A stretch of DNA of 64,000 nt. Origin: Clostridia bacterium (lineage in GTDB: Bacteria; Bacillota; Clostridia; Lachnospirales; JAOARL01). Positions within the stretch are counted from its first letter, which is position 1. Each line of letters starts with the position of its first letter. The position numbers were made by a program, and so were the translations under genes. Shown here in pieces: positions 1 through 64,000 of this stretch. The DNA lies in the NCBI GenBank assembly GCA_025210555.1, contig JAOARL010000019.1, positions 338 through 64,337 on the forward strand, written 5' to 3'. Below the pieces are notes generated by a model that searched no databases, was not told where the DNA came from, and was given only the letters and a program-made list of their open reading frames with translations.

Positions 1-1
1 T

Positions 2-1459
2 AAAAAGGCGCTTAAAGATATTTTTAGTAGCTATTTTGATAATGGTGAAATAGATATGCATATAGATTTAGGTGATGATGAGGGAACAACAGATTTTATA
101 AGAACTTATTTAAATAAAGAATTAGAGTTTCATAAAGTTTTAGGTAATATGGATAGAACTAGAGATGAATATGATCAAACTGGATTTGAGGTAAGTATTG
201 AAATAGGAGATGTTCATATATATGGAAGACATAATCCATATGGATCAAATCATAAATATGACTATGAAACTTTTGCTAATGATTATATAGGGAATGCATC
301 TAAAAATGAAAATACTAAGACAGAAATATTCTTACATGGGCATGCACATGCAAATCATATTCAAGAAATTAAAGAAATAAGTACTAGTGATATAGATGAC
401 AAAAGGAACTTAGTAGTTATGTCACCAGGAAGCATTTCAGAGCCAAGAGATGGAACTGAAAGATCACATGCTTATATGGAAATAGATGATCATGGAAATG
501 TATTTTTAGAAACAAGAAACGAGCAAAGGGAAGCAATTAAATCTATGGTTATACCTTCTAGTAACCTCAAAAAAGGAGATGAAGGTTACGCAGAATCTAC
601 GAATAGTTTATTTGAATTAATAATAAAAAAAGATAATCTTGGAGATATTATAAGGTCAATGTATGAAGATAGATATAAAGAAGATTTGATTGAGTACTGT
701 GTGTTAAATGCAGATAGATATAATTTGGATTTGGAAAGTCTAAATCTTGAAGATGATGAGCTTAACAAAGTTTTTGAAAATTTAGCAAAGAGACTAGGAA
801 AAAAATTAGAAGCTGAGAGTCAAGATATCTCTGAAGAAGTAGAAGATGAATTTATAGAGATTCAAGAGAAATATGAAATAGATGAGGAAAATAATGAGGG
901 AATGAGTGAAGAAGATTTTGTGTATAACGCAAAACTTGCAGAAGACTTTGATAAAGACATAGCTGATTATATTTATAGTTTAGATGAAAGAGAAGAAGAA
1001 ATTAAGGCTGAGATTAACGAATATGAGAATAGCCAAAATGAAAGAGAACTTTATATAGCTCAAAAAGAAGCAACTGATAGTTATAATTATATTACAGAAG
1101 ATATGGATGAAAATTTGATATTTAAACAAGAAGAAGAATTAATAGCAGCAGGAGTGATTTCAAAGGTTGAAGTTATAGAAGACTTATTTAGTTATGCAGA
1201 TGATTTAGAAAATTTAAAAGGAATGAGTGATGAAGAATTTGATTATAATCAAGGAATTGCACTTAAATTTGATAAAGAAGATATTGATTATGAAGAAGAA
1301 GTAAATGTTAGGGAAGATGAAGTGAAAGAAGTAGGAGAAATAAGAAGCATATCATTAGGTGACATTATAAGGATAAATGAAAAGGATCAGGATAATTGTT
1401 TGCCTAAGTTTACTGATCAAATGGCAGAAGAAATATATATGCAAAGTGGAGCTAACTAG
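2..1459 (+). CDS. YfcE-like metallophosphoesterase with long acidic C-terminal extension; 5' end probably outside the window
   Basis: The frame is open from nt 2 (first ATG at 56). FLHGHAHANH and VVMSPGSISEPRDG resemble the GHxH and PGS..PR blocks of calcineurin-like phosphoesterases. The C-terminal half is D/E-rich with an internal duplication (GMSEEDFVYN / GMSDEEFDYN). Confidence 0.55.
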   Translation, partial: KKALKDIFSSYFDNGEIDMHIDLGDDEGTTDFIRTYLNKELEFHKVLGNMDRTRDEYDQTGFEVSIEIGDVHIYGRHNPYGSNHKYDYETFANDYIGNASKNENTKTEIFLHGHAHANHIQEIKEISTSDIDDKRNLVVMSPGSISEPRDGTERSHAYMEIDDHGNVFLETRNEQREAIKSMVIPSSNLKKGDEGYAESTNSLFELIIKKDNLGDIIRSMYEDRYKEDLIEYCVLNADRYNLDLESLNLEDDELNKVFENLAKRLGKKLEAESQDISEEVEDEFIEIQEKYEIDEENNEGMSEEDFVYNAKLAEDFDKDIADYIYSLDEREEEIKAEINEYENSQNERELYIAQKEATDSYNYITEDMDENLIFKQEEELIAAGVISKVEVIEDLFSYADDLENLKGMSDEEFDYNQGIALKFDKEDIDYEEEVNVREDEVKEVGEIRSISLGDIIRINEKDQDNCLPKFTDQMAEEIYMQSGAN

Positions 1460-1590
1460 AATATATATGATAATATAGAGTTATTACAAAAATTTATAGA
1501 AGATATGGAATATTAGTATAGATATAAAGCATTAGCTTTATATCTATTTTTATGATAAAATTATATAGCAATATATTTAAGGAGGAATAG

Positions 1591-2913
<1,323 letters not shown>

Positions 2914-2921
2914 TTATAGGG

Positions 2922-2951
2922 AGTAAAGAATTTTAAATTCTTTGCTCTTTT
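2922..2951 (+). terminator. intrinsic terminator after eno
   Basis: Stem aaagaatt/aattcttt followed by a T-run, directly after the eno stop. Confidence 0.6.
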
Positions 2952-3047
2952 TTCATGTTATTTATTGCAAATATTCAGAAAGTTCGATACAATTAGAATA
3001 ATCATGGTAAATTGGACTAAGAATATAAAAAAATAGGAGTGATTTTG

Positions 3048-4532
3048 ATGCAAGAAGAAATGTATTTTAAGGCTTTAAATTTTGTTCAGTCAAGAAAGTA
3101 CAAAGATGCTGTTGAAGTTTTAAAAGGAGGAATACTAACAAAGACACAAGTAGGAACTTTTCTGCATAATATTAGTTATGAAGCTGCAAGAATCTTAAAT
3201 GATAACTATAATTGTTTTCATGAAGATACAATATCAAGAAAATGGCCAATAAAGTCTTATAAAGGAGAAAGAATTGATTTAGAAGAATTAACAAATCTTA
3301 TCACTAAAGATGAAATAGATCATTTTTTAACAGTAGGACAAAATAAGATATCAGATCTTGGGGCAGACCTAAGATATTTTCAAGATAATATAGAATGGTT
3401 AACGGAATATCTAGAAGATTTATTAGAAGAAAAAAATTATGATGAAAGCTTAATTATGAAATTGTATAGTCCAAAGGATATAGTGAAAGCTATATTAAAT
3501 GAAGAAAGTGAACTTTTACTAATTAATGATGAATTAGCAGATAAAGTTATAAGTAGATATGAAGTTAAATCAGAGAAGGATGTTTTAGATTTAGTAGAGT
3601 TTTTTGAAGTGTATGGAAAAGAAATTAGAGTGCCAAGTCTTAGAAAGTATGTTGAATCTAACAAAGTTTCGGTAAAAACTTTCGGTAAAGTTTTAAATGC
3701 TACATCAAATAATGTAAGTAAATATATAAAATTCCCAAAAGCATATAAAAATAAAACTGTATTAGATGATTTAGTTTTTAATAAAAATTACTCTCCAGTA
3801 TTTTTTAATGATTTATCTGAATTTGCTGGAGAAGAGCATTGGGATCATCATATTAAGAACTTGCCAGCAACGATTACAACAATAAAGATTAATGGAGAAT
3901 ATCATAAAAGTTTTGAAGATGAATGGGTAGTTAAAGTTTTGAAAAATGAAATTGAAGAAGCTAAAGATATGAGTGAGTTTGGTAAGAGACTAGTTGTTCA
4001 TAGATTCCTTTCAGTTTTATCAGAAGGGTTATGGAGAGATGGAATTAAAGAAGAAATTGCAAGTAGTATAAAAGATAATATAGGAATAGATGTATCAAGT
4101 ATGGACTATGAAACTATGATGAAATTCAATGTTCATGGAATAAGAGATTCAGTTACGCTTGCAGCGATTAAAGAAAAAGAAAATGAGAGAATTAGGGATG
4201 AAGTAAGAGAAAATAAAGGACTTATAAAATATGGATCACTAGCAGCTCTTATCGATGTAGGATATAGAACTATAGAAGAGCTTTCATATGCTACATCAAA
4301 TATAGATGATTTTTTAAGAGAAAATAATCTATATAGATTCAATAGTGATGGACTTAGAGATGAAATGAATATAGAAAACATTAAAGATATAGTTCGATTT
4401 GACGGAAATGTAAATGTATATTATCCACTAGTGGACTTCATAAATAATAAATTAGAGAAAGATAAGGCTGTTGAATTTGCTGATGTATCGGATGATTTAG
4501 ATAGACATATGGAAAATCAAAAATATAACTAA
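3048..4532 (+). CDS. unknown acidic protein, tandem paralog family member 1
   Basis: Long ORF in AT-rich DNA. AGGAG RBS 7 nt before the ATG at 3048. Shares the block KFP(K/E)xY(K/R)NK.xLDxLV....P.(Y/F)F..L.EF..(D/E)(D/E)HW with the next three genes. Confidence 0.8.
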   Translation: MQEEMYFKALNFVQSRKYKDAVEVLKGGILTKTQVGTFLHNISYEAARILNDNYNCFHEDTISRKWPIKSYKGERIDLEELTNLITKDEIDHFLTVGQNKISDLGADLRYFQDNIEWLTEYLEDLLEEKNYDESLIMKLYSPKDIVKAILNEESELLLINDELADKVISRYEVKSEKDVLDLVEFFEVYGKEIRVPSLRKYVESNKVSVKTFGKVLNATSNNVSKYIKFPKAYKNKTVLDDLVFNKNYSPVFFNDLSEFAGEEHWDHHIKNLPATITTIKINGEYHKSFEDEWVVKVLKNEIEEAKDMSEFGKRLVVHRFLSVLSEGLWRDGIKEEIASSIKDNIGIDVSSMDYETMMKFNVHGIRDSVTLAAIKEKENERIRDEVRENKGLIKYGSLAALIDVGYRTIEELSYATSNIDDFLRENNLYRFNSDGLRDEMNIENIKDIVRFDGNVNVYYPLVDFINNKLEKDKAVEFADVSDDLDRHMENQKYN

Positions 4533-4567
4533 AAGAATAGAATATAAATAAAATAGGAGGTATTTTG

Positions 4568-6064
4568 ATGAGTTCAGAATCGATTATAAGTATTACTAAG
4601 AGTATAATAGCAAAAGAATATGAAGAAGCTAGTGAAAAAATGAATACTTTAGAACTAACAGAAGAAGAGCGAGATACAATATATAGCAGCGTACCATGTA
4701 AGAGTCTTTTGTATTTAAATAGCATAAATAAGAAATTTGATATAGAAAAGATTAAAAAAGCATGGCCAGTAGAAGGATTTGCTGAAGGTATTATTGATAA
4801 AGAAACATTTATGGAAGTTGTAACAGAAGATATGTTAGTTATTTATAGTTTAAGAGGTGAAAGTATAAGGTGCAATGGTAAATTGTCTATAGATGATTTG
4901 AAGAAAATCATACCTAATTTTACGGATAGAAGAGAGAGAGAGTTTAAATTTAGTAACAATAAAAAAAAGGTGGCTAAGAATTTATATACAGAAGAAGAGA
5001 TTATAGAGGCTTTAATATATAATAATCCAGACTTTATGGCTATGGGTAAAGACGATATAGAAGAACTCATTAGCGGTTATACAGTTACTAAAGATAAATT
5101 AGATTTATATTTAAGCCTAAATAAATCAATAGGAACAATTATAAATATAGAGCCATTAGCAAAGTATGTTAGTCAAAATGAACTTGCTGAAGAAGAATTA
5201 GTGGGATTTATTTTAAAGGCGCCTAGTTACTTAAGTCAAAATGTAGAGTTTCCAGAGGAATATAGAAATAAAGAAACTTTAGATTTATTAGTTGGTAAAC
5301 AGGGTATGAATCCAGCTTATTTTGCAAGTACTAGAGAGTTTATTAGTGATGATCATTGGAAACGTTATGCAAACAGAAAAGTAAAAACTTTAGATGATAT
5401 AAGAAAAGTAAAGTTTGATAATAAAAGAAATGCAAAAGTTACTAACATACCGGATAATGCTATAACATCAAAGCTTTTAGTAAATGCATATAATAATGAA
5501 TTTTATGATTCAGTAAGAAGATATAGAGATTATGATTTCTTAGGAAAAACTTTATTGGCTCATAAATTTATAGCAACAGTGCCAGAAGAATTATATGATG
5601 ATTATCTTGTAGGAAAAACAAGAGAAATTATTGAAGAAACTTTAGGCATAGATATGCAGGGTAGAGATTATAAAAGCATTCAAAAGATTAATGCATATAA
5701 GCTGTCTGCAATAGCTAATCATGATACGTTACTTAGTGATAAATATGATGATTATAAAAGGGCAATAGATGATCATGAAGGATTAATTTCTATTGGAACA
5801 CTTGCTTCATGGGTATTTTCAGGATATGAAAACTATAAGCAAGTTGGTTTAGAATATAAAATACTTGTTGGAAAAGATAAGTATAAGGCACTTGAAGAGT
5901 TTGATAGTGAAGAATTAAAAGGTGATATACCATGGTCATCAGAAAGATATTATTATCCAGAGTTATATAAAGTAATGCAAGAAGAATTAAAAGGTGAGAA
6001 AACTATTGTTTTTGAAAATCCAAGCGAGCTTTTAAACAAGAAAATTGAAGAAGAAGAAAAATAA
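4568..6064 (+). CDS. unknown acidic protein, tandem paralog family member 2
   Basis: AGGAGG RBS. Contains VEFPEEYRNKETLDLLVGKQGMNPAYFASTREFISDDHW, homologous to members 1, 3 and 4. Confidence 0.8.
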   Translation: MSSESIISITKSIIAKEYEEASEKMNTLELTEEERDTIYSSVPCKSLLYLNSINKKFDIEKIKKAWPVEGFAEGIIDKETFMEVVTEDMLVIYSLRGESIRCNGKLSIDDLKKIIPNFTDRREREFKFSNNKKKVAKNLYTEEEIIEALIYNNPDFMAMGKDDIEELISGYTVTKDKLDLYLSLNKSIGTIINIEPLAKYVSQNELAEEELVGFILKAPSYLSQNVEFPEEYRNKETLDLLVGKQGMNPAYFASTREFISDDHWKRYANRKVKTLDDIRKVKFDNKRNAKVTNIPDNAITSKLLVNAYNNEFYDSVRRYRDYDFLGKTLLAHKFIATVPEELYDDYLVGKTREIIEETLGIDMQGRDYKSIQKINAYKLSAIANHDTLLSDKYDDYKRAIDDHEGLISIGTLASWVFSGYENYKQVGLEYKILVGKDKYKALEEFDSEELKGDIPWSSERYYYPELYKVMQEELKGEKTIVFENPSELLNKKIEEEEK

Positions 6065-6083
6065 AATTTAAATAAGGTGGAAG

Positions 6084-7538
6084 GTGAAGATAGTGAAAAG
6101 AACTGTAGAATTTCCATATGATTTAGCGAAAATAGAAGAGGCATTAAAAGATGGAAGATATAATGAAATAATTGACACTTATAATAGGGTTAGTAAAAGA
6201 GGTAAAGTTGATATAGGAGAGACAATTTTATTTAATAAAGATTTAGAAAGTAAAAATAAATTTTTAGAAGGAAATAGAGAATTTCTAGTAAATAATTTAT
6301 TTAGAAGCAATACATCTAAATGCCTTATGGATGATTTAGTTACTGATGAGGAGATAGTTAATACGTATGAAGAAAAAGAACGTTGCAGTTTATTAATGTC
6401 TCAAATGACATCTTTAAAGCACTTTAGAGAATTATGTCCAAATTATAGAGAATATAGAGATGATTTATTAAAAGGTGGAGAAGATAGAAATAATCTTTTA
6501 ATATTTAAGTTTTGTTATGATAGAAAAGAATTATTAGAAAAAGTATCTGAAGATAAAGATTTTGCAGACATGTATATACATTCAGAGCAAATATTTGGAT
6601 CAATATTTGGTGGTCCTAAATTTGAAGATCCTGAAGAATTAGGATATGCACTTAAAATAGCTTCATCTAATGTTGGTCACTATAACATGACTATAGTAGG
6701 ATCTAATAGAAAAGGTTTAGAGGAAAATCCAAATTTATTTGTTTTTGCATTTAATAATTTCACTCAATATATTCCAAGTGATATTAAATTTCCAGAGATG
6801 TTAAGGAGTTCAAATACAGTAAGTAAGCTTATTAAATTTGGAAATGAACCTTTTGAATATAGTGATTTAAAGGAATTTGTTACTGATACGCATTTAAGAA
6901 CTTATGTTGCAAATCAGCCAAATACCTTTGAGAGTTTAAATAAGTTAGCAAGTATTCCTGAGTACAGAAGATTTTTAACAGCAGATAGATATATATATAC
7001 TGCATTTTCTGATATGGAAGAAGTAGAAGATAATGATGTGGAGAAATGGCTCATTCTTAGAAAAATGATATGTAATTTACCAAGAGAACTTTATAGAAAA
7101 GATTTTAAAGAATTATTTGCTGAAATACCTGCATTTAAAAGATATATGAAATTAGATTTTGATAAATTAAGTTATGATGATCTTCAAAAAAGAGCATGTA
7201 ATGATGTAAGAAATATTTCAAGAAATCTTAGTATAGATGATGCTAGTTGGGCAAAGGATTATAGAAGATTTATAGATATGTCACATGCAGCAGCTTTTAT
7301 TAATGATGGGTATAAAGACTCTAATGAGATACCAAATTATTACGAAAACGATTATTTAAGATTAAGCTCTTTGGACATAAGATTAGAATGTACAGATGCA
7401 ATAGGTCATATGAAAAGAGTAGAAGGAAAAATGACGAGGGAAAGTATAGTAATGAGAGAAAATATTTATAAAGAGTTAGGAATGGAAGAAAATAAATTGA
7501 GAATAGTTTATGAAGACATAGAATTTGATGGAGAATAG
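6084..7538 (+). CDS. unknown acidic protein, tandem paralog family member 3 (most diverged)
   Basis: Contains IKFPEMLRSSNTVSKLIKFGNEPFEYSDLKEFVTDTHL, aligning with the family block. GTG start after AAGGTGGAAGG. Confidence 0.75.
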   Translation: MKIVKRTVEFPYDLAKIEEALKDGRYNEIIDTYNRVSKRGKVDIGETILFNKDLESKNKFLEGNREFLVNNLFRSNTSKCLMDDLVTDEEIVNTYEEKERCSLLMSQMTSLKHFRELCPNYREYRDDLLKGGEDRNNLLIFKFCYDRKELLEKVSEDKDFADMYIHSEQIFGSIFGGPKFEDPEELGYALKIASSNVGHYNMTIVGSNRKGLEENPNLFVFAFNNFTQYIPSDIKFPEMLRSSNTVSKLIKFGNEPFEYSDLKEFVTDTHLRTYVANQPNTFESLNKLASIPEYRRFLTADRYIYTAFSDMEEVEDNDVEKWLILRKMICNLPRELYRKDFKELFAEIPAFKRYMKLDFDKLSYDDLQKRACNDVRNISRNLSIDDASWAKDYRRFIDMSHAAAFINDGYKDSNEIPNYYENDYLRLSSLDIRLECTDAIGHMKRVEGKMTRESIVMRENIYKELGMEENKLRIVYEDIEFDGE

Positions 7539-7548
7539 GAGTGGTTTT

Positions 7549-9081
7549 ATGAGCGAAGTTAATATTGATATAGCATCAGATATAGCTAAGTATATAGATG
7601 CTGGAGAATATGATATGGCAGCTACAATGTATTTGAATTCTAAAGAGGGAATAAGGTGTAGAGTACAAAGATTGGCAAAACTGGATAAGTTAATAGAGAT
7701 GGATAAGGAATATAACTTTTGGGGAGAAGACCATCTTGTAAAATCTAGACCAATTAATGCTTTTGAATCAAATGTTATAGATAAAGAAAGATTTTTAGAA
7801 ATAGTTGGGGAAGAAAGCTTTTTAATGTATGCAATTATAAATAGCGACAGCAACATGGCAGATATAAGTGTAGAAGAAGCAAAAGAAATGGTATCAAAAA
7901 AAGCTATTATAAGTATTTCGGCTAGAATTCCGGAAGATGATATTAAAAGTATAATGGCACTATATGATAAAAAAGAAATAATAAAAGGAATTACAAATGA
8001 AGAAAAAAAGTTTTCATGGTTTGGTGTTTCAGAAATTAATATGCTAGTAGCAGACTTTAAAATAGAAAATGAAGAAGACTTTAATTTAATGTTAGATTTA
8101 CATGTAAGTAACTTTGGAGAGTTTAACCCATGGAGAATTGAAAACTATGCTAGAGAAAATGAACTTTCACCAGATTCTTTTATTAAAACTCTTAATGTTA
8201 ATGCAAAGTTTTTGGGACATGATGTTAAATTTCCAGAAGAATATAAGAATAAGGATACATTAGATAAATTAGTAGCTAATAGTAGATTAATACCTTCTTA
8301 TTTTAATGAACTTGAAGAATTCATAACAGATGATAACTGGGAAACATATGTCGAAGGATTACCAAATACATTACACGAAATAAGAAAATCAAAGGCTGAA
8401 GAATATAGGAAATTTAAAAATAGGGATCATATTCCAGGTAAGTATATGGATTTTGATTTTTATAAAAAAGCTATGACTTATGAGATTTCTAGAATTTCTG
8501 ATAGAAATAAAAGTAGAAAAGAAAAAGCTTTAGAGGAAGAGTTTGTTGTTTATGAAGCTATTGCCTTGATGAATGAAAGTAATTATTTAGATTTTAAAAA
8601 AGTGTTTGAAAATGGGATAGATCCATATACAGGAATAAATGTGAAAGATAAAACATATGAAGATATGCAAAGACTTATAGCACATAGAGTATATGGCATA
8701 GTAGCTAATACAAAAAGCTTTATTGCAGATGCAGACGTCACTGAAAGTAATATAATTGAATTATATAGTGGAAAAAATGACTTCATAAATACTTCAATTG
8801 CTGCTACATATGCTTTAAGTAGATGTAGTAATTCTAATGAAGCAAGATATCAACATATAAATATTATTGAAGCGTTAGAAAAACATAGATATATATATAA
8901 TTTAGATAGAGTATTTGACCAAGACACTATTAAAAATATATATTTTGATACTGAAATTGGGAATACATATCAAGGATTATATAGTATAATTGAAGAAGGA
9001 TTTGATTTCCCAGAAATAGAAAAACCAGAAAAAATATTTGATGATCCAGGGGCAAAACTACAAGAAACAATAGAACAGTAG
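7549..9081 (+). CDS. unknown acidic protein, tandem paralog family member 4
   Basis: Contains VKFPEEYKNKDTLDKLVANSRLIPSYFNELEEFITDDNW. The ATG at 7549 is preceded by TAGGAGTGG. The upstream in-frame ATG at 7525 overlaps the previous gene. Confidence 0.8.
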   Translation: MSEVNIDIASDIAKYIDAGEYDMAATMYLNSKEGIRCRVQRLAKLDKLIEMDKEYNFWGEDHLVKSRPINAFESNVIDKERFLEIVGEESFLMYAIINSDSNMADISVEEAKEMVSKKAIISISARIPEDDIKSIMALYDKKEIIKGITNEEKKFSWFGVSEINMLVADFKIENEEDFNLMLDLHVSNFGEFNPWRIENYARENELSPDSFIKTLNVNAKFLGHDVKFPEEYKNKDTLDKLVANSRLIPSYFNELEEFITDDNWETYVEGLPNTLHEIRKSKAEEYRKFKNRDHIPGKYMDFDFYKKAMTYEISRISDRNKSRKEKALEEEFVVYEAIALMNESNYLDFKKVFENGIDPYTGINVKDKTYEDMQRLIAHRVYGIVANTKSFIADADVTESNIIELYSGKNDFINTSIAATYALSRCSNSNEARYQHINIIEALEKHRYIYNLDRVFDQDTIKNIYFDTEIGNTYQGLYSIIEEGFDFPEIEKPEKIFDDPGAKLQETIEQ

Positions 9082-9089
9082 TAGAAGGA

Positions 9090-9671
9090 GTGTTAAAGGT
9101 GTTTAATATATTAGTAGAAATGAAAAAAGAAGATAGAGAATATATAAATTCTCTAATTAAAATGATGGAATTAGATATGTCAGTAGCAAGAAGAAAATTA
9201 CTAATAAGGGAATTCGTTTGTAATATACCTGAAGAGGTATTTGAAAACGAGAATATATTAAACTTATTACCTAAGTATGGTATTAAAGTGGATGAAATGG
9301 GATATAAAGATATAATTAAAGAAGTATGTAAAGAAGTTAATGATATAGTAGAAAATGCTGTTAGAAATAAAGAAGATGAAGTAATAACAGAATTAGCTGA
9401 GAATCCAGAATTTATTGATGCAGCTATTACATACCATGCCCTAAGTTCAGATGAATCTACTAAAGAAGATTTAATAAAAAATGAGTCTTTTGAAAAATTA
9501 ATGTCACTTGGAGTAGATATTCCTATGGCTAAAGATTTATCAAATATAGATATAGATGATATTAAAGAAGAGAGAAAAGGAAATGGTAATTTATTAGATT
9601 TAATAGAGATTGAATTACAGCCGGATATTAAATTTAGTGAAACTATAGATGATATTAAGTTCATAATGTAA
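9090..9671 (+). CDS. short paralog matching only the C-terminal module of the 3048-9081 family
   Basis: REFVCNIPEEVFENE aligns with HRFLSVLSEGLW / HKFIATVPEELY / LRKMICNLPRELY of the upstream genes. The start is uncertain (GTG at 9090 or 9099). Confidence 0.65.
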   Translation: MLKVFNILVEMKKEDREYINSLIKMMELDMSVARRKLLIREFVCNIPEEVFENENILNLLPKYGIKVDEMGYKDIIKEVCKEVNDIVENAVRNKEDEVITELAENPEFIDAAITYHALSSDESTKEDLIKNESFEKLMSLGVDIPMAKDLSNIDIDDIKEERKGNGNLLDLIEIELQPDIKFSETIDDIKFIM

Positions 9672-9850
9672 GAGTAAAGTGAGAAGGCATATTAAATGTC
9701 TTCTTTTTTGTGTGCACAAAAAAACACACCATGTTCATACAAAAGACACATGAGGGGAATATTATGTACTTACGAAAGGAGAGCAGAAAAAAAATAATAT
9801 AAAATACATTTTAAATTAATATAAAAATAAAATTTAAGGGGATGATTAAA

Positions 9851-10804
9851 ATGAAAAATTTAAATGTAATGAGAACAGCTGCTTTAGCAGCATTAATAAC
9901 AGTAGGTATATCAGGAGGGGCGCATGCAAGCGAAGTTAATAGTGTTGAGATGACAAATTTAAATTTAGCTACTGAATGTGTAGAGATTGATGGCGATGAT
10001 ATTGCAACATGTGGGTTTATTAACTTAACAGAAGCAGAAGAAAAGGAATTAGAAAAGTTATATAAGCTAATTGATAGTGAAAAAGACGAAAAGAAAACAG
10101 AAGATTTATATAAGAAAGTAGATAGATTATTAGGAGTAGATGGAGAAAATTATATGATTGAGCCAGTTATTAAACTTCCAAAAGAGCTAGAAGATATGCT
10201 TAAAAAAATAGAAAAATTAGAAGAAGAAGGAAAAACTAAAGATGCAGAAAAACTTTGGGCAGAGTTTTCAGTGAAAGAATTTGAATATATGCATAAAGAT
10301 GACCTAGCAAAGGTAAGTAAAGAAAAGAAAAAAGAAGTAATGGATTTATATAAATCTATTATGAATGAAAAAGATATGAAAAAATTTGAAGAAGCATATA
10401 ATAAAATTTATAAACTTTTAGGATATAATGAACCGTTAGAATTTGATTATGAAGATGGAGACATGGATTTTATAGAAATAGATAATATTGAAGACTTAGA
10501 TTACAGTGACTTTGTGGATGAAAGTATGCCAAAAGAAGCAAAAGATCTAATGATAAAAATTGAAAAACTTGAAAAAGAAGGTAAATTTGAAGAAACTGAT
10601 GAGCTTTGGATTAAATATGAAAATATATTATTTGAAGATGAAATAAAAGATTTATCAGATACAAAGAAAAAGGAAGCAAGAAAGTTAAATGATGAAGTTA
10701 ATAAGATGAAAGAAAAAGATTCGTTTAATGAAAAAGATATGGAAGCTTTAGATAAAGTATTTGAAAAACTATATAAATTAATAGATGAGAATGTAAGTAA
10801 ATAA
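9851..10804 (+). CDS. secreted repeat protein (signal peptide, K/E/D-rich internal repeats)
   Basis: N-terminus MKNLNVMRTAALAALITVGISGGAHA is signal-peptide-like. Modules such as KIEKLEEEGK / KIEKLEKEGK and LYKLID recur. A terminator follows at 10810-10837. Confidence 0.75.
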   Translation: MKNLNVMRTAALAALITVGISGGAHASEVNSVEMTNLNLATECVEIDGDDIATCGFINLTEAEEKELEKLYKLIDSEKDEKKTEDLYKKVDRLLGVDGENYMIEPVIKLPKELEDMLKKIEKLEEEGKTKDAEKLWAEFSVKEFEYMHKDDLAKVSKEKKKEVMDLYKSIMNEKDMKKFEEAYNKIYKLLGYNEPLEFDYEDGDMDFIEIDNIEDLDYSDFVDESMPKEAKDLMIKIEKLEKEGKFEETDELWIKYENILFEDEIKDLSDTKKKEARKLNDEVNKMKEKDSFNEKDMEALDKVFEKLYKLIDENVSK

Positions 10805-10922
10805 TTAATAAATAGCTAGGGATATCCCTAGCTATTTAAACGTTTAAAAGTTTTGAAACTAGATTTCTAAAACTTAAAAAAGAAAACTCTTTTTATTAAT
10901 ATTTACTTATGAGGAGATAAGT

Positions 10923-11000
10923 ATGATAGTTAGGGAAGAATATTTAAACAAATTAAAAAGTTAAAAGATAAAAACCAATAAAATTATAACTGGTATTTGA
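10923..11000 (+). pseudogene. remnant of a DUF4143-type AAA ATPase gene (N-terminal fragment, stop plus frameshift)
   Basis: Translates as MIVREEYLNKLKS*, then in another frame KIKTNKIITGI*. This parallels MIKRELYLSKLRS...IKVLVGIRRSGKS of the intact gene at 13695. Confidence 0.45.
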
Positions 11001-11146
11001 AATAGAAATAAAATGCTGGCATTGTCATATAAAGAATATGTTAAATCTACAGAAAATATGTAGATTATATTTTTTTGTACACATTAAATACATATTAGTA
11101 AAGTATATTATAATCATATATAATATATAAAAGCGAGGTGGTAATA

Positions 11147-11824
11147 GTGAATACTATTTTAGTAGTAGAAGATGAAAAAAGGTTACGAGATATAATAAAA
11201 GACTTTTTTGAAGATGAAGGATATAAAATATTATCTGCAGAAAATGGAAAGATAGGATTAGAACTATTTGAAACTAATAAGGTAGATTTAGTAATACTTG
11301 ATATAATGATGCCTGAACTTGATGGTTGGTCAGTGTGTAGGAGAATAAGAAAGGAATCAAAAGTCCCTATAATATTTTTAACTGCAAGATCTGAAGAAGA
11401 TGATAAACTTATGGGATATGAGATAGGTGCAGATGATTATGTAACTAAGCCATTTAGCCCTAAAGTTTTGGTAGCTAAATCTAAGAATCTACTTAAAAGA
11501 GTAGAGGGAAATATTGGAAATGATGATGGAATTATAGAAATAGATGAACTTATTATAGATAGAAGTAAAGCACATGCAATTTATAAGGATGAAATAATAG
11601 AACTTGCACCTAAAGAGTTTGAGCTGCTTTGGTATTTAATGGTCAATAGTAAGACAGTATTAACTAGGGATAATATACTTGATAATGTTTGGGGATATGA
11701 TTATTTTGGAGAATTTAGGGTTGTAGATACTCATATAAAGAAATTAAGAAAGAAGCTTGGAGAGGCTTCAAAGTATGTAAAAACAGTTGTTAAATTTGGA
11801 TATAAGTTTGATTCAGATGATTAA
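11147..11824 (+). CDS. OmpR-family response regulator
   Basis: Receiver domain (ILVVEDE, DLVILDIMMPELDG, KP) plus winged-helix output (EFELLWYLM, VDTHIKKLRKKL). GTG start 6 nt after GAGGTGG. Confidence 0.92.
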   Translation: MNTILVVEDEKRLRDIIKDFFEDEGYKILSAENGKIGLELFETNKVDLVILDIMMPELDGWSVCRRIRKESKVPIIFLTARSEEDDKLMGYEIGADDYVTKPFSPKVLVAKSKNLLKRVEGNIGNDDGIIEIDELIIDRSKAHAIYKDEIIELAPKEFELLWYLMVNSKTVLTRDNILDNVWGYDYFGEFRVVDTHIKKLRKKLGEASKYVKTVVKFGYKFDSDD

Positions 11825-13523
11825 AAATAGAAGTATTGTAACAAAACTATTTTTTATAACAACAACTGTTTTAAGTATATTTATTTTCTTATCATTAGCT
11901 TTTCAAATAATATTCTATAATGATTTTTATGTAGTAGAAAAGAAGAAGATATTAAAAAGCAATATAGAAACATTTTTGGATGAGTATGAAGACGCAAGCG
12001 AAAATAAAAGAAGAGAATTAGTAAATGAATTCAATATAGATAATAATAGTCCTATAATTGTATTAGATGAACACATGAATCCTAAGTATTATGATTACAA
12101 TCTCGATAATTTCATAGTTGTAGAATCAGGTGATGAAAAATATAGAGTATTAACTGATGCTATGAACTTTGATTATAAAGAAGGGGATGAAATAGCACTT
12201 AAAGGGTATCTACTTGAAGATGATATTATTGAACCTTATGTATTAGGTGAAAGTAATTTTATTGATCCAATAAACATAGAGGAAGCAGATAATGAGCTTG
12301 TAGATACTAGAGCAACAGTAATATATTCAAATATAGCTAATTCCATTGTAGATATTGATATGTCAAATAACATAATGTATTCAAATGAGACAGATATATT
12401 ATTAGACAATATTAAGTTTAATCAAAGTGGAGAAGAACTTTTAGAAGATGTTATAGATTATGATGGTAAAAGTTATTATGTTATAGGTAGAGAGTTTGAA
12501 GAAAATGGCAAGAAAATGTATATATATACAATGTCAGGATATCAAGTAGTTGATGAGATGCAAAGCATTATTACTAGTTATTATTATTATATTTTTGCAA
12601 TGTTACTCGTAGCTATAATAGTACTTTCATATATATATTCAAGAATAATAGCAAGACCTTTAATTAGACTTAAAAACATATCAGAAAAAATGGCAAAACT
12701 TGAGTTTGATGAAGTTGCTATAATAGAGAGCAATGATGAAATAGGAGACTTATCAAGAAACCTAAATATGCTTTCAACGAAGCTTGGAATGACTCTTAAA
12801 AATCTAGAAGGGGCAAATGAAAAGCTAAAGAGTGATATAGCTATTGAGAAAGAAAGGGAAGAACTTAGAAAAGACTTTGTTTCAACACTTTCTCATGAGC
12901 TTAAGACACCTCTAGGTATTATAAGAAGTTATTCAGAGGCTCTAAAGGAAAATATAAAAGAAGAGAAGAAAGATAAGTATGTAGATATAATAAATGAAGA
13001 AGTTATAAACATGAATAAGATGATAGAGGAAATGATAGAAACTAACAATATAGAAACAAAGATTGAAGTTAAACCAAAGGCAATAAACTTTAAAGAAATG
13101 TTTGATAGTGTTTTTGACAGATTTAATCAAACAATGGTTGATTCTAATCTTAAAGTAGATATAGATATTAAAGAATATAGTGTTTTAGTGAATAGATATT
13201 ATATAGAGAAGGTACTCAATAACTTTATAAGTAATGCAATAAGATACACTAAGGAAAATGGTAAAATTAAAATAAGTAATAAAAAGATGAATGATAAGAT
13301 TTATTTCTATATAGAAAATGAATCAGAATCAATAGAAACAGAGAAACTTAATAAGATTTGGGATAAGTTTTATAGAATTGATAAATCAAGAAGTAGAGAA
13401 CTTGGTGGAAGTGGTTTAGGCCTTTATATAGTAAGCAAAATACTTGAAAGACATAATAGTGATTATGGTGTTTATAATACAGGACTTGGAATTGAATTTT
13501 ATTTTAGTTTAGATGAGGCGTAA
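11817..13523 (+). CDS. sensor histidine kinase (two TM segments, HAMP, HisKA, HATPase_c)
   Basis: H-box FVSTLSHELKTPL, N-box NFISNAIRYT, G-box GGSGLGLYIV. The ATG overlaps the response-regulator stop (ATGATTAA). Confidence 0.9.
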   Translation: MIKNRSIVTKLFFITTTVLSIFIFLSLAFQIIFYNDFYVVEKKKILKSNIETFLDEYEDASENKRRELVNEFNIDNNSPIIVLDEHMNPKYYDYNLDNFIVVESGDEKYRVLTDAMNFDYKEGDEIALKGYLLEDDIIEPYVLGESNFIDPINIEEADNELVDTRATVIYSNIANSIVDIDMSNNIMYSNETDILLDNIKFNQSGEELLEDVIDYDGKSYYVIGREFEENGKKMYIYTMSGYQVVDEMQSIITSYYYYIFAMLLVAIIVLSYIYSRIIARPLIRLKNISEKMAKLEFDEVAIIESNDEIGDLSRNLNMLSTKLGMTLKNLEGANEKLKSDIAIEKEREELRKDFVSTLSHELKTPLGIIRSYSEALKENIKEEKKDKYVDIINEEVINMNKMIEEMIETNNIETKIEVKPKAINFKEMFDSVFDRFNQTMVDSNLKVDIDIKEYSVLVNRYYIEKVLNNFISNAIRYTKENGKIKISNKKMNDKIYFYIENESESIETEKLNKIWDKFYRIDKSRSRELGGSGLGLYIVSKILERHNSDYGVYNTGLGIEFYFSLDEA

Positions 13524-13553
13524 GTCTCATCTTTTTTTGGCAATGTGTAAATG

Positions 13554-13650
13554 ATCAAAAAACTGAAAGTAAAAAGATTGACAAGGTATAAGTGGTCAAA
13601 AAGTTGAAAATAAAAAGTTTGACAAGGTATAAGTGGACAAAAAAATCTAA
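13554..13650. repeat. about 41-bp tandem direct repeat, about 2.5 copies
   Basis: The unit ..caaaaa.tgaaa.taaaaag(a/t)ttgacaaggtataagtg occurs at 13554-13595 and 13596-13636, with a partial third copy. It lies between the HK terminator and the next gene. Confidence 0.8.
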
Positions 13651-13694
13651 AAGTGTTAAAATTAATTATAAGATTAGATGAGCGGGGGAAAATT

Positions 13695-14900
13695 ATGATT
13701 AAAAGAGAACTATATTTATCAAAATTACGAAGTTTTTACGATAGTGAACTTATTAAAGTTTTAGTTGGTATAAGGAGATCGGGTAAGTCTGTTATACTAA
13801 AACAAATAATTGATGAATTAAAAGAAAAAGGGATAAAAGAAGAAGAGATAATATATTTGAATTTTGAAAACTTAGATTTTGCATTTATAAAAAATGAAAT
13901 GGATCTTTTTAAATATGTTAAAGACCTTATTGTAAGCGAAAAAAAATATTATTTGTTCTTTGATGAAATACAAAACGTTGAAAATTTTGAGAAAGCAATA
14001 AATTCTTTTAGGTCAAATATGAATGTAAGTATTTTTATTACAGGATCCAATGGCAAGTTGCTTTCTGGAGAATTAGCTACTCATTTATCAGGTAGATATG
14101 TGGAGTTTAAGGTTTTGCCATTTACATATTTTGAAATGTGTGAGCTATTAAAAACAAAAGGTGAAGAGATTACAGAAGACACATTTTATAATTATTTGAA
14201 GTTTGGAGGTATGCCTCAAAGATTTTCTTTTAATAATGAAGACGAGATTAACATTTATTTAAATGATTTATATAACTCAATTATTCTTAGAGATGTTGTT
14301 CAAAGATCAAAGATAAAAGATATAAATTTACTTAATAATATAATTCAGTATTTACTTGAAAATATTGGGCAAATTTTTTCAGGAAGATCAGTAATAGGAT
14401 ATTTAAAACAAGATGGAAGAAAAGTTGCAGCAGAAACATTGTATAATTATCTTGATTATATTAATTCAGCGCTTTTAATGAGCAAAGTGCATAGGTATGA
14501 TATAAGAGGAAAAAAAGTTTTATCCACTCTTGAAAAATACTATGTAGCAGATTTGGGGATAAGAAATATAAAAAAGTCAGATATAGAATTTAAATTAGGA
14601 GGCTCTTTAGAAAATATAGTATATAATGAATTAATTGTTAGAGGTTACAAGGTTAATATTGGTAAAATAGATGATGGAGAAGTTGATTTTATTGCTATAA
14701 AAGGAAATGATAAGGTTTATGTACAAGTAGCATATATATTATCAAGTGAATCTGTCATTAGTAGAGAGTTTGGAGCATATGATAATATAAACGATAATTA
14801 CAAGAAGTATGTGTTGTCAATGGACAAAGTAGATATGAGTAGAAATGGGATAAGGCATATAAATATACTAGATTTTTTATTAAGAAAAAAAGATATATAA
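13695..14900 (+). CDS. AAA+ ATPase, DUF4143-type (ATP-binding protein)
   Basis: Walker A GIRRSGKS and Walker B-like YLFFDEIQ. The overall layout matches the AAA_14/DUF4143 family. Confidence 0.8.
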   Translation: MIKRELYLSKLRSFYDSELIKVLVGIRRSGKSVILKQIIDELKEKGIKEEEIIYLNFENLDFAFIKNEMDLFKYVKDLIVSEKKYYLFFDEIQNVENFEKAINSFRSNMNVSIFITGSNGKLLSGELATHLSGRYVEFKVLPFTYFEMCELLKTKGEEITEDTFYNYLKFGGMPQRFSFNNEDEINIYLNDLYNSIILRDVVQRSKIKDINLLNNIIQYLLENIGQIFSGRSVIGYLKQDGRKVAAETLYNYLDYINSALLMSKVHRYDIRGKKVLSTLEKYYVADLGIRNIKKSDIEFKLGGSLENIVYNELIVRGYKVNIGKIDDGEVDFIAIKGNDKVYVQVAYILSSESVISREFGAYDNINDNYKKYVLSMDKVDMSRNGIRHINILDFLLRKKDI

Positions 14901-14934
14901 ATAAAGCAAAAGACAAAGAATTTTCTTTGTCTTT

Positions 14935-15597
14935 TTATTGTTCATTTGCATTTATAAAATTAATGTTGCTTGAGTTAGTAGGAATATTATTATTAACAAA
15001 GAATCTATTAAGTGATGAATCCATTAAATCTTTTCTACTTCCAAAATAATCCATAAGGTGAACTATTTTTTCAAGATAATGCTTTGGCTCTTCTAATATT
15101 TTATTTCCATTTCTATCATTAACCCAGGGACCAGTATGTCTCTCAACACATTTAACTATAGTACTTTTAATATTAGAATCTAATAGATTTTTAAGCGAAG
15201 AAGAATTTTTTAATATTTCTCCTGCTAAAATAGGGTGATCTTTTCTAGACTTACTTCCAGCTTCAATAGTATCATTAGTACCATATTTACAAATATCATG
15301 AATTAAAATAGATGAAATACAAATATCTTCTTCAAGTTTTGTTAGCGCTGGCTTGTTAGCCAGTTCGTTTATTAACAAAGGGTTATCAAATATTTCTTTG
15401 CCGGCATTAACACATAACTTAGTATGCATAATTAGTCCATATTTACCATTATTGCAATAGGGATGGTATTTTCCACTAACGCTAGAAGGAACATCAAAAA
15501 AGTACTTAGGAGCAATTTTTAATGCTTCTAATGTAAAATTTTTAATACTTTCATTTTCAATTAAATTTAGTTCATCATTAAAGATAGTATAATCCAT
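14935..15597 (-). CDS. HD-domain phosphohydrolase
   Basis: An H...HD pattern (KYHPY..., ILIHDICKYG), followed by RHTGPW. Confidence 0.7.
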   Translation of the reverse strand: MDYTIFNDELNLIENESIKNFTLEALKIAPKYFFDVPSSVSGKYHPYCNNGKYGLIMHTKLCVNAGKEIFDNPLLINELANKPALTKLEEDICISSILIHDICKYGTNDTIEAGSKSRKDHPILAGEILKNSSSLKNLLDSNIKSTIVKCVERHTGPWVNDRNGNKILEEPKHYLEKIVHLMDYFGSRKDLMDSSLNRFFVNNNIPTNSSNINFINANEQ

Positions 15598-15704
15598 AAA
15601 ATCACCTGTATATTTTTTTATTTAATTATATATTTTAATTGTTGATAAGTAAATGTGTAAGAACTATAATATATATGTAAGTAAATAGTTAGGGAGATGA
15701 GAAA

Positions 15705-16340
15705 TTGGAAAATGAATTAATATTGTTGGTTTTAGGAGCCATTGGAATAAAAGTGCTAGAGGTAATAGCTAACTATATAAATCAAAATACTGAAATTAAA
15801 AAAACTATAATAGAGGAAAGAATAAGGGCATATAAAGAAATTGCAAAGGTATGCTCAGATATGAGGTTTTTTTCTGAATCTGTATTGGGGAATAAAACTT
15901 ATAGTCATCCTGAGGTGATGATTAGTGAAAAAAGATATTATGAATGGATATGTAAAGTAAAAGAATGTATAAGAGATAATGAAGTGTTTCTTGATAAAGA
16001 TATTGCAATAGAGATAAATATATTTAATGAATATATTATTGATTTATGGAATGTTATTGGTGGGAGAAGTGATGAAGAAATAATACAAATAGGATCATTA
16101 GTAGAATCAGATTTTAGCGAAATTTATTCAGTTATAGATAAACATTTATGTGACTTTTTTAATAGGAAGATACATATTAAAAAAATCACTTATAAAAATA
16201 CAGAAAAAGTTAATAAAGAAGTTGAAATAAGTCGACAGGAAAAAAGAGAAAAACTAAAATTATATAAGTTCATCGATGAAGGTAAATTTGATAAAAAGCC
16301 AACATTAACGAAAAAACTATTAAGTAAAATATTTAAATAA
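15705..16340 (+). CDS. hypothetical protein (N-terminal hydrophobic helix)
   Basis: A 211-codon ORF with a TTG start after GGGAGATGAG. No recognisable motif. Confidence 0.55.
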   Translation: MENELILLVLGAIGIKVLEVIANYINQNTEIKKTIIEERIRAYKEIAKVCSDMRFFSESVLGNKTYSHPEVMISEKRYYEWICKVKECIRDNEVFLDKDIAIEINIFNEYIIDLWNVIGGRSDEEIIQIGSLVESDFSEIYSVIDKHLCDFFNRKIHIKKITYKNTEKVNKEVEISRQEKREKLKLYKFIDEGKFDKKPTLTKKLLSKIFK

Positions 16341-16432
16341 TATTAATAACTTAAAGTCTTGTAGACATTGACACATTGAATAATATAGTGTATATTTTAA
16401 TAAGTCAGAAAAATATTTAGGAGGCAATTAAT

Positions 16433-16864
16433 ATGACAAGTACAATGGCAATAGCGTATATTGTTTTAGCGGTTATTACAACTATTCTTGTAATTACTCA
16501 ACCAGCTAAGGATGCTGGAATGGGAAGTACAATTTCAGGAAGTTCAGATGATTCGTACTTTGGTAAAAATAAGGGGAATACTGTAGAAGAAAAATTAAAG
16601 AGAGTTACAGGATTTTTTATAGTAGTATTTATACTTACAACAATCTTTATGACACAATACTTAAACACTGAAAAAGGATCTTACAAGAATCCAGAAGAAT
16701 CAGCAGTTAAAAACAGTGAAAATGTTGAAGATTTAGAGCCAGGAGAAGTATCAAACGAGCAAAAAGAAATAGTACCTAGTGCAGAAGACATCAAAGAAGA
16801 ACTTGAAAAAGTTAAAGCTGAAGAGTCAGAAGCAACTGAGGAAAAAGAAGAAGAAAATAATTAG
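16433..16864 (+). CDS. secG: preprotein translocase subunit SecG with an unusually long acidic C-terminal tail
   Basis: Two TM helices flank the conserved QPAKDAGMGSTISGSS loop. It sits directly upstream of rnr, as in other Firmicutes. About 65 extra E/K-rich residues follow. Confidence 0.85.
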   Translation: MTSTMAIAYIVLAVITTILVITQPAKDAGMGSTISGSSDDSYFGKNKGNTVEEKLKRVTGFFIVVFILTTIFMTQYLNTEKGSYKNPEESAVKNSENVEDLEPGEVSNEQKEIVPSAEDIKEELEKVKAEESEATEEKEEENN

Positions 16865-16869
16865 TTAAA

Positions 16870-16895
16870 ACAGGGTATGAGTACCCTGTTTTTTT
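16870..16895 (+). terminator. intrinsic terminator after secG
   Basis: Stem acagggta/taccctgt followed by T7. Confidence 0.7.
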
Positions 16896-16911
16896 ATGAT
16901 AGGAGGTAAAT

Positions 16912-19026
16912 ATGAATTTAGAAGAAAGAGTACTAGAAATAATTAACCATAAAGATTATAGTCCAATGAAGTTCAAAGAACTAAGTATAGTCTTAGGTGT
17001 TAAAGAACAAAAAGATAGAGATAAGCTTAGCCTTTGTATGGATAAGCTTATAACTAGAGGAAAAGTTATTAAAACTAAAAGAGGCAAATATGACAAAGTA
17101 AACACAGTTAATACTTTTGAAGGTAAATTTATAGGACATGCAAAAGGTTTCGGATTTGTTGTAGTAGAGGGAAGAGATGAAGATATATTTGTACCAAAAG
17201 AATATATAAATACTGCAATGAATGAAGATACGGTTATTGTTAAAATAACAAAAGAGGCATCAGGAGATAAGAGGTGCGAAGGTGAAATAACAAAGGTTCT
17301 TGAAAGAGCAATTAACCAGGTTGTTGGAACCTTTCAAGAAAGCGAAAGATTTGGATTTGTTATAGCAGACAGTAAAAAGATATCTCAAGATATATTTATA
17401 CCTAATAAGTTTAAAAAAGCTGCAATGACAGGGCACAAAGTAGTAGTTGAAATACTTAAGTGGCCAGAAGGAAATAAAAGCCCAGAAGGAAGAATAGTTG
17501 AAATACTTGGTCATAAGGATGATCCAGGTGTTGATATAATGTCAATAATAAGAGAGTATGATCTGCCAATAGAATTTCCCAATTATGTATTTGCAGAAAT
17601 AGAGGATTTGGATGATGAAGTAGCAGAAGGTGAAAAATACGGAAGAATGGATCTTAGAAATACTAAGATGGTAACTATAGATGGAGCAGATGCAAAAGAT
17701 TTAGATGATGCTGTATCACTTGAAATATTAGATAATGGTATGTATAAGCTGGGAGTACATATAGCAGATGTTACTCATTATGTTAAGGAGAAGACAGAAC
17801 TTGGAAAAGAAGCTCTTAGAAGAGCAACCAGTGTATATTTAGTAGATAGAGTAATACCTATGCTTCCAAGAAAACTTTCAAATGGTCTATGTTCACTTAA
17901 TGCCAACACAGATAGGTTAGCTTTAAGTTGTATTATGACTATTAATAGCAAAGGTGAAGTAATAGATCATGAAATAGCAGAAACATTAATACATGTAGAT
18001 GAAAGAATGACATATGTAGATGTAGACAAAATACTTAAAGGTGATGAAGCCTTAAGTGATAGATATAAAGATTTTGTAGATATGTTTAAAAAGATGAAAG
18101 AACTTAGTGATGTAATTAGAGCAAATCGTGGAGTCAGAGGAGCACTTGATTTTGATCTTCCAGAATCAAAAGTAATACTTGATGAAAATGGTAAGCCGAT
18201 AGAGATTAAAGCATATGATAGAAATGATGCAACAAAGATAATTGAAGACTTTATGCTTATTGCAAATGAAACAGTAGCAGAAGACTTCTTCTGGCAAGGA
18301 GTTCCATTTGTATATAGATCTCATGATGTTCCTGATAGTGAAAAGCTTGGTAACTTAAGAGCCTTTATAAAAAGTTTTGGATATACTATTAAAGGTGCAG
18401 AAGTTCATCCAAAGGAATTACAAAGAGTTCTAAAAGAAGCAGAAGGAAAAGAAGAAGAGTTAATTATAAGAAGACTTATGCTAAGAGCTATGAAGCAGGC
18501 TAAGTATACTGAAACTAATGATGAGCATTATGGACTTGCAGCAGAATACTATTGCCACTTCACATCTCCTATAAGAAGGTATCCAGATCTTCAAATACAT
18601 AGAATCATAAAAGATGTATTAAATGGAAGAATGAACAAAAAGAGAATGGAAGCATTAGCTGAAATTACTCCGAAAGTTGCAGATGAGTCTTCTAAAAAAG
18701 AAAGAAGAGCAGAAGAAGCAGAAAGAGATACAATAAAACTTAAAAAAGCTGAATATATGTTAGATAAGATTGGAAATGTGTATGAAGGAACAATATCAGG
18801 TCTTACTAACTGGGGAATGTATGTAGAGCTTGAAAACACAGTTGAAGGTCTTGTTAGAGTAACAGAGATGACAGATGACTTTTATGTGTATAATGAGGAT
18901 AGTCATACATACATAGGAGAAAGAACAAAAAATGTATATAAATTAGGTCAAAAGATAAAAGTAAAGGTACTAAGAGTAAACTTACTTGAAAAGACAATAG
19001 ACTTTGATTTAGAGGAAGACGAATAG
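16912..19026 (+). CDS. rnr: ribonuclease R
   Basis: RNB catalytic block (DGADAKDLDDAVS, VYLVDRVIPMLP, FTSPIRRYPDL), N-terminal cold-shock-like domain (GHAKGFGFV) and C-terminal S1 domain. Confidence 0.96.
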   Translation: MNLEERVLEIINHKDYSPMKFKELSIVLGVKEQKDRDKLSLCMDKLITRGKVIKTKRGKYDKVNTVNTFEGKFIGHAKGFGFVVVEGRDEDIFVPKEYINTAMNEDTVIVKITKEASGDKRCEGEITKVLERAINQVVGTFQESERFGFVIADSKKISQDIFIPNKFKKAAMTGHKVVVEILKWPEGNKSPEGRIVEILGHKDDPGVDIMSIIREYDLPIEFPNYVFAEIEDLDDEVAEGEKYGRMDLRNTKMVTIDGADAKDLDDAVSLEILDNGMYKLGVHIADVTHYVKEKTELGKEALRRATSVYLVDRVIPMLPRKLSNGLCSLNANTDRLALSCIMTINSKGEVIDHEIAETLIHVDERMTYVDVDKILKGDEALSDRYKDFVDMFKKMKELSDVIRANRGVRGALDFDLPESKVILDENGKPIEIKAYDRNDATKIIEDFMLIANETVAEDFFWQGVPFVYRSHDVPDSEKLGNLRAFIKSFGYTIKGAEVHPKELQRVLKEAEGKEEELIIRRLMLRAMKQAKYTETNDEHYGLAAEYYCHFTSPIRRYPDLQIHRIIKDVLNGRMNKKRMEALAEITPKVADESSKKERRAEEAERDTIKLKKAEYMLDKIGNVYEGTISGLTNWGMYVELENTVEGLVRVTEMTDDFYVYNEDSHTYIGERTKNVYKLGQKIKVKVLRVNLLEKTIDFDLEEDE

Positions 19027-19090
19027 TTTGACAATTCAGAAAATAAGAGTTATAATTTTTATAACTTTTATTTTTTTTGGTGGAGGTGAA

Positions 19091-20290
19091 ATGTTAATGA
19101 ACATAATATGTAATCCTATAATAGAAGAAATTAATCCAAGATTGTATAAATCAATATCTGGGAATGAAAGTTTTGTAGAAGAAAAAGTGAATAAAATTGA
19201 CAGCATAAAGAGAAGATATATCCCCTTTAGATTTACTAACAAGTTATTTAAAATGGGGACTTTTTATATTGGAAATAAAAGTGCGAAAGAGAAGAGAATA
19301 GCTCAGCTTGAAAAAGAAATAAGAAGTAAGCTTAAAGCAAATATAAGATTTACTAAAGATGATGATAAAGTATTGCTTGAGAGCTATGAGATGTTAACAA
19401 AGGACGGAATTAAGCTTAAGTACGAGATAGATAAAGAAACTTATGGTGCAGAGATTAAAGTGTATAGAAACGACGAAAAGACAAGTGAATGGAATGAGCT
19501 AAACAAGGTTGAAGTTGATAAAGATGGAGAAGACTTGGAGAAAGAAATTGAGCTTATTAGTAATCCAGCATTAGAAACTATATCACCTAAAATAGTAGAA
19601 ATGGCTAAAGAAAATAAAGATTATATAGCAGAAGTTATGAAAGAAGTAAATGAGATCAAAGATAAGCATATAGAATTTAGGTATATTAAAGAACTTAAAA
19701 CATTTGGAAAATATTATGTAGGTAGTAACGAAGCATATGATAATAAGATAAATGAGTTAGAAGGTTTAATTAAAAATCTCTTTAAAGCAGATGTAGAATT
19801 CTCATTAGATGGAGAAGAGCTAATTTTAGACAGAGTAAGAACGCTTATGCCTAGAGATTATAAACCAGAAGAAACTACTATAGAAGGAATTCCAGAAGAA
19901 GTGGAAGAAAAAAGCTATGTACAAATGAAAATAGATGAATACAAAGAAAAATTTAGTAGAAAAGTAAATGATATAAAAAATGCTATTGGCATTAAAAGTA
20001 AGTTAAGAAAAAGAGCAGTAAGAGATGATAGAAGGTTTGAATATATATATTCACATCAAACAGGAGTTGCAACAACAAATGTGTGTAAAATGGATGAATA
20101 TGGAGATTGGATAGCTGAAAAGGAACTTGCTAGATATGATGATGAGGGAAAACTTTTTAATAGCACAAATCTGTTAGATTATGTTGTAGAAGAAGCAGAA
20201 GAAAAAGAAGAAAAAGAAGAGGGTTTAATAGTAGAAGCTGATTCATTAGAATTAAATAAAAATGGAGTTATAGAAACTGAGGTAGCTTAA
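19091..20290 (+). CDS. hypothetical acidic protein with an internal duplication
   Basis: ATG preceded by GGAGGTG. The module IPFRFTNKLFKMGTFYIGNKSAKEKRIAQLEKEI is repeated as IEFRYIKELKTFGKYYVGSNEAYDNKINELEGLI. Confidence 0.7.
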   Translation: MLMNIICNPIIEEINPRLYKSISGNESFVEEKVNKIDSIKRRYIPFRFTNKLFKMGTFYIGNKSAKEKRIAQLEKEIRSKLKANIRFTKDDDKVLLESYEMLTKDGIKLKYEIDKETYGAEIKVYRNDEKTSEWNELNKVEVDKDGEDLEKEIELISNPALETISPKIVEMAKENKDYIAEVMKEVNEIKDKHIEFRYIKELKTFGKYYVGSNEAYDNKINELEGLIKNLFKADVEFSLDGEELILDRVRTLMPRDYKPEETTIEGIPEEVEEKSYVQMKIDEYKEKFSRKVNDIKNAIGIKSKLRKRAVRDDRRFEYIYSHQTGVATTNVCKMDEYGDWIAEKELARYDDEGKLFNSTNLLDYVVEEAEEKEEKEEGLIVEADSLELNKNGVIETEVA

Positions 20291-20311
20291 TAAAAAGAGA
20301 GGACGATTATA

Positions 20312-21223
20312 ATGAGTAAAAGAATGAAACACACTGTATATGAAACAAAAATGACTTATATGAAAGATGGAAAGCTAGTAACTGAAAATGGAGAGCTTAA
20401 AGTTACAAATCCACTACTTAACTTTACTAAAAAATTTAAAACGTTATCAAGTAAAGGAATGGACATAGTATCTTTCGCTGTAATAGCTAAAGATAGAGTT
20501 GAAAGTCAGGTGAAAAGCGTTGAATATAAAAATCAAAAGGGAGAGAATTCTATTGTTTATGATACGACTCGCTGCGAAATAATTACAGTAAATATGACGG
20601 ATGATTTTTTAGATATAGAAAAGAGAACTGATATATTGGATGAAACTGCTAATAATTATTCTGATATTCTAGCAAGTCTTAGAAATCCATACAACTATAG
20701 TATTGTAGGATGTGAAGATAATATCAATATTTCACCTTATGGGTATGAAATTACAGGAACTAGAATCAATACAAAAAGAGCCAAATCAAAAGATTATATA
20801 GAGTATGATACTGAATATGTAGGCGGAGAAGATACTATTGAAGCTATAAAGGAGTTTGCCGAAAAAAATAAAGTTTTTGATATTTTTTCAAGTGACTTTT
20901 ATAAAACAATTGAAATGAAAAATCAAGCAACTAGCGAAAAAGATATGGCGATATATAAATATCAAGCAGATGTTGGACCAAAATTAATAATTAAACCTGA
21001 TGATAATGAAAAGAAAATAATAGTAAAATTTAAGCCAGAAGATCATATGAGCAAGACAATAAGACAATCTAAAAATGAAGAAGATTTTAAGTATAATATT
21101 TTATTAGATCCTGATGTTATTATTGAAGGTGACTTGGGGTTAGGGTATGTTGTGGAAGAAGATTCTAATGAAACTAAGGAAACAATAAAGTTTAGTGAGG
21201 ATGAACCCAAAATAGAAAAGTAG
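20312..21223 (+). CDS. hypothetical protein
   Basis: A 303-codon ORF with RBS AGAGAGGA and a terminator at 21222-21243. Confidence 0.7.
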   Translation: MSKRMKHTVYETKMTYMKDGKLVTENGELKVTNPLLNFTKKFKTLSSKGMDIVSFAVIAKDRVESQVKSVEYKNQKGENSIVYDTTRCEIITVNMTDDFLDIEKRTDILDETANNYSDILASLRNPYNYSIVGCEDNINISPYGYEITGTRINTKRAKSKDYIEYDTEYVGGEDTIEAIKEFAEKNKVFDIFSSDFYKTIEMKNQATSEKDMAIYKYQADVGPKLIIKPDDNEKKIIVKFKPEDHMSKTIRQSKNEEDFKYNILLDPDVIIEGDLGLGYVVEEDSNETKETIKFSEDEPKIEK

Positions 21224-21347
21224 TGCATAAGCACTATTTTTTGTTTTTAGAAAAATATGTTAATTAATTAGGGTGTATTTTTATATTATAATAAGTTTTT
21301 TTTATGTTATAATAAGATGATTAAAAATCATCTTATAAGGAGTATAT

Positions 21348-22154
21348 ATGTATAAATTAGTTGCTAGTGATTTAGATGGAACACTATTAAATAAAAATAA
21401 AGAGTTAAGTGAAGCTACTAGGAAATTTTTAGAGGAAAACAATAAATTTCTTATAGTTCCAACTACTGGGAAAATATTAAGCAGAACAAAAGAATTATTT
21501 AAGGATGTAAAAGGATTAGAATATATAATAGCGGTAAATGGATCAATCATTTATGATGTAAAAAATGATGAAATTATACATGATATGCCTATGGAGAAAG
21601 ATGTATGTTTAAAACTTTTGAAAATGACAAAAGAAAATACTAAAAGAATAACTATATGTACTAAAAATAAGTGGATAAGAAGTATGGAAAAAGACATAAA
21701 AGGTCAACCACATTTATTTTATGTTGATGATATAGAAAAACATATAGAGGTACTAGATGAAAATATATATAGATTAAATATTCACCTTAAGGGTAAGGAT
21801 GAAAAGCTTTACAAAACATATAAAAAAGAAGCTGAAGATTTAGGTTGTCATGCTTATATAACAAGAAAATCAGATGACACACCTAAAAAGCTAGTTGTAA
21901 TAAGAAAAGATGTAAGTAAAAAAAGAGCTCTTAGCAAAGTATTAGAGCTTGAAGGTATAAAGTGGGAAGAAGTAATAGCATTTGGTGATAACCAAAATGA
22001 CAAAGGAATGCTAATGCAGGTAGGTAGATCTGTAGCAATGAAGAATGCACCAAGCAAAATAAGAGATATTGTAGATTTTGTAACAGAAGATACAAATGAT
22101 GAAGATGGTGTAGTTAAATATTTAAATAGTGTATTGGAGGAAAAGTATGTATAA
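21348..22154 (+). CDS. Cof-type HAD-IIB phosphatase, tandem copy 1
   Basis: Motif I SDLDGTLL, motif IV FGDNQNDKGML, C-terminal NDEDGV. Confidence 0.9.
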   Translation: MYKLVASDLDGTLLNKNKELSEATRKFLEENNKFLIVPTTGKILSRTKELFKDVKGLEYIIAVNGSIIYDVKNDEIIHDMPMEKDVCLKLLKMTKENTKRITICTKNKWIRSMEKDIKGQPHLFYVDDIEKHIEVLDENIYRLNIHLKGKDEKLYKTYKKEAEDLGCHAYITRKSDDTPKKLVVIRKDVSKKRALSKVLELEGIKWEEVIAFGDNQNDKGMLMQVGRSVAMKNAPSKIRDIVDFVTEDTNDEDGVVKYLNSVLEEKYV

Positions 22155-22965
22155 ATTAATAGCTAGTGATTTAGATGGAACATTACTAAGAGCAAATAAG
22201 ACTATAAGTGAGTATAGCAAGAAAGTATTAAAGGATAATAACGATAATTTTATATTTGTTCCAGTTACCGGTAAAATACTTGGTAAGACTCTTGAAATAC
22301 TTAAAGAATTAGAAGGAATGGATTATGTTGTAGCTATAAATGGTTCGGTTATTTATGATGTAAAAAAAGAAGAAATAATATATGATGTGCCACTTAAACG
22401 AGAAGACTGTATAAAGTTATTTGATCTTACAGATGAATACACTGATATATTTACTTTGTGTACGCATAATAAGTGGATAAAATCATATAAGGTTAACAAA
22501 GGTAGAGTAGAAGAGCATACTTTCTTTGTTGAAAATATGAGAGGTCATATAGAGGTATTAGATGAAGAAATATATAGAATAAATATATATCTTCTTGATG
22601 AATATGAAGAAAAATATTTAAAAATGAAAGAAGAAATAGAAAAAATAGGATTTCATGTATATTTAATAAGGAGTACAGATGGAAGGCCAGGTCTTATATC
22701 AGTTACAAGTAAAGAAGTAAGCAAGAAAAGAGCACTTGATAAAGTTCTTGAGCTTGAAAATGTAAAATGGGATGAAACAGTAGTTTTTGGAGATAACCAA
22801 AATGATAAGGGTATGCTTATGAAGGCTGGTTATTCAGTAGCAATGAAAAATGCACCAGATCATATAAAAGATATTACAGATGATGTAACAGAAAACACAA
22901 ACGATGAAGATGGAGTAGCAAAATATATAGAAGAAAAATTAGGAGAAAAGTTATGTATAAATTAA
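22147..22965 (+). CDS. Cof-type HAD-IIB phosphatase, tandem copy 2
   Basis: SDLDGTLL and FGDNQNDKGML. The start ATGTATAA overlaps the stop of copy 1. Confidence 0.9.
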   Translation: MYKLIASDLDGTLLRANKTISEYSKKVLKDNNDNFIFVPVTGKILGKTLEILKELEGMDYVVAINGSVIYDVKKEEIIYDVPLKREDCIKLFDLTDEYTDIFTLCTHNKWIKSYKVNKGRVEEHTFFVENMRGHIEVLDEEIYRINIYLLDEYEEKYLKMKEEIEKIGFHVYLIRSTDGRPGLISVTSKEVSKKRALDKVLELENVKWDETVVFGDNQNDKGMLMKAGYSVAMKNAPDHIKDITDDVTENTNDEDGVAKYIEEKLGEKLCIN

Positions 22966-23720
22966 TGATTACAGATTTAGATATGACTTTACTAGATAGT
23001 AACAAGAATTTAAGTGAGTATACAGAAAAGTTTATAAAAGAGAAGTTAAATGTGCCACTTATTGCTGCAACAGGAAGATCGTTAATAGAGGCAAAAACTT
23101 TTTTGAAAAGTGTTAGAGCTAAATATATAATTGCTGCAAATGGAGCTGTTATATATGATTGTGAAAGTGAAAAAATAATATATGAAAAATGCATTTCAAA
23201 AGAGAAGTGCATTAAGGTATACAAGTTACTTAAATCTGACGCAGTAAAAGTTTATAGTTCTTTAAATAAGTGTTTTAGAGATAGTGAATTAGATGTGTTT
23301 ATAAGCTCTATAAATGATATAGAGGATAAAATTTACAAGATTGGTGTAGGTTTTGAAAACAAAGATGATTATACAGAATATAAATTAAGGTTGGATGAAC
23401 TTAATCTTGTAAATATGTGTATAGAACATCCATATAAGAGTGGATATTATATGGAAATATCACCAGAAGAATCAGATAAGGTTAATGCAATAAGATATAT
23501 AGCTGATTTATGTCATATTGATATAAAAGATATGGTAGCATTTGGTGATGGGACTAATGATGTAGGAATGTTAAAAGAAGTTGGACTTGGAGTAGCAATG
23601 AAAAATGCAATGGAAGGTGCTCTTGAAGTTTCGGATGATGTAACAGAAAATACAAATGATGAAGATGGAGTAGCAAAATATATAGAAGAAAAATTAGGAG
23701 AAAAGTTATGTATAAGATGA
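22953..23720 (+). CDS. Cof-type HAD-IIB phosphatase, tandem copy 3
   Basis: TDLDMTLL and FGDGTNDVGML. It overlaps its neighbours at both ends. Confidence 0.88.
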   Translation: MYKLMITDLDMTLLDSNKNLSEYTEKFIKEKLNVPLIAATGRSLIEAKTFLKSVRAKYIIAANGAVIYDCESEKIIYEKCISKEKCIKVYKLLKSDAVKVYSSLNKCFRDSELDVFISSINDIEDKIYKIGVGFENKDDYTEYKLRLDELNLVNMCIEHPYKSGYYMEISPEESDKVNAIRYIADLCHIDIKDMVAFGDGTNDVGMLKEVGLGVAMKNAMEGALEVSDDVTENTNDEDGVAKYIEEKLGEKLCIR

Positions 23721-24457
23721 TAATAAGTGATTTAGATGGAACGCTTCTTAGAAGTGATGAAACTGTAAGTAAGGAATCAATAGATTTTATTAATAATTTA
23801 GAGATTCCTTTTGCGGTTGCAACAGGTAGAATATTAGGGGACGTAAAGAAGTTCTTAGCTGGAGCTAAGTTTAAATATGTAATGGCTGCAAATGGTTCTA
23901 TTATATATGATATGGAAGAAGATAAGATGATATATGAAAAGTGTATAAGTAAAGAAAATGCTGAGAAATACTACAATATAGTAAAAGATAATGCTTATAA
24001 GGCATATGCAAGTATGATAGATGATTGGCTTCAAATAGAAGAGGGACAAAATTTTGATGAACTTGGAAATATTTATAAAATGTCAGCATTTTTTAATACG
24101 GAAGAAGAATATAGAGAAATTGAAGAAGAAATTTTAGCATTAGGACTTAAAACTTTCTTTATGGAAGATCCATATACTGATGGATATTACATGGAAGTAG
24201 TTGAAACAGGTTCAAGTAAGAAAGCTGCTATTGAATATATGTTAAAAGATTTTGGAGTTGAACTTAAAGATATAGTTGCATTTGGTGATAGTAAAAATGA
24301 CTTGGAAATGTTAGAAGCAGTAGGGCATGGAGTAGCAATGAAAAATGCATCAGAGGATGCAAAAGAAATAGCTGATGATATAGCTTCAAAAACTAATGAT
24401 GAAGATGGTGTAATAGCTTACATAAAAGAAAAATTAGGAGAAAAATTATATGTATAA
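23708..24457 (+). CDS. Cof-type HAD-IIB phosphatase, tandem copy 4
   Basis: SDLDGTLL and FGDSKNDLEML. Overlapping start and stop. Confidence 0.9.
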   Translation: MYKMIISDLDGTLLRSDETVSKESIDFINNLEIPFAVATGRILGDVKKFLAGAKFKYVMAANGSIIYDMEEDKMIYEKCISKENAEKYYNIVKDNAYKAYASMIDDWLQIEEGQNFDELGNIYKMSAFFNTEEEYREIEEEILALGLKTFFMEDPYTDGYYMEVVETGSSKKAAIEYMLKDFGVELKDIVAFGDSKNDLEMLEAVGHGVAMKNASEDAKEIADDIASKTNDEDGVIAYIKEKLGEKLYV

Positions 24458-25199
24458 GATGATAATAAGTGATTTAGATGGAACGCTTCTTAGAAGTGAT
24501 CAAGTTATAAGTAGAGAATCTATAGACTTTATTAATGGATTAAATGTTCCTTTTGTTGTTGCAACAGGAAGAATAGTAGGGGATGTAAAAAAGTTATTAA
24601 ATGGGATTAAATTCAAGTATGCAATTACAGCAAATGGGGCTATTATATATGATATGGAAGAAGATAAGGTAATATATGAAAAGCATATAAGTAAAGAGGC
24701 TATTAAAAAGTGCTATGATATTATAAAGAATACTTGTGATGAAACATATGTAAGTATGATAGATGATTGGACAAAAATAGAAAATGAAGAGACATTAGAT
24801 AAATTAGGAAATACATATACAATGTCAGCATTTTTTAATAAAGAAGAAGATTATAGAGAGCTAGAAGATGATATCTTAGGACTAGGTCTTAAAACTTTAT
24901 TTATGAAAGATACATATAGTGATAGATATTACATGGAAATACTTTCAACAGGTCTAAATAAAAGAGTTGCTATTGAATATATGCTAAGTGAGTTTGGATT
25001 AGAGATTGAAGACATATTAGCTTTTGGAGATAGTGAAAATGATTTAGAGATGTTAGGTGCAGTAGGACACGGAGTAGCTATGAAAAACGCGGTAGAAGAA
25101 CTTAAAGAAATAGCTGATGATATAGCACCAAAAACAAATGATGAAGATGGGGTAATGCATTACATAAAAGAAAAACTAGGAGTGAAAGCATATGTATAA
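24450..25199 (+). CDS. Cof-type HAD-IIB phosphatase, tandem copy 5
   Basis: SDLDGTLL and FGDSENDLEML. Roughly 70 percent identical to copy 4 by eye. Confidence 0.9.
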   Translation: MYKMIISDLDGTLLRSDQVISRESIDFINGLNVPFVVATGRIVGDVKKLLNGIKFKYAITANGAIIYDMEEDKVIYEKHISKEAIKKCYDIIKNTCDETYVSMIDDWTKIENEETLDKLGNTYTMSAFFNKEEDYRELEDDILGLGLKTLFMKDTYSDRYYMEILSTGLNKRVAIEYMLSEFGLEIEDILAFGDSENDLEMLGAVGHGVAMKNAVEELKEIADDIAPKTNDEDGVMHYIKEKLGVKAYV

Positions 25200-25962
25200 A
25201 CTAATAGCAAGTGACATGGATGGAACTTTTTTGAATTCAGTAGGAAAAGTGAGCAATAATTCTGCAGAGTACATAAAAGATTTAAAAGAATTTATGTTTG
25301 TACCTACAACAGGTAGAGAAGTGGGATTTATAAAGGAAACTTTAGAGGGCTTAAATATTAATTATATTATAGCTTGTAATGGGGCGATTATATATGATAA
25401 TAAAAATGATGAAATTATATATAAAAGTATCATAAAGGAATCAGTGTATAAAGATATTTTAGAAGCAATAAAAGATATGACAGCTAGAGTTGAGTTTCAG
25501 TTTTTTAGTGGTGATATAATGCTTAATAATAGTGAATCGCTTAGTTTTATAAATTCTTTAGAGAAAGATGTATATAAAATGAACTTATACTTTGAAAATG
25601 AGACTGATTATCATTTTTGTGCAAATAAATTTGAAAAAATAGATTCAGAGTTTTATTATATAAAAAATCCAGATGGATCTTCACATTCAATTGAGATAGT
25701 AGCTAAAGGAAATAGTAAAAAAACAGGAATAAAAAGGTTAGCAGAGATATTAAAAGTGGAAGAATATGAAATAATAGCAATAGGAGACAGTGCTAATGAT
25801 ATTCCTATGTTTGAAGTAGCAGGATTATCAGTAGCAATGCAAAATGCACCTGAAAGCATAAAGGAAGTAGCAGATTTAGTTACATATAAAAATAATGATA
25901 ATGATGGAGTAATTGACTTTATAGAAAAAGAATTACTTGAAAAAGCGAGTAATGTAGAATAG
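25192..25962 (+). CDS. Cof-type HAD-IIB phosphatase, tandem copy 6
   Basis: SDMDGTFL and IGDSANDIPMF. Overlapping start. Confidence 0.88.
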   Translation: MYKLIASDMDGTFLNSVGKVSNNSAEYIKDLKEFMFVPTTGREVGFIKETLEGLNINYIIACNGAIIYDNKNDEIIYKSIIKESVYKDILEAIKDMTARVEFQFFSGDIMLNNSESLSFINSLEKDVYKMNLYFENETDYHFCANKFEKIDSEFYYIKNPDGSSHSIEIVAKGNSKKTGIKRLAEILKVEEYEIIAIGDSANDIPMFEVAGLSVAMQNAPESIKEVADLVTYKNNDNDGVIDFIEKELLEKASNVE

Positions 25963-25975
25963 TAGGGGATAACTT

Positions 25976-26923
25976 ATGAAGATAAAACAATATCAAGGAC
26001 ATTATAGTATCAATTTTATAATAATAATCCTAATTATTTGTATAGTAGATATCTCTATGAACTTTATGAATCAAAACTATATGGTGGTTAGAAATATAGC
26101 TAGTACTTTTGTATTTCCAGCTTTTATTTTTCTTGTGATATATAAGTTAGCATCATATAAAACAATGACTGCTGAGTTTGAATTAGTGGAAGAAGGACTT
26201 AGATATTTAAAAGGGCATATAAATATATTAGTTCCTTTTGAAAACATAAGTAAAACAATGAGAGAATCTAGTAGAGAGGCTGAATATATATTTAAAGATG
26301 ATAACCTACTTGAAAAAGCAGGAGGTAGTTTATCACTTAATTATAGAGAAGATTATCTTATGCCAATATTAATTAAGAAAAATAGTAAAAGCAGAAAATT
26401 TATTAAAGAATTAGAAAGTAAGATAATCAAATCTTCAAATGATAATATAGTAATGGATAAGGTAAATACTAAGAAGAGAATATTTTTATTTTTAATTCCT
26501 TTTCTAGTTTTAGCAGTAGGTATATTAACAAAAAGGCCAGATACTTTGGTAGCTTTAATATTAATGCCTTATTATATAAAGTTATTAAAAGAATCAAGGA
26601 ACATAAGTCTTTTCAAAGACAGAATTAGAGTTAAGCCAATATTTGGAGAAACTTTTAATATAGACTTAAAAGATATAGAAAGAGTAGAAGAAGGACAAGA
26701 GTCAAATAAATTAAGATTATATATTTATGTTGATTATAAAGTTGTGAAAATTTTAGATAGAATATTAGAATCATATCCAGTTGGTAGAAGATCTTCTAGA
26801 TCTATGAACTCAGTAAGATTCACATTTACTAATTATTTCTATGTTAAGTTTGATAATGAAGAAGAACTTAGTAACTTTAAAAGAAGGATAGAAGCATATA
26901 TGTTATCAGAAAAAATGTATTAG
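25976..26923 (+). CDS. hypothetical membrane protein
   Basis: Four predicted hydrophobic helices. No recognisable motif. Confidence 0.65.
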   Translation: MKIKQYQGHYSINFIIIILIICIVDISMNFMNQNYMVVRNIASTFVFPAFIFLVIYKLASYKTMTAEFELVEEGLRYLKGHINILVPFENISKTMRESSREAEYIFKDDNLLEKAGGSLSLNYREDYLMPILIKKNSKSRKFIKELESKIIKSSNDNIVMDKVNTKKRIFLFLIPFLVLAVGILTKRPDTLVALILMPYYIKLLKESRNISLFKDRIRVKPIFGETFNIDLKDIERVEEGQESNKLRLYIYVDYKVVKILDRILESYPVGRRSSRSMNSVRFTFTNYFYVKFDNEEELSNFKRRIEAYMLSEKMY

Positions 26924-26931
26924 GAGATATT

Positions 26932-28272
26932 ATGGAATTAGTATTAGATAATAAAAAAGACTTTTATAATAAAATGTTTAAAATAGCTATTCCAGTAATA
27001 TTAATGTCATTAGCTACTATAGGACTTAATATACTGGATACTATTATGATAAATAGTTTAGGAAAAGAATATGTAGCTGCTACTAGCATGAGTAATAAGT
27101 TTATGTTCATATTGTATATGCTAGTGTCAGCTCTTAATGGCTCACTTAATATATTTATAAGTAGACACTTAGGTAAAGGGGATGAAAAACATGCAGTATC
27201 TGCTCTTGGACATGTAATTAAAATAAATAAAGTTTTGTCAGTAATATTTATAATATTGGCATTAATGGTTCCAAGACAAATACTAAGTATGTATAATCAA
27301 AATCCAATGTTTTTAGATATAGGTGTTAATTACCTTAAAATAGCCTCATTTTCGTATTTCTTCATGACCATAAGTCTTACTATGGCAACAGGGCTTAAAG
27401 CAGAAGGAAAGACGTATAACATGATGTATGTGTCTATATTTGCACTTATGATAAATACATTGCTTAACTATTTACTTATATTTGGAAATTTTGGATTTCC
27501 AATGATGGCTGAAAAAGGAGCTGCTCTAGCTACTGTTGTAGCCAGAGTTGTTGAATGCATATTACTTTTCAATGTATTTAAGAAAAACTTCAATGTAATA
27601 GATGTATTTAAACATAAGATGGAAGAACATATAAGAAAGAACTTTTATAAACTTGCAGTACCTAAACTTGTAGGAGATATATTTTGGGTAGTAGGAGTAA
27701 ATGTTATGGCTATAATGTATACCAATATAGGTATAACAGGAGCAGCACTATTTGCGCTTATAAGCCCACTTGAAGATTTTACAATGGCCTTTTTTACAGG
27801 TATGAATGTGTCATATATATATGCTCTTAATATTAAAATTGGTGAGAAAAAGTTTGGGGAGTTAAAAAGACTTATAATAGAATTTTTAAAGATTACAATA
27901 ATACTTAGTATAGTATTAACTATAATAGATATACTATTTGGAAATGTACTTATAAGTTTATATAGTTTATCAGCGGCAGATACTGCTACACTTAAAAATA
28001 TGGTAATAATATTTATAGCAGCAATACTTATGAAGGGTATAGAAAAAACGCTATGCCTTGGGGTATTAGATGCAGCAGGAGATTGCTGGTTTGTATTTTA
28101 TGCTGATATGATAGCTATGTGGTTTTTTACTATGCCAGCTATATATATAATAGGTTATGTATATAAATTGCCATTTGAGTATATATATGCATCTCATATT
28201 ATGAGAATAGGAGTAAGACTAATATTTATTTTAGCAAGACTTAAAAGTAAAAAATGGATAATGGATGTATAA
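26932..28272 (+). CDS. MATE-family efflux transporter
   Basis: About 12 hydrophobic segments, an N-terminus typical of MATE/NorM proteins (FYNKMFKIAIPVILMSL) and a length of 446 aa. Confidence 0.85.
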   Translation: MELVLDNKKDFYNKMFKIAIPVILMSLATIGLNILDTIMINSLGKEYVAATSMSNKFMFILYMLVSALNGSLNIFISRHLGKGDEKHAVSALGHVIKINKVLSVIFIILALMVPRQILSMYNQNPMFLDIGVNYLKIASFSYFFMTISLTMATGLKAEGKTYNMMYVSIFALMINTLLNYLLIFGNFGFPMMAEKGAALATVVARVVECILLFNVFKKNFNVIDVFKHKMEEHIRKNFYKLAVPKLVGDIFWVVGVNVMAIMYTNIGITGAALFALISPLEDFTMAFFTGMNVSYIYALNIKIGEKKFGELKRLIIEFLKITIILSIVLTIIDILFGNVLISLYSLSAADTATLKNMVIIFIAAILMKGIEKTLCLGVLDAAGDCWFVFYADMIAMWFFTMPAIYIIGYVYKLPFEYIYASHIMRIGVRLIFILARLKSKKWIMDV

Positions 28273-28307
28273 AAAAAGCACCTTCTAAGATAGCTTAGAG
28301 GGTGTTT

Positions 28308-28649
28308 TTAAACGTCATACTCATCAAAATCAGGTCCGCGTTGCCACTTTTCTAAAAGATTCATAGTTCTTTCTTTGTTATAAGGATCACTTTTAACAAT
28401 CTTAAGACCTGGCTCGGGAACAATATTTGCAGCTAAAGTTTCTACATTTTCTAAGATGGGTTCTACAATATATGATTGATGTCCTTCAATTTTATAGAGT
28501 TGAGGATGTTTTACTATTCCCACATAACTTGGAATATCAAAACCTAAATCATTAGGCTTTACAACAACTACATCTTCAACTAGAAATTTCATATCTCCAT
28601 TATTTAGAGAATTAATTAATCTTCCAATTAAACTATTTGAGTTTTTCAT
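28308..28649 (-). CDS. hypothetical small protein
   Basis: GGAGG RBS before the ATG at 28649. The longer ORF to 28775 would run through the divergent promoter region. Confidence 0.6.
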   Translation of the reverse strand: MKNSNSLIGRLINSLNNGDMKFLVEDVVVVKPNDLGFDIPSYVGIVKHPQLYKIEGHQSYIVEPILENVETLAANIVPEPGLKIVKSDPYNKERTMNLLEKWQRGPDFDEYDV

Positions 28650-28723
28650 AATATACCTCCATACGTTAATAAAAAAATTATATAATAAGACAAAATATTC
28701 GTCAATAAATTTTCTGAAAATTC

Positions 28724-28752
28724 TTGACCCGCATACTTTTATACTGTACAAT
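28724..28752 (+). promoter_or_regulatory. sigma-A-like promoter (TTGACC-17-TACAAT) with a shared upstream box
   Basis: ctgaaaattcTTGACC, then 17 nt, then TACAAT. The same gaaaattcttgacc box recurs at 30283. Confidence 0.55.
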
Positions 28753-28783
28753 GTGTATCGTGTAATAGAAAACATTAAAGGGG

Positions 28784-29779
28784 ATGAATATGGAATTTAA
28801 ATTTTATTGGGTTGGAACTAATGGGCAGTCATATGGACTTTCTCCAAAAAAAGCTGTTGTTGAAAGAGATAAAATAATAATGGATAATGAAGAATTATTA
28901 TTTGACGACGTAGAAGAACAGAGATTAGAGGGAAAAAAGTTAATTATATGGCTTAGTAATAAAGAACATCCATTTATGAAGAAGAAACTAAATGATGATG
29001 GAGTTATATGCATAGAAATATGCAAAGGAGATAAGAAAGAAGCAGCTAATAGTATAACTAGTGGAATGATAGAAAAGAAGATAAGAAAATCTATGGAAAC
29101 AGGAGAGCATGTTGATGTAACAGTTTGTCCTAAATGTGGAGTAAAGAGAATACTTGAAAACGGAACAGACACTTTAATTCACTGTGCAAATTGTAAGAGT
29201 GTATATGATGAAAGAACTAAAATGATAAAAATAGATTCAGATAAATATGGTATATGTGATAAAACAAATCTATTTGGAATTACTAACAAATATCGTATGT
29301 TTGAACTTTACTTTTTCCTTATATATTATAGTTACTCATACGGGACACTTAGCCTATCAATGGCGCATGTAAAAAAGAATATCAATACTAGGTTAAGAAA
29401 TGATATAATAGCACTTGTAGCATCTATTGTAGTAGGTTATTTTAACCCATTAGGTTATTTAATAATACTTGCAGTAATATTTAATGTACCTACAAGTATA
29501 TATTTAAGAATTAAAGCGCATAAAAATTTAAAGTTAATAACAGATCAAAAAGACAAAGATTTAGTTGAAGCAAACACTTTAATGCTTAAAAGTGATGCAG
29601 AAGGGGCTATTAAAATTTATGATAAACTTCTTATGGATAATCCAGATAACGTAGGAGTTAAATATAATAGATTTATAGCAAAAATGTCATTAACAGATGA
29701 CGCTGATGCATTAAAAGGAGAAGTAGAAGATTTCTTAAAAGTATCTAAATATTATGAGCCATTTAATATGTTATGGTAA
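28784..29779 (+). CDS. hypothetical protein: zinc-ribbon (CPKCG...CANC), TM segments, TPR-like C-terminus
   Basis: A 331-codon ORF with two CxxC pairs, hydrophobic helices at about aa 175-240 and a helical repeat tail. Confidence 0.65.
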   Translation: MNMEFKFYWVGTNGQSYGLSPKKAVVERDKIIMDNEELLFDDVEEQRLEGKKLIIWLSNKEHPFMKKKLNDDGVICIEICKGDKKEAANSITSGMIEKKIRKSMETGEHVDVTVCPKCGVKRILENGTDTLIHCANCKSVYDERTKMIKIDSDKYGICDKTNLFGITNKYRMFELYFFLIYYSYSYGTLSLSMAHVKKNINTRLRNDIIALVASIVVGYFNPLGYLIILAVIFNVPTSIYLRIKAHKNLKLITDQKDKDLVEANTLMLKSDAEGAIKIYDKLLMDNPDNVGVKYNRFIAKMSLTDDADALKGEVEDFLKVSKYYEPFNMLW

Positions 29780-29813
29780 ATAATAAAATATAAAACATAA
29801 AAGGAGAGATAGA

Positions 29814-30257
29814 ATGAACGGTGGATCATTAAAATCAGCAATAGGAACAGTAATAGCAATAATATTAGTAGTAGGGGTGAAATTTGGGATAAGAGAATTT
29901 ATGCCAGTAAGTGATGCGCAAATACAACAAGATCTAGAGGAAATGATTGCAAAAGAAAACGAAGCATTCCCACAAGTTATAGAAGAAGTATTGTTAGTAG
30001 AGAAAATGGAAGTATTAGAAGATAAGACAATATTATTTAAGTATAAGTTCTTATACAATGTAAAAGAAGACTTTGAAGATACTGGAGCATTAGTAAGCGA
30101 AGGTAGAAAAGCTGCTTTAGAAAACTTAAGTAATGGAGAGTTATCAGAGCTAGCAAAATATGGTGTTAAATTAAGTTATATATATAAAGATATGAATGAA
30201 GCTGAAATTGCTAGTTTCATAATAATGCCAGATGAATATAAAGAGTTTAAGAAGTAA
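29814..30257 (+). CDS. hypothetical protein with N-terminal TM anchor
   Basis: RBS AAGGAGAG and a 147-aa ORF. Confidence 0.65.
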   Translation: MNGGSLKSAIGTVIAIILVVGVKFGIREFMPVSDAQIQQDLEEMIAKENEAFPQVIEEVLLVEKMEVLEDKTILFKYKFLYNVKEDFEDTGALVSEGRKAALENLSNGELSELAKYGVKLSYIYKDMNEAEIASFIIMPDEYKEFKK

Positions 30258-30290
30258 TAAAATAAAAAGAAGATAATTGTCAGAAAATTC

Positions 30291-30319
30291 TTGACCGTTA
30301 TCTTTTTTTAATGTAAAAT
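30291..30319 (+). promoter_or_regulatory. sigma-A-like promoter (TTGACC-17-TAAAAT) with a shared upstream box
   Basis: cagaaaattcTTGACC, then 17 nt, then TAAAAT. It lies upstream of the small-ORF cluster. Confidence 0.55.
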
Positions 30320-30349
30320 AATTATAACGTTAAAAATAGGAGTGATATT

Positions 30350-30595
30350 ATGGCAGACAATACAGGATTTGACATTAATGATATAAGCTATGAGTTATCA
30401 ACAGCAGGGGTTAATCAAAAAGATGTAGATGAATATGTAAAAGAAAAAAGCGGTGTAGGTCCAATTGTTTTACCTAATGGAGAGATAGTATATAAAGAAG
30501 GTGGAACAACATATAGAAGTTATTCTCTTGGAGATAATAACTATGTAGAGATATTAGAAAATGGTGAGGATGAACCATTTATACTGAGATACTAA
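30350..30595 (+). CDS. hypothetical small protein
   Basis: RBS TAGGAGTG. First of six co-oriented small ORFs. Confidence 0.55.
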   Translation: MADNTGFDINDISYELSTAGVNQKDVDEYVKEKSGVGPIVLPNGEIVYKEGGTTYRSYSLGDNNYVEILENGEDEPFILRY

Positions 30596-30620
30596 TAAAA
30601 AATAAATAGGAGTGGTTTAA

Positions 30621-30827
30621 ATGGGAAATACTAATAATTGCCCAAACAAAGACCCAGAAGGAAAGCATTGTGAAAAATGTGTGACAAGAGTAAATCAAGA
30701 TTATGTAACTAGCTTAGTAGAAGGGTTTAGCTACGAAGAAGAAAAAGAAGTAGTTACTGAGAAAATTACTAGATTAGGAACAGACAAAGGAAAAGAATAT
30801 TCACTAGATGATATGGCTGGAATATAG
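30621..30827 (+). CDS. hypothetical small protein (CPNK..HCEKC cysteine motif)
   Basis: RBS TAGGAGTGG. Confidence 0.5.
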   Translation: MGNTNNCPNKDPEGKHCEKCVTRVNQDYVTSLVEGFSYEEEKEVVTEKITRLGTDKGKEYSLDDMAGI

Positions 30828-30856
30828 AATTATATTATAGTATGGAGTGATTTAAA

Positions 30857-31264
30857 ATGAATTGGAATGGAAGTTCAGCGCCGATATATACACAACTTGA
30901 AATATTAAGAGACCCTAAACTTGTAGAGGCATATAGTAAGGGGGAGGCTGCAATGAGGTTATCAGATACATCTTTTCAGAGAAGATATAGTGATGATCAT
31001 CCAAGTAATGCTGGAAAAACAATAATACATGGATATGGACTTGGAGCTATGACGTTTGATGTAGAAGAAGGACCGGAAAATAAATCAAGCCTTGGTGGAG
31101 CTCAAATACCACTTGATAAAGCGATTGAAATAAGAAGATTCTTAGAAGAAAAGCCATCAGATGTTGAATTGTTTGATGTAAAGAACTATGAAGAAGCAAT
31201 TCAAAAAGTTGATAATGTTGAAGTAAGTTTTAGAACAGAAACATTAAATATAGCAATGGGTTAA
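30857..31264 (+). CDS. hypothetical protein
   Basis: RBS TGGAGTG. A terminator follows at 31265-31290. Confidence 0.6.
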   Translation: MNWNGSSAPIYTQLEILRDPKLVEAYSKGEAAMRLSDTSFQRRYSDDHPSNAGKTIIHGYGLGAMTFDVEEGPENKSSLGGAQIPLDKAIEIRRFLEEKPSDVELFDVKNYEEAIQKVDNVEVSFRTETLNIAMG

Positions 31265-31301
31265 AGAGAGTAGAAATGCTCTTTTTTATTGGAGGATAAA
31301 T

Positions 31302-31607
31302 ATGAGTGGAGAAATAAAAGAAATAGAAGTATTTAAAGGAATTAAAATAAGTTTTGTAGAAGACTTAAATGATAAAAGAGTAATTAAGATGTATGAGGAT
31401 AGAGAAATATGGCATAGACAAGGAGAGGGCTATGTTAATAAGGTGAATCCAGATAATATACAAAACTATATAGATGAAAATGAAAATTTTGTAAAAATTG
31501 ATTATGCAAGTGATATGAGTAACATTAATGGTAAAGAGGTAACTACAGTAGAAGCAATATCATTTGTAGCAAGTAAAATATATCCGCAAGACGAGGAGGT
31601 ATTATAA
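31302..31607 (+). CDS. hypothetical small protein
   Basis: RBS TGGAGGA. The stop overlaps the next start (TAATG). Confidence 0.55.
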   Translation: MSGEIKEIEVFKGIKISFVEDLNDKRVIKMYEDREIWHRQGEGYVNKVNPDNIQNYIDENENFVKIDYASDMSNINGKEVTTVEAISFVASKIYPQDEEVL

Positions 31608-32014
31608 TGAGTGAAATAAAAGATGAGTTTATAGAGTTATTGAATACAAATTTAGAAATAGACAGAGTTGATGGTAAGATGATGCCAGTGGTTCTATTTG
31701 CTGATTATTTATTAGAAGCAGAAAACTTCTCTATGTATATGAATGGTGAAATGGCACTTAAAGTAGGACTTACAGGAATGCAATATGTAGTAGACGAAAA
31801 AATTAATTTAGACACAGAAGAATATGGAAGAATAGTTTTTGATATAAATACAAAGAAATGTAAATATAATGAAGTAAATATGCCTCTTCATATGAGTAAA
31901 AAAGTAGCAAACTACATAACAGGAATAGATGGCAAGATTTCTGAAGAAGCTATGATGTTTGCAGAAACACATGCATCAGATTTAGTTAATGATGAAATAG
32001 AAGAAGGGTTATAA
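31607..32014 (+). CDS. hypothetical protein
   Basis: Translationally coupled to the previous ORF. Confidence 0.6.
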   Translation: MSEIKDEFIELLNTNLEIDRVDGKMMPVVLFADYLLEAENFSMYMNGEMALKVGLTGMQYVVDEKINLDTEEYGRIVFDINTKKCKYNEVNMPLHMSKKVANYITGIDGKISEEAMMFAETHASDLVNDEIEEGL

Positions 32015-32025
32015 AGGAGAAGCTT

Positions 32026-32418
32026 ATGGAAGTAATGATAAATGGGATAACTATAGAATACACAGAGTCTGCAGATCCCAAAGATGCAAGGTTTAGAAAA
32101 ATAGGTGAAGGATATCAAAAGTTAGATCCAGATAATCCGTTTAATAAGTATGTAGTAGCAGAAGGTATGATGACATATTTAGATTTTGTAATAGGAACAA
32201 GTAGAATTAGTTTTAATAAAGAATATTATCCAGATGCTGTAATTTTAGAAACTGTAACAGCAGATAAAGTAGCAATGCACTTTTGTGGATTAGATGTTGA
32301 AAGAGATGAAGAGTTTGAGAAGCTGTTAAATCAACTAAATAGAAGTAATAGAGTTGATGATATGAGCATGTCAAGAGATGTAATAGGAATAGAGATAGAT
32401 AAAGATTTAGATTTTTAA
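32026..32418 (+). CDS. hypothetical protein
   Basis: RBS AAGGAGAAG. A terminator follows at 32420-32442. Confidence 0.6.
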   Translation: MEVMINGITIEYTESADPKDARFRKIGEGYQKLDPDNPFNKYVVAEGMMTYLDFVIGTSRISFNKEYYPDAVILETVTADKVAMHFCGLDVERDEEFEKLLNQLNRSNRVDDMSMSRDVIGIEIDKDLDF

Positions 32419-32514
32419 AGATAGCGTAAGCTATCTTTTTTAATACAAACCTTTAATATTCATTTAAAACGTGATATAATACTAGAGGACTATCTTTAAA
32501 AGGAGAATATATAA

Positions 32515-32973
32515 ATGGCAATAAAATTAGTAGCTCAAAATAAAAAAGCAAGCTTCGATTATTTTTTAGAAGATAAATATGAAGCTGGAATAGAACTATC
32601 TGGTACAGAAGTTAAAGCTATAAGACAAGGTAAATGTAGCATTAAAGAAAGTACAGTAAGAATAGATAGAAAAGGAGAAATACATATCCTTAACATGCAC
32701 ATATCTCATTATGAGCAAGGTAATAGATATAATAAAGATCCTTTTAGACCTAGAAAGCTTTTACTTCATAGAAGAGAAATAGATAAACTTAAAGGTGCTA
32801 TGAAGGAAAGAGGATATACTATTGTTGCTACTAAAGTCTATTTTAAAGATCATCTGGTTAAAGTTGAGATTGCATTAGCTAAAGGTAAGAAGAATTATGA
32901 TAAGCGTCATGATATAGCTAAGAAAGATCAACTTAGAGAGGCTGAAAAGAACTTCAAGATTAAAAATTTATAA
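32515..32973 (+). CDS. smpB: SsrA-binding protein SmpB
   Basis: [29 protein letters not shown], plus the C-terminal basic tail. It sits immediately upstream of ssrA. Confidence 0.96.
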
Positions 32974-33322
32974 GGGGATGTACTGGTTTCGACGGGAGTC
33001 AAAGGGTTTTGTGGTAGCCATTTGTAGTGGTTCTACAATAAAAAACTATTTTAATAAGTGCAAACAATAAAATGTTAGCTGCTGCATAATAGCCAGTAGC
33101 CGATTTACTCAGATTTGTCTGTGATCTGAACTAAATCGTCAATTTAGCAGACTCGCCAAACTCCAAAGCTTTGAGGAGAATGGTTAAATTTTATGAAGCT
33201 ACTAGTCATGCAGGTGTGCTAAGTCCCCAGCAAGACTAGGAATTCTTAATACTTAGCTATAATGGAAGAGACCACGCTATTCTGATTTTCGGACGGGGGT
33301 TCGACTCCCCCCATCTCCATCA
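32974..33322 (+). ncRNA. ssrA: tmRNA (ssrA)
   Basis: The 5' GGGGAUG pairs with the 3' CAUCUCC (G3:U wobble), followed by discriminator A at 33319. T-arm is GGGGGUUCGACUCCCCC. Tag ORF at 33060-33089 reads GCA AAC AAT AAA ATG TTA GCT GCT GCA TAA (ANNKMLAAA) with a double stop. CCA is not encoded (the sequence reads ATCA). Confidence 0.95.
33299..33320 (+). repeat. attL-type core: last 22 nt of the ssrA region (gttcgactccccccatctccat)
   Basis: Exact 22-nt direct repeat with 47792-47813. Confidence 0.85.
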
Positions 33323-33410
33323 ATCAACCTCAATAAAATCAAGGGTTGAAGAAAAATAAAATAGAAACTTCTAACGAATTTCTAACATAAGAAAAAATTT
33401 AATAGTTATT

Positions 33411-33459
33411 AAGGGCATAAAAATCTCAAGGAGTAATAGGGATTTCTATGTTCTTTTTT
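33411..33459 (+). terminator. cassette-leader hairpin + U-tract, copy H1
   Basis: aagggcataaaaatc...gatttctatgttctttttt, preceded by ttaatagttatt. RBS and ATG (33478) follow within 18 nt. Confidence 0.75.
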
Positions 33460-33477
33460 AGTGAAAAGGAGAGTAAC

Positions 33478-36400
33478 ATGTTTAAGTTAGATAAGAAAAT
33501 AAATTTAAAAGAGGAAAATGTTGATTTGCTGAATACGTCAATATATGCTGAAACTATTTTAGAAGCAATTGAAAAAGTCCCAAGCAAAGAAAACTTTACC
33601 ATTGGTTTGTTTGGCGAATGGGGGAGTGGTAAATCATCAATTGTTGAAACTGTCGAGGCAGAATTGATGAAAAGTGATGAAAAACAGTATAAGGTTATAA
33701 ATTATGATGCTTGGAAATACTCAAATGATTCTTTTAGAAGGACTTTTTTATTAGAAGTACAAAAAGAATTATCGGTTAAGAAATTAGAGTTATTTGATTC
33801 CTTTTATACAGATAAGCAGGATGAAGTTGAAGCTAAAACTGTATATGACAATAAAACGATATATATTTCACTTTTTTTCTTTGGGGTTGCTTTTTTGAGT
33901 TTGCTTTTATCAGATATTAATATTGAGTCTAAGTTAACCCTTTCAGTACTAATATCGGTGTTGGGGTGGCTAATCAATTTATTCAATAACAATAAGTTTT
34001 TCCTAAAACAAACTGTAGTTAAACCTAAATTTTTTTCGCCAGAGCAATTTGAAGAATGCTTCTCAGAAATGATATGTGAAACTGTTTTAGAAAATAAGAA
34101 ATGTAAAATATTAAACTGGATTGATATGTTTTTTGGTAAAAAAGTGGATAAACTTATAATTGTAATTGATAATATAGATAGGTGTCATTCAGAACAGGCA
34201 TATTCGTTATTAACTGATGTAAAAAACTTTTTAGGAAAACACAATAATGTTATTTTTTTAATTCCAGTTGATGAAGCTGCGATAAAGAGACATTTAGAAA
34301 ATTATAGTGTAGATAATGCGGAGGAATTTTTAAGGAAAATTTTTAATGTAAGTTTGAAATTACCTATTTTTAAGGAATTAGATTTGTTTGATTATGCAGT
34401 TAAAATTAATGAAAGTAATTCATTTGATTTTGATATTAATACATTAGACTTGATTTCAAAAGAGTATGCTAGTAATCCACGTAGAATTATACAAATTATG
34501 AATAATTTGGAACTTGAGAAAGTAAAATTTTTGAAAGATAAAGAACTAGAAGACATATGGATAAAATATGAAAATGTAATTTGTAAAATACTTATAATCA
34601 AAGAAGAATGGCCTGTTTTCTATAAAAAATTATCAAAAGATTATTCTCTAATTAGAGCTGATTTGTCAGAAGAAAAAATTAGAGAATTATTAGAAATAGA
34701 TGAATTAAATACAAAAGTTCATAAACTATTTAATTTTTTAAATCGAACTAAGAATTATACTACTAGAACATCTGATTCAATTCTAGAAGCAATTATATAT
34801 AACAAAAAAGGAGTTGAAGGAATATCTAGTGAAATAATTACTTCGATTGAAAATAAAAACTTCGAAGAGATAATCGGACATTATGAAAAAGCGAATAAGC
34901 TCAAGTTGATTGACTATATAGTAAGAAAACTAGAAGTAGCAATTAAGTTGAAAAAGCATAAAGGTGAGGCCTTAAATTTGTTTGAAATAATATTAACTAT
35001 TGATGGATTTGATATGATAACAAGAGGTTTAAACATAAGGATTCAAGATGCAATTAATGGAAGTGTCGGTCAATTTCTATTTTATATAAATGAAGTTAAA
35101 GCGCTAATTTTATATAATAATAATTTAATGGAACAAGATATCAATTATTTAAGAGAAGCAATAAAATCAAATTTATCTGGAGGTTCATTTCTTGTTAATA
35201 ATAGACCTGACTATAGTCAAGAGATGGTAGATGTAAATAAATCTATTTTATTATCAATATTAAAATACAATATTGATAAGAGCTTTGCAAAAGAAATTAA
35301 AAAATCTGCAAGTGAATTATATTTTAGCGAGGAAACAGATTTGAATTTAGCTGAGCTTAATATTAATGATATAACTTTTGATACAATAATTGATAAAACC
35401 TTCATAGATAATTTACTGCAAAAAGCAAGTAGTATTTATGAAAATCCATATTGGAATGAGTATAAGTATATTTTAGATAAAGCACAGTATAAAAGTATAA
35501 TTAGTGGTCAAGGTATTACAAAAATTAATAGCACGTATCTTAATTTTGACGCAATAGGTAATGAAGGATTTAAGGGGATTTTGTTTGAAATACAAAAAGT
35601 TGTTACTAACCTCAAAAATAAAGACTTAAATAAAGAATTGAAAGAAGTGTTAGCTCAATTATACAGTAAAGTTAAAGCAAGAATGAATCATCCGTCTTAC
35701 AATATGTATAATTGGATAATTGCTACAGAGAATAAGGAAGAGATATTAGATAAATATATAGAGCTGTTATTTAAAATTTATCATGTTTTTGGGGGAGAAA
35801 TCAAGATAACAGAGGAATTAGAGAAATGTTTTATAGATGATTATGCACGAGAAAATATATATGATAAGTTTAATTCATATTATAATAAGACAAAATTTCA
35901 CTTTAAATCGATGAGTGAAATGATATTAAGAAATGCTGATTTTAATAATGATAAATTTATCGCTGTTTTTAATACTGGATTAGATAGAAATACTTTTGAA
36001 GCTGCTGATGTGAACTTAATAAAATCAAAATTAAAAGATGCTATGATATTGGTTAGAGAAGGTAATGACAAAGTAGTTAGTGTTTTTGAAAAAATGCTAG
36101 TAGAAGAAAAATTTATAAATATTATTAAAGAAGTTATTGCTGAACAAGATTTGGAAGAAATTAAGAAAGTACCGATAAAAATAAAAAAAATATTTTTTGA
36201 AGAAGTTTTAGATAATTTGAAAGACTATTTGGAAGACATAGAGATGGTTTCTAATATCTTTGAGGAGTATGCTTTAGCAAGAAAAAAAATAATTAATTTA
36301 ATAATACGGATGCTGCAGGATAAAGATGAAATAGATACTGCGATTGAGTTAGCTAAAAAAATTGATAAAAAGCTTTTAGGTAAGGTTGATTATAAGAGAT

Positions 36401-36480
36401 TAAAAAGAGAGCTGGATGAAAAAATTGGGAATGAAGAATTTGATGAAGAGCTAAGAGAAAAAATGACAAATGTTTTTTAA
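33478..36480 (+). CDS. KAP-family P-loop NTPase with transmembrane insertion (Tmn-like defence NTPase)
   Basis: Walker A GLFGEWGSGKSS and NYDAWKY. Two TM helices (IYISLFFFGVAFLSLLL, LTLSVLISVLGWLINLF) lie between Walker A and Walker B (LIIVIDNIDRC). The ATG at 33478 has RBS AAAGGAGAG. The ATG at 33448 lies inside hairpin H1. Confidence 0.8.
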   Translation: MFKLDKKINLKEENVDLLNTSIYAETILEAIEKVPSKENFTIGLFGEWGSGKSSIVETVEAELMKSDEKQYKVINYDAWKYSNDSFRRTFLLEVQKELSVKKLELFDSFYTDKQDEVEAKTVYDNKTIYISLFFFGVAFLSLLLSDINIESKLTLSVLISVLGWLINLFNNNKFFLKQTVVKPKFFSPEQFEECFSEMICETVLENKKCKILNWIDMFFGKKVDKLIIVIDNIDRCHSEQAYSLLTDVKNFLGKHNNVIFLIPVDEAAIKRHLENYSVDNAEEFLRKIFNVSLKLPIFKELDLFDYAVKINESNSFDFDINTLDLISKEYASNPRRIIQIMNNLELEKVKFLKDKELEDIWIKYENVICKILIIKEEWPVFYKKLSKDYSLIRADLSEEKIRELLEIDELNTKVHKLFNFLNRTKNYTTRTSDSILEAIIYNKKGVEGISSEIITSIENKNFEEIIGHYEKANKLKLIDYIVRKLEVAIKLKKHKGEALNLFEIILTIDGFDMITRGLNIRIQDAINGSVGQFLFYINEVKALILYNNNLMEQDINYLREAIKSNLSGGSFLVNNRPDYSQEMVDVNKSILLSILKYNIDKSFAKEIKKSASELYFSEETDLNLAELNINDITFDTIIDKTFIDNLLQKASSIYENPYWNEYKYILDKAQYKSIISGQGITKINSTYLNFDAIGNEGFKGILFEIQKVVTNLKNKDLNKELKEVLAQLYSKVKARMNHPSYNMYNWIIATENKEEILDKYIELLFKIYHVFGGEIKITEELEKCFIDDYARENIYDKFNSYYNKTKFHFKSMSEMILRNADFNNDKFIAVFNTGLDRNTFEAADVNLIKSKLKDAMILVREGNDKVVSVFEKMLVEEKFINIIKEVIAEQDLEEIKKVPIKIKKIFFEEVLDNLKDYLEDIEMVSNIFEEYALARKKIINLIIRMLQDKDEIDTAIELAKKIDKKLLGKVDYKRLKRELDEKIGNEEFDEELREKMTNVF

Positions 36481-36489
36481 AAAATCAAT

Positions 36490-36592
36490 GTGAGAAAATG
36501 GAGGTCGGCTGCATCGAATCCACATCCAAGTTTTTAGAGCTGTTTTTGTCTAAGAATTGACGTGAATGTAGTAAGATGTGACACATCTCCAT
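36490..36592 (+). repeat. conserved cassette right-end module R1, ending in the CATCTCCAT core
   Basis: About 80 percent identical by eye to 50803-50903. It contains an inverted fragment of the ssrA T-arm region and ends with the core at 36584-36592. Confidence 0.75.
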
Positions 36593-36680
36593 TATTGCAG
36601 TTTAATGAAAACAAGAGATAAAGGAAAATGAATTAGAAATCTCTAACGGAATTCTAAGATGAGAAAATTTAATAGTTATT

Positions 36681-36729
36681 AAGGGCATAAAAATCTTAAA
36701 GAGTAAGCGGAGATTTTATGCTCTTTTTT
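36681..36729 (+). terminator. cassette-leader hairpin + U-tract, copy H2
   Basis: aagggcataaaaatc...gattttatgctctttttt. The about 100 nt including it is about 85 percent identical by eye to 33360-33459. Confidence 0.75.
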
Positions 36730-36741
36730 GTGGAGGTAAAA

Positions 36742-39267
36742 ATGAGTTATTCAAAGTGGAAAAAAATTGACTTACATATACATACGGATAAATCTAAAGA
36801 AACAAAGTCCAATAAAGATGAGTACAAAGTTGTTTTTTCAGTAGAATCCTTAATTAAGAATTTAAAGAAAAACGAAGTGGATATGATTTCTCTAACGGAC
36901 CATAATATTATAAATGAAAAAGCCTATGATGAATTAAGTAAAACCAAGACAGCTTATTTAGTTGGAGTAGAATTAGACGTAGTTATTGAAGAAGAAGATT
37001 TAAAAAAATATATAGAAGCACTCAATAGTAATAAATCTGAAAAAATCGAAAACAAACCATTTCATGCATTAATTCTTTTTAAATCAAATAAGCATAAGAT
37101 TATATCAGATAAACTAGAGTCTATGTATAAAAATATTAGCGATAAGGTTCTTGAAAAAAAGATAGATTTACTTAAAAACAAAAAGGTAAGAGCGACAACA
37201 TTCAGAAATATTGTAGAGGCATTTAAGGATGAAGAGTATTTTATTATAGCACATGCTGGTAATAAGCCTAAGTCGATTGTAGGACCATATAAAAAAGCTA
37301 ATAAGTTAGAAGAAGCGCAGGTAGAAATTTTAATGGGTGGAATTTCAGCGTTAGAAATGCATGGTAGTATAAGTGCGGAAAAAGTAATTAGTCGTTATAA
37401 TCAGGAATTTGAAAAACTTATTAAGTCAGATTTCAAAGGAGTTAAGCCTACATCATATGTAGTTTTTTCCGATAATCATAATTGTGAAGAGTATGCTTTA
37501 AAGGATTTTCAGACATGGATAAAGGGCGACACAAATTTTGAGACATTAAGACTTGCATTTTCAGATCCACAAAGTAGAATATTTACAGATTTAAAAGAAC
37601 CTACATATACTTCAAATTACATAGAAGAGGTTGTTATAAAAACAAAAGGGTCTGCTGACAAAAAGAGTATTAAATTATCACCATATTTAAATGTAATAAT
37701 AGGAGGACGTTCATCAGGGAAAAGTTTATTATTTAATACAATAACATATTTAAATAATGAATTTAGTGAAAGCGATAAATCAGTTTTTAACGAAATATAT
37801 AAGGAGATGCTGGATTTAGATAATACCACTGCAAAGTTAAGCAATGGAGCTCATGATTTAATGATTTCAATAACAGGGGAAACATATTATCAGGAAAAGA
37901 TAATAAAACTATTTGAAAAAGATGAAGATTTAAAAGATAATTTAGAGGGATTTTTTGTTAAACCTAATATTGAAATTATCAATTCTAATGAGAAAGAATT
38001 GGAAGAGCATTTTGATTTGTTTATAAAGACTTATGAAAGATACTATAATATAAAGAATAAAATTGATAAGGGAAGTATTTTTGAAAGAATGCAAATAGCA
38101 ATTAAAAGTTCAAACAAAGTTATAAATATGGATATAGAAAAACTAATAGATGAAATAGAAAAGATCGATTATGAAGTTGCATTAAAAACAATAGAAGATA
38201 TGGGAAATAGCATATATGAGTGGAAGAATATTGAATTAGGTGATAAAACTTTATTTGATGAAAAAGAACTTCTTATTTTTGATGAGCTATTAGGAGTGCT
38301 AGAAACAAAGAAGGAAAGACTTAATTTTATTGAAAGGAAGTATAGAAAGGTAAATATTTTTTTTGACAAAGTCAAAATTATAAATGATAGTTATCTGAAT
38401 ACAGAATTGACGCAAGAAAAGCAGAATATTGAAAATGAAAAAAAGGTGTTGGACCAAAATTTGAAAGATTATAAGGCGTTTTTTAAAGCTAAAATGGAAT
38501 TAAAGTTGGTATGTGCGGATATCGAAAGTATAGAAGTTAAGAGTGATGATATAAAAAAAGAGGAAGGAAAATATATTTTTGTAACTAAGGTTAATTTTGA
38601 GGTGAACAAGAATAAAATAATAGAAGAGTTTTTTAATGAGACAATCAATAATTATGATACTACTAAAGATTTATATGATAACATTTGTAAATTAGCGGAT
38701 GTAAAATTTGAGAAGATAAGATTAAAAAGAGAAACCAAAGATGGTAAATCACATAAAAAATTAAATGAAAAATTAAAGACATATTTAAGTGAATGCAAAT
38801 CTAAAATTGAATATGAGATCATAGAAGAAAATGATTTTGGAACGCCAATAAGCACATTATCAACTTCTCAAGGTAAAAAGGCTTCAATGTTCTTAGATAT
38901 TAAGTTGAATAGGTATATAGAAAAGGCAGAAAAGAATATATTGATAATTGATCAGGTGGAAGATAATATTGATAACAAGTATATAAGCGAAGAATTAGTA
39001 GATTTTGTCAGAGAGCTTAAGCGTAAGGTGCAGTTAATAATTGTTACTCATAATCCAAGTATTGCAATTTATGGAGATGCTGAAAATATAATAATCGCAG
39101 AAAATAATAATGGTGAGATAACATATGTACAAGGAGGATTAGAAAATCAAGAAATAAGAGATGAGGCGTGCAAAATTCTTGATGGTGGAGAATTAGCATT
39201 TAAAAATAGGATGACTAAGTATAACATAGAAATTTTAGAGAGGGATGAGGAAGAAAGTGGAGCTTAA
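36742..39267 (+). CDS. PHP-domain phosphoesterase fused to an ABC/SMC-like ATPase (Ppl-like defence protein)
   Basis: N-terminal PHP motifs IDLHIHTDKS and SLTDHN. Walker A IIGGRSSGKS, a long coiled-coil insert, signature-like STSQGKK, Walker B ILIIDQVED and D-loop/His IIVTHNP. Confidence 0.75.
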   Translation: MSYSKWKKIDLHIHTDKSKETKSNKDEYKVVFSVESLIKNLKKNEVDMISLTDHNIINEKAYDELSKTKTAYLVGVELDVVIEEEDLKKYIEALNSNKSEKIENKPFHALILFKSNKHKIISDKLESMYKNISDKVLEKKIDLLKNKKVRATTFRNIVEAFKDEEYFIIAHAGNKPKSIVGPYKKANKLEEAQVEILMGGISALEMHGSISAEKVISRYNQEFEKLIKSDFKGVKPTSYVVFSDNHNCEEYALKDFQTWIKGDTNFETLRLAFSDPQSRIFTDLKEPTYTSNYIEEVVIKTKGSADKKSIKLSPYLNVIIGGRSSGKSLLFNTITYLNNEFSESDKSVFNEIYKEMLDLDNTTAKLSNGAHDLMISITGETYYQEKIIKLFEKDEDLKDNLEGFFVKPNIEIINSNEKELEEHFDLFIKTYERYYNIKNKIDKGSIFERMQIAIKSSNKVINMDIEKLIDEIEKIDYEVALKTIEDMGNSIYEWKNIELGDKTLFDEKELLIFDELLGVLETKKERLNFIERKYRKVNIFFDKVKIINDSYLNTELTQEKQNIENEKKVLDQNLKDYKAFFKAKMELKLVCADIESIEVKSDDIKKEEGKYIFVTKVNFEVNKNKIIEEFFNETINNYDTTKDLYDNICKLADVKFEKIRLKRETKDGKSHKKLNEKLKTYLSECKSKIEYEIIEENDFGTPISTLSTSQGKKASMFLDIKLNRYIEKAEKNILIIDQVEDNIDNKYISEELVDFVRELKRKVQLIIVTHNPSIAIYGDAENIIIAENNNGEITYVQGGLENQEIRDEACKILDGGELAFKNRMTKYNIEILERDEEESGA

Positions 39268-39559
39268 TATTGAAATAAAAGAAGGGTCTCTGGTTGTTAA
39301 AGTTAATGATAAAATTAACATTTATAATGCCGAAGAAGGGGCAAATTTAACAAATTTAATTGAGGAAATAGGAGATTCACCAAATAAAGTGAAAGTTATC
39401 CCTTCTACGTTTAATGACTTTAAACTTAAAGTTTATGAAGAAGAAATTTTAGTTAAAATAGTAGAGTATATTTATAAGATAATTGATGCATTTAATGATG
39501 CATATTTTGAAGTTTATGAAAAAGAAAAAGTTAAAAAAACTAAAGGTATATGTAAATAG
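39245..39559 (+). CDS. small hypothetical protein overlapping the end of the PHP-ATPase gene
   Basis: A 104-codon ORF that overlaps the upstream stop by 23 nt. No motif. Confidence 0.5.
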   Translation: MRKKVELNIEIKEGSLVVKVNDKINIYNAEEGANLTNLIEEIGDSPNKVKVIPSTFNDFKLKVYEEEILVKIVEYIYKIIDAFNDAYFEVYEKEKVKKTKGICK

Positions 39560-39718
39560 ACCTTAATAAATGAAATTTGGATATTATAGTTATCTAGTTA
39601 ATTACTATTATTTTTAAAATTAGGTTTATAAGGGAAGAGTATTTGAATTAGAGTTTAATAATAAATAATTAATTAGATTAATTTAATATAATTAAAGAAA
39701 ATAATAAAGGAGGAAAGT

Positions 39719-40195
39719 ATGGCGTATCAAGATATTGCACAAATATGTAAAAACGGGCATTTAATTAATGCCAATTCAAATGAGTATCCAAAAGATAATT
39801 CAAAGTTTTGTAGACGATGTGGAGAGGTGGTCATAGATGAATGTGAAGGATGTAAAAGAAAAATAAAAGGGAATTATGTATATGATGATTATTTTATGCC
39901 AGATGAGTATGTTGTTCCTGATTATTGTGAAGAATGTGGAGAGGCTTATCCATGGACAAAAAAGAAAAAAGAAAGTTTAAAAGATTTATTGCAAGACACA
40001 GATTTAAGTGAAAAGGATCAAAATGATTTTATGAATTACATAGATGACATCATTTCTGAGAATCCAAGAACTGAATTAGCAGTACTAAAAGTCAAAGGAA
40101 TCTTACGAAAAATAACCAGTGGAGCACAAGAAGTGGCAAGAAGCTTAGTTATAGATATTGCTTCGGAGACTATAAAAAAATCATTTGATTTATAA
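39719..40195 (+). CDS. zinc-ribbon protein, DUF2321-like
   Basis: CKNGH...FCRRCG...CEGC...CEECG cysteine pattern. RBS AAGGAGGAA. Confidence 0.6.
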   Translation: MAYQDIAQICKNGHLINANSNEYPKDNSKFCRRCGEVVIDECEGCKRKIKGNYVYDDYFMPDEYVVPDYCEECGEAYPWTKKKKESLKDLLQDTDLSEKDQNDFMNYIDDIISENPRTELAVLKVKGILRKITSGAQEVARSLVIDIASETIKKSFDL

Positions 40196-40203
40196 TCTTA
40201 AGT

Positions 40204-40232
40204 AAAAAAAGCTCCATTATAGGAGTTTTTTT
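40204..40232. terminator. bidirectional terminator between the convergent genes 39719-40195 and int
   Basis: aaaaaaagctcc attat aggagcttttttt-type hairpin flanked by A and T runs. Confidence 0.65.
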
Positions 40233-40235
40233 ATT

Positions 40236-41315
40236 TTAAAATATATTTTTAATAGCATCTGCTTGAGCTTTTACATCAGGATGAGAATAAACATCAGCAG
40301 TAGTAGATATAGTAGAATGTCCAAGTCTATCTTGGACTATTTTTAGATTTACACCACTTGATACAAGTAAAGTTGCATGAGAATGTCTTAAATCATGAAA
40401 TCTAATTTTATTAAAGTTAAGCTCATCACAAAGTTGATGAAGTTTCTTTGACAAGTAATTAACATGATAAGGAACTCCATAATTATGTTTACATACAAAA
40501 TCATTTTCTTCATATAGATTAGCAAAGAACTTAGAATGTTTAGTTTTATGTTCTTTTTTGTTTTTTAAGATTTCAGCCATAACGTATGGTGGAACAGCAA
40601 CCTTTCTTCTACTCTTTTCAGTTTTAAGTTCTGTCATTCCTTCACGTTGTCTAGCTCTTCTTATATTTATAACGTTTTCAGCTGTATCTATGTCTTCATA
40701 CTTTAAACCTAGCAATTCACCTTTTCTTATGCCAGTAGTTAGAGCTAAAAGAAAAGATAAATAATATTCTTCATCTTTAATATAATCTAAGAATAAATTG
40801 ATTTGTTCTTTAGTAAATACACTTATTTCAGGTTTCTTATATTTTGGTAAATCTACAAACTCAGTAGGATTAGTTGGTATTAATCCCATCTTAACAGCAT
40901 GCTTAAGAGCTGTATGAAGAACACCATGAGTATTCTTAACGGTCTTAACAGATATCTTTTCTAATAGCCTGTTATAAAACTGTTGTATATGCATAGGTTT
41001 TAGTTGTTTTAATTTAACTGTACCTACATCATCTCTTATTCTAGATATTATAGTTTCATAAGAACGTATAGTAGATTTTCTAATTGTTAATTTCTTTGTT
41101 TTATACCATTCTTCAAGTAGATCATTAACTGTCATATTTTTTGGGTCAGAAAACATATTGTCTTGAATTCTTTTAAGTATTTCAGGTAAATCTTTTTCAG
41201 CATCTTTCTTTCTATCATATCCACTAAACCATTTTTGCTTTCTTTTTCCTTCTACCATTCCAATATCAACAACTATGTACCACTTATTGTTCTTTTTAGA
41301 TATACTTCCTCTCAT
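40236..41315 (-). CDS. int: tyrosine recombinase / phage-type integrase
   Basis: N-terminal arm-binding-type motif (KWYIVVDIG..GKRKQKWFSGY). C-terminal catalytic R...HDLRHSHAT...GHSTISTTADVYSH (R-H-R-Y). Confidence 0.92.
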   Translation of the reverse strand: MRGSISKKNNKWYIVVDIGMVEGKRKQKWFSGYDRKKDAEKDLPEILKRIQDNMFSDPKNMTVNDLLEEWYKTKKLTIRKSTIRSYETIISRIRDDVGTVKLKQLKPMHIQQFYNRLLEKISVKTVKNTHGVLHTALKHAVKMGLIPTNPTEFVDLPKYKKPEISVFTKEQINLFLDYIKDEEYYLSFLLALTTGIRKGELLGLKYEDIDTAENVINIRRARQREGMTELKTEKSRRKVAVPPYVMAEILKNKKEHKTKHSKFFANLYEENDFVCKHNYGVPYHVNYLSKKLHQLCDELNFNKIRFHDLRHSHATLLVSSGVNLKIVQDRLGHSTISTTADVYSHPDVKAQADAIKNIF

Positions 41316-42290
41316 GATATTCTCTCCTTCATATGTTTATTATTGAGAGAAGTATAGCACAAAAAGTATAAAAAAGGGTGAAAAACTTCTAACGAAATTA
41401 AGAGCTATAAGTAAGATTACGTTTGCAATTTCAGAACAACATCACTTAAATAGGCAAAGTTAAAAGGAATGAAAAATAAAAATGGGGGGATTTGGTGCGG
41501 AAAAATATTTTGGAAAAATTTCTGATTTATCAAATTAAGAATAAAAAAACATAAAACTAGAGAAAACCCTTCTAACATTTAAAAAAATTTTAATGCTGTT
41601 TTTTGAAAAAATCACATATATTTATATAAGAGCTACCACAACCTTCTTAAAGCTGCCACTTTGAATGGGGGGACTAATGAAATAGGGGTTTGCAGAGATT
41701 TGAAGTATATGCTATTATCTTCCCAAGAACATCGAAAGATGATTCGAAATTTCTTATGTGTGAGTAACAAATTTAAAAAATAACAATAAAAATGACTACT
41801 ATTGATGCGACACAAAAAACTTTTCTAATTCTAATCAGTAATAGTTATTTTTATATAATAAAGTAAACACACATAAGAAGATAAAAGGAATTAATAGTAG
41901 TACACACACATAAGAATAAAAGTTAAATAAAACAAGTAAATAAGTAATAGAATTTAAATATATAAACTTTGAAAAATATTATAATTTTAATTAATAATTA
42001 GTGATAAAAGTATGTAAATAATAGAAAAAGTATTTAGATGACATTATTGCAACTAATGCTTTGAAAGATAAGAGTCTAAGAGCTTTTTTTATAAATTAAC
42101 ATTTTTAAGATTATGTAAAATTAATACAAAAAAGTTATTGTTTATAAGAATAGACTGCTAGCCTTTACAAATAAAAGGGTTATGGCAGGGCGAAGTTAAA
42201 TGACATAATTAGAGATATGTCAAATAGGAATTATAGGCTAAAAATAGAAATGAAATATGAGTAAAAAGATAAGATGGAGGATAATGAATT

Positions 42291-43196
42291 ATGAAAAAAT
42301 CAAATAGAAGAACAACAAAGAAAACAAATAAAAAAGAAGTTGATGTAAAAGAAGTAAAAGATATTAAAGAAGAAAGAGAAAAGAAGATAAATTATCGCTG
42401 GTTAAGACTACATGGAAATTTTTACGATAGGAGAGTAATAAGACTTTTAAAGCGACATGAGGAAGGTAATACAATGGTTGTTATATACCAAAGGTTATTA
42501 CTGAATTCATTTAAAACAGGTGGGTTGCTTTCATATGAAGGAGTACTTCCAACTCTAGAAGAAGAATTAGAACTTGAGTTAGGAGAAAATATTAAAACAA
42601 TAACAGAAGCGCTTAAGTTTTTCTTAGAGCATGAGCTTCTAGTAGAAGTTGAAGAAAATGTGTATTTTTTGCCAGAGTTTGATGAATTAGTAGGTAAAGA
42701 ATGTGATAGTGCAAGTAGAGTTAGAAGGCATAGAGAAAAACAAAAAAAGTTAGCGTTACAATGTAACACAGAGAAAGAGAAAGAGTTAGAGGAGAGTAAT
42801 ATTATTGAAGAAGGAAAGAATGAATTAGTTGATCCTGTTTTATTACATCATATGAGCGAAATTGATATGAGTATGTATATACAAGAATTATTATTAAGAG
42901 TTGAGTTATATACATTAAGTAAGAATAAAAGTCTAACTAATGAATTACAAGATACAATTATAACTGTATTAGAAGAAATGATAAGAGTAGATTATTTAAT
43001 TATTGACTCTAAGAAGGTTTATAGTAAGAGAATTAAAGTAATATTAGACAGACTTAAATACGATAGCTTAGAACAAGCAATAGACCATTATATGGACGCA
43101 AGTAAAGGTCAGAAGATAAACAATCCTAAAAAGTATTTAATGGCGAGTATATATAACTCTGTAATTAATTGTGGACTTCTTGAAGCAACTGCGTAA
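42291..43196 (+). CDS. phage replisome organizer N-terminal-domain protein
   Basis: YRWLRLHGNFYDRRVIRLLKRHEEGNTMVVIYQRLLL matches the Phage_rep_org_N pattern. It is preceded by about 1 kb of AT-rich non-coding DNA containing short direct repeats. Confidence 0.65.
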   Translation: MKKSNRRTTKKTNKKEVDVKEVKDIKEEREKKINYRWLRLHGNFYDRRVIRLLKRHEEGNTMVVIYQRLLLNSFKTGGLLSYEGVLPTLEEELELELGENIKTITEALKFFLEHELLVEVEENVYFLPEFDELVGKECDSASRVRRHREKQKKLALQCNTEKEKELEESNIIEEGKNELVDPVLLHHMSEIDMSMYIQELLLRVELYTLSKNKSLTNELQDTIITVLEEMIRVDYLIIDSKKVYSKRIKVILDRLKYDSLEQAIDHYMDASKGQKINNPKKYLMASIYNSVINCGLLEATA

Positions 43197-43592
43197 AAAA
43201 CAGATAAAAAGTATATAAAAAACTTAAAATAAGTACCAAAGAAGGTATGAAAATGATGTAAAATTACTGTTTTATAATATGAAAATAGTAGAAAAAAGAA
43301 TGAAATATAAATTAAGGGGGAGGGGGTATCACAAAAGTTTAAGGGTATTAGCTATATGCCGAGCCACTACACACACATTAAAAAAATTCCCTTATGAAAA
43401 GTTTTAAAGAGATTTTATTGAGAATAGTGTTACTAAATAAGGAAGTTATATAGTTATTGAATATACGTTTTAAGGAGAGCTTCATGGAAGCTCTTTTTTA
43501 GCATATGGAATATGTGAAAATGCTTTACAAATCATATATAGAAAATTATAATGAATACAGGCTGAAAAATATACAAATAATAAATGGTTATT

Positions 43593-43629
43593 AAGGGCGA
43601 ATTATCTAAGTATAATTTGTCTTTTGTTG
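43593..43629 (+). terminator. cassette-leader hairpin, copy H7 (variant stem)
   Basis: ggttattaagggcgaattat...ataatttgtcttttg. It keeps the TTATTAAGGGC flank, but the stem sequence differs and still pairs (with G:U). Confidence 0.55.
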
Positions 43630-43678
43630 TATAAAGATATAAAACTATATATTTTATGATGAGATGGAGAGGGGTATA

Positions 43679-44971
43679 ATGGAAAAGAATTTAGATCAAA
43701 TCTTTAACGAGTTTGCAAACATCCTTGGGTCCTTAAGGGAGTTAAATAAAAGTGTAATAAAACTTTCAGAGGATATGGTTAAGAGTGCTTTTGAGAGCAC
43801 GGTAGATGAATTAGAAGATATTTATTTAATTGTTTTTGAAAGCTTAGACTATAAGTTATTAACTAATTGTGGTAGCGAAGATATTTCTAAAGAGGATTTA
43901 ATAAAGATTGCTAATAATTTGATTGAAAATAAGAGTGAAGTACAAGAAAATGTGATTAATAGGTTTAGGAGAATGATAGAAAATAATACAGAAGAAAATC
44001 TTAATAAAATTTTAAAAGAAAAAGATGCTATCATTAAGCTTCATAAAGAACAAATAAAAGCTAACATGTCATATAGAGCAATGCTTTTTACATTGACATC
44101 TGCTACTGAAAATTTTTTGAAAGAAATATTAGAATACATTTATAGGAATTATGATAACAAAGAGTTTGATATTAATATAAAGTTTTCTTTATCAGATCTT
44201 AATGACTATGATTCAATAGACCACATGAGAGACGAGTTATTAAAAAAACAGATAGATAGTGTTTTTTGGGGAAATATTGAAAGTGTCATTAAAGAAATTC
44301 AAAAATATAATAAAAGTTATTTTTTAACTAAAAAAGAATTAAATGTATTGTATGAAATATTTGCTAGACGTAATATACATATGCATAATAATGGTAAAAT
44401 TAATCAGGCGTATATTTATAAAGTAACAAATGAAAGTTTAAGTATTGGTGAAGAGTTAATGCTATCAGCTGAGTATTTAGAATCAAGTATTTTAAATACT
44501 ATATATATGTCATATATTATCACTTTTGCAGTAGCTATAAATAGCAATCCAAAGAATAAGGATGAATATGTAAATAGATTACTATGCAGTTGTGTAGAGT
44601 TAATAGATGAAAAGGATTATTTTATAGCAAAACAGATATTGAATAAAATAGATAAAAGGGGGATATATGAAAATACAATTACTAAATATTTTATTTTAGT
44701 AAATAAATATTTAATAAAAATATTAGAAAATGAAATTAGAGAAAAGGATATGCATGAGTTAGAGAAAATTCAAAAAGAACTTAAATTTAGAAAGGAAGAT
44801 ACTCGAGAGCTTGCATTAGGGATTAATTGTTTGAGAGGCCAAAAAAAAGAATTTATAGAGAAAATAAGAGAGGTTAAAGCGGAAAAATTTCAAGAAAAAT
44901 TCTTAAGGTATCCAATAGTAAAATTATTAGACTTAACTAAATCTGAAAAAGAGTTTATTTTAAATATCTAG
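43679..44971 (+). CDS. hypothetical protein with a HEPN-like RNxxxH motif
   Basis: FARRNIHMHNNG fits the Rx4H HEPN signature within a helical context. RBS GGAGAGGGG lies before the ATG at 43679. Confidence 0.6.
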   Translation: MEKNLDQIFNEFANILGSLRELNKSVIKLSEDMVKSAFESTVDELEDIYLIVFESLDYKLLTNCGSEDISKEDLIKIANNLIENKSEVQENVINRFRRMIENNTEENLNKILKEKDAIIKLHKEQIKANMSYRAMLFTLTSATENFLKEILEYIYRNYDNKEFDINIKFSLSDLNDYDSIDHMRDELLKKQIDSVFWGNIESVIKEIQKYNKSYFLTKKELNVLYEIFARRNIHMHNNGKINQAYIYKVTNESLSIGEELMLSAEYLESSILNTIYMSYIITFAVAINSNPKNKDEYVNRLLCSCVELIDEKDYFIAKQILNKIDKRGIYENTITKYFILVNKYLIKILENEIREKDMHELEKIQKELKFRKEDTRELALGINCLRGQKKEFIEKIREVKAEKFQEKFLRYPIVKLLDLTKSEKEFILNI

Positions 44972-45167
44972 TGCTAGCAGGTTAATATATCGAATTATTT
45001 AAAAAGGAACTATTATTATGTTTTAAAATGAAGATAGAGCATAAATTATTAGTAAGTATTAGTAGAAAAGAATAGTTGTTATGTAGGAAATGTAATTAAA
45101 ATATGATGGGTAAAATAAATAAAAAAGTATTTGTCATTACTATTTAGGGGAAAATATTATTAAAGAG

Positions 45168-46061
45168 GTGATAGGTGTGTCGGATAATGATTGTGTGGAA
45201 AAAAATAAGATGATTTTTGAGAAGTTAGCTAATAAAATGATAGAATTAATTTCATTTGAGGAAAGTTGTTTTAATGAATGGAGAACGAAGGTAGAGTTGC
45301 CTGGTTGTGGAAAAACTTATAGAATAGAATTTGAAAGAACAACGTTGTTAGTACTGAAGCATAATCTTCAAGGTGAAGAACTTGAACTATTTATGAAGAT
45401 ATATAAAAATACTATCTCTCAAAATATCGATAAAGAAATAATTAAAACGTTAAATGAATATAAGATTCTGAGAAGAATTTTGGAGTTAGGGTATGTAAAT
45501 GAGAATGCAAAAATTCTAAAAAGTGAATCGCCAGATTTTATTCTTAAATCTAATACTGAAAAAATAGGAGTGGAGATTACAGAAATTATTACGGAATCAG
45601 ATGCGGTTTATAGAAAAGCGATTTTTAAGTTGGATGAGTTTAATAAAGATGTTGATAGAATTAAAAGTGAAATAATAGATAAATATCCTAAAAAAGGTAA
45701 AGGCATAAGCGTTGAATGTATTGATGTTGCAGATGAAAAAATACTAATAACATCACCTTCAAAAGGTCTTGTATCAATTAATTCAAAGAGAGACAAATAT
45801 GTGGAACAAATATTAAATAAGTTTAATAAGTATAATGAAAAATTTGATATATACGATAAAAATATTATATTAGCCAATCCAGGAGACATAATTTCTTTAA
45901 CTGAATGTTGGGAGTTTGAAGAAGTAGCAGATAATTTTTTTAAACGATTGGGCACAGAAGATGTGGAAAAAGATATACAGATTGTAATATTAGCGGATAT
46001 CCAACACAATAAAAAGTTGTTTGTAATAGATACCAAAAAAAGAGATAGGTATTTAATATAA
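45168..46061 (+). CDS. hypothetical protein, upstream partner of the KAP NTPase
   Basis: A 297-codon ORF lying 24 nt upstream of the next gene. No motif recognised. Confidence 0.6.
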   Translation: MIGVSDNDCVEKNKMIFEKLANKMIELISFEESCFNEWRTKVELPGCGKTYRIEFERTTLLVLKHNLQGEELELFMKIYKNTISQNIDKEIIKTLNEYKILRRILELGYVNENAKILKSESPDFILKSNTEKIGVEITEIITESDAVYRKAIFKLDEFNKDVDRIKSEIIDKYPKKGKGISVECIDVADEKILITSPSKGLVSINSKRDKYVEQILNKFNKYNEKFDIYDKNIILANPGDIISLTECWEFEEVADNFFKRLGTEDVEKDIQIVILADIQHNKKLFVIDTKKRDRYLI

Positions 46062-46088
46062 AAATATAGTATAGAACGGAGTAAAGTG

Positions 46089-47567
46089 ATGTTATTTACA
46101 AATAAACCTATAGAAAATTTGAAATACGATAATGATTATTTTAATATATTACCTAAAGCAGAGATAATTAGTGTATTCTTAAATAAAAATCAAGATAAGA
46201 TAAAGCAAAAAGAAATTAAAATGATCTCTTTGTATGGTAACTGGGGAAGTGGAAAGACAACGTTAATGAAATTTTTAGATAAGGATACAAGATCTAATTA
46301 TAAAACAATATTTTTTGAAGCATGGGAACTAGAAAGAGATTCTGATATAACATTATCTCTTTTAGAAAAACTAGCAGATGAGATTACAGGAAATACAAAA
46401 GTAAAGTTTGAGTTAAAAAGAAGTTGGTTAGAACTTAAGGAACTTTCGAAAGAAATTGTATATAACACCAAGATTAAGTCTCCTATAGTAGATTCACTTG
46501 AAATAGATTTTGGTGCTGCTGTAAAAAATGCATATGAAAAAGTTAGTGAAGAATACGAAAAAAAATCTTTATTTAAAGCAAGAGAAGTATTTAAGGAGAA
46601 ATTTGCAATAATTGAAAGTAAAACAAAAAAGAAGTCAATTTTGATTTTTGTAGATGATTTGGATAGATGTTCACCAGAAAATACTTTGAAGTTACTCACA
46701 GATATTAAATTGTTTTTCACGTTAGGAAGTAAAACTATTTTTTTTGTAGGATTAGATAAACAAGCGGTTAGTAAAGCTGTACAAACAAAGTATTATGATA
46801 TTGTAAAGTCAGAAGAGTATTTAGAAAAAATATTTGATATATCGTTTAATATGCCTAAAACAAATAGTATTAGAAAATTAATAAAGTTGTATGTAGATGA
46901 GGTATTGTTAGTTAAAGTGGATGCAGAGAATACTGTAGATAAATTAGTAAATTTTTTCAAAACAATAAAATTTACAAATCCTAGACATTTAAAAAAAGTA
47001 TTAAATAAGTATTATTTTCTGAAAGATTTATATGAGGGTGAGACAAATTCAAGTATCCCAAAAGGAATTTTCAAAAATGACGTGGTTACAATGATTTTTG
47101 TGTTATATTTTATAGTTATATATGAATATAAGCAGGATATTTATGAAGATTTAAAAGATATAAAGAAAAGAGACAAAGTTTATTATAACTTATATAGAGC
47201 GCCAGGAAGTAAGGACGAACAATCATGGGGGAATCACATGAGCAATTTGTTAACAGAATCTCCGATAAATATAAAAAAGTTGTTAGCGGGTCCAAGTAAC
47301 AGTAGACCAGTAATTGATGAATTTCAAAAGTTGGTATATACATTTACACCATCAGTTAAAAAAGAATTTCATATGAGGCAAGCTCCATATAGGGATATTA
47401 ATGAGAGATTTATAAGACAATTTGAAGATGAGGAGAGAGATAGTATAGCAACTGACTTTTTAAGAGTATTGAAGTATATTTTTGAGGAAAATTCAAAATA
47501 CGACTTGAGTGAAATAAGTGAGTATGATATCAAAAAAATATTTGAGTTTGCAGAATTGTATCTGTAA
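46089..47567 (+). CDS. KAP-family P-loop NTPase (soluble type)
   Basis: Walker A SLYGNWGSGKTT, FFEAWELE and Walker B ILIFVDDLDRCSPEN. No TM insertion is visible. Confidence 0.8.
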   Translation: MLFTNKPIENLKYDNDYFNILPKAEIISVFLNKNQDKIKQKEIKMISLYGNWGSGKTTLMKFLDKDTRSNYKTIFFEAWELERDSDITLSLLEKLADEITGNTKVKFELKRSWLELKELSKEIVYNTKIKSPIVDSLEIDFGAAVKNAYEKVSEEYEKKSLFKAREVFKEKFAIIESKTKKKSILIFVDDLDRCSPENTLKLLTDIKLFFTLGSKTIFFVGLDKQAVSKAVQTKYYDIVKSEEYLEKIFDISFNMPKTNSIRKLIKLYVDEVLLVKVDAENTVDKLVNFFKTIKFTNPRHLKKVLNKYYFLKDLYEGETNSSIPKGIFKNDVVTMIFVLYFIVIYEYKQDIYEDLKDIKKRDKVYYNLYRAPGSKDEQSWGNHMSNLLTESPINIKKLLAGPSNSRPVIDEFQKLVYTFTPSVKKEFHMRQAPYRDINERFIRQFEDEERDSIATDFLRVLKYIFEENSKYDLSEISEYDIKKIFEFAELYL

Positions 47568-47791
47568 TGAAGTTGTATAGAAGGGAGATATTTAAATAAA
47601 AAAAGTTTTGTTTTAATTAGTAATGTTTTTAATATAAAACAAGCTTGGATGACTTCTAACATTCTTCTAACGAAAAAGGGTGTAAAAGGTTCCTAAAGCG
47701 TGTTATTATTATTTTTGAAAAGTGGCCTAGAGCCTTTAAATACGGGAAAAAGGGTGCAAAGGGTTCCTAAAGCTGCCAACTTGCTAAACGT

Positions 47792-47813
47792 GTTCGACTC
47801 CCCCCATCTCCAT
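47792..47813 (+). repeat. attR-type exact copy of the ssrA 3' end
   Basis: gttcgactccccccatctccat is identical to 33299-33320. Confidence 0.85.
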
Positions 47814-47869
47814 ATGTGACATTCACGATAAGACTAGAATGAAGAAAAATTAATAATTGAATAGTTATT

Positions 47870-47905
47870 AAGGGCAGAAAAATCAAGGGATTTTTATGTC
47901 CTTTT
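47870..47905 (+). terminator. cassette-leader hairpin + U-tract, copy H3
   Basis: aagggcagaaaaatc aag gatttttatgtcctttt, preceded by aatagttatt. RBS and ATG follow within 18 nt. Confidence 0.75.
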
Positions 47906-47922
47906 ATAGTGGAGGAAATTAT

Positions 47923-48996
47923 ATGAATTTAATGGAGACATTAAGTAAAACAGAAGAGAGAGAAAATGGAGGAGCTATTGCTAATCATAGATTTGAATTT
48001 CAAGAACATTGGGCTCTAATAAAGTTATTAGAGTTGTTTGTTGATAATGAAGACTTTATGTTAATTATGGAGTTCCATGATGATGTAATGGTATTAGATA
48101 AATCATTAAATCCAAGTTTGATGGAATTATATCAGATAAAAACAAATACAAAAAAAGTTAAAAACATAAATCCTACTAATAAAGAAAATTTAGAATATCT
48201 TAGGAAGTTGATATCTAATTATTCAAAATTTGAAAAGCATATAACAAATATTTATTTCATCTCAAATAAACATTTTAAAATAGGACTTAATGATATAAAG
48301 GATTCAACAACTTTAAATCAAATAAGGTTAAAAGATATAAAAGATGTAGAGATGAAAAAAATAAAGGAAAGTATTTGTGCGGAATGTAAAAAGCAGAATT
48401 GTAATGAAGAGTGTCGAGATGTAATTTTATTTAAAAAAAGTAAGTTGCCATTTGAAAATTTTAATGAGATTTCATATGGAAGGCTAATAGAGTTTTTAAA
48501 AAAAGTTGGTAATCCAAATTTAGAAGATGTAGATGCAATTTATTTTGCATTACTTTCACAAATAAGATTAGTTAACAATGTAGAAGAAAAAGCTAAAGAT
48601 TTTGAGGACTTAATAAAAAATAAAAGTATAACAAAGAAAAAAATGGAAGAATATATGAATGGCCTTAAAAGCAAAATAGAATTAAGAAAAGATTTGAGTT
48701 CAATTAGAACATTTTTAATAGAAAGCGGATTTAACCCTATGGAAGCAATTAAAATAGTAAATGAGTGGAAGAAATATTTTAAAGATAAGATAAATCAAAA
48801 CACGATGTTAGATGAAATAGAAGATAGTATATATGAAATCTTACGAACAAAAATTGATTTGAGCGATGACTTGAAAATTATTGTAAATGAGACGTGTAAT
48901 GAACTTATAGAGAAGAAAAAATTTGATGAAGACATTATTTCAAAAGAATATGTTAAGTCAATGATTTTGGAGAGGGTTATCAATGGAGAAAATTAG
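47923..48996 (+). CDS. Cap4/DUF4297-type nuclease-domain protein (LmuA-like)
   Basis: GGAIANHRFEFQEHWALIKLLEL...MEFHDDVMVLD...ELYQIKT matches the DUF4297 PD-(D/E)xK-like N-terminal block. Confidence 0.65.
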   Translation: MNLMETLSKTEERENGGAIANHRFEFQEHWALIKLLELFVDNEDFMLIMEFHDDVMVLDKSLNPSLMELYQIKTNTKKVKNINPTNKENLEYLRKLISNYSKFEKHITNIYFISNKHFKIGLNDIKDSTTLNQIRLKDIKDVEMKKIKESICAECKKQNCNEECRDVILFKKSKLPFENFNEISYGRLIEFLKKVGNPNLEDVDAIYFALLSQIRLVNNVEEKAKDFEDLIKNKSITKKKMEEYMNGLKSKIELRKDLSSIRTFLIESGFNPMEAIKIVNEWKKYFKDKINQNTMLDEIEDSIYEILRTKIDLSDDLKIIVNETCNELIEKKKFDEDIISKEYVKSMILERVINGEN

Positions 48997-49070
48997 TAGA
49001 GGTTTATTAGAAAAAAAAGAGAAGTATGAAAAATATAAAAAAATAATTAGAAATTTGAGGATGGGTAAAT

Positions 49071-50801
49071 ATGAACAAGCAAATACTATTAAAAAAACTA
49101 AAAATAATGTCAAAAAGTGAAAAAACATTTAAGGAAATAATTTTTGATGAAAAGTTAACTATTTTAAAAAGCGAGTTAGATGGTGGAGACACAACTAATA
49201 GAACTGGAAAATCTTTAATAATGAAAAGTATACCTTATGCATTTGGTGCAGAATTAGAAAAATACACTAAAAACTGGAAAAAATTGAGCATTGTGACTTG
49301 GCTAGAGTTTTCGTACATGAATGACGACTATCTTATTTTTAGAGATGGCGAAAAATTTATGGTTTACAAGAATAATATGATGTTTAATGCTGCAAAAAGT
49401 ATTGGTGAACTTAGAGATGTATATAGTGAATTGTTTGGGTTTAGTATTAAATTGGAGTTATCAAATAGAAGCGGAACTTCAACAATTTATCCAGGAGGAA
49501 TGTTGCTACCATTTTATATAGACCAAGATAAAGGGTGGGATGGTGAAAAACAATCTTTTGCAGATGTTAAATTTATAAAAGATTGGAGAAAGAACATATT
49601 ATACTTTTATACAGGAAGAAGGACAGAGAGATATTATGAAATACTTAAACTAAGAAGTGAACCAACAAAGAAAAGAGAAAAACTGAAGCATGAAAAAGCA
49701 GTCTTAGATAAATTAATTGATGAAGAAGAGTTTAAAAATATTGAATCATTAAAGGTTAATTTTGATTTAAAAGAATTTGAAGAAGAAACCAAAGAATTGA
49801 GCAATCTTTTAAATAAAAATTTAAAGCAAAAAGAATTGATACGAGAAAAACTTTTAAAACTTCATAATAAGCAATTTGAAATTAATCAAGAATATGAAAA
49901 TGCTAAAATTGGATTGGCAGAGTTAAGAAAAGATATTGATTACTTAAATAGCGAAATAAGAACAGAGGTTATTTTATGTCCGCTTTGTGGAACACGACAC
50001 GAAAATGATATTGAAAATAGATTTCTTGTTTACAAAGAAGAAAAAGAGTGTATTAAAATTATTGATAAATGCATTAATGAAGAAAGTAAAATTGCATTAG
50101 AATTAGAAAATGTTAAATTCGAACTTGAAGATATTTCAGCTGAGGTAAAAGAAATACAAGATATAATGGCTAGAAAGAAGGAAAATATAACATTTGAAGA
50201 AGTTGCAAAAGCTGAAGGAGTTAAACATCTTATAAAAGAACTTAAAGATAATTTAGAATATGTGGAAGAGAATATTTCAGGTTTGGATGGAGAAATAAAG
50301 AAGTATACAAATGAGATGACTCAAATAACAAAAAAATCTAAAAGCATTGAGGAAAAATTCCAAGCAACATTTAAAGAATATATTAAAACATTAAATGTAG
50401 TAGATTTTGAGGAAGAGGAGATTCATAAATTAGGTGACAAGATAAGCAGTGGAGGTAGTGATACTGCTAGAGCTATCTTGGCGGATTACTTAGCAATATA
50501 CAAGGTTATAGAAGGGAATCAAGCAATGCCTTTATTTCCAATAATAATAGACTCGCCTCGACAACAGGAACAAGGAACATTAAATTCATCAGCAATATTT
50601 GATTTTTTATTGGCAGATGATACAGAGAATGAAAACTATCAGATGATAATTGCTACTACAGAAATAGATAGCAAATATCAAAAAGATGCAAAAGTATATA
50701 ATTTTGTTGAGGTTAAAAGTTTACTTAAAAAAGAAGGATATGAAGAAACTTTTAGAGAATATCAAAATAATATAGCACATTTTTCAGCATGGACATTTTA
50801 A
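49071..50801 (+). CDS. SMC/Rad50-like ATPase with coiled coil (LmuB/DUF3732-like)
   Basis: P-loop TNRTGKSL, a long coiled-coil centre with CPLCG (hook-like), and C-terminal Walker B-like FPIIIDSPRQQEQ. Confidence 0.6.
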   Translation: MNKQILLKKLKIMSKSEKTFKEIIFDEKLTILKSELDGGDTTNRTGKSLIMKSIPYAFGAELEKYTKNWKKLSIVTWLEFSYMNDDYLIFRDGEKFMVYKNNMMFNAAKSIGELRDVYSELFGFSIKLELSNRSGTSTIYPGGMLLPFYIDQDKGWDGEKQSFADVKFIKDWRKNILYFYTGRRTERYYEILKLRSEPTKKREKLKHEKAVLDKLIDEEEFKNIESLKVNFDLKEFEEETKELSNLLNKNLKQKELIREKLLKLHNKQFEINQEYENAKIGLAELRKDIDYLNSEIRTEVILCPLCGTRHENDIENRFLVYKEEKECIKIIDKCINEESKIALELENVKFELEDISAEVKEIQDIMARKKENITFEEVAKAEGVKHLIKELKDNLEYVEENISGLDGEIKKYTNEMTQITKKSKSIEEKFQATFKEYIKTLNVVDFEEEEIHKLGDKISSGGSDTARAILADYLAIYKVIEGNQAMPLFPIIIDSPRQQEQGTLNSSAIFDFLLADDTENENYQMIIATTEIDSKYQKDAKVYNFVEVKSLLKKEGYEETFREYQNNIAHFSAWTF

Positions 50802-50802
50802 C

Positions 50803-50903
50803 GTGAGAAAATGGAGGTTGACTGCGTCGAACCCCCGTCCAAGTTTAGAGCTATTTTTGCATAAGAATTGACGTGAATGTAGCGAGGTACGGTCCATCTC
50901 CAT
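50803..50903 (+). repeat. conserved cassette right-end module R2, ending in the CATCTCCAT core
   Basis: Homologous to 36490-36592. It contains gtcgaacccccgtcc, the reverse complement of ssrA ggacgggggttcgac. The core is at 50895-50903. Confidence 0.75.
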
Positions 50904-51021
50904 CGCCACTAGACACAATTCGCTGTATCGTAAGTAAGAAAAGGGATACAGACTGAAAAGAATTTGTGGATAACTTTTTTGAATAAGACGTTGAACGTCA
51001 GACACAATTTAATATATTATC

Positions 51022-51065
51022 AAGGGCATAAAAAATTACTAAAAGGGGTTTTTATGTCCTTTTTT
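51022..51065 (+). terminator. cassette-leader hairpin + U-tract, copy H4
   Basis: aagggcataaaaa...tttttatgtcctttttt. RBS AGGAGGG and the ATG at 51083 follow. Confidence 0.75.
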
Positions 51066-51082
51066 ATTAGGAGGGATTACAT

Positions 51083-52300
51083 ATGACTGCTCAAGTCGCT
51101 GTAATGAATAAAAGAGCTGTTGCCTTAGCTACAGATAGTGCTGTAACAATCAATGGTGGAAGTAAAATTTATGATAGTGCTAATAAACTATTTATGTTAT
51201 CAAAAAAGCAACCTGTTGGGATAATGGTATACAGTAATGCAGAATTTTTAAGAGTTCCATGGGATATAATAATAAAAGGTTTTAGGAACTATATCGAATC
51301 TAAAAAGTTTGACTATTTAGGGGACTATAAAAGAGAATTTATGGAATATATAAAATCAAAAAGTGATGAATTCGAACTTGGAAAAACGTTTTCAGTAAGA
51401 AATATATATTCAATGATACTTGAGGATATATACGTTTTCTTAAGATCAAACTATACCGAAAGATACACAGGGGCAGAAGATTTTAATGAACTAATATTTA
51501 ATATTTTAAAGGAATATGACGATATAATAAAAAATGAAAGAGAACTATATGCAGGTTTTGATAATCTTATAGGTGAATTGACTAATTATAAACAAAGTCT
51601 AAATCAAATGATTACAAAAAGATTTGGAAGTTTAAGTAAAAGAAATTTTAATTTAATAAAACAAATTTGTCGTAATTCTTTTAAGAAAGATAGATATCAT
51701 AATGCTATAAGTACAGGTGTGGTTATTGCAGGTTATGGTGAAAAAGAAATTTTTCCAGTACTAGAAAATATAGAGATTAGTACAATGATAGGTAACAGCG
51801 TTGTATATAAGAAGAATGATAAGATTGCTATTAATGAAAGAAGCGATAGTTATGTACATGCTTTTGCTCAAAAGGAAACTGTTAACACATATTTATGGGG
51901 AATTAATGATAGATATATTAATAGTTTTGATGGTATAATAAAAGAAACAGTAATACCATTAAGTAATGATATTGGAAAAGATATGGTTGAAAGAATTTTA
52001 GCTAATTGGCAAAAAGGTATCGAGAAAATATTGGCTGATGCGAGAACTGACAATATTAAACCATTTATGGATGCCATACGCAGTTTGCCTAAGAGTGAAT
52101 TGGGGAATTTAGCGGAATCATTAGTTGATTTAACTTCAATAAAAAGGAGATTTACAATCAATAACTTAAGTAATACAGTTGGAGGTCCTATTGATGTTGC
52201 TATAATATCAAAAGATGATGGGTTTATTTGGTGCAAAAGAAAACATTATTTTGAAGCTGATTTAAATCATCATTTTTTTAAAAATTATTATGAGGGGTGA
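51083..52300 (+). CDS. proteasome beta-subunit-like (Ntn-hydrolase) N-terminal domain protein with a large C-terminal extension
   Basis: The N-terminus M-TAQVAVMNKRAVALATDSAVTINGGSKIYDSANKLFML aligns by eye with HslV/20S-beta. Thr is directly after Met, Asp is at mature position 17 and Lys at about 34. Confidence 0.5.
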   Translation: MTAQVAVMNKRAVALATDSAVTINGGSKIYDSANKLFMLSKKQPVGIMVYSNAEFLRVPWDIIIKGFRNYIESKKFDYLGDYKREFMEYIKSKSDEFELGKTFSVRNIYSMILEDIYVFLRSNYTERYTGAEDFNELIFNILKEYDDIIKNERELYAGFDNLIGELTNYKQSLNQMITKRFGSLSKRNFNLIKQICRNSFKKDRYHNAISTGVVIAGYGEKEIFPVLENIEISTMIGNSVVYKKNDKIAINERSDSYVHAFAQKETVNTYLWGINDRYINSFDGIIKETVIPLSNDIGKDMVERILANWQKGIEKILADARTDNIKPFMDAIRSLPKSELGNLAESLVDLTSIKRRFTINNLSNTVGGPIDVAIISKDDGFIWCKRKHYFEADLNHHFFKNYYEG

Positions 52301-52304
52301 TTAT

Positions 52305-52469
52305 ATGAAAACTAATCTAAAAGATATGCTAGATTTGGAACTTAAAGCAAAAACGTTTGATTATAAATTGGATAATAGTAAGATAAAAAAATCAAAAAAA
52401 GAGGAAAAATTAAAAAAGCATTTAAAAAAGCAAATAAACAAAGAAATGCTATGTTGTTTAAAAAGTTAG
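52305..52469 (+). CDS. 54-aa Lys-rich peptide ending in CCLKS
   Basis: The ATG lies 4 nt after the upstream stop, with GAGGGGTG serving as RBS. It is too short for the supplied ORF track. Confidence 0.35.
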   Translation: MKTNLKDMLDLELKAKTFDYKLDNSKIKKSKKEEKLKKHLKKQINKEMLCCLKS

Positions 52470-52502
52470 GAAAGACATAATAAGCAAAAATTAATAGATA
52501 CT

Positions 52503-52542
52503 AAGGGCATAAAAACTAGAAGAAATTTTTATACCCTTTTTT
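52503..52542 (+). terminator. cassette-leader hairpin + U-tract, copy H5
   Basis: aagggcataaaaa...tttttataccctttttt. No att core lies in front of it. Confidence 0.7.
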
Positions 52543-52653
52543 GTTGAAGTGCAATTATGATAGAAAAAGAAAGATGACACTATTCATGTATTTATGGGGT
52601 ATCAAATTATGAGTAAATAGTTGATTTTTTGATTAATAGAGGGTGAATAAAAG

Positions 52654-53889
52654 ATGACATTAACAAAAATGAGAAGCATGATGAAAGAAATTAATGCCTT
52701 AGCAAAAAATGATGAAAAAAAGGCTAAAGAAGAATTTATCCAGCTGATAAGAGATTTACATAGTGAACGAGAATTTGAAAAAATTTTAGAATTAAGCAGA
52801 ACGGCTAATGGAAAGAAATTTAAAACTGATATTTTTGAAATTGCATATGCATATAGAGAATTAGACTATAATAATGAAGCTGAAAAGATATATAAAGAAA
52901 TATTAAAAAAATATCCTGATAATGTTGCGGTTTTAAATAATCTAACTCTTATTCTTGAAGAAAAAAATGGGATTAGAGATGCTTTTTACTTAATTGAAAA
53001 GGCGTATGCTTTAGAGCCTGAAGATGAAGTTGTTAAAAATAATTATCAAAGAATTGAAGAAAAGATAGCAGAAGTTGAAGCAAGTGAGAGGATGCAAAAA
53101 AATGCATGTTTAAATTTGGAAGATGAAAACGAATTTGTTAGGGCTAAGTTAAATGAATTTATATATAATGTAGAAAAAGATCCAGGTTACAAAAATGAGG
53201 AAATCTATATTGCAAATTGGAAGTTTAAAGTTCTTATGAAAACAAATGAGGGAATAGCTGATTCTTTAAAAATACAGTGGTTAGAAAAAGGATATATAAT
53301 TGATTTAGGGAAAAGAGATAGTAGATATGTTAAATGTTATAAGTTAAATCCGTTTTTGAAGAAATCTTTGGAAGAAATAAAACAATATGAAATAAATAAA
53401 AATTGGATTGAAAATTTTGAAAGTGTTAATAAATTAACTTTGATGAAAATAGATTATTTTAAAAATAAAGTTAGATTAAATAAAGCAAAAAGTAAATATA
53501 GAGATATGTTTTTAAGGGATTATGATGAGATAGTTCTTAATTATATTTTTAAAAATAGTAAATCGACTATTATTTTGGCAGGTTCTTTAGTTGAAATGTT
53601 ATTGATATACTACTGTGAAAAAAAGAAAGTAAAGATAATATCATATACGAGGAATAATAAAAAGGTGTCTAAAAACATTTATGATGTTCAACTTAATGAT
53701 TTACTACTATACTTTGATGAGAATAATATTTTTTCAAAACAATTATTCCATTTAGGTAATATAACAAGAATATATAGAAATTTTATTCATCCTGGAAGAG
53801 AGTTGAAAGAGTCAAATAAATTAGCTTTTTCGCAAGCTGAGATTTGTTATCAAAGTTTGAATGAAATAATAAAAACAGTAATAAGATAA
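52654..53889 (+). CDS. TPR-repeat protein with a C-terminal HEPN-like (RNFIH) module
   Basis: TPR-like AYAYRELDYNNEAEKIYKEILKKYPDNVAVLNNL. C-terminal ITRIYRNFIHPGRE. Confidence 0.6.
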   Translation: MTLTKMRSMMKEINALAKNDEKKAKEEFIQLIRDLHSEREFEKILELSRTANGKKFKTDIFEIAYAYRELDYNNEAEKIYKEILKKYPDNVAVLNNLTLILEEKNGIRDAFYLIEKAYALEPEDEVVKNNYQRIEEKIAEVEASERMQKNACLNLEDENEFVRAKLNEFIYNVEKDPGYKNEEIYIANWKFKVLMKTNEGIADSLKIQWLEKGYIIDLGKRDSRYVKCYKLNPFLKKSLEEIKQYEINKNWIENFESVNKLTLMKIDYFKNKVRLNKAKSKYRDMFLRDYDEIVLNYIFKNSKSTIILAGSLVEMLLIYYCEKKKVKIISYTRNNKKVSKNIYDVQLNDLLLYFDENNIFSKQLFHLGNITRIYRNFIHPGRELKESNKLAFSQAEICYQSLNEIIKTVIR

Positions 53890-54052
53890 TTTGTAAAATT
53901 GTGTCCAGTTTTTAAAATAGGGCGTAGTGAACCCCTATTTAGGAGAAAAGTGATAAATATAGAAAAAAGAGAAAAACTCTGAAGGCTTTATTTATAAAGC
54001 CTTCAAGTTATCTTTTCTATCGAGAGAGGTTGTGGCTAACGTTCTATACAGT

Positions 54053-54062
54053 CCATCTCCAT
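54053..54062 (+). repeat. short ssrA-core copy (ccatctccat)
   Basis: gtccatctccat is shared with 50893-50903. It lies intergenic after a terminator at 53980-54010. Confidence 0.5.
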
Positions 54063-54228
54063 TTTTTGTAATTCTTTATTTATTTTGATAAAGATATGAT
54101 AAGTATAGTTGCAAAAAAATTAAACTATGAAAAAGCTTTACAAAAAACATCGATGAAATTATAATGAAAAAGGGTGTATTTTTGTGAAGATTTTTTTTGT
54201 TAAAAAAATTAAAACAAAATATATTATC

Positions 54229-54265
54229 AAGGGCTAATTATCTAGGGATAATTGCGCCCTTTTTT
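54229..54265 (+). terminator. cassette-leader hairpin + U-tract, copy H6 (variant stem)
   Basis: aagggctaattatc tagg gataattgcgccctttttt. The conserved flanks are kept, and the stem differs from H1-H5 but still pairs. Confidence 0.65.
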
Positions 54266-54455
54266 AATAGAGAAAATATCGTGGAAGTATTGTGAAAGAT
54301 AATTTAAGCAATAGGTGGGCATACATATTTAAGTATGAAGTTAGAGCTTATACAATGAGTAGGTTTATGAAGTTTTAAAAAAATTAAATTGTTTTGAAGT
54401 ACAGGCCGCGTATTTTATTATTACCTTATAAATAATAAGAATTGGAGAGTGTAGA

Positions 54456-54899
54456 ATGACAACTAAATTGATGAATATGTGTATGATAACAAATGAAAAG
54501 GGAGAAATGCTATTTCAAGAAAGAATAAAGAGTTGGAAAGGAGCAGCATTTCCAGGGGGTAAACTGGAAGAATTAGAGAGCGTTATTGAGAGTGTAGTAA
54601 GAGAAGTTAAAGAAGAAACAGGTTTAAATGTATATGAACTTGAGTTTTGTGGATTTAAAACTTGGGTAAAAGAAGATGATAAAGTAACAAATATAGTTTT
54701 TTGTTTTAAAACTAACAAGTTTGATGGAGAACTTATTGAAGAATCTTCAGAAGGAAGACATTACTGGTTATCAAAAGATAAACTGAAAGATATAGAATTA
54801 GCAGATAACTTTGAAGCTACATTAGATTTATATTTTACAGATATGACAGAATTGGTCTGGAAAAAAGAAAACAAAAAATGGAATGAAAATCGCTATTAA
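54456..54899 (+). CDS. Nudix hydrolase
   Basis: Complete Nudix box GGKLEELESVIESVVREVKEETGL (Gx5Ex7REUxEExGU). Confidence 0.85.
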   Translation: MTTKLMNMCMITNEKGEMLFQERIKSWKGAAFPGGKLEELESVIESVVREVKEETGLNVYELEFCGFKTWVKEDDKVTNIVFCFKTNKFDGELIEESSEGRHYWLSKDKLKDIELADNFEATLDLYFTDMTELVWKKENKKWNENRY

Positions 54900-55033
54900 A
54901 TATATTTTAATTTGTTTAGTAGTTATATGAAAAATTAATTGAAAAAGTGTTATTTCATAATATTTCAAAAACAGAACTTGATTACATACGATATATGTTT
55001 TTGAGTTATATTAAAAATAAAGGAGTGTTTAAA

Positions 55034-55963
55034 ATGAGTGATAAAAGAGTAGTATGTATAGGTAATATGACCCATGATACTTTATTACGTGTTAATGATA
55101 TACCTGAACTTGATGACGTAGCGTATGTTAATGAGAACGTTGAATGTATGGGAGGAAGAGGTGCAATCGTTGCTATAGCATTGGGTAGACTGGGAATTTC
55201 AACTGATCTTATTACGTCATTACCAAGTAATGAACTAACAGATAAATATATTGAATTGTTAAATGAAAATAATGTAGAAACTAAAAATATATTTATAGAT
55301 GATAAAGCCAATAAATTATTTGAAGTGGTTGTTGCTATTTCTAAAGAACAATCAAACTGTATTTCTTTTTTTAAGCCAAGTGATATTAAATTTGAAGCGA
55401 ATCAAAAGCAAAAGGAGAAAGTTAGAGCAGCTGATATGGCGTATTTTTCAACTCATAAAAGATCTTTTAATCAAGAATTATTAAATGAAATAGATCCTCA
55501 AAAAACACAAATAATACATAATGTAAGTAGTTATTTCTTACAATCAGAAGAGTATGTTAAGTTAATGTTAGAAAAAAGTAGTGTTTTAGTTTTTAATGAA
55601 CTTGAAGCCAAAAAACTTCTTGAAAATATTCGAGAATTATCTGCAGAAACGATATTTAAAAGTGCTCCAAATCTTGATACTATTTTCATGACGTGTGGAG
55701 AATCAGGTTCAATGATATATGAAAAAACAGGCAAAGTAACTCATGTTGAAGCTAAGATGGCGACAGAAGTAATATCGCCTGTAGGAGCTGGTGATACTTA
55801 TGCAGCAGGGATTGTTTATGGAATAGCGAATGGTTGGGATAATGAATTAAGTGCTAGATTTGCTAGTGAGATAGCATGTCTTTCCGTTGAGAGTGAAACA
55901 TCATATCCAAATTTAGAAAAATTAGATGATTTAACTCTGGAATGTGGGGAGATGGACATATGA
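55034..55963 (+). CDS. PfkB-family (ribokinase-like) sugar/nucleoside kinase
   Basis: GGRGAIVAIALGRLG and the signature SPVGAGDTYAAG. The ATG at 55034 is preceded by AAAGGAGTG. Confidence 0.8.
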   Translation: MSDKRVVCIGNMTHDTLLRVNDIPELDDVAYVNENVECMGGRGAIVAIALGRLGISTDLITSLPSNELTDKYIELLNENNVETKNIFIDDKANKLFEVVVAISKEQSNCISFFKPSDIKFEANQKQKEKVRAADMAYFSTHKRSFNQELLNEIDPQKTQIIHNVSSYFLQSEEYVKLMLEKSSVLVFNELEAKKLLENIRELSAETIFKSAPNLDTIFMTCGESGSMIYEKTGKVTHVEAKMATEVISPVGAGDTYAAGIVYGIANGWDNELSARFASEIACLSVESETSYPNLEKLDDLTLECGEMDI

Positions 55964-56394
55964 AAATCTATCTAGCTGCTTCAGTATTTTCGGTTTTTGA
56001 AAGAGAGCTAAATGTGAGTATTGCGAAAATGATAACTGAGTTAGGAGGTCATTCTGTTTTTCTTCCACAAGAAGTTGCACCACCTGAAACCGAAGATGGA
56101 CTCGATATGGAATATATATATAAAGAATGTAGAGACCATATAGATTCGTCCGATGCAATTTTAGCCATTGTAGATGGTTCAGATGTAGATTCGGGAGTAG
56201 CATGGGAATTAGGATATGCTTTTGCAAAAAATGTTCCAAGTTTGTGCATTAGGACAGATATAAGAAAAGCTGAACATAATGGCGTAAACATAATGATTGA
56301 ATATGGGGCAAGTAAGACGATTCATTTAACTAAATACCATCAAAAAATAAAGGACGTTGTAGATAGAATAATTGAAGAATTGGAGGCAATATAA
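55960..56394 (+). CDS. nucleoside 2-deoxyribosyltransferase-family protein (NDT / DNPH1 / BlsM-like N-glycosidase fold)
   Basis: MKIYLAASVF...DGSDVDSGVAWELGYAFA, with the catalytic-Glu context typical of PF05014. ATGA overlap with the kinase stop. Confidence 0.7.
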   Translation: MKIYLAASVFSVFERELNVSIAKMITELGGHSVFLPQEVAPPETEDGLDMEYIYKECRDHIDSSDAILAIVDGSDVDSGVAWELGYAFAKNVPSLCIRTDIRKAEHNGVNIMIEYGASKTIHLTKYHQKIKDVVDRIIEELEAI

Positions 56395-56395
56395 T

Positions 56396-56854
56396 ATGGA
56401 GAAAAAAAAGATTTTAATGTCAATTAATACAAAGTACTCAAGAAAAATTTTTAAGGGTACTAAATTATGGGAATTTCGTAAAGCAATCCCTAGAATAGAA
56501 GAGACTGATGAATTAGAAGTTGTAGTATATTCATCACAAGAAGAGAAAGCAATTGTAGGAAGTTTTAAAGCAGGTCAAATATTGAGATGTTCACTAGATG
56601 AATTAATGGAAAAAACAGGATATAGTGATGATTCAGATGCTGTTGAATGGTTCAGTGCATACTATGGTGATAGGAAAATTTGTAGCGCCATTGAGGTTAT
56701 AGAACCGATAGAGTACGAAAAGCCGATTACACTTAACGAAATTAGAGAAGTCATTCCATCATTTAGACCTCCTCAAAATTTTGTGTACATAACATCGGAG
56801 AGTAATCTTGAAGAGGTGCTTGAACCTTTTGAAGTAGGTGAAGTAGGTGAATAA
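56396..56854 (+). CDS. ASCH (PUA-like) domain protein
   Basis: ILMSINTKYSRKIFKGTKLWEFRK...VVVYSSQEEKAIVGSF...FRPPQNFVY matches the ASCH/COG4933 pattern. Confidence 0.65.
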   Translation: MEKKKILMSINTKYSRKIFKGTKLWEFRKAIPRIEETDELEVVVYSSQEEKAIVGSFKAGQILRCSLDELMEKTGYSDDSDAVEWFSAYYGDRKICSAIEVIEPIEYEKPITLNEIREVIPSFRPPQNFVYITSESNLEEVLEPFEVGEVGE

Positions 56855-57935
56855 ATTAGTCGAACCAAAATTAAGTGTAGTTGAATTAGATAAGATAATT
56901 TTGCGTAGATTAAAAGATTATCCCGATTATCATAAAGAGTTTATTGGAGCAGTTACCAATAGTATAAAAAATGACTATGATGAGATTACAGATGATTTTG
57001 CTAAAAATCTGATCGCGGTAGATAAAAAAGGATATGATGAATTTGGATATTTTACATTGGGAAAAGATATCTGGTTGATATTTGATAAAAATACAAATGA
57101 ATTTTTAGGATTTGAGGTAATAACTAGGAAACGTGGTGGAAGTATTAAATTAGGACCAACTTATCTTAAACCTGAGGCTCGAGGGGGGGGATATGCAGTA
57201 CAAATGATAGAAGGATTATGTAGGATATATGCATCCAAGGGAGCTAGGAAAGTTTATGTTACAGCTCCATTAGGTCATAAATCTACAGCAATTTTAGATT
57301 TTAATCATTTAAATTTAAAATTAGAAGCTATACTGCATAATCATTATTCAAAAGGGTCCTCGGAAAGGATATGCGGAAAATTTATTAATGATAATTCGTC
57401 TGTAAATACAATGGTTCCACGAGTTAAAAGCGGGAATAAGAAGATTATTAATATATATGAAGATGGATTAAGGTATGTCGAATACGATGAGTTTTCAGAA
57501 TTTATAATTGAGAATATGAAGCCTAATTATAATGATATAGACCATACTTTTGTAGAATCCATTTTTAATGGTGTTAAAATGGGAATTGAAACAAAGTATG
57601 AAAAGAAAGGAAAAGTAGCATTTACTTTCTTTTCAAATGATGCATTTGAAGGTATTGCTGTCGCAGCACTTAAAAGAGGTGGAGTTTTTAAAGTCGCACC
57701 GTTCTTACTTACGGATGAATGTATTACAATGGTTAATGTAACGAATATAATTAAGAAAATTGAAGAATATGCTATGAAGTATAAAAGAAGAAAAATTACG
57801 ATTTTATTGCCTGTTCGTGATTTAAATATTGCTAATATTTTATCTCAAAATTATTTCATTTCAGAAGGTGTTTTACGAGAACCTTATAAAGATGGAGTTG
57901 ACATTGTAGTGTTTTCAAAGGAATTAAGTATATAG
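56847..57935 (+). CDS. GNAT-family acyltransferase-like protein (possibly two GNAT-like halves)
   Basis: LKPEARGGGYAVQMIEGLCRIYASKGARKVYV resembles the acyl-CoA-binding motif A. GTG start overlaps the ASCH stop by 8 nt. Confidence 0.5.
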   Translation: MNKLVEPKLSVVELDKIILRRLKDYPDYHKEFIGAVTNSIKNDYDEITDDFAKNLIAVDKKGYDEFGYFTLGKDIWLIFDKNTNEFLGFEVITRKRGGSIKLGPTYLKPEARGGGYAVQMIEGLCRIYASKGARKVYVTAPLGHKSTAILDFNHLNLKLEAILHNHYSKGSSERICGKFINDNSSVNTMVPRVKSGNKKIINIYEDGLRYVEYDEFSEFIIENMKPNYNDIDHTFVESIFNGVKMGIETKYEKKGKVAFTFFSNDAFEGIAVAALKRGGVFKVAPFLLTDECITMVNVTNIIKKIEEYAMKYKRRKITILLPVRDLNIANILSQNYFISEGVLREPYKDGVDIVVFSKELSI

Positions 57936-57954
57936 AAGAATGAGTTGATATATA

Positions 57955-59061
57955 ATGGATAGGAATATAAAAGAAAAAAAATGCAACGATTTTGAAAATC
58001 AAAAAACAGTAATGAATATTGAGGAATGGCATAATGTTGTTAATGATAAATTAGGTATTAGTGGTGGAACTATTTATAGTTCGTCAGGATCAACTGGTAA
58101 TAGTAAGAGCATAATTTATACAGATGATGTCATGAATGCTGCAGTAAGGAGAACTAAGGAATTTATAAGTTTAACTCCACTATTAAGCAATTGCAAAATA
58201 GCAATTTTGTGGGGGTATGGATTATTTCCACCAGCATCTTTTTATAATCGCGCTTTAAGTGAGATGGGAAATATTGTATATCCATTTGGATCAGGAAGAA
58301 ATTTTCCTAGTGAATTGAAAGCTACAAAATTAGGTGAAATAAAGCCAAAAGTAATTATAGGTATGCCTAGTTATATACTAAGGATATGTAATATCCTAAA
58401 AGAAAAAAAATTACTAGAAAAAGTAAGCGAAAAATTGGAGTTTATAATAACTGGTGGTGAAGTTTTGACGACCTTCTACCGTAAGACCTTGGAAGAAGAA
58501 TTTGGAGTTAAGGTCTTCGATCACTACGGCATGCTACAGGCTCCAATGATAGCAGGAGAATGTTCTGAAGGTAAAATGCATATATCTAAAGAGTATAAGT
58601 CAGAAGTCTTGATGAGCGATTCAAAAATTTCAGAGATGGGGCGAGGAATTTTATTATTGTCGAGTGAAAAAGCTTGGTTTCCGTTAGAGTTAGAACGTTT
58701 AAATGTGGAAGATAATGTAATACTGAGTAAAGATAAATGTTCTTGTGGATATGAAACACCCACTATAAAAATAATAGGAAGAAGTAACTTGAAATATAAA
58801 GTGCGAGGACAATTAGTTGATTTTGATGAATTAATAACTAGGTTGAATGTATTAGGATTTGAGAATAAATACTTTGTTGAGGTTAAAGATTTTAATAACG
58901 AATTGATATTTCATATTAGCAATGAAATATCTAAAGAGAAATTTAAAGAGGAAGTAAATAAAATTATTTCATTTACATACTTTGTTGAGAGTCATGAAAA
59001 GATTGAATTTTTACTAACAAATACAGGTAAAATTAAGCGCATAATAATTAGAAATAATTAG
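57955..59061 (+). CDS. adenylate-forming enzyme, PaaK / F390-synthetase-like (short ANL-superfamily ligase)
   Basis: SSGSTGNSKSIIYT (the P-loop-like A3 motif), ITGGEVL, DHYGMLQAP and a C-terminal NTGKIKR lysine. Confidence 0.65.
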   Translation: MDRNIKEKKCNDFENQKTVMNIEEWHNVVNDKLGISGGTIYSSSGSTGNSKSIIYTDDVMNAAVRRTKEFISLTPLLSNCKIAILWGYGLFPPASFYNRALSEMGNIVYPFGSGRNFPSELKATKLGEIKPKVIIGMPSYILRICNILKEKKLLEKVSEKLEFIITGGEVLTTFYRKTLEEEFGVKVFDHYGMLQAPMIAGECSEGKMHISKEYKSEVLMSDSKISEMGRGILLLSSEKAWFPLELERLNVEDNVILSKDKCSCGYETPTIKIIGRSNLKYKVRGQLVDFDELITRLNVLGFENKYFVEVKDFNNELIFHISNEISKEKFKEEVNKIISFTYFVESHEKIEFLLTNTGKIKRIIIRNN

Positions 59062-59588
59062 AATCAATTTTTTGAAGAATAAAAGTAGTGAAATAGTAAA
59101 ATTGACTATTATATAACACAAATAATTAGAATATATTATAAGGCTAGGCATAAATAAATTTGTGTCAGCCTTTTTTTGAAAAAGGAAAAGTTAAGATGTC
59201 GGAATATATATTTGAATTTAAATAAAAACTTCTAACGCCAAAATAGAACAAAACGTAACAAAGATTCATGTACAAATAATAAAAAGGTTGGAAAAGCTTT
59301 TGTGAATGGGAGAGTTGGAAGCCGAAAGAATCTAAACAAAGAAACATATAGCTATAGGTGGTTTGACTCCCCTCAGCGTGTCGAACTCCGTATAGTTATC
59401 ATAATTATGATAACACTAATATTATTAGAAGAGATATAGTCTAGATAGAATGATAGTATATGGTAAAACTAACAAAAAACAGAATATTGCGAAATATAGC
59501 ATTCTGTGTTACAATTGTATAAATTAATGAGAAAATAACGTTATTCGTTATTTTTTTGTTTTCAAATAATTAACTGAATGGAGAATAT

Positions 59589-60551
59589 ATGATAAGTAAG
59601 ATACTAGGGAAAAAAGATAAGATAATAGATACATTTATTAAATTGAATGGTAAAAGTGAATTAAGCAGATTAAATAGAAAAAGGAATTCGGAATTAGATG
59701 CATATGCAAAAGGTCTAATAACAGGGAATGGAAGAGAAACTTTAAAAGCCGCAAGAAGAACAATCCTTATCGAAGATGCTATAAGATATGAAGAGCATAG
59801 ATGTATAATTAATGAAATTATTAAAGCAGCGTCAGAAGAAGATATTGCTACAAAAGAAATAGTAAGTATGATCGTAAGCAATGAGGAGTTTTTTACAAAA
59901 TTAGATGAAAAATATGAAGCTAGAGTAGTTGATTATGTAAATGCATTCAATGAAACAAGCGGTAAAAAAATTAGTTTGGATAGAGTTCTAACTAGTTTAA
60001 ATAATGTAAAAGTGAATATAATGAATGAAGCAAATGTAACAAGTAGAGATGAAGCTGGAAGAACAGATGTTAGTGGTTTAGGAGATGGAGAGGGAGTAAT
60101 TAAAAATATCTGGGACGAAATAAATGTATTTACAGCTCCTAAAAGCAGAAGAGATAATCAATCAATACTTAATCACGAACTTACACATGTAGCATTTTAT
60201 GATTATGGATACGAAGAGAGCAGCACTACAAAAGGTTTTGTAAGCATAAATAGTATTAGAAATGGTAAACCTGTACAAGTGAATAGAAATGAAGAGGAAT
60301 TAATAGTAGATGATTACACTAGAAAAATTGATGCATTTTTGGGAATAGAACATCATGAGTCTGATAATATGAGTAAATATGTGAGCTCTCAAGTTGGAGG
60401 TATTATAGATAAGATAGAGCCTTGGGATGATTCAAAGACTAATGCAAAAAATGTTAGAAATTTAAAGGAAGCATCAGAAGCAGCAAAAGAGAATTATTGG
60501 AAAAACGTAATGTTTAACATGGATAATGGTAAAAATCCATTTGAATTTTAG
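59589..60551 (+). CDS. hypothetical protein with HExxH metallopeptidase-like motif
   Basis: ILNHELTHVAF. No other recognisable feature. Confidence 0.55.
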   Translation: MISKILGKKDKIIDTFIKLNGKSELSRLNRKRNSELDAYAKGLITGNGRETLKAARRTILIEDAIRYEEHRCIINEIIKAASEEDIATKEIVSMIVSNEEFFTKLDEKYEARVVDYVNAFNETSGKKISLDRVLTSLNNVKVNIMNEANVTSRDEAGRTDVSGLGDGEGVIKNIWDEINVFTAPKSRRDNQSILNHELTHVAFYDYGYEESSTTKGFVSINSIRNGKPVQVNRNEEELIVDDYTRKIDAFLGIEHHESDNMSKYVSSQVGGIIDKIEPWDDSKTNAKNVRNLKEASEAAKENYWKNVMFNMDNGKNPFEF

Positions 60552-60656
60552 ATAGAGATTTTAAACTTAATAACTATAAATATTTTTCAAAAAATTTTAA
60601 TGTACTTAATTAGTGTTAAAGTATATATAATCATATAAGTAGAAAGGAATTTTATT

Positions 60657-61748
60657 ATGGGAGTTAAAATTAACATGATAAAAAAAGTAACTGGGGAAAA
60701 GTTGGATTTGCAAAATAAGTTAGATGCAATTAAAGTAATAATGCTTTCTGTATTACCTTTTGTAAATGGACAAGATATACTAGATTTGGTAAGAGATGGT
60801 GTTTTAGGGAATAGAGAGTTAGGGCTTGTGATTGAATTTAAAAAAGGGTTGAATGAAGATTTCTACACAGAAACTTATTTAGCAGGAGCAATAAATAAAT
60901 TTACATTTTTGCAAGTTATGGAAAGTATGAGTTTTAATGAAGAAAGCTTAACTAAAATTTTTGAGTCTGATATAGATTCAAAAGCTATAGAAGAAAAAGC
61001 TTTTATATGTAAACATGTACCAAAAGAATTTTTTATGGATCAATTTGACAAAGGTAATATAAGTAATATAAATGCATATTTTGATAACTTAGTTTTTGAT
61101 GAAGATACATATCAAAGATATATAGATGATGGTTCTATAAGTGATTATAATTTAGAAAGTGCAATATGTGTATCTAGCAAACTTTCTGAGACTTTTATAA
61201 ACAAGCAAATAGAAGATGGTGTGTTTAAGGACAATCATATTGAGAAAGTATTGTTATTTCAAAAAAAAGTAACAAATGACTTTAGACTTAAACATATAGA
61301 TGTCATTGGTGAAAATTCAATAAGTTACTTTATGAAATTTAATAAAAATGAATTAACAGACGATATTTTGATTAAATTAATAGAGAGAGGTTTGTATGGG
61401 TATAATTTTGAAGCATTACTAACTACTCAAAATATTAATGAAAGAATAATATCAAAAATTATTGAAGTAAAACCAGTATCTGATCTAGTAGATACAAGAA
61501 GTAGAGCTTTCATGAATCCAAATACGACGCCTGAAGCAGTAGAAAAACTTACGAGCTTAACTGGTGAATTAACTTACTCAGAAAAAGAGATTTTAGCAGC
61601 AAGAGAAAAAACGCCTGAGGAAGTCAGTCAGTTTGGTGTTATTGATTATAGTGAAACTATAGGTAATAAAGAAGTTGTAAATAATCAAATAGATGTACAA
61701 ATAGGAAAACAAACAGATAAACAAATAGGGACAGGAGAACTTAAGTAA
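60657..61748 (+). CDS. hypothetical protein
   Basis: A 363-codon ORF with no motif. Confidence 0.6.
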   Translation: MGVKINMIKKVTGEKLDLQNKLDAIKVIMLSVLPFVNGQDILDLVRDGVLGNRELGLVIEFKKGLNEDFYTETYLAGAINKFTFLQVMESMSFNEESLTKIFESDIDSKAIEEKAFICKHVPKEFFMDQFDKGNISNINAYFDNLVFDEDTYQRYIDDGSISDYNLESAICVSSKLSETFINKQIEDGVFKDNHIEKVLLFQKKVTNDFRLKHIDVIGENSISYFMKFNKNELTDDILIKLIERGLYGYNFEALLTTQNINERIISKIIEVKPVSDLVDTRSRAFMNPNTTPEAVEKLTSLTGELTYSEKEILAAREKTPEEVSQFGVIDYSETIGNKEVVNNQIDVQIGKQTDKQIGTGELK

Positions 61749-61783
61749 ATATATAATAATAAATAAAAACAAAGAGGTGTAAA

Positions 61784-62665
61784 ATGATTTTATTAGATGA
61801 GAGCTATTCTTATGAAGAAGTTAAACAATTTGACCATGAAAGAAAAGACAGAACTACTGAAGTAGCCGATGGTATTAAACTTGTTGAAAAAGTAGAATTT
61901 GAAGTTGATGGCGATAAAATAGTTGTACAAACATTTAGAGGGACAAACTATTTTGGCTACAGAGGTTTTAGTTCTGATAGATCAATAGAAGAAAAAAGAA
62001 TTTATAAAAATGATAGATTAATTAAATTAGAACTACAAGGTTCAGATGAAAGTAAAACTAGAAGAAAGCGTAAAGAAGAAAGATACTATATAGAAGATAC
62101 TAAAGATAAAGAGTTAACTAGAGAAGACTATATAGGTAGATTAACTCAAAGAGGATTTGATACAGATGAATCTTACATAAGCTTTGTTAGTTTAGATTCA
62201 AAATATTGTCATGCATATCCAGAATTAACTAAACACAATGCTGTGTTTAATTCATTAACAAGACCTGTTTTAAATAAAGATAATGAGGTCATTGGAGAAA
62301 TAAGTGCATATACTAGTAGACATGGAGTATTAGATAAAAATATGAGTATTGATATGCATGTTATACTAAAAGGAAATATACATGAAGCAACGCTAAATGG
62401 TATTGAAGATAATTATATTGAAGGTATGAGTATGAAAGGAAAGCGAATTTCAGTAAAAAAAGATGCAAAAAGTAAGAGGAATGAACTTTATACACTTGAA
62501 GGTGTAAGTGAAAAAAAGGGGCTTTTAAAAAGTATTGAAAATGAAGTTATGGGTAAAGCAACAGATGAGCCAGTTAGAGTCTTAAATATTTGTGATACAG
62601 AAGGATATAAGTATGATATGCTTCTAGAACAAGTTATAGAAGATAGTTTAGATATGGATATTTAA
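61784..62665 (+). CDS. hypothetical protein
   Basis: A 293-codon ORF with RBS AAGAGGTG. Confidence 0.6.
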   Translation: MILLDESYSYEEVKQFDHERKDRTTEVADGIKLVEKVEFEVDGDKIVVQTFRGTNYFGYRGFSSDRSIEEKRIYKNDRLIKLELQGSDESKTRRKRKEERYYIEDTKDKELTREDYIGRLTQRGFDTDESYISFVSLDSKYCHAYPELTKHNAVFNSLTRPVLNKDNEVIGEISAYTSRHGVLDKNMSIDMHVILKGNIHEATLNGIEDNYIEGMSMKGKRISVKKDAKSKRNELYTLEGVSEKKGLLKSIENEVMGKATDEPVRVLNICDTEGYKYDMLLEQVIEDSLDMDI

Positions 62666-62798
62666 TAAAGAATTAAAATTTTGAATTAACTGCTTGAAAA
62701 TTTCAAAAAAAGAATTATAATTAATATATAAATTATATTAAGGGTTGCTTATCATAGGATGGGTGGCTCTTTTTATTTTATCGAAAAAGGAGGACTAG

Positions 62799-63641
62799 AT
62801 GAAAACAGATTTATTGATAATAGATGGATTAAACTTGTTATTTAGAATGTTTTTTGGAATACCAGCACCAATAAGAAATTCAGATGGTAAAGATATTAGA
62901 GGAATAATAGGATTTACAGGTAGTTTAATTAAAATAATAGAAGAGTTTGAACCATATAAGACAATAGTAATATTTGATACAGAAACTAGTTTAGATGATA
63001 ATGAGAATGATTACTATAAGGCAAATAGGATAAAAGACTGGAATCAAGTAGAAGATGATCAAAATCCATTTACTCAGCTAAATGAAATAATAAAGGTGTT
63101 AGAATTTTTGAAAATAGAATATAGATATGCAGAGCTTTGTGAAGCAGATCAATATATAGCTAACATATGCTATGAAAATACTGTTATTAATAAGGTGATA
63201 GTATCAACAGATAAAGATTATTGGCAACTAATAAATAATAATACATCAGTTTTCTATCCAAGAGGAAAGAAATCTGTTTTATATGATGAAGAAAAGGTAT
63301 ATGAAAAGATAGGGGTTTTACCTATTAATGTTCCAGAATATAAAGCACTAGTAGGTGATTCTAGTGATGGTATACCTGGAATAAAAGGAATAGGACCTAA
63401 AACAGCAGTAGAAATAATAAATGAATTTAAATCAATAGATAATATCAAGAGTGAAATAGGTAAAAGTGAAAATAAAAAAGTATATGATAAATTAAGTAAT
63501 GAATTAGAACAGTTAGAAGAATATTATAAACTAGTAAAATTAGATTACAATGAAAAACTAAATACAAGTATTGAGATAGCTAAGGATGAAAAACTTAAGT
63601 ATAAAACTATGGAGATACTTGAGATTTTAAAAATAAGGTAA
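62799..63641 (+). CDS. 5'-3' exonuclease / flap endonuclease (Pol I N-terminal-domain homolog)
   Basis: LLIIDGLNLLFR, STDKDYWQL and GDSSDGIPGIKGIGPKTA (H3TH). Confidence 0.88.
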   Translation: MKTDLLIIDGLNLLFRMFFGIPAPIRNSDGKDIRGIIGFTGSLIKIIEEFEPYKTIVIFDTETSLDDNENDYYKANRIKDWNQVEDDQNPFTQLNEIIKVLEFLKIEYRYAELCEADQYIANICYENTVINKVIVSTDKDYWQLINNNTSVFYPRGKKSVLYDEEKVYEKIGVLPINVPEYKALVGDSSDGIPGIKGIGPKTAVEIINEFKSIDNIKSEIGKSENKKVYDKLSNELEQLEEYYKLVKLDYNEKLNTSIEIAKDEKLKYKTMEILEILKIR

Positions 63642-63653
63642 AGGGGTAGTTGA

Positions 63654-64000
63654 TGTGAAGAAAATAATAGAGCATTGGATTATAATTTGCTGCTTAGGTT
63701 ATAGCAGCGTATTCTTTTATATGATTGGATTAATGGATAAATATAAGCTGCCAAGAAAAATATTTAAAATAGATTTTAATTCAGTAATATATGTTTTGAA
63801 TAATCTAGGATTATTAATTTTAGGCATGTGTTTTATAATTTTGATGATTATAGAATTAGTTAAAAACTCTGAATTTAAAAAAGAGCTTTTATTTATAACA
63901 GGTTCTTTTACAGGAATATTAATATCAATAAATTTATCAATTAACAATTTTGAATGGGCAAAGGTATATGTAAATGTTTTTGTAGTACTTACATGGATTG
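63654..64000 (+). CDS. hypothetical membrane protein, 3' end outside the window
   Basis: GTG start after AAAGGGGTAG. The frame stays open to the window edge, and the translation is hydrophobic (IIICCLGYSSVFFYMIGL..., LGLLILGMCFIILMII). It is absent from the ORF track only because it has no stop in the window. Confidence 0.5.

Follow-up and report, generated by a model that had tools for sequence, protein, structure and literature searches.

What do six co-directional genes of nucleoside- and nucleotide-handling families produce when they travel together at the end of an array of defence cassettes? The window analysed here, a 64,000-nucleotide contig stretch from an uncultured member of the Clostridia, contains such an operon at the end of a genome island, within an ssrA-linked array and adjoining Lamassu and KAP NTPases. 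The earlier note on this DNA had read it as a route to an N-acylated base, nucleoside or nucleotide, with either an antiviral or a plain metabolic role. Our preferred reading, to which we give a probability of about 0.35, predicts that the operon makes an N4-acyl-deoxycytidine nucleotide analogue and carries two built-in erasers; in broader wording, the product would be an N-acylated pyrimidine 2'-deoxynucleoside 5'-phosphate made by a horizontally mobile biosynthetic operon.

Architecture of the locus

The six genes occupy positions 54456-59061, with a promoter-like site and a leader hairpin upstream and a terminator-like hairpin downstream (Table 1). All ORFs and junctions described in the earlier note were confirmed: PfkB and NDT share an ATGA overlap, NDT and ASCH are separated by a 1-nt gap, ASCH and GNAT overlap by 8 nt, and the gaps between GNAT and ligase and between Nudix and PfkB measure 19 and 134 nt, respectively. 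These tight or overlapping junctions and the framing elements support a single operon, as proposed. The PfkB start is preceded by a GGAG-type ribosome-binding site, and homologues align from residue 3-4.

The promoter candidate is the top scorer of the scanned region by consensus match only. The leader hairpin H6, whose wider fold reaches a z of -4.1, has a form common to other cassettes of the array and gave no match to any Rfam family; in an alignment of five cassette leaders AAGGGC...GCCCTTTTTT is kept, and the stem of the H6 copy is changed on both sides. The 9-mer CCATCTCCA occurs four times in the window against 0.27 copies expected. The upstream ssrA copy delimits the cassette on its 5' side, and the downstream ssrA-like copy is likely the downstream boundary of both cassette and array. 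Judged from its sequence, the terminator-like hairpin is a candidate terminator closing the operon.

Table 1. Features of the operon and its surroundings (window positions)
Feature	Position	Strand	Details
Degenerate ssrA (tmRNA) 3'-end copy, terminal CCATCTCCAT	54041-54062	+	16/22 matches to tmRNA 3' end 33299-33320
Sigma-70-like promoter candidate TTTACA-17-TATAAT	54137-54165	+	11/12 consensus matches
Leader hairpin H6, then U-run	54229-54266	+	MFE -16.6 kcal/mol, z -3.2
Nudix hydrolase	54456-54899	+	147 aa, MutT-like
PfkB kinase	55034-55963	+	309 aa, ribokinase family
NDT-like enzyme (nucleoside 2'-deoxyribosyltransferase-like)	55960-56394	+	144 aa
ASCH-domain protein	56396-56854	+	152 aa, GxKxxExR ('GKER') type
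Tandem GNAT acyltransferase	56847-57935	+	362 aa, GTG start
Short PaaK-like adenylate-forming ligase	57955-59061	+	368 aa
Intrinsic-terminator-like hairpin, U7 run	59140-59179	+	14-bp stem, MFE -14.9 kcal/mol, z -3.1
Degenerate ssrA T-arm/acceptor-like copy, 9-nt insertion	59358-59393	+	alignment to 33295-33320

Distribution and genomic settings

A search for conservation of the neighbourhood, suggested in the earlier note, found the order PfkB-NDT-ASCH-GNAT-ligase strictly kept in about 17 of some 18 independent lineages of 24-58% GC. Protein identity across the lineages is 35-60%, and the recurrence of one gene order in so many of them is more than chance would give. Among them are Candidatus Saccharibacteria, MAGs from Clostridia and Bacillales, conjugative elements and one Tn7-like element. 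The conserved core thus delineated comprises PfkB, NDT, ASCH, tandem GNAT and PaaK-like ligase, with the Nudix hydrolase and a histidine ammonia-lyase (HutH) as common add-ons. Some copies have a split ligase or a decayed HutH, which indicates that selection is not uniformly strong. The operon was found in only six of ~185,000 species genomes, four of these loci belonging to Candidatus Saccharibacteria. The GNAT family, the operon's signature gene, amounts to 43 protein clusters in 5.8e9 sequences; the NDT subfamily, equally rare, has only 34 close clusters, on contigs that match the GNAT-family contigs in their lengths, and is dedicated to this operon. The operon is rare and has spread horizontally, and it appears to be undescribed.

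Association with a defence array, a possibility raised in the earlier note, is strong in this window, with its Lamassu and KAP NTPase neighbours, but did not hold as a general rule. Further copies are carried by a conjugative element, a Tn7-like element or a plasmid-like contig, or neighbour a restriction-modification system or a tRNA gene. Several Saccharibacteria copies are flanked by housekeeping genes, and at three loci (L006, L029 and L032) the operon runs on into larger biosynthetic clusters that encode a carrier protein, adenylating enzymes, ABC exporters and a SerRS-like amino-acid:carrier-protein ligase. Neither viral contigs nor sequenced phages yielded a copy of the operon. The secondary-metabolite role mentioned in the earlier note as an alternative is at least as well supported as defence.

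Predicted activities of the encoded proteins

Profile, PDB and Foldseek comparisons upheld all six family assignments. The comparison of the NDT-like enzyme with the nucleotide glycosidases BlsM, MilB and DNPH1, drawn in the earlier note, found little support: glycosidases of this type rank below true NDTs by both sequence and fold. The protein matches PF05014 (Nuc_deoxyrib_tr) at 1.5e-17 and, among PDB sequences, DpNDT (7o62, 2.5e-12) and the E. faecalis PDT (7m5h, 2.6e-11), against E ~0.2-0.5 for Rcl/DNPH1; MilB and BlsM gave no match in the PDB sequence search at E up to 1. With its AlphaFold model (pLDDT 89.8), true NDTs fill ranks 1-30, DNPH1 appears from rank 31 and BcmB at 44. After strand 1 the sequence reads YLAAxxF, as in NDTs, and differs from DNPH1, whose phosphate loop is a Gly/Ser-rich stretch. 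IYLAA contributes an invariant Tyr and DSGVAWELG an invariant Glu, and PMC11204291 links the Tyr with 2'-deoxy specificity in the NDT fold, a rule that is not absolute, as a wild-type Tyr-bearing NDT among the structure matches was crystallised ribosylated (8qc0). Given its kinship to true NDTs at both levels and the conserved Tyr, the enzyme more likely exchanges bases on deoxynucleosides than releases cytosine from CMP.

The ASCH protein scores just above the cut-off of PF04266 (1.6e-4, 22.7 versus 21.2 bits) and matches PADLOC PDC-M11B at 6.9e-25 and the PDB entry of ZmASCH at 7e-7; its motif G-[TSK]-K-x-[WY]-E-[FY]-R (GxKxxExR) is invariant in 19 homologues. According to a preprint (10.64898/2026.02.27.708502), all 19 ASCH proteins assayed deacetylate ac4C, including the GxKxxExR type, GKER-type proteins hydrolyse N4-acetylcytidine, and ASCH proteins take ac4C off tRNA, and PMC6972931 gives N4-acylcytosine derivatives as the substrates of YqfB. 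The invariant motif and the activity reported for the same motif type make the amidohydrolase role put forward in the earlier note credible, and on sequence grounds we predict an N4-acylcytosine amidohydrolase, or a reader, paired with the GNAT. The latter falls under the Pfam cut-off by sequence, and its AlphaFold model (pLDDT 94.1, pTM 0.91) is recognised by Foldseek as a tandem GNAT, with matches to RimL, the VipF and clavulanate tandem GNATs, Eis and MccE. Its N-domain carries a CoA-loop-like RGGGYA motif, and KRGGxxKxxP is repeated in both halves. The wider tandem-GNAT family forms 439 representative clusters, many fused to ASCH; in many proteins the partner belongs to the same ASCH subfamily, at either end of the tandem GNAT, which fits a writer/eraser pair.

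The ligase lies under the Pfam cut-off for AMP-binding and far under that of NCBIfam PaaK (5.7e-17), but PaaK structures match at 1e-20: phenylacetate-CoA ligase (9s3l, 1.2e-20), followed by AjiA1 (5e-15) and PaaK-like ligases (~2e-14). These nearest structures all activate aromatic acids. The translation contains SSGSTG (A3) and TGKIKR (A10 lysine), and the gene lies directly 3' of GNAT in every locus extending beyond GNAT. The operon includes HutH in most lineages, intact in about eight and decayed in three or four more; HutH scores 597-658 bits against an equivalog cut-off of 539, carries the Ser-His selectivity pair, the Ala-Ser-Gly MIO triad and NQEDH, and in L019 overlaps the ligase stop by 4 nt. 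Three lineages have a pyruvate-kinase-like barrel 3' of HutH, and neither urocanase nor other Hut genes were seen beside HutH in the loci inspected. That a bona fide HutH belongs to the operon in most lineages makes urocanate the probable activated acid; the enzyme is absent from this window and from no fewer than four further lineages.

The Nudix hydrolase matches PF00293 at 3.5e-17 and PADLOC PDC-S07 at 1.5e-11, with an intact Nudix box (G-x5-E-x7-REVKEETGL) in the translation; its closest NCBIfam models (YtkD, MutT and pyrimidine (d)NTP diphosphatase) are all far under their cut-offs. The same position is filled by this or a second Nudix type in about 11 of 17 lineages, so that the Nudix is an accessory member in two forms. 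The kinase matches PF00294 at 1.4e-37, shows a GAGD motif and finds its best PDB match in M. jannaschii MJ0406 (2c49, 2.4e-13), which we take to be a nucleoside kinase, with ribokinases next; its NCBIfam neighbours (ribokinase, ribose-1-phosphate kinase and nucleoside kinase) are all under cut-off. We predict that it phosphorylates the 5-OH of a (deoxy)ribofuranosyl compound.

Proposed pathway and competing explanations

Drawing every step from family chemistry, we propose that the ligase would adenylate an aryl- or heteroaryl-acrylic acid, probably forming a CoA thioester; the acid would be urocanate where HutH is in the operon, whereas the copy in this window would need a supply from elsewhere. 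The tandem GNAT would then move the acyl group onto an exocyclic amine, most likely cytosine N4, an acceptor that we infer only from the ASCH partner. NDT would take an ordinary deoxynucleoside and replace its base with the acylated one, the putative acceptor of the enzyme, and PfkB would phosphorylate the 5'-OH. Host kinases, or perhaps the pyruvate-kinase-like protein in extended versions, could complete a triphosphate that DNA polymerases could take up, with mispairing, while the MutT-like Nudix would return triphosphate to monophosphate and ASCH would strip the acyl group, for self-protection or pool control. The product could serve as a conflict antimetabolite, against phage here, in the ssrA-linked defence array, and perhaps against competitors where the operon comes with exporters. 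The presence of builders and erasers in one producer could equally fit a salvage or detoxification route. If the proposed synthesis is right, the operon would be a candidate for chemical warfare against phages or competing microbes.

The version in the earlier note, in which Nudix and PfkB funnel (deoxy)cytidine nucleotides to the monophosphate, the NDT-like enzyme releases cytosine and the GNAT makes N4-acylcytosine with the ligase-activated acid, for elaboration and export by the larger clusters, appears doubtful. It would follow amicetin/blasticidin/bacimethrin logic, with dCTP-pool depletion as a possible side effect. Kinase and nucleotide glycosidase pairing is an established pattern, as in YeiC/YeiN, and amicetin N4-acylcytosine is built by a CMP hydrolase, a CoA ligase and an acyltransferase-type amide synthase; moreover, low-GC bacteria do have CMP glycosidases of the NDT fold, BcmB (4jen) is among the structural matches, and the three extended loci add genes for a carrier protein, adenylating enzymes, the SerRS-like ligase and ABC exporters. 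Against it stand the match to nucleoside transferases at 1e-12, far better than to Rcl/DNPH1, the position of DNPH1 and BcmB below 30 NDT chains by fold, the YLAAxxF segment and the invariant Tyr, which argues against CMP as substrate. We regard as unlikely a salvage or house-cleaning route for (deoxy)cytidine nucleosides and nucleotides that carry an acyl group or another modification and are scavenged from hosts or nucleic-acid turnover. In that route ASCH would remove acyl groups, Nudix would clean up triphosphates, NDT would recover bases, PfkB would recover the sugar or nucleoside and the ligase would re-activate the released acid. Candidatus Saccharibacteria depend on salvage and hold most of the genome-collection loci, with housekeeping flanks, and PfkB, NDT and Nudix all belong to families typical of salvage; preprints (EOLA1; 10.64898/2026.02.27.708502) also place ASCH proteins in ac4C removal and nucleotide salvage. 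Yet salvage needs no ATP-consuming ligase, acyltransferase or dedicated HutH, which are equally conserved, HutH comes without urocanase or further Hut genes, and occurrence in so few genomes and on mobile elements fits an accessory trait rather than core metabolism.

It is also improbable that the tandem GNAT acylates RNA or DNA cytosines of the cell or an invader in toxin-like fashion, with ASCH targeting or reversing the mark and NDT, kinase and Nudix handling released modified nucleosides. The ~17 conserved Arg/Lys residues of the GNAT family suggest a polyanionic substrate, ASCH proteins act on tRNA, ASCH-tandem-GNAT fusions and PDC-M11 pairs occur with no ligase, NDT or kinase, and two fusions (in a haloarchaeal genome and a metagenomic contig) lie in operons that also encode a 2-TM protein and a UDG-superfamily DNA glycosylase. 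NDT, PfkB, Nudix and the pyruvate-kinase-like protein are nevertheless small-molecule enzymes translationally coupled to the pair in all lineages, the operon encodes no nucleic-acid-binding domain apart from ASCH, and a simple toxin-antitoxin reading leaves the ligase/HutH acyl donor unexplained. Most improbable is that urocanate itself is the base, NDT loading its imidazole onto deoxyribose and the kinase giving an imidazole-acrylate deoxyribotide, an AICAR- or mizoribine-like antimetabolite whose carboxylate ligase and GNAT would amidate. NDTs accept imidazole-type bases, and imidazole nucleosides are activated by adenosine kinase, an enzyme of the PfkB family. The HutH linkage also speaks for this reading, and PMC11204291 describes in type II Thoeris a related TIR fold that N-ribosylates imidazole to His-ADPR and discusses urocanate as a candidate base. 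This purely speculative chemistry, however, leaves the N4-acylcytosine-type amidohydrolase without a role, though it is most tightly tied to the GNAT, and several intact operons, including this one, have no HutH.

The acylated deoxynucleotide remains our preferred product. As the earlier note had surmised, no named defence system matches the operon; the nearest is the PADLOC candidate PDC-M11, which differs in that its GNAT and ASCH form pairs without ligase, NDT or kinase.

Operon structure and the ssrA-linked cassette array

The six ORFs recognised in the earlier note at the end of the array, encoding a Nudix protein, a PfkB-family kinase, an NDT-like enzyme, an ASCH protein, a GNAT and a PaaK-like ligase, were confirmed along with their start codons and all the junctions it had listed, and purine-rich ribosome-binding sites (RBS) occur at the six starts, that of the ligase being the weakest. 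A promoter-like site, a leader hairpin and a 3′ hairpin frame a single transcription unit (Table). The block PfkB-NDT-ASCH-GNAT-ligase keeps its order and strand in ∼17 of 18 independent lineages, where stop and start codons of neighbouring genes usually overlap, at protein identities of 35–60% and locus GC contents of 24–58%. This synteny rules out a chance juxtaposition and gives a positive answer to the conservation check suggested in the earlier note, the unit being real and under selection as one. The exception to the core order is found at loci L006-8 (L-numbers denote the loci compared), where a divergent ASCH gene lies several genes downstream. A Nudix gene precedes PfkB in ∼11 lineages, in two forms that occupy the same position and are unlinked by tblastn. 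An Rfam search of the 290-nt leader and of the regions upstream of homologous operons returned tRNA genes only, with no family near threshold, giving no support to a riboswitch in any of these leaders.

The window has a GC content of 27% and carries nearly all its genes on the + strand. The cassette array lies 3′ of ssrA, whose 3′ end recurs at the head of every cassette. The 9-mer CCATCTCCA was seen four times in the window against 0.27 expected. In the first five copies, the ssrA end is followed 60–190 nt later by a leader of the form AAT-A-(G/T)TTAT-(T/C)AAGGGC...hairpin...GCCCTTTTTT, whose hairpin stems vary among cassettes with both stem sides altered. The distance from hairpin to RBS is ∼10–20 nt in most cassettes and 190 nt in the six-gene cassette. 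Besides a Lamassu pair, whose LmuA carries a Cap4-type nuclease domain, the cargo includes two KAP NTPases and an AAA_21/DUF2321 set, while a tyrosine integrase and a phage replisome organiser suggest a distinct integrative element inserted within the array. The two proteins encoded directly upstream of the operon gave no PADLOC match and nothing informative in Pfam. At L019, one of the homologous loci, a tRNA gene lies close to the operon in parallel with the ssrA linkage of the window, and together these suggest integration at tRNA-like genes.

Table. Features of the window and of compared loci
Feature	Sequence	Positions	Remarks
Enolase, histidine kinase, RNase R, SmpB	window		gene content
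tmRNA gene (ssrA)	window	32974-33322	
Six tmRNA 3′-end copies	window 33290-59393	33299, 36571, 47792, 50882-50903, 54041, 59358	varied decay; 47792 copy 22/22 identical
Fifth ssrA-end copy	window	36571-36592	one mismatch to the 9-mer
Tyrosine integrase (- strand), phage replisome organiser	window	40236-43196	inside the array
Lamassu pair, complete	window	47896-50801	PADLOC: LmuA 1e-60, LmuB 4e-122; two cassettes upstream of the six-gene operon
405-aa protein, 411-aa TPR protein	window	51083-53889	cassette directly upstream of the operon
Six-gene operon, final cassette	window	between 54041-54062 and 59358-59393	between ssrA-core copies, the latter more degenerate
Promoter-like site	window	54137-54165	11/12 consensus matches
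Leader hairpin, stable, with U-run	window	54229-54266	
Nudix	window	54456-54899	+ strand
PfkB	window	55034-55963	+ strand
NDT-like	window	55960-56394	+ strand
ASCH	window	56396-56854	+ strand
GNAT	window	56847-57935	+ strand
Ligase	window	57955-59061	+ strand
14-bp hairpin with U7	window	59140-59179	
Three ORFs without family match (320, 363, 293 aa), stand-alone 5′-3′ exonuclease	window	59589-63641	beyond the last ssrA-like remnant; either chromosomal flank or a further mobile element
Additional Nudix	L001 (parent contig)	20372-20911	∼8 kb beyond the ligase
tRNA gene	L019	7455-7527	∼200 nt upstream of Nudix
HutH fragments	L015; L023; L018	7451-8025; 6767-7864; 2510-3612	beside otherwise intact operons
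Extended cluster	L032; L029	12472-20811; 12573-21082	HutH, pyruvate-kinase-like barrel, 296-aa protein, NTP_transf_5, carrier, adenylating enzyme, nitroreductase
NADAR, 143-aa protein	L042; L039	9817-10709; 14763-16125	directly after HutH, as throughout L039-L042
ASCH-tandem-GNAT fusion operons	L036; L037	7001-10111; 7001-9982	fusions of ∼500 aa
PDC-M11 pairs on plasmids	L030; L031	3965-5372; 3962-5414	Paenibacillus larvae; Pseudomonas

Predicted activities of the encoded proteins

All six family calls of the earlier note stand: on Pfam for the Nudix protein (PF00293, 63.1 bits with the cut-off at 21.1), PfkB (PF00294, 130.1 against 25.8, with profile positions 2-300 of 302 covered), the NDT-like enzyme (PF05014, 64.2 against 28.8) and, marginally, ASCH (PF04266, 22.7 against 21.2), on structure for the GNAT, and on PaaK structures and motifs for the ligase. 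The Nudix box (GX5EX7REUXEEXGU) is intact in translation as G-KLEEL-E-SVIESVV-REVKEETGL, and the protein, which reached the cut-off of none of the NCBIfam equivalogs, is predicted to be MutT-like. PfkB presents the GAGD anion-hole/catalytic Asp motif as VGAGDTY and scored far under cut-off against the NCBIfam ribokinase, nucleoside-kinase and R1P-kinase equivalogs; its nearest structure is MJ0406 (2c49), the nucleoside kinase of M. jannaschii, followed by ribokinases. The best PDB match of the ligase was the chain 9s3l (1.2e-20), further PaaK-like chains scoring between 1e-12 and 1e-15, and its translation contains the A3 motif SSGSTGNSK and the A10 catalytic Lys in TGKIKR, making it a PaaK-type adenylate-forming ligase of the ANL superfamily that would probably use CoA. 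Phenylacetate-CoA ligase itself was discarded, as the PaaK equivalog scored 61 bits against 700. The nearest structures all activate aromatic acids.

The earlier note had called the NDT-like protein a glycosidase and cited BlsM, MilB and DNPH1; sequence, fold and the active-site Tyr all favour a nucleoside-transferase type instead. By sequence the protein matched DpNDT (2.5e-12), E. faecalis PDT (2.6e-11) and BpNDT (5e-9), Rcl/DNPH1 appeared at E values of 0.16–0.5 only, and neither MilB nor BlsM was matched up to E 1. Foldseek, run on a model of pLDDT 89.8, placed NDT/PDT chains at all of ranks 1–30 (TM up to 0.77), with DNPH1 entering from rank 31 and BcmB, a CMP glycosidase, at rank 44. As glycosidase criteria we considered the Phe that replaces the active-site Tyr in CMP-specific members and the 5′-phosphate loop, the latter judged by eye. 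Residues Y4, D72, D77 and E83 do not vary across 27 sequences, E83 being the nucleophilic/catalytic Glu in D-x-G-x-x-x-E-x-G. A Tyr hydrogen-bonded to this Glu has been linked to 2′-deoxy specificity and is substituted in CMP glycosidases (PMC11204291, citing Sikowitz 2013); titles of PDB entries refer to NDT Y7F mutants crystallised with ribonucleoside ligands, though the entry 8qc0 describes wild-type CtNDT trapped in a ribosylated state, a caveat to the Tyr rule. We conclude that the enzyme is of the predicted deoxynucleoside-transferase type; the NDT-fold nucleotide N-glycosidases (DNPH1/Rcl, BlsM, MilB, BcmB) are the weaker candidates by sequence and fold. The type II NDTs (DpNDT 7o62, BpNDT 6evs and CtNDT) provide the best sequence and fold matches and share the catalytic Glu, both Asp and the Tyr, whereas the window protein, ∼30% identical to them, belongs to a small subfamily of its own met only with this operon.

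The ASCH protein carries the octapeptide GxKxxExR as GTKLWEFR, invariant in 19 operon homologues, placing it in the GKER type as a predicted amidohydrolase, and it matched the PADLOC model PDC-M11B at 6.9e-25. In a 2026 preprint, 19 of 19 tested ASCH proteins, Glu-type included, remove N4-acetylcytidine, and in the Glu type both Lys and Glu are essential (10.64898/2026.02.27.708502); YqfB acts hydrolytically on N4-acylcytosine derivatives (PMC6972931). Thus, the built-in hydrolase proposed earlier is a reasonable reading, although the protein is not of YqfB type: YqfB-type proteins (GKTR, ∼103–110 aa) have Thr where the window protein, of 152 aa, has Glu, and a structure search to E 1 returned no YqfB entry. 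The nearest relative with a solved structure, ZmASCH, has been reported to be an ssRNA ribonuclease.

The GNAT scored under the Pfam cut-off (18.2 against 20.7) and had no sequence match in the PDB. Its AlphaFold model (pLDDT 94.1) shows two GNAT lobes, matched by Foldseek with probability 1.0 to RimL, VipF, 2wpw (the clavulanate tandem GNAT), Eis and MccE, so that membership of the superfamily, in tandem form, is unambiguous from the predicted structure; the CoA-loop motif RGGGYA (criterion Q/R-x-x-G-x-G/A) is present in the N-lobe only. Among 1.84 billion representatives searched by profile, 439 relatives emerged, in two size classes, and all five long-form relatives scanned are ASCH-tandem-GNAT fusions, with ASCH N-terminal in four and C-terminal in one. 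Such fusions strongly suggest a substrate common to both proteins, so that ASCH and tandem GNAT would form a functional pair.

Two fusions, from a Halobacteriales genome (L036) and a metagenomic contig (L037), lie in a conserved three-gene operon together with a ∼260-aa protein with a hydrophobic N-terminus (two TM helices are probable, by eye) and a UDG-superfamily protein. The former adjoins an AAA_5 (McrB-like) gene, Dam and a PAPS-reductase-like gene, and the latter transposases; this operon looks like an undescribed system.

Distribution, genomic settings and the attached HutH

The tandem GNAT family comprises 43 protein clusters among 5.8 billion. Searching one genome each of ∼185,000 species yielded six GNAT-bearing loci (four Candidatus Saccharibacteria MAGs, one Bacillales MAG and one short contig binned as Muribaculaceae), and metagenome contigs added 14 more. 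The NDT subfamily has 34 clusters, whose contigs agree in length with those of the GNAT family. At the DNA level the 4.8-kb block showed no similarity to GenBank phages or PLSDB plasmids, and the GNAT protein found no match among GenBank phages or IMG/VR viral contigs and one marginal match among plasmids; the lack of phage or viral hits leaves an origin in phage DNA hypermodification or anti-defence unsupported. The operon is an accessory, mobile trait.

The association with defence islands raised in the earlier note applies to the window, where the operon sits in an array with Lamassu and KAP NTPases, and in part to L009 and L034; the other lineages are mixed, many having housekeeping or biosynthetic flanks. 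The operon is carried on a conjugative element at L006, with T4SS genes and a serine recombinase at L015, on a plasmid- or phage-like contig at L032, and as Tn7-like cargo adjoining a dCTP deaminase (DCD) at L034; at L009 its neighbours are a type III RM system and a UvrD-PDDEXK protein. Housekeeping flanks (L004, L017, L019, L033, L039-42) include RNase J, MnmA, the glycine cleavage system, PRPP synthetase, a PBP5-like protein and a tRNA synthetase, and the settings of L006, L029 and L032 are biosynthetic or conjugative. Extended clusters were found in these last three lineages: in L029 and L032 the additions are a carrier protein, an acyl/amino-acid adenylating enzyme and a nitroreductase, looking like a larger biosynthetic gene cluster that in L032 runs on into an ABC transporter, and L006 adds a SerRS-like amino-acid:carrier-protein ligase, with ABC transporters at both L006 and L032. 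The carrier and adenylation genes together with the transporters point to a product that is exported and tailored further in the extended lineages. In the most common variant, NADAR and a second Nudix are present as well. In the most sampled loci, L039-L042, NADAR is joined by a 143-aa protein; in L039-L041 a 151-aa Nudix comes next and the ligase is split into ORFs of 229 and 135 aa, the ligase of L042 being intact. Action against phage and action against competitors are both candidate roles.

A gene of 504–538 aa is attached to the operon in most lineages, usually just 3′ of the ligase, which it overlaps by 4 nt in L019; it is placed upstream in L009 and is divergent in L022. The four copies scanned all exceeded the cut-off of the histidine ammonia-lyase (HutH) equivalog TIGR01225 of NCBIfam (597–658 bits against 539), and the L019 protein has the Ser-His selectivity pair (LSHA), the Ala-Ser-Gly MIO triad (GASGD) and, as in P. 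putida HAL, the glutamate of NQEDH, identifying the lyase as HutH; the equivalog scores and the Ser-His switch rule out a PAL/TAL supplying cinnamate or coumarate. No other Hut genes accompany it at the loci inspected, and its presence in the operon indicates that the acid fed to the PaaK-like ligase is very probably urocanate in HutH-bearing lineages. In three or four lineages the gene survives as fragments, so that loss of the lyase is recurrent. Neither HutH nor a remnant occurs in the 64-kb window, the region 3′ of the ligase included, and at least four other lineages likewise go without it.

Proposed chemistry and relation to known systems

We rate the operon as a candidate for nucleoside-analogue biosynthesis used in conflict, its chemistry being predicted throughout. 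In the scheme that we favour, the ligase would activate urocanate or another acid, the tandem GNAT would place the acyl group on cytosine N4, the NDT-like enzyme would swap the acylated base onto deoxyribose, and PfkB would yield the 5′-monophosphate. Host kinases or, in three lineages, the pyruvate-kinase-like barrel might then form the triphosphate, with Nudix undoing this last conversion and ASCH the acylation. We give the whole scheme roughly one chance in three; an antiviral or antibacterial mode of action for its product is plausible.

A broader and rather unlikely extension is that of chemical immunity, in which the mobile cassette would turn cytosine and urocanate (from histidine) or another acid into an N4-acyl-2′-deoxycytidine nucleotide. 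Phage polymerases would incorporate and misread the analogue, leading to lethal mutagenesis or a replication block, while Nudix and ASCH would clean the host pool. The same extension would make ASCH/tandem-GNAT a widespread N4 writer/eraser module, present in hundreds of protein clusters of bacteria and archaea and re-used with differing N-glycosidic partners, NDT here and possibly UDG-like enzymes elsewhere.

Other explanations share parts of this evidence. One is base release in the style of amicetin or blasticidin, which corresponds to the version of the earlier note, and BcmB of the bacimethrin pathway is indeed a structural match to the NDT-like protein, but the transferase-type sequence, fold and Tyr turn the balance towards exchange. 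Salvage or house-cleaning of acylated cytidines would agree with an ASCH family whose known substrates are N4-acylcytosine, N4-acylcytidine and ac4C in tRNA; the known members (YqfB, TthASCH and EOLA1 among the amidohydrolases, which have the fold and the catalytic Lys/Glu of GxKxxExR in common with the window protein) are stand-alone salvage or eraser proteins, whereas the window ASCH shares its operon with a presumed writer. A writer/eraser pair acting on nucleic acid like a toxin-antitoxin could be read from the tRNA substrate and the ASCH-GNAT fusions. Finally, urocanate might itself be the glycosylated base, a view that the linkage of HutH would accommodate.

If the acyl-deoxynucleotide scheme is right, five to seven genes would make up a compact pathway to an acylated deoxynucleotide analogue, portable across phyla, with an unexpected use of HutH outside histidine catabolism. 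It would join the short list of bacterial weapons that are modified nucleotides and not nucleases, and offer a natural source of N4-acyl-dC chemistry, to our knowledge so far familiar from synthetic work only. It would also supply the first biological context for the ASCH-tandem-GNAT pairing, including candidate PDC-M11 and the archaeal fusions. With Saccharibacteria and gut/rumen anaerobes among the hosts, the product could matter in episymbiont-host or community interactions, and even a salvage function would mean a new route for acylated cytidine handling.

As the earlier note had anticipated, no named defence system matches the operon, nor does any described gene cluster: PADLOC gave partial PDC-M11B and PDC-S07 hits only, with zero matches to PfkB, NDT, GNAT or ligase, and literature searches on the gene combination, NDT with urocanate, HAL with anti-phage activity, and ASCH with defence returned no description of it. 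PDC-M11 consists of M11A, a ∼351-aa N-acetyltransferase, and M11B, an ASCH protein of the same subfamily as that of the window, and in both systems the ASCH gene overlaps a gene for a ∼350-aa acyltransferase and lies on mobile DNA. However, the gene order is reversed, PDC-M11 lacks the ligase, NDT, kinase, Nudix and HutH, and of the M11A and M11B that define it on adjacent genes the window has M11B only. The GNAT was rejected as an M11A, whose models miss it even at E up to 1 (profile-profile comparison was marginal, E 0.007, probability 5%), while true plasmid pairs match both models (1e-137 and 1e-50). In the plasmid pairs of L030 and L031, the gene for a 351–352-aa N-acetyltransferase overlaps the ASCH gene by 23 nt, and the L031 pair has a small ATP-binding protein and a second GNAT as neighbours. 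In the literature searched, PDC-M11 is mentioned in a strain inventory only, with no experimental test found.

Nucleoside antibiotic producers offer a second comparison. The amicetin family comprises N4-acylcytosine pathways, BlsM (blasticidin), MilB (mildiomycin) and BcmB (bacimethrin) are NDT-fold CMP glycosidases, and built-in protecting and deprotecting steps are common among nucleoside antibiotics. These pathways, too, bring together an N-glycosidic enzyme of NDT fold, a ligase that activates an acid and an acyltransferase that makes the amide on cytosine N4, a likeness in their described parts. The window NDT, however, belongs with the nucleoside transferases and has the deoxy-linked Tyr, sugar-tailoring genes are missing from the operon, the PfkB kinase and Nudix suggest that its product is phosphorylated, and the hosts are low-GC Firmicutes and Saccharibacteria instead of actinomycetes. 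Among antiviral systems, prokaryotic viperins produce nucleotide analogues, dCTP deaminase and dGTPase act on the nucleotide pool, and the NDT-like effector domain of retron Ec86 has been reported to deplete adenine derivatives. The concept of altered or depleted nucleotides is alike, with homology limited to the NDT fold; the operon has no evident sensor or trigger, and its defence role is putative. Overall, the logic of the operon resembles both the N4-acylcytosine antibiotic pathways and the antiviral producers of nucleotide analogues, and its parts differ in the transferase-type NDT, the PfkB kinase, the ASCH-coupled tandem GNAT, the short PaaK-like ligase and HutH.
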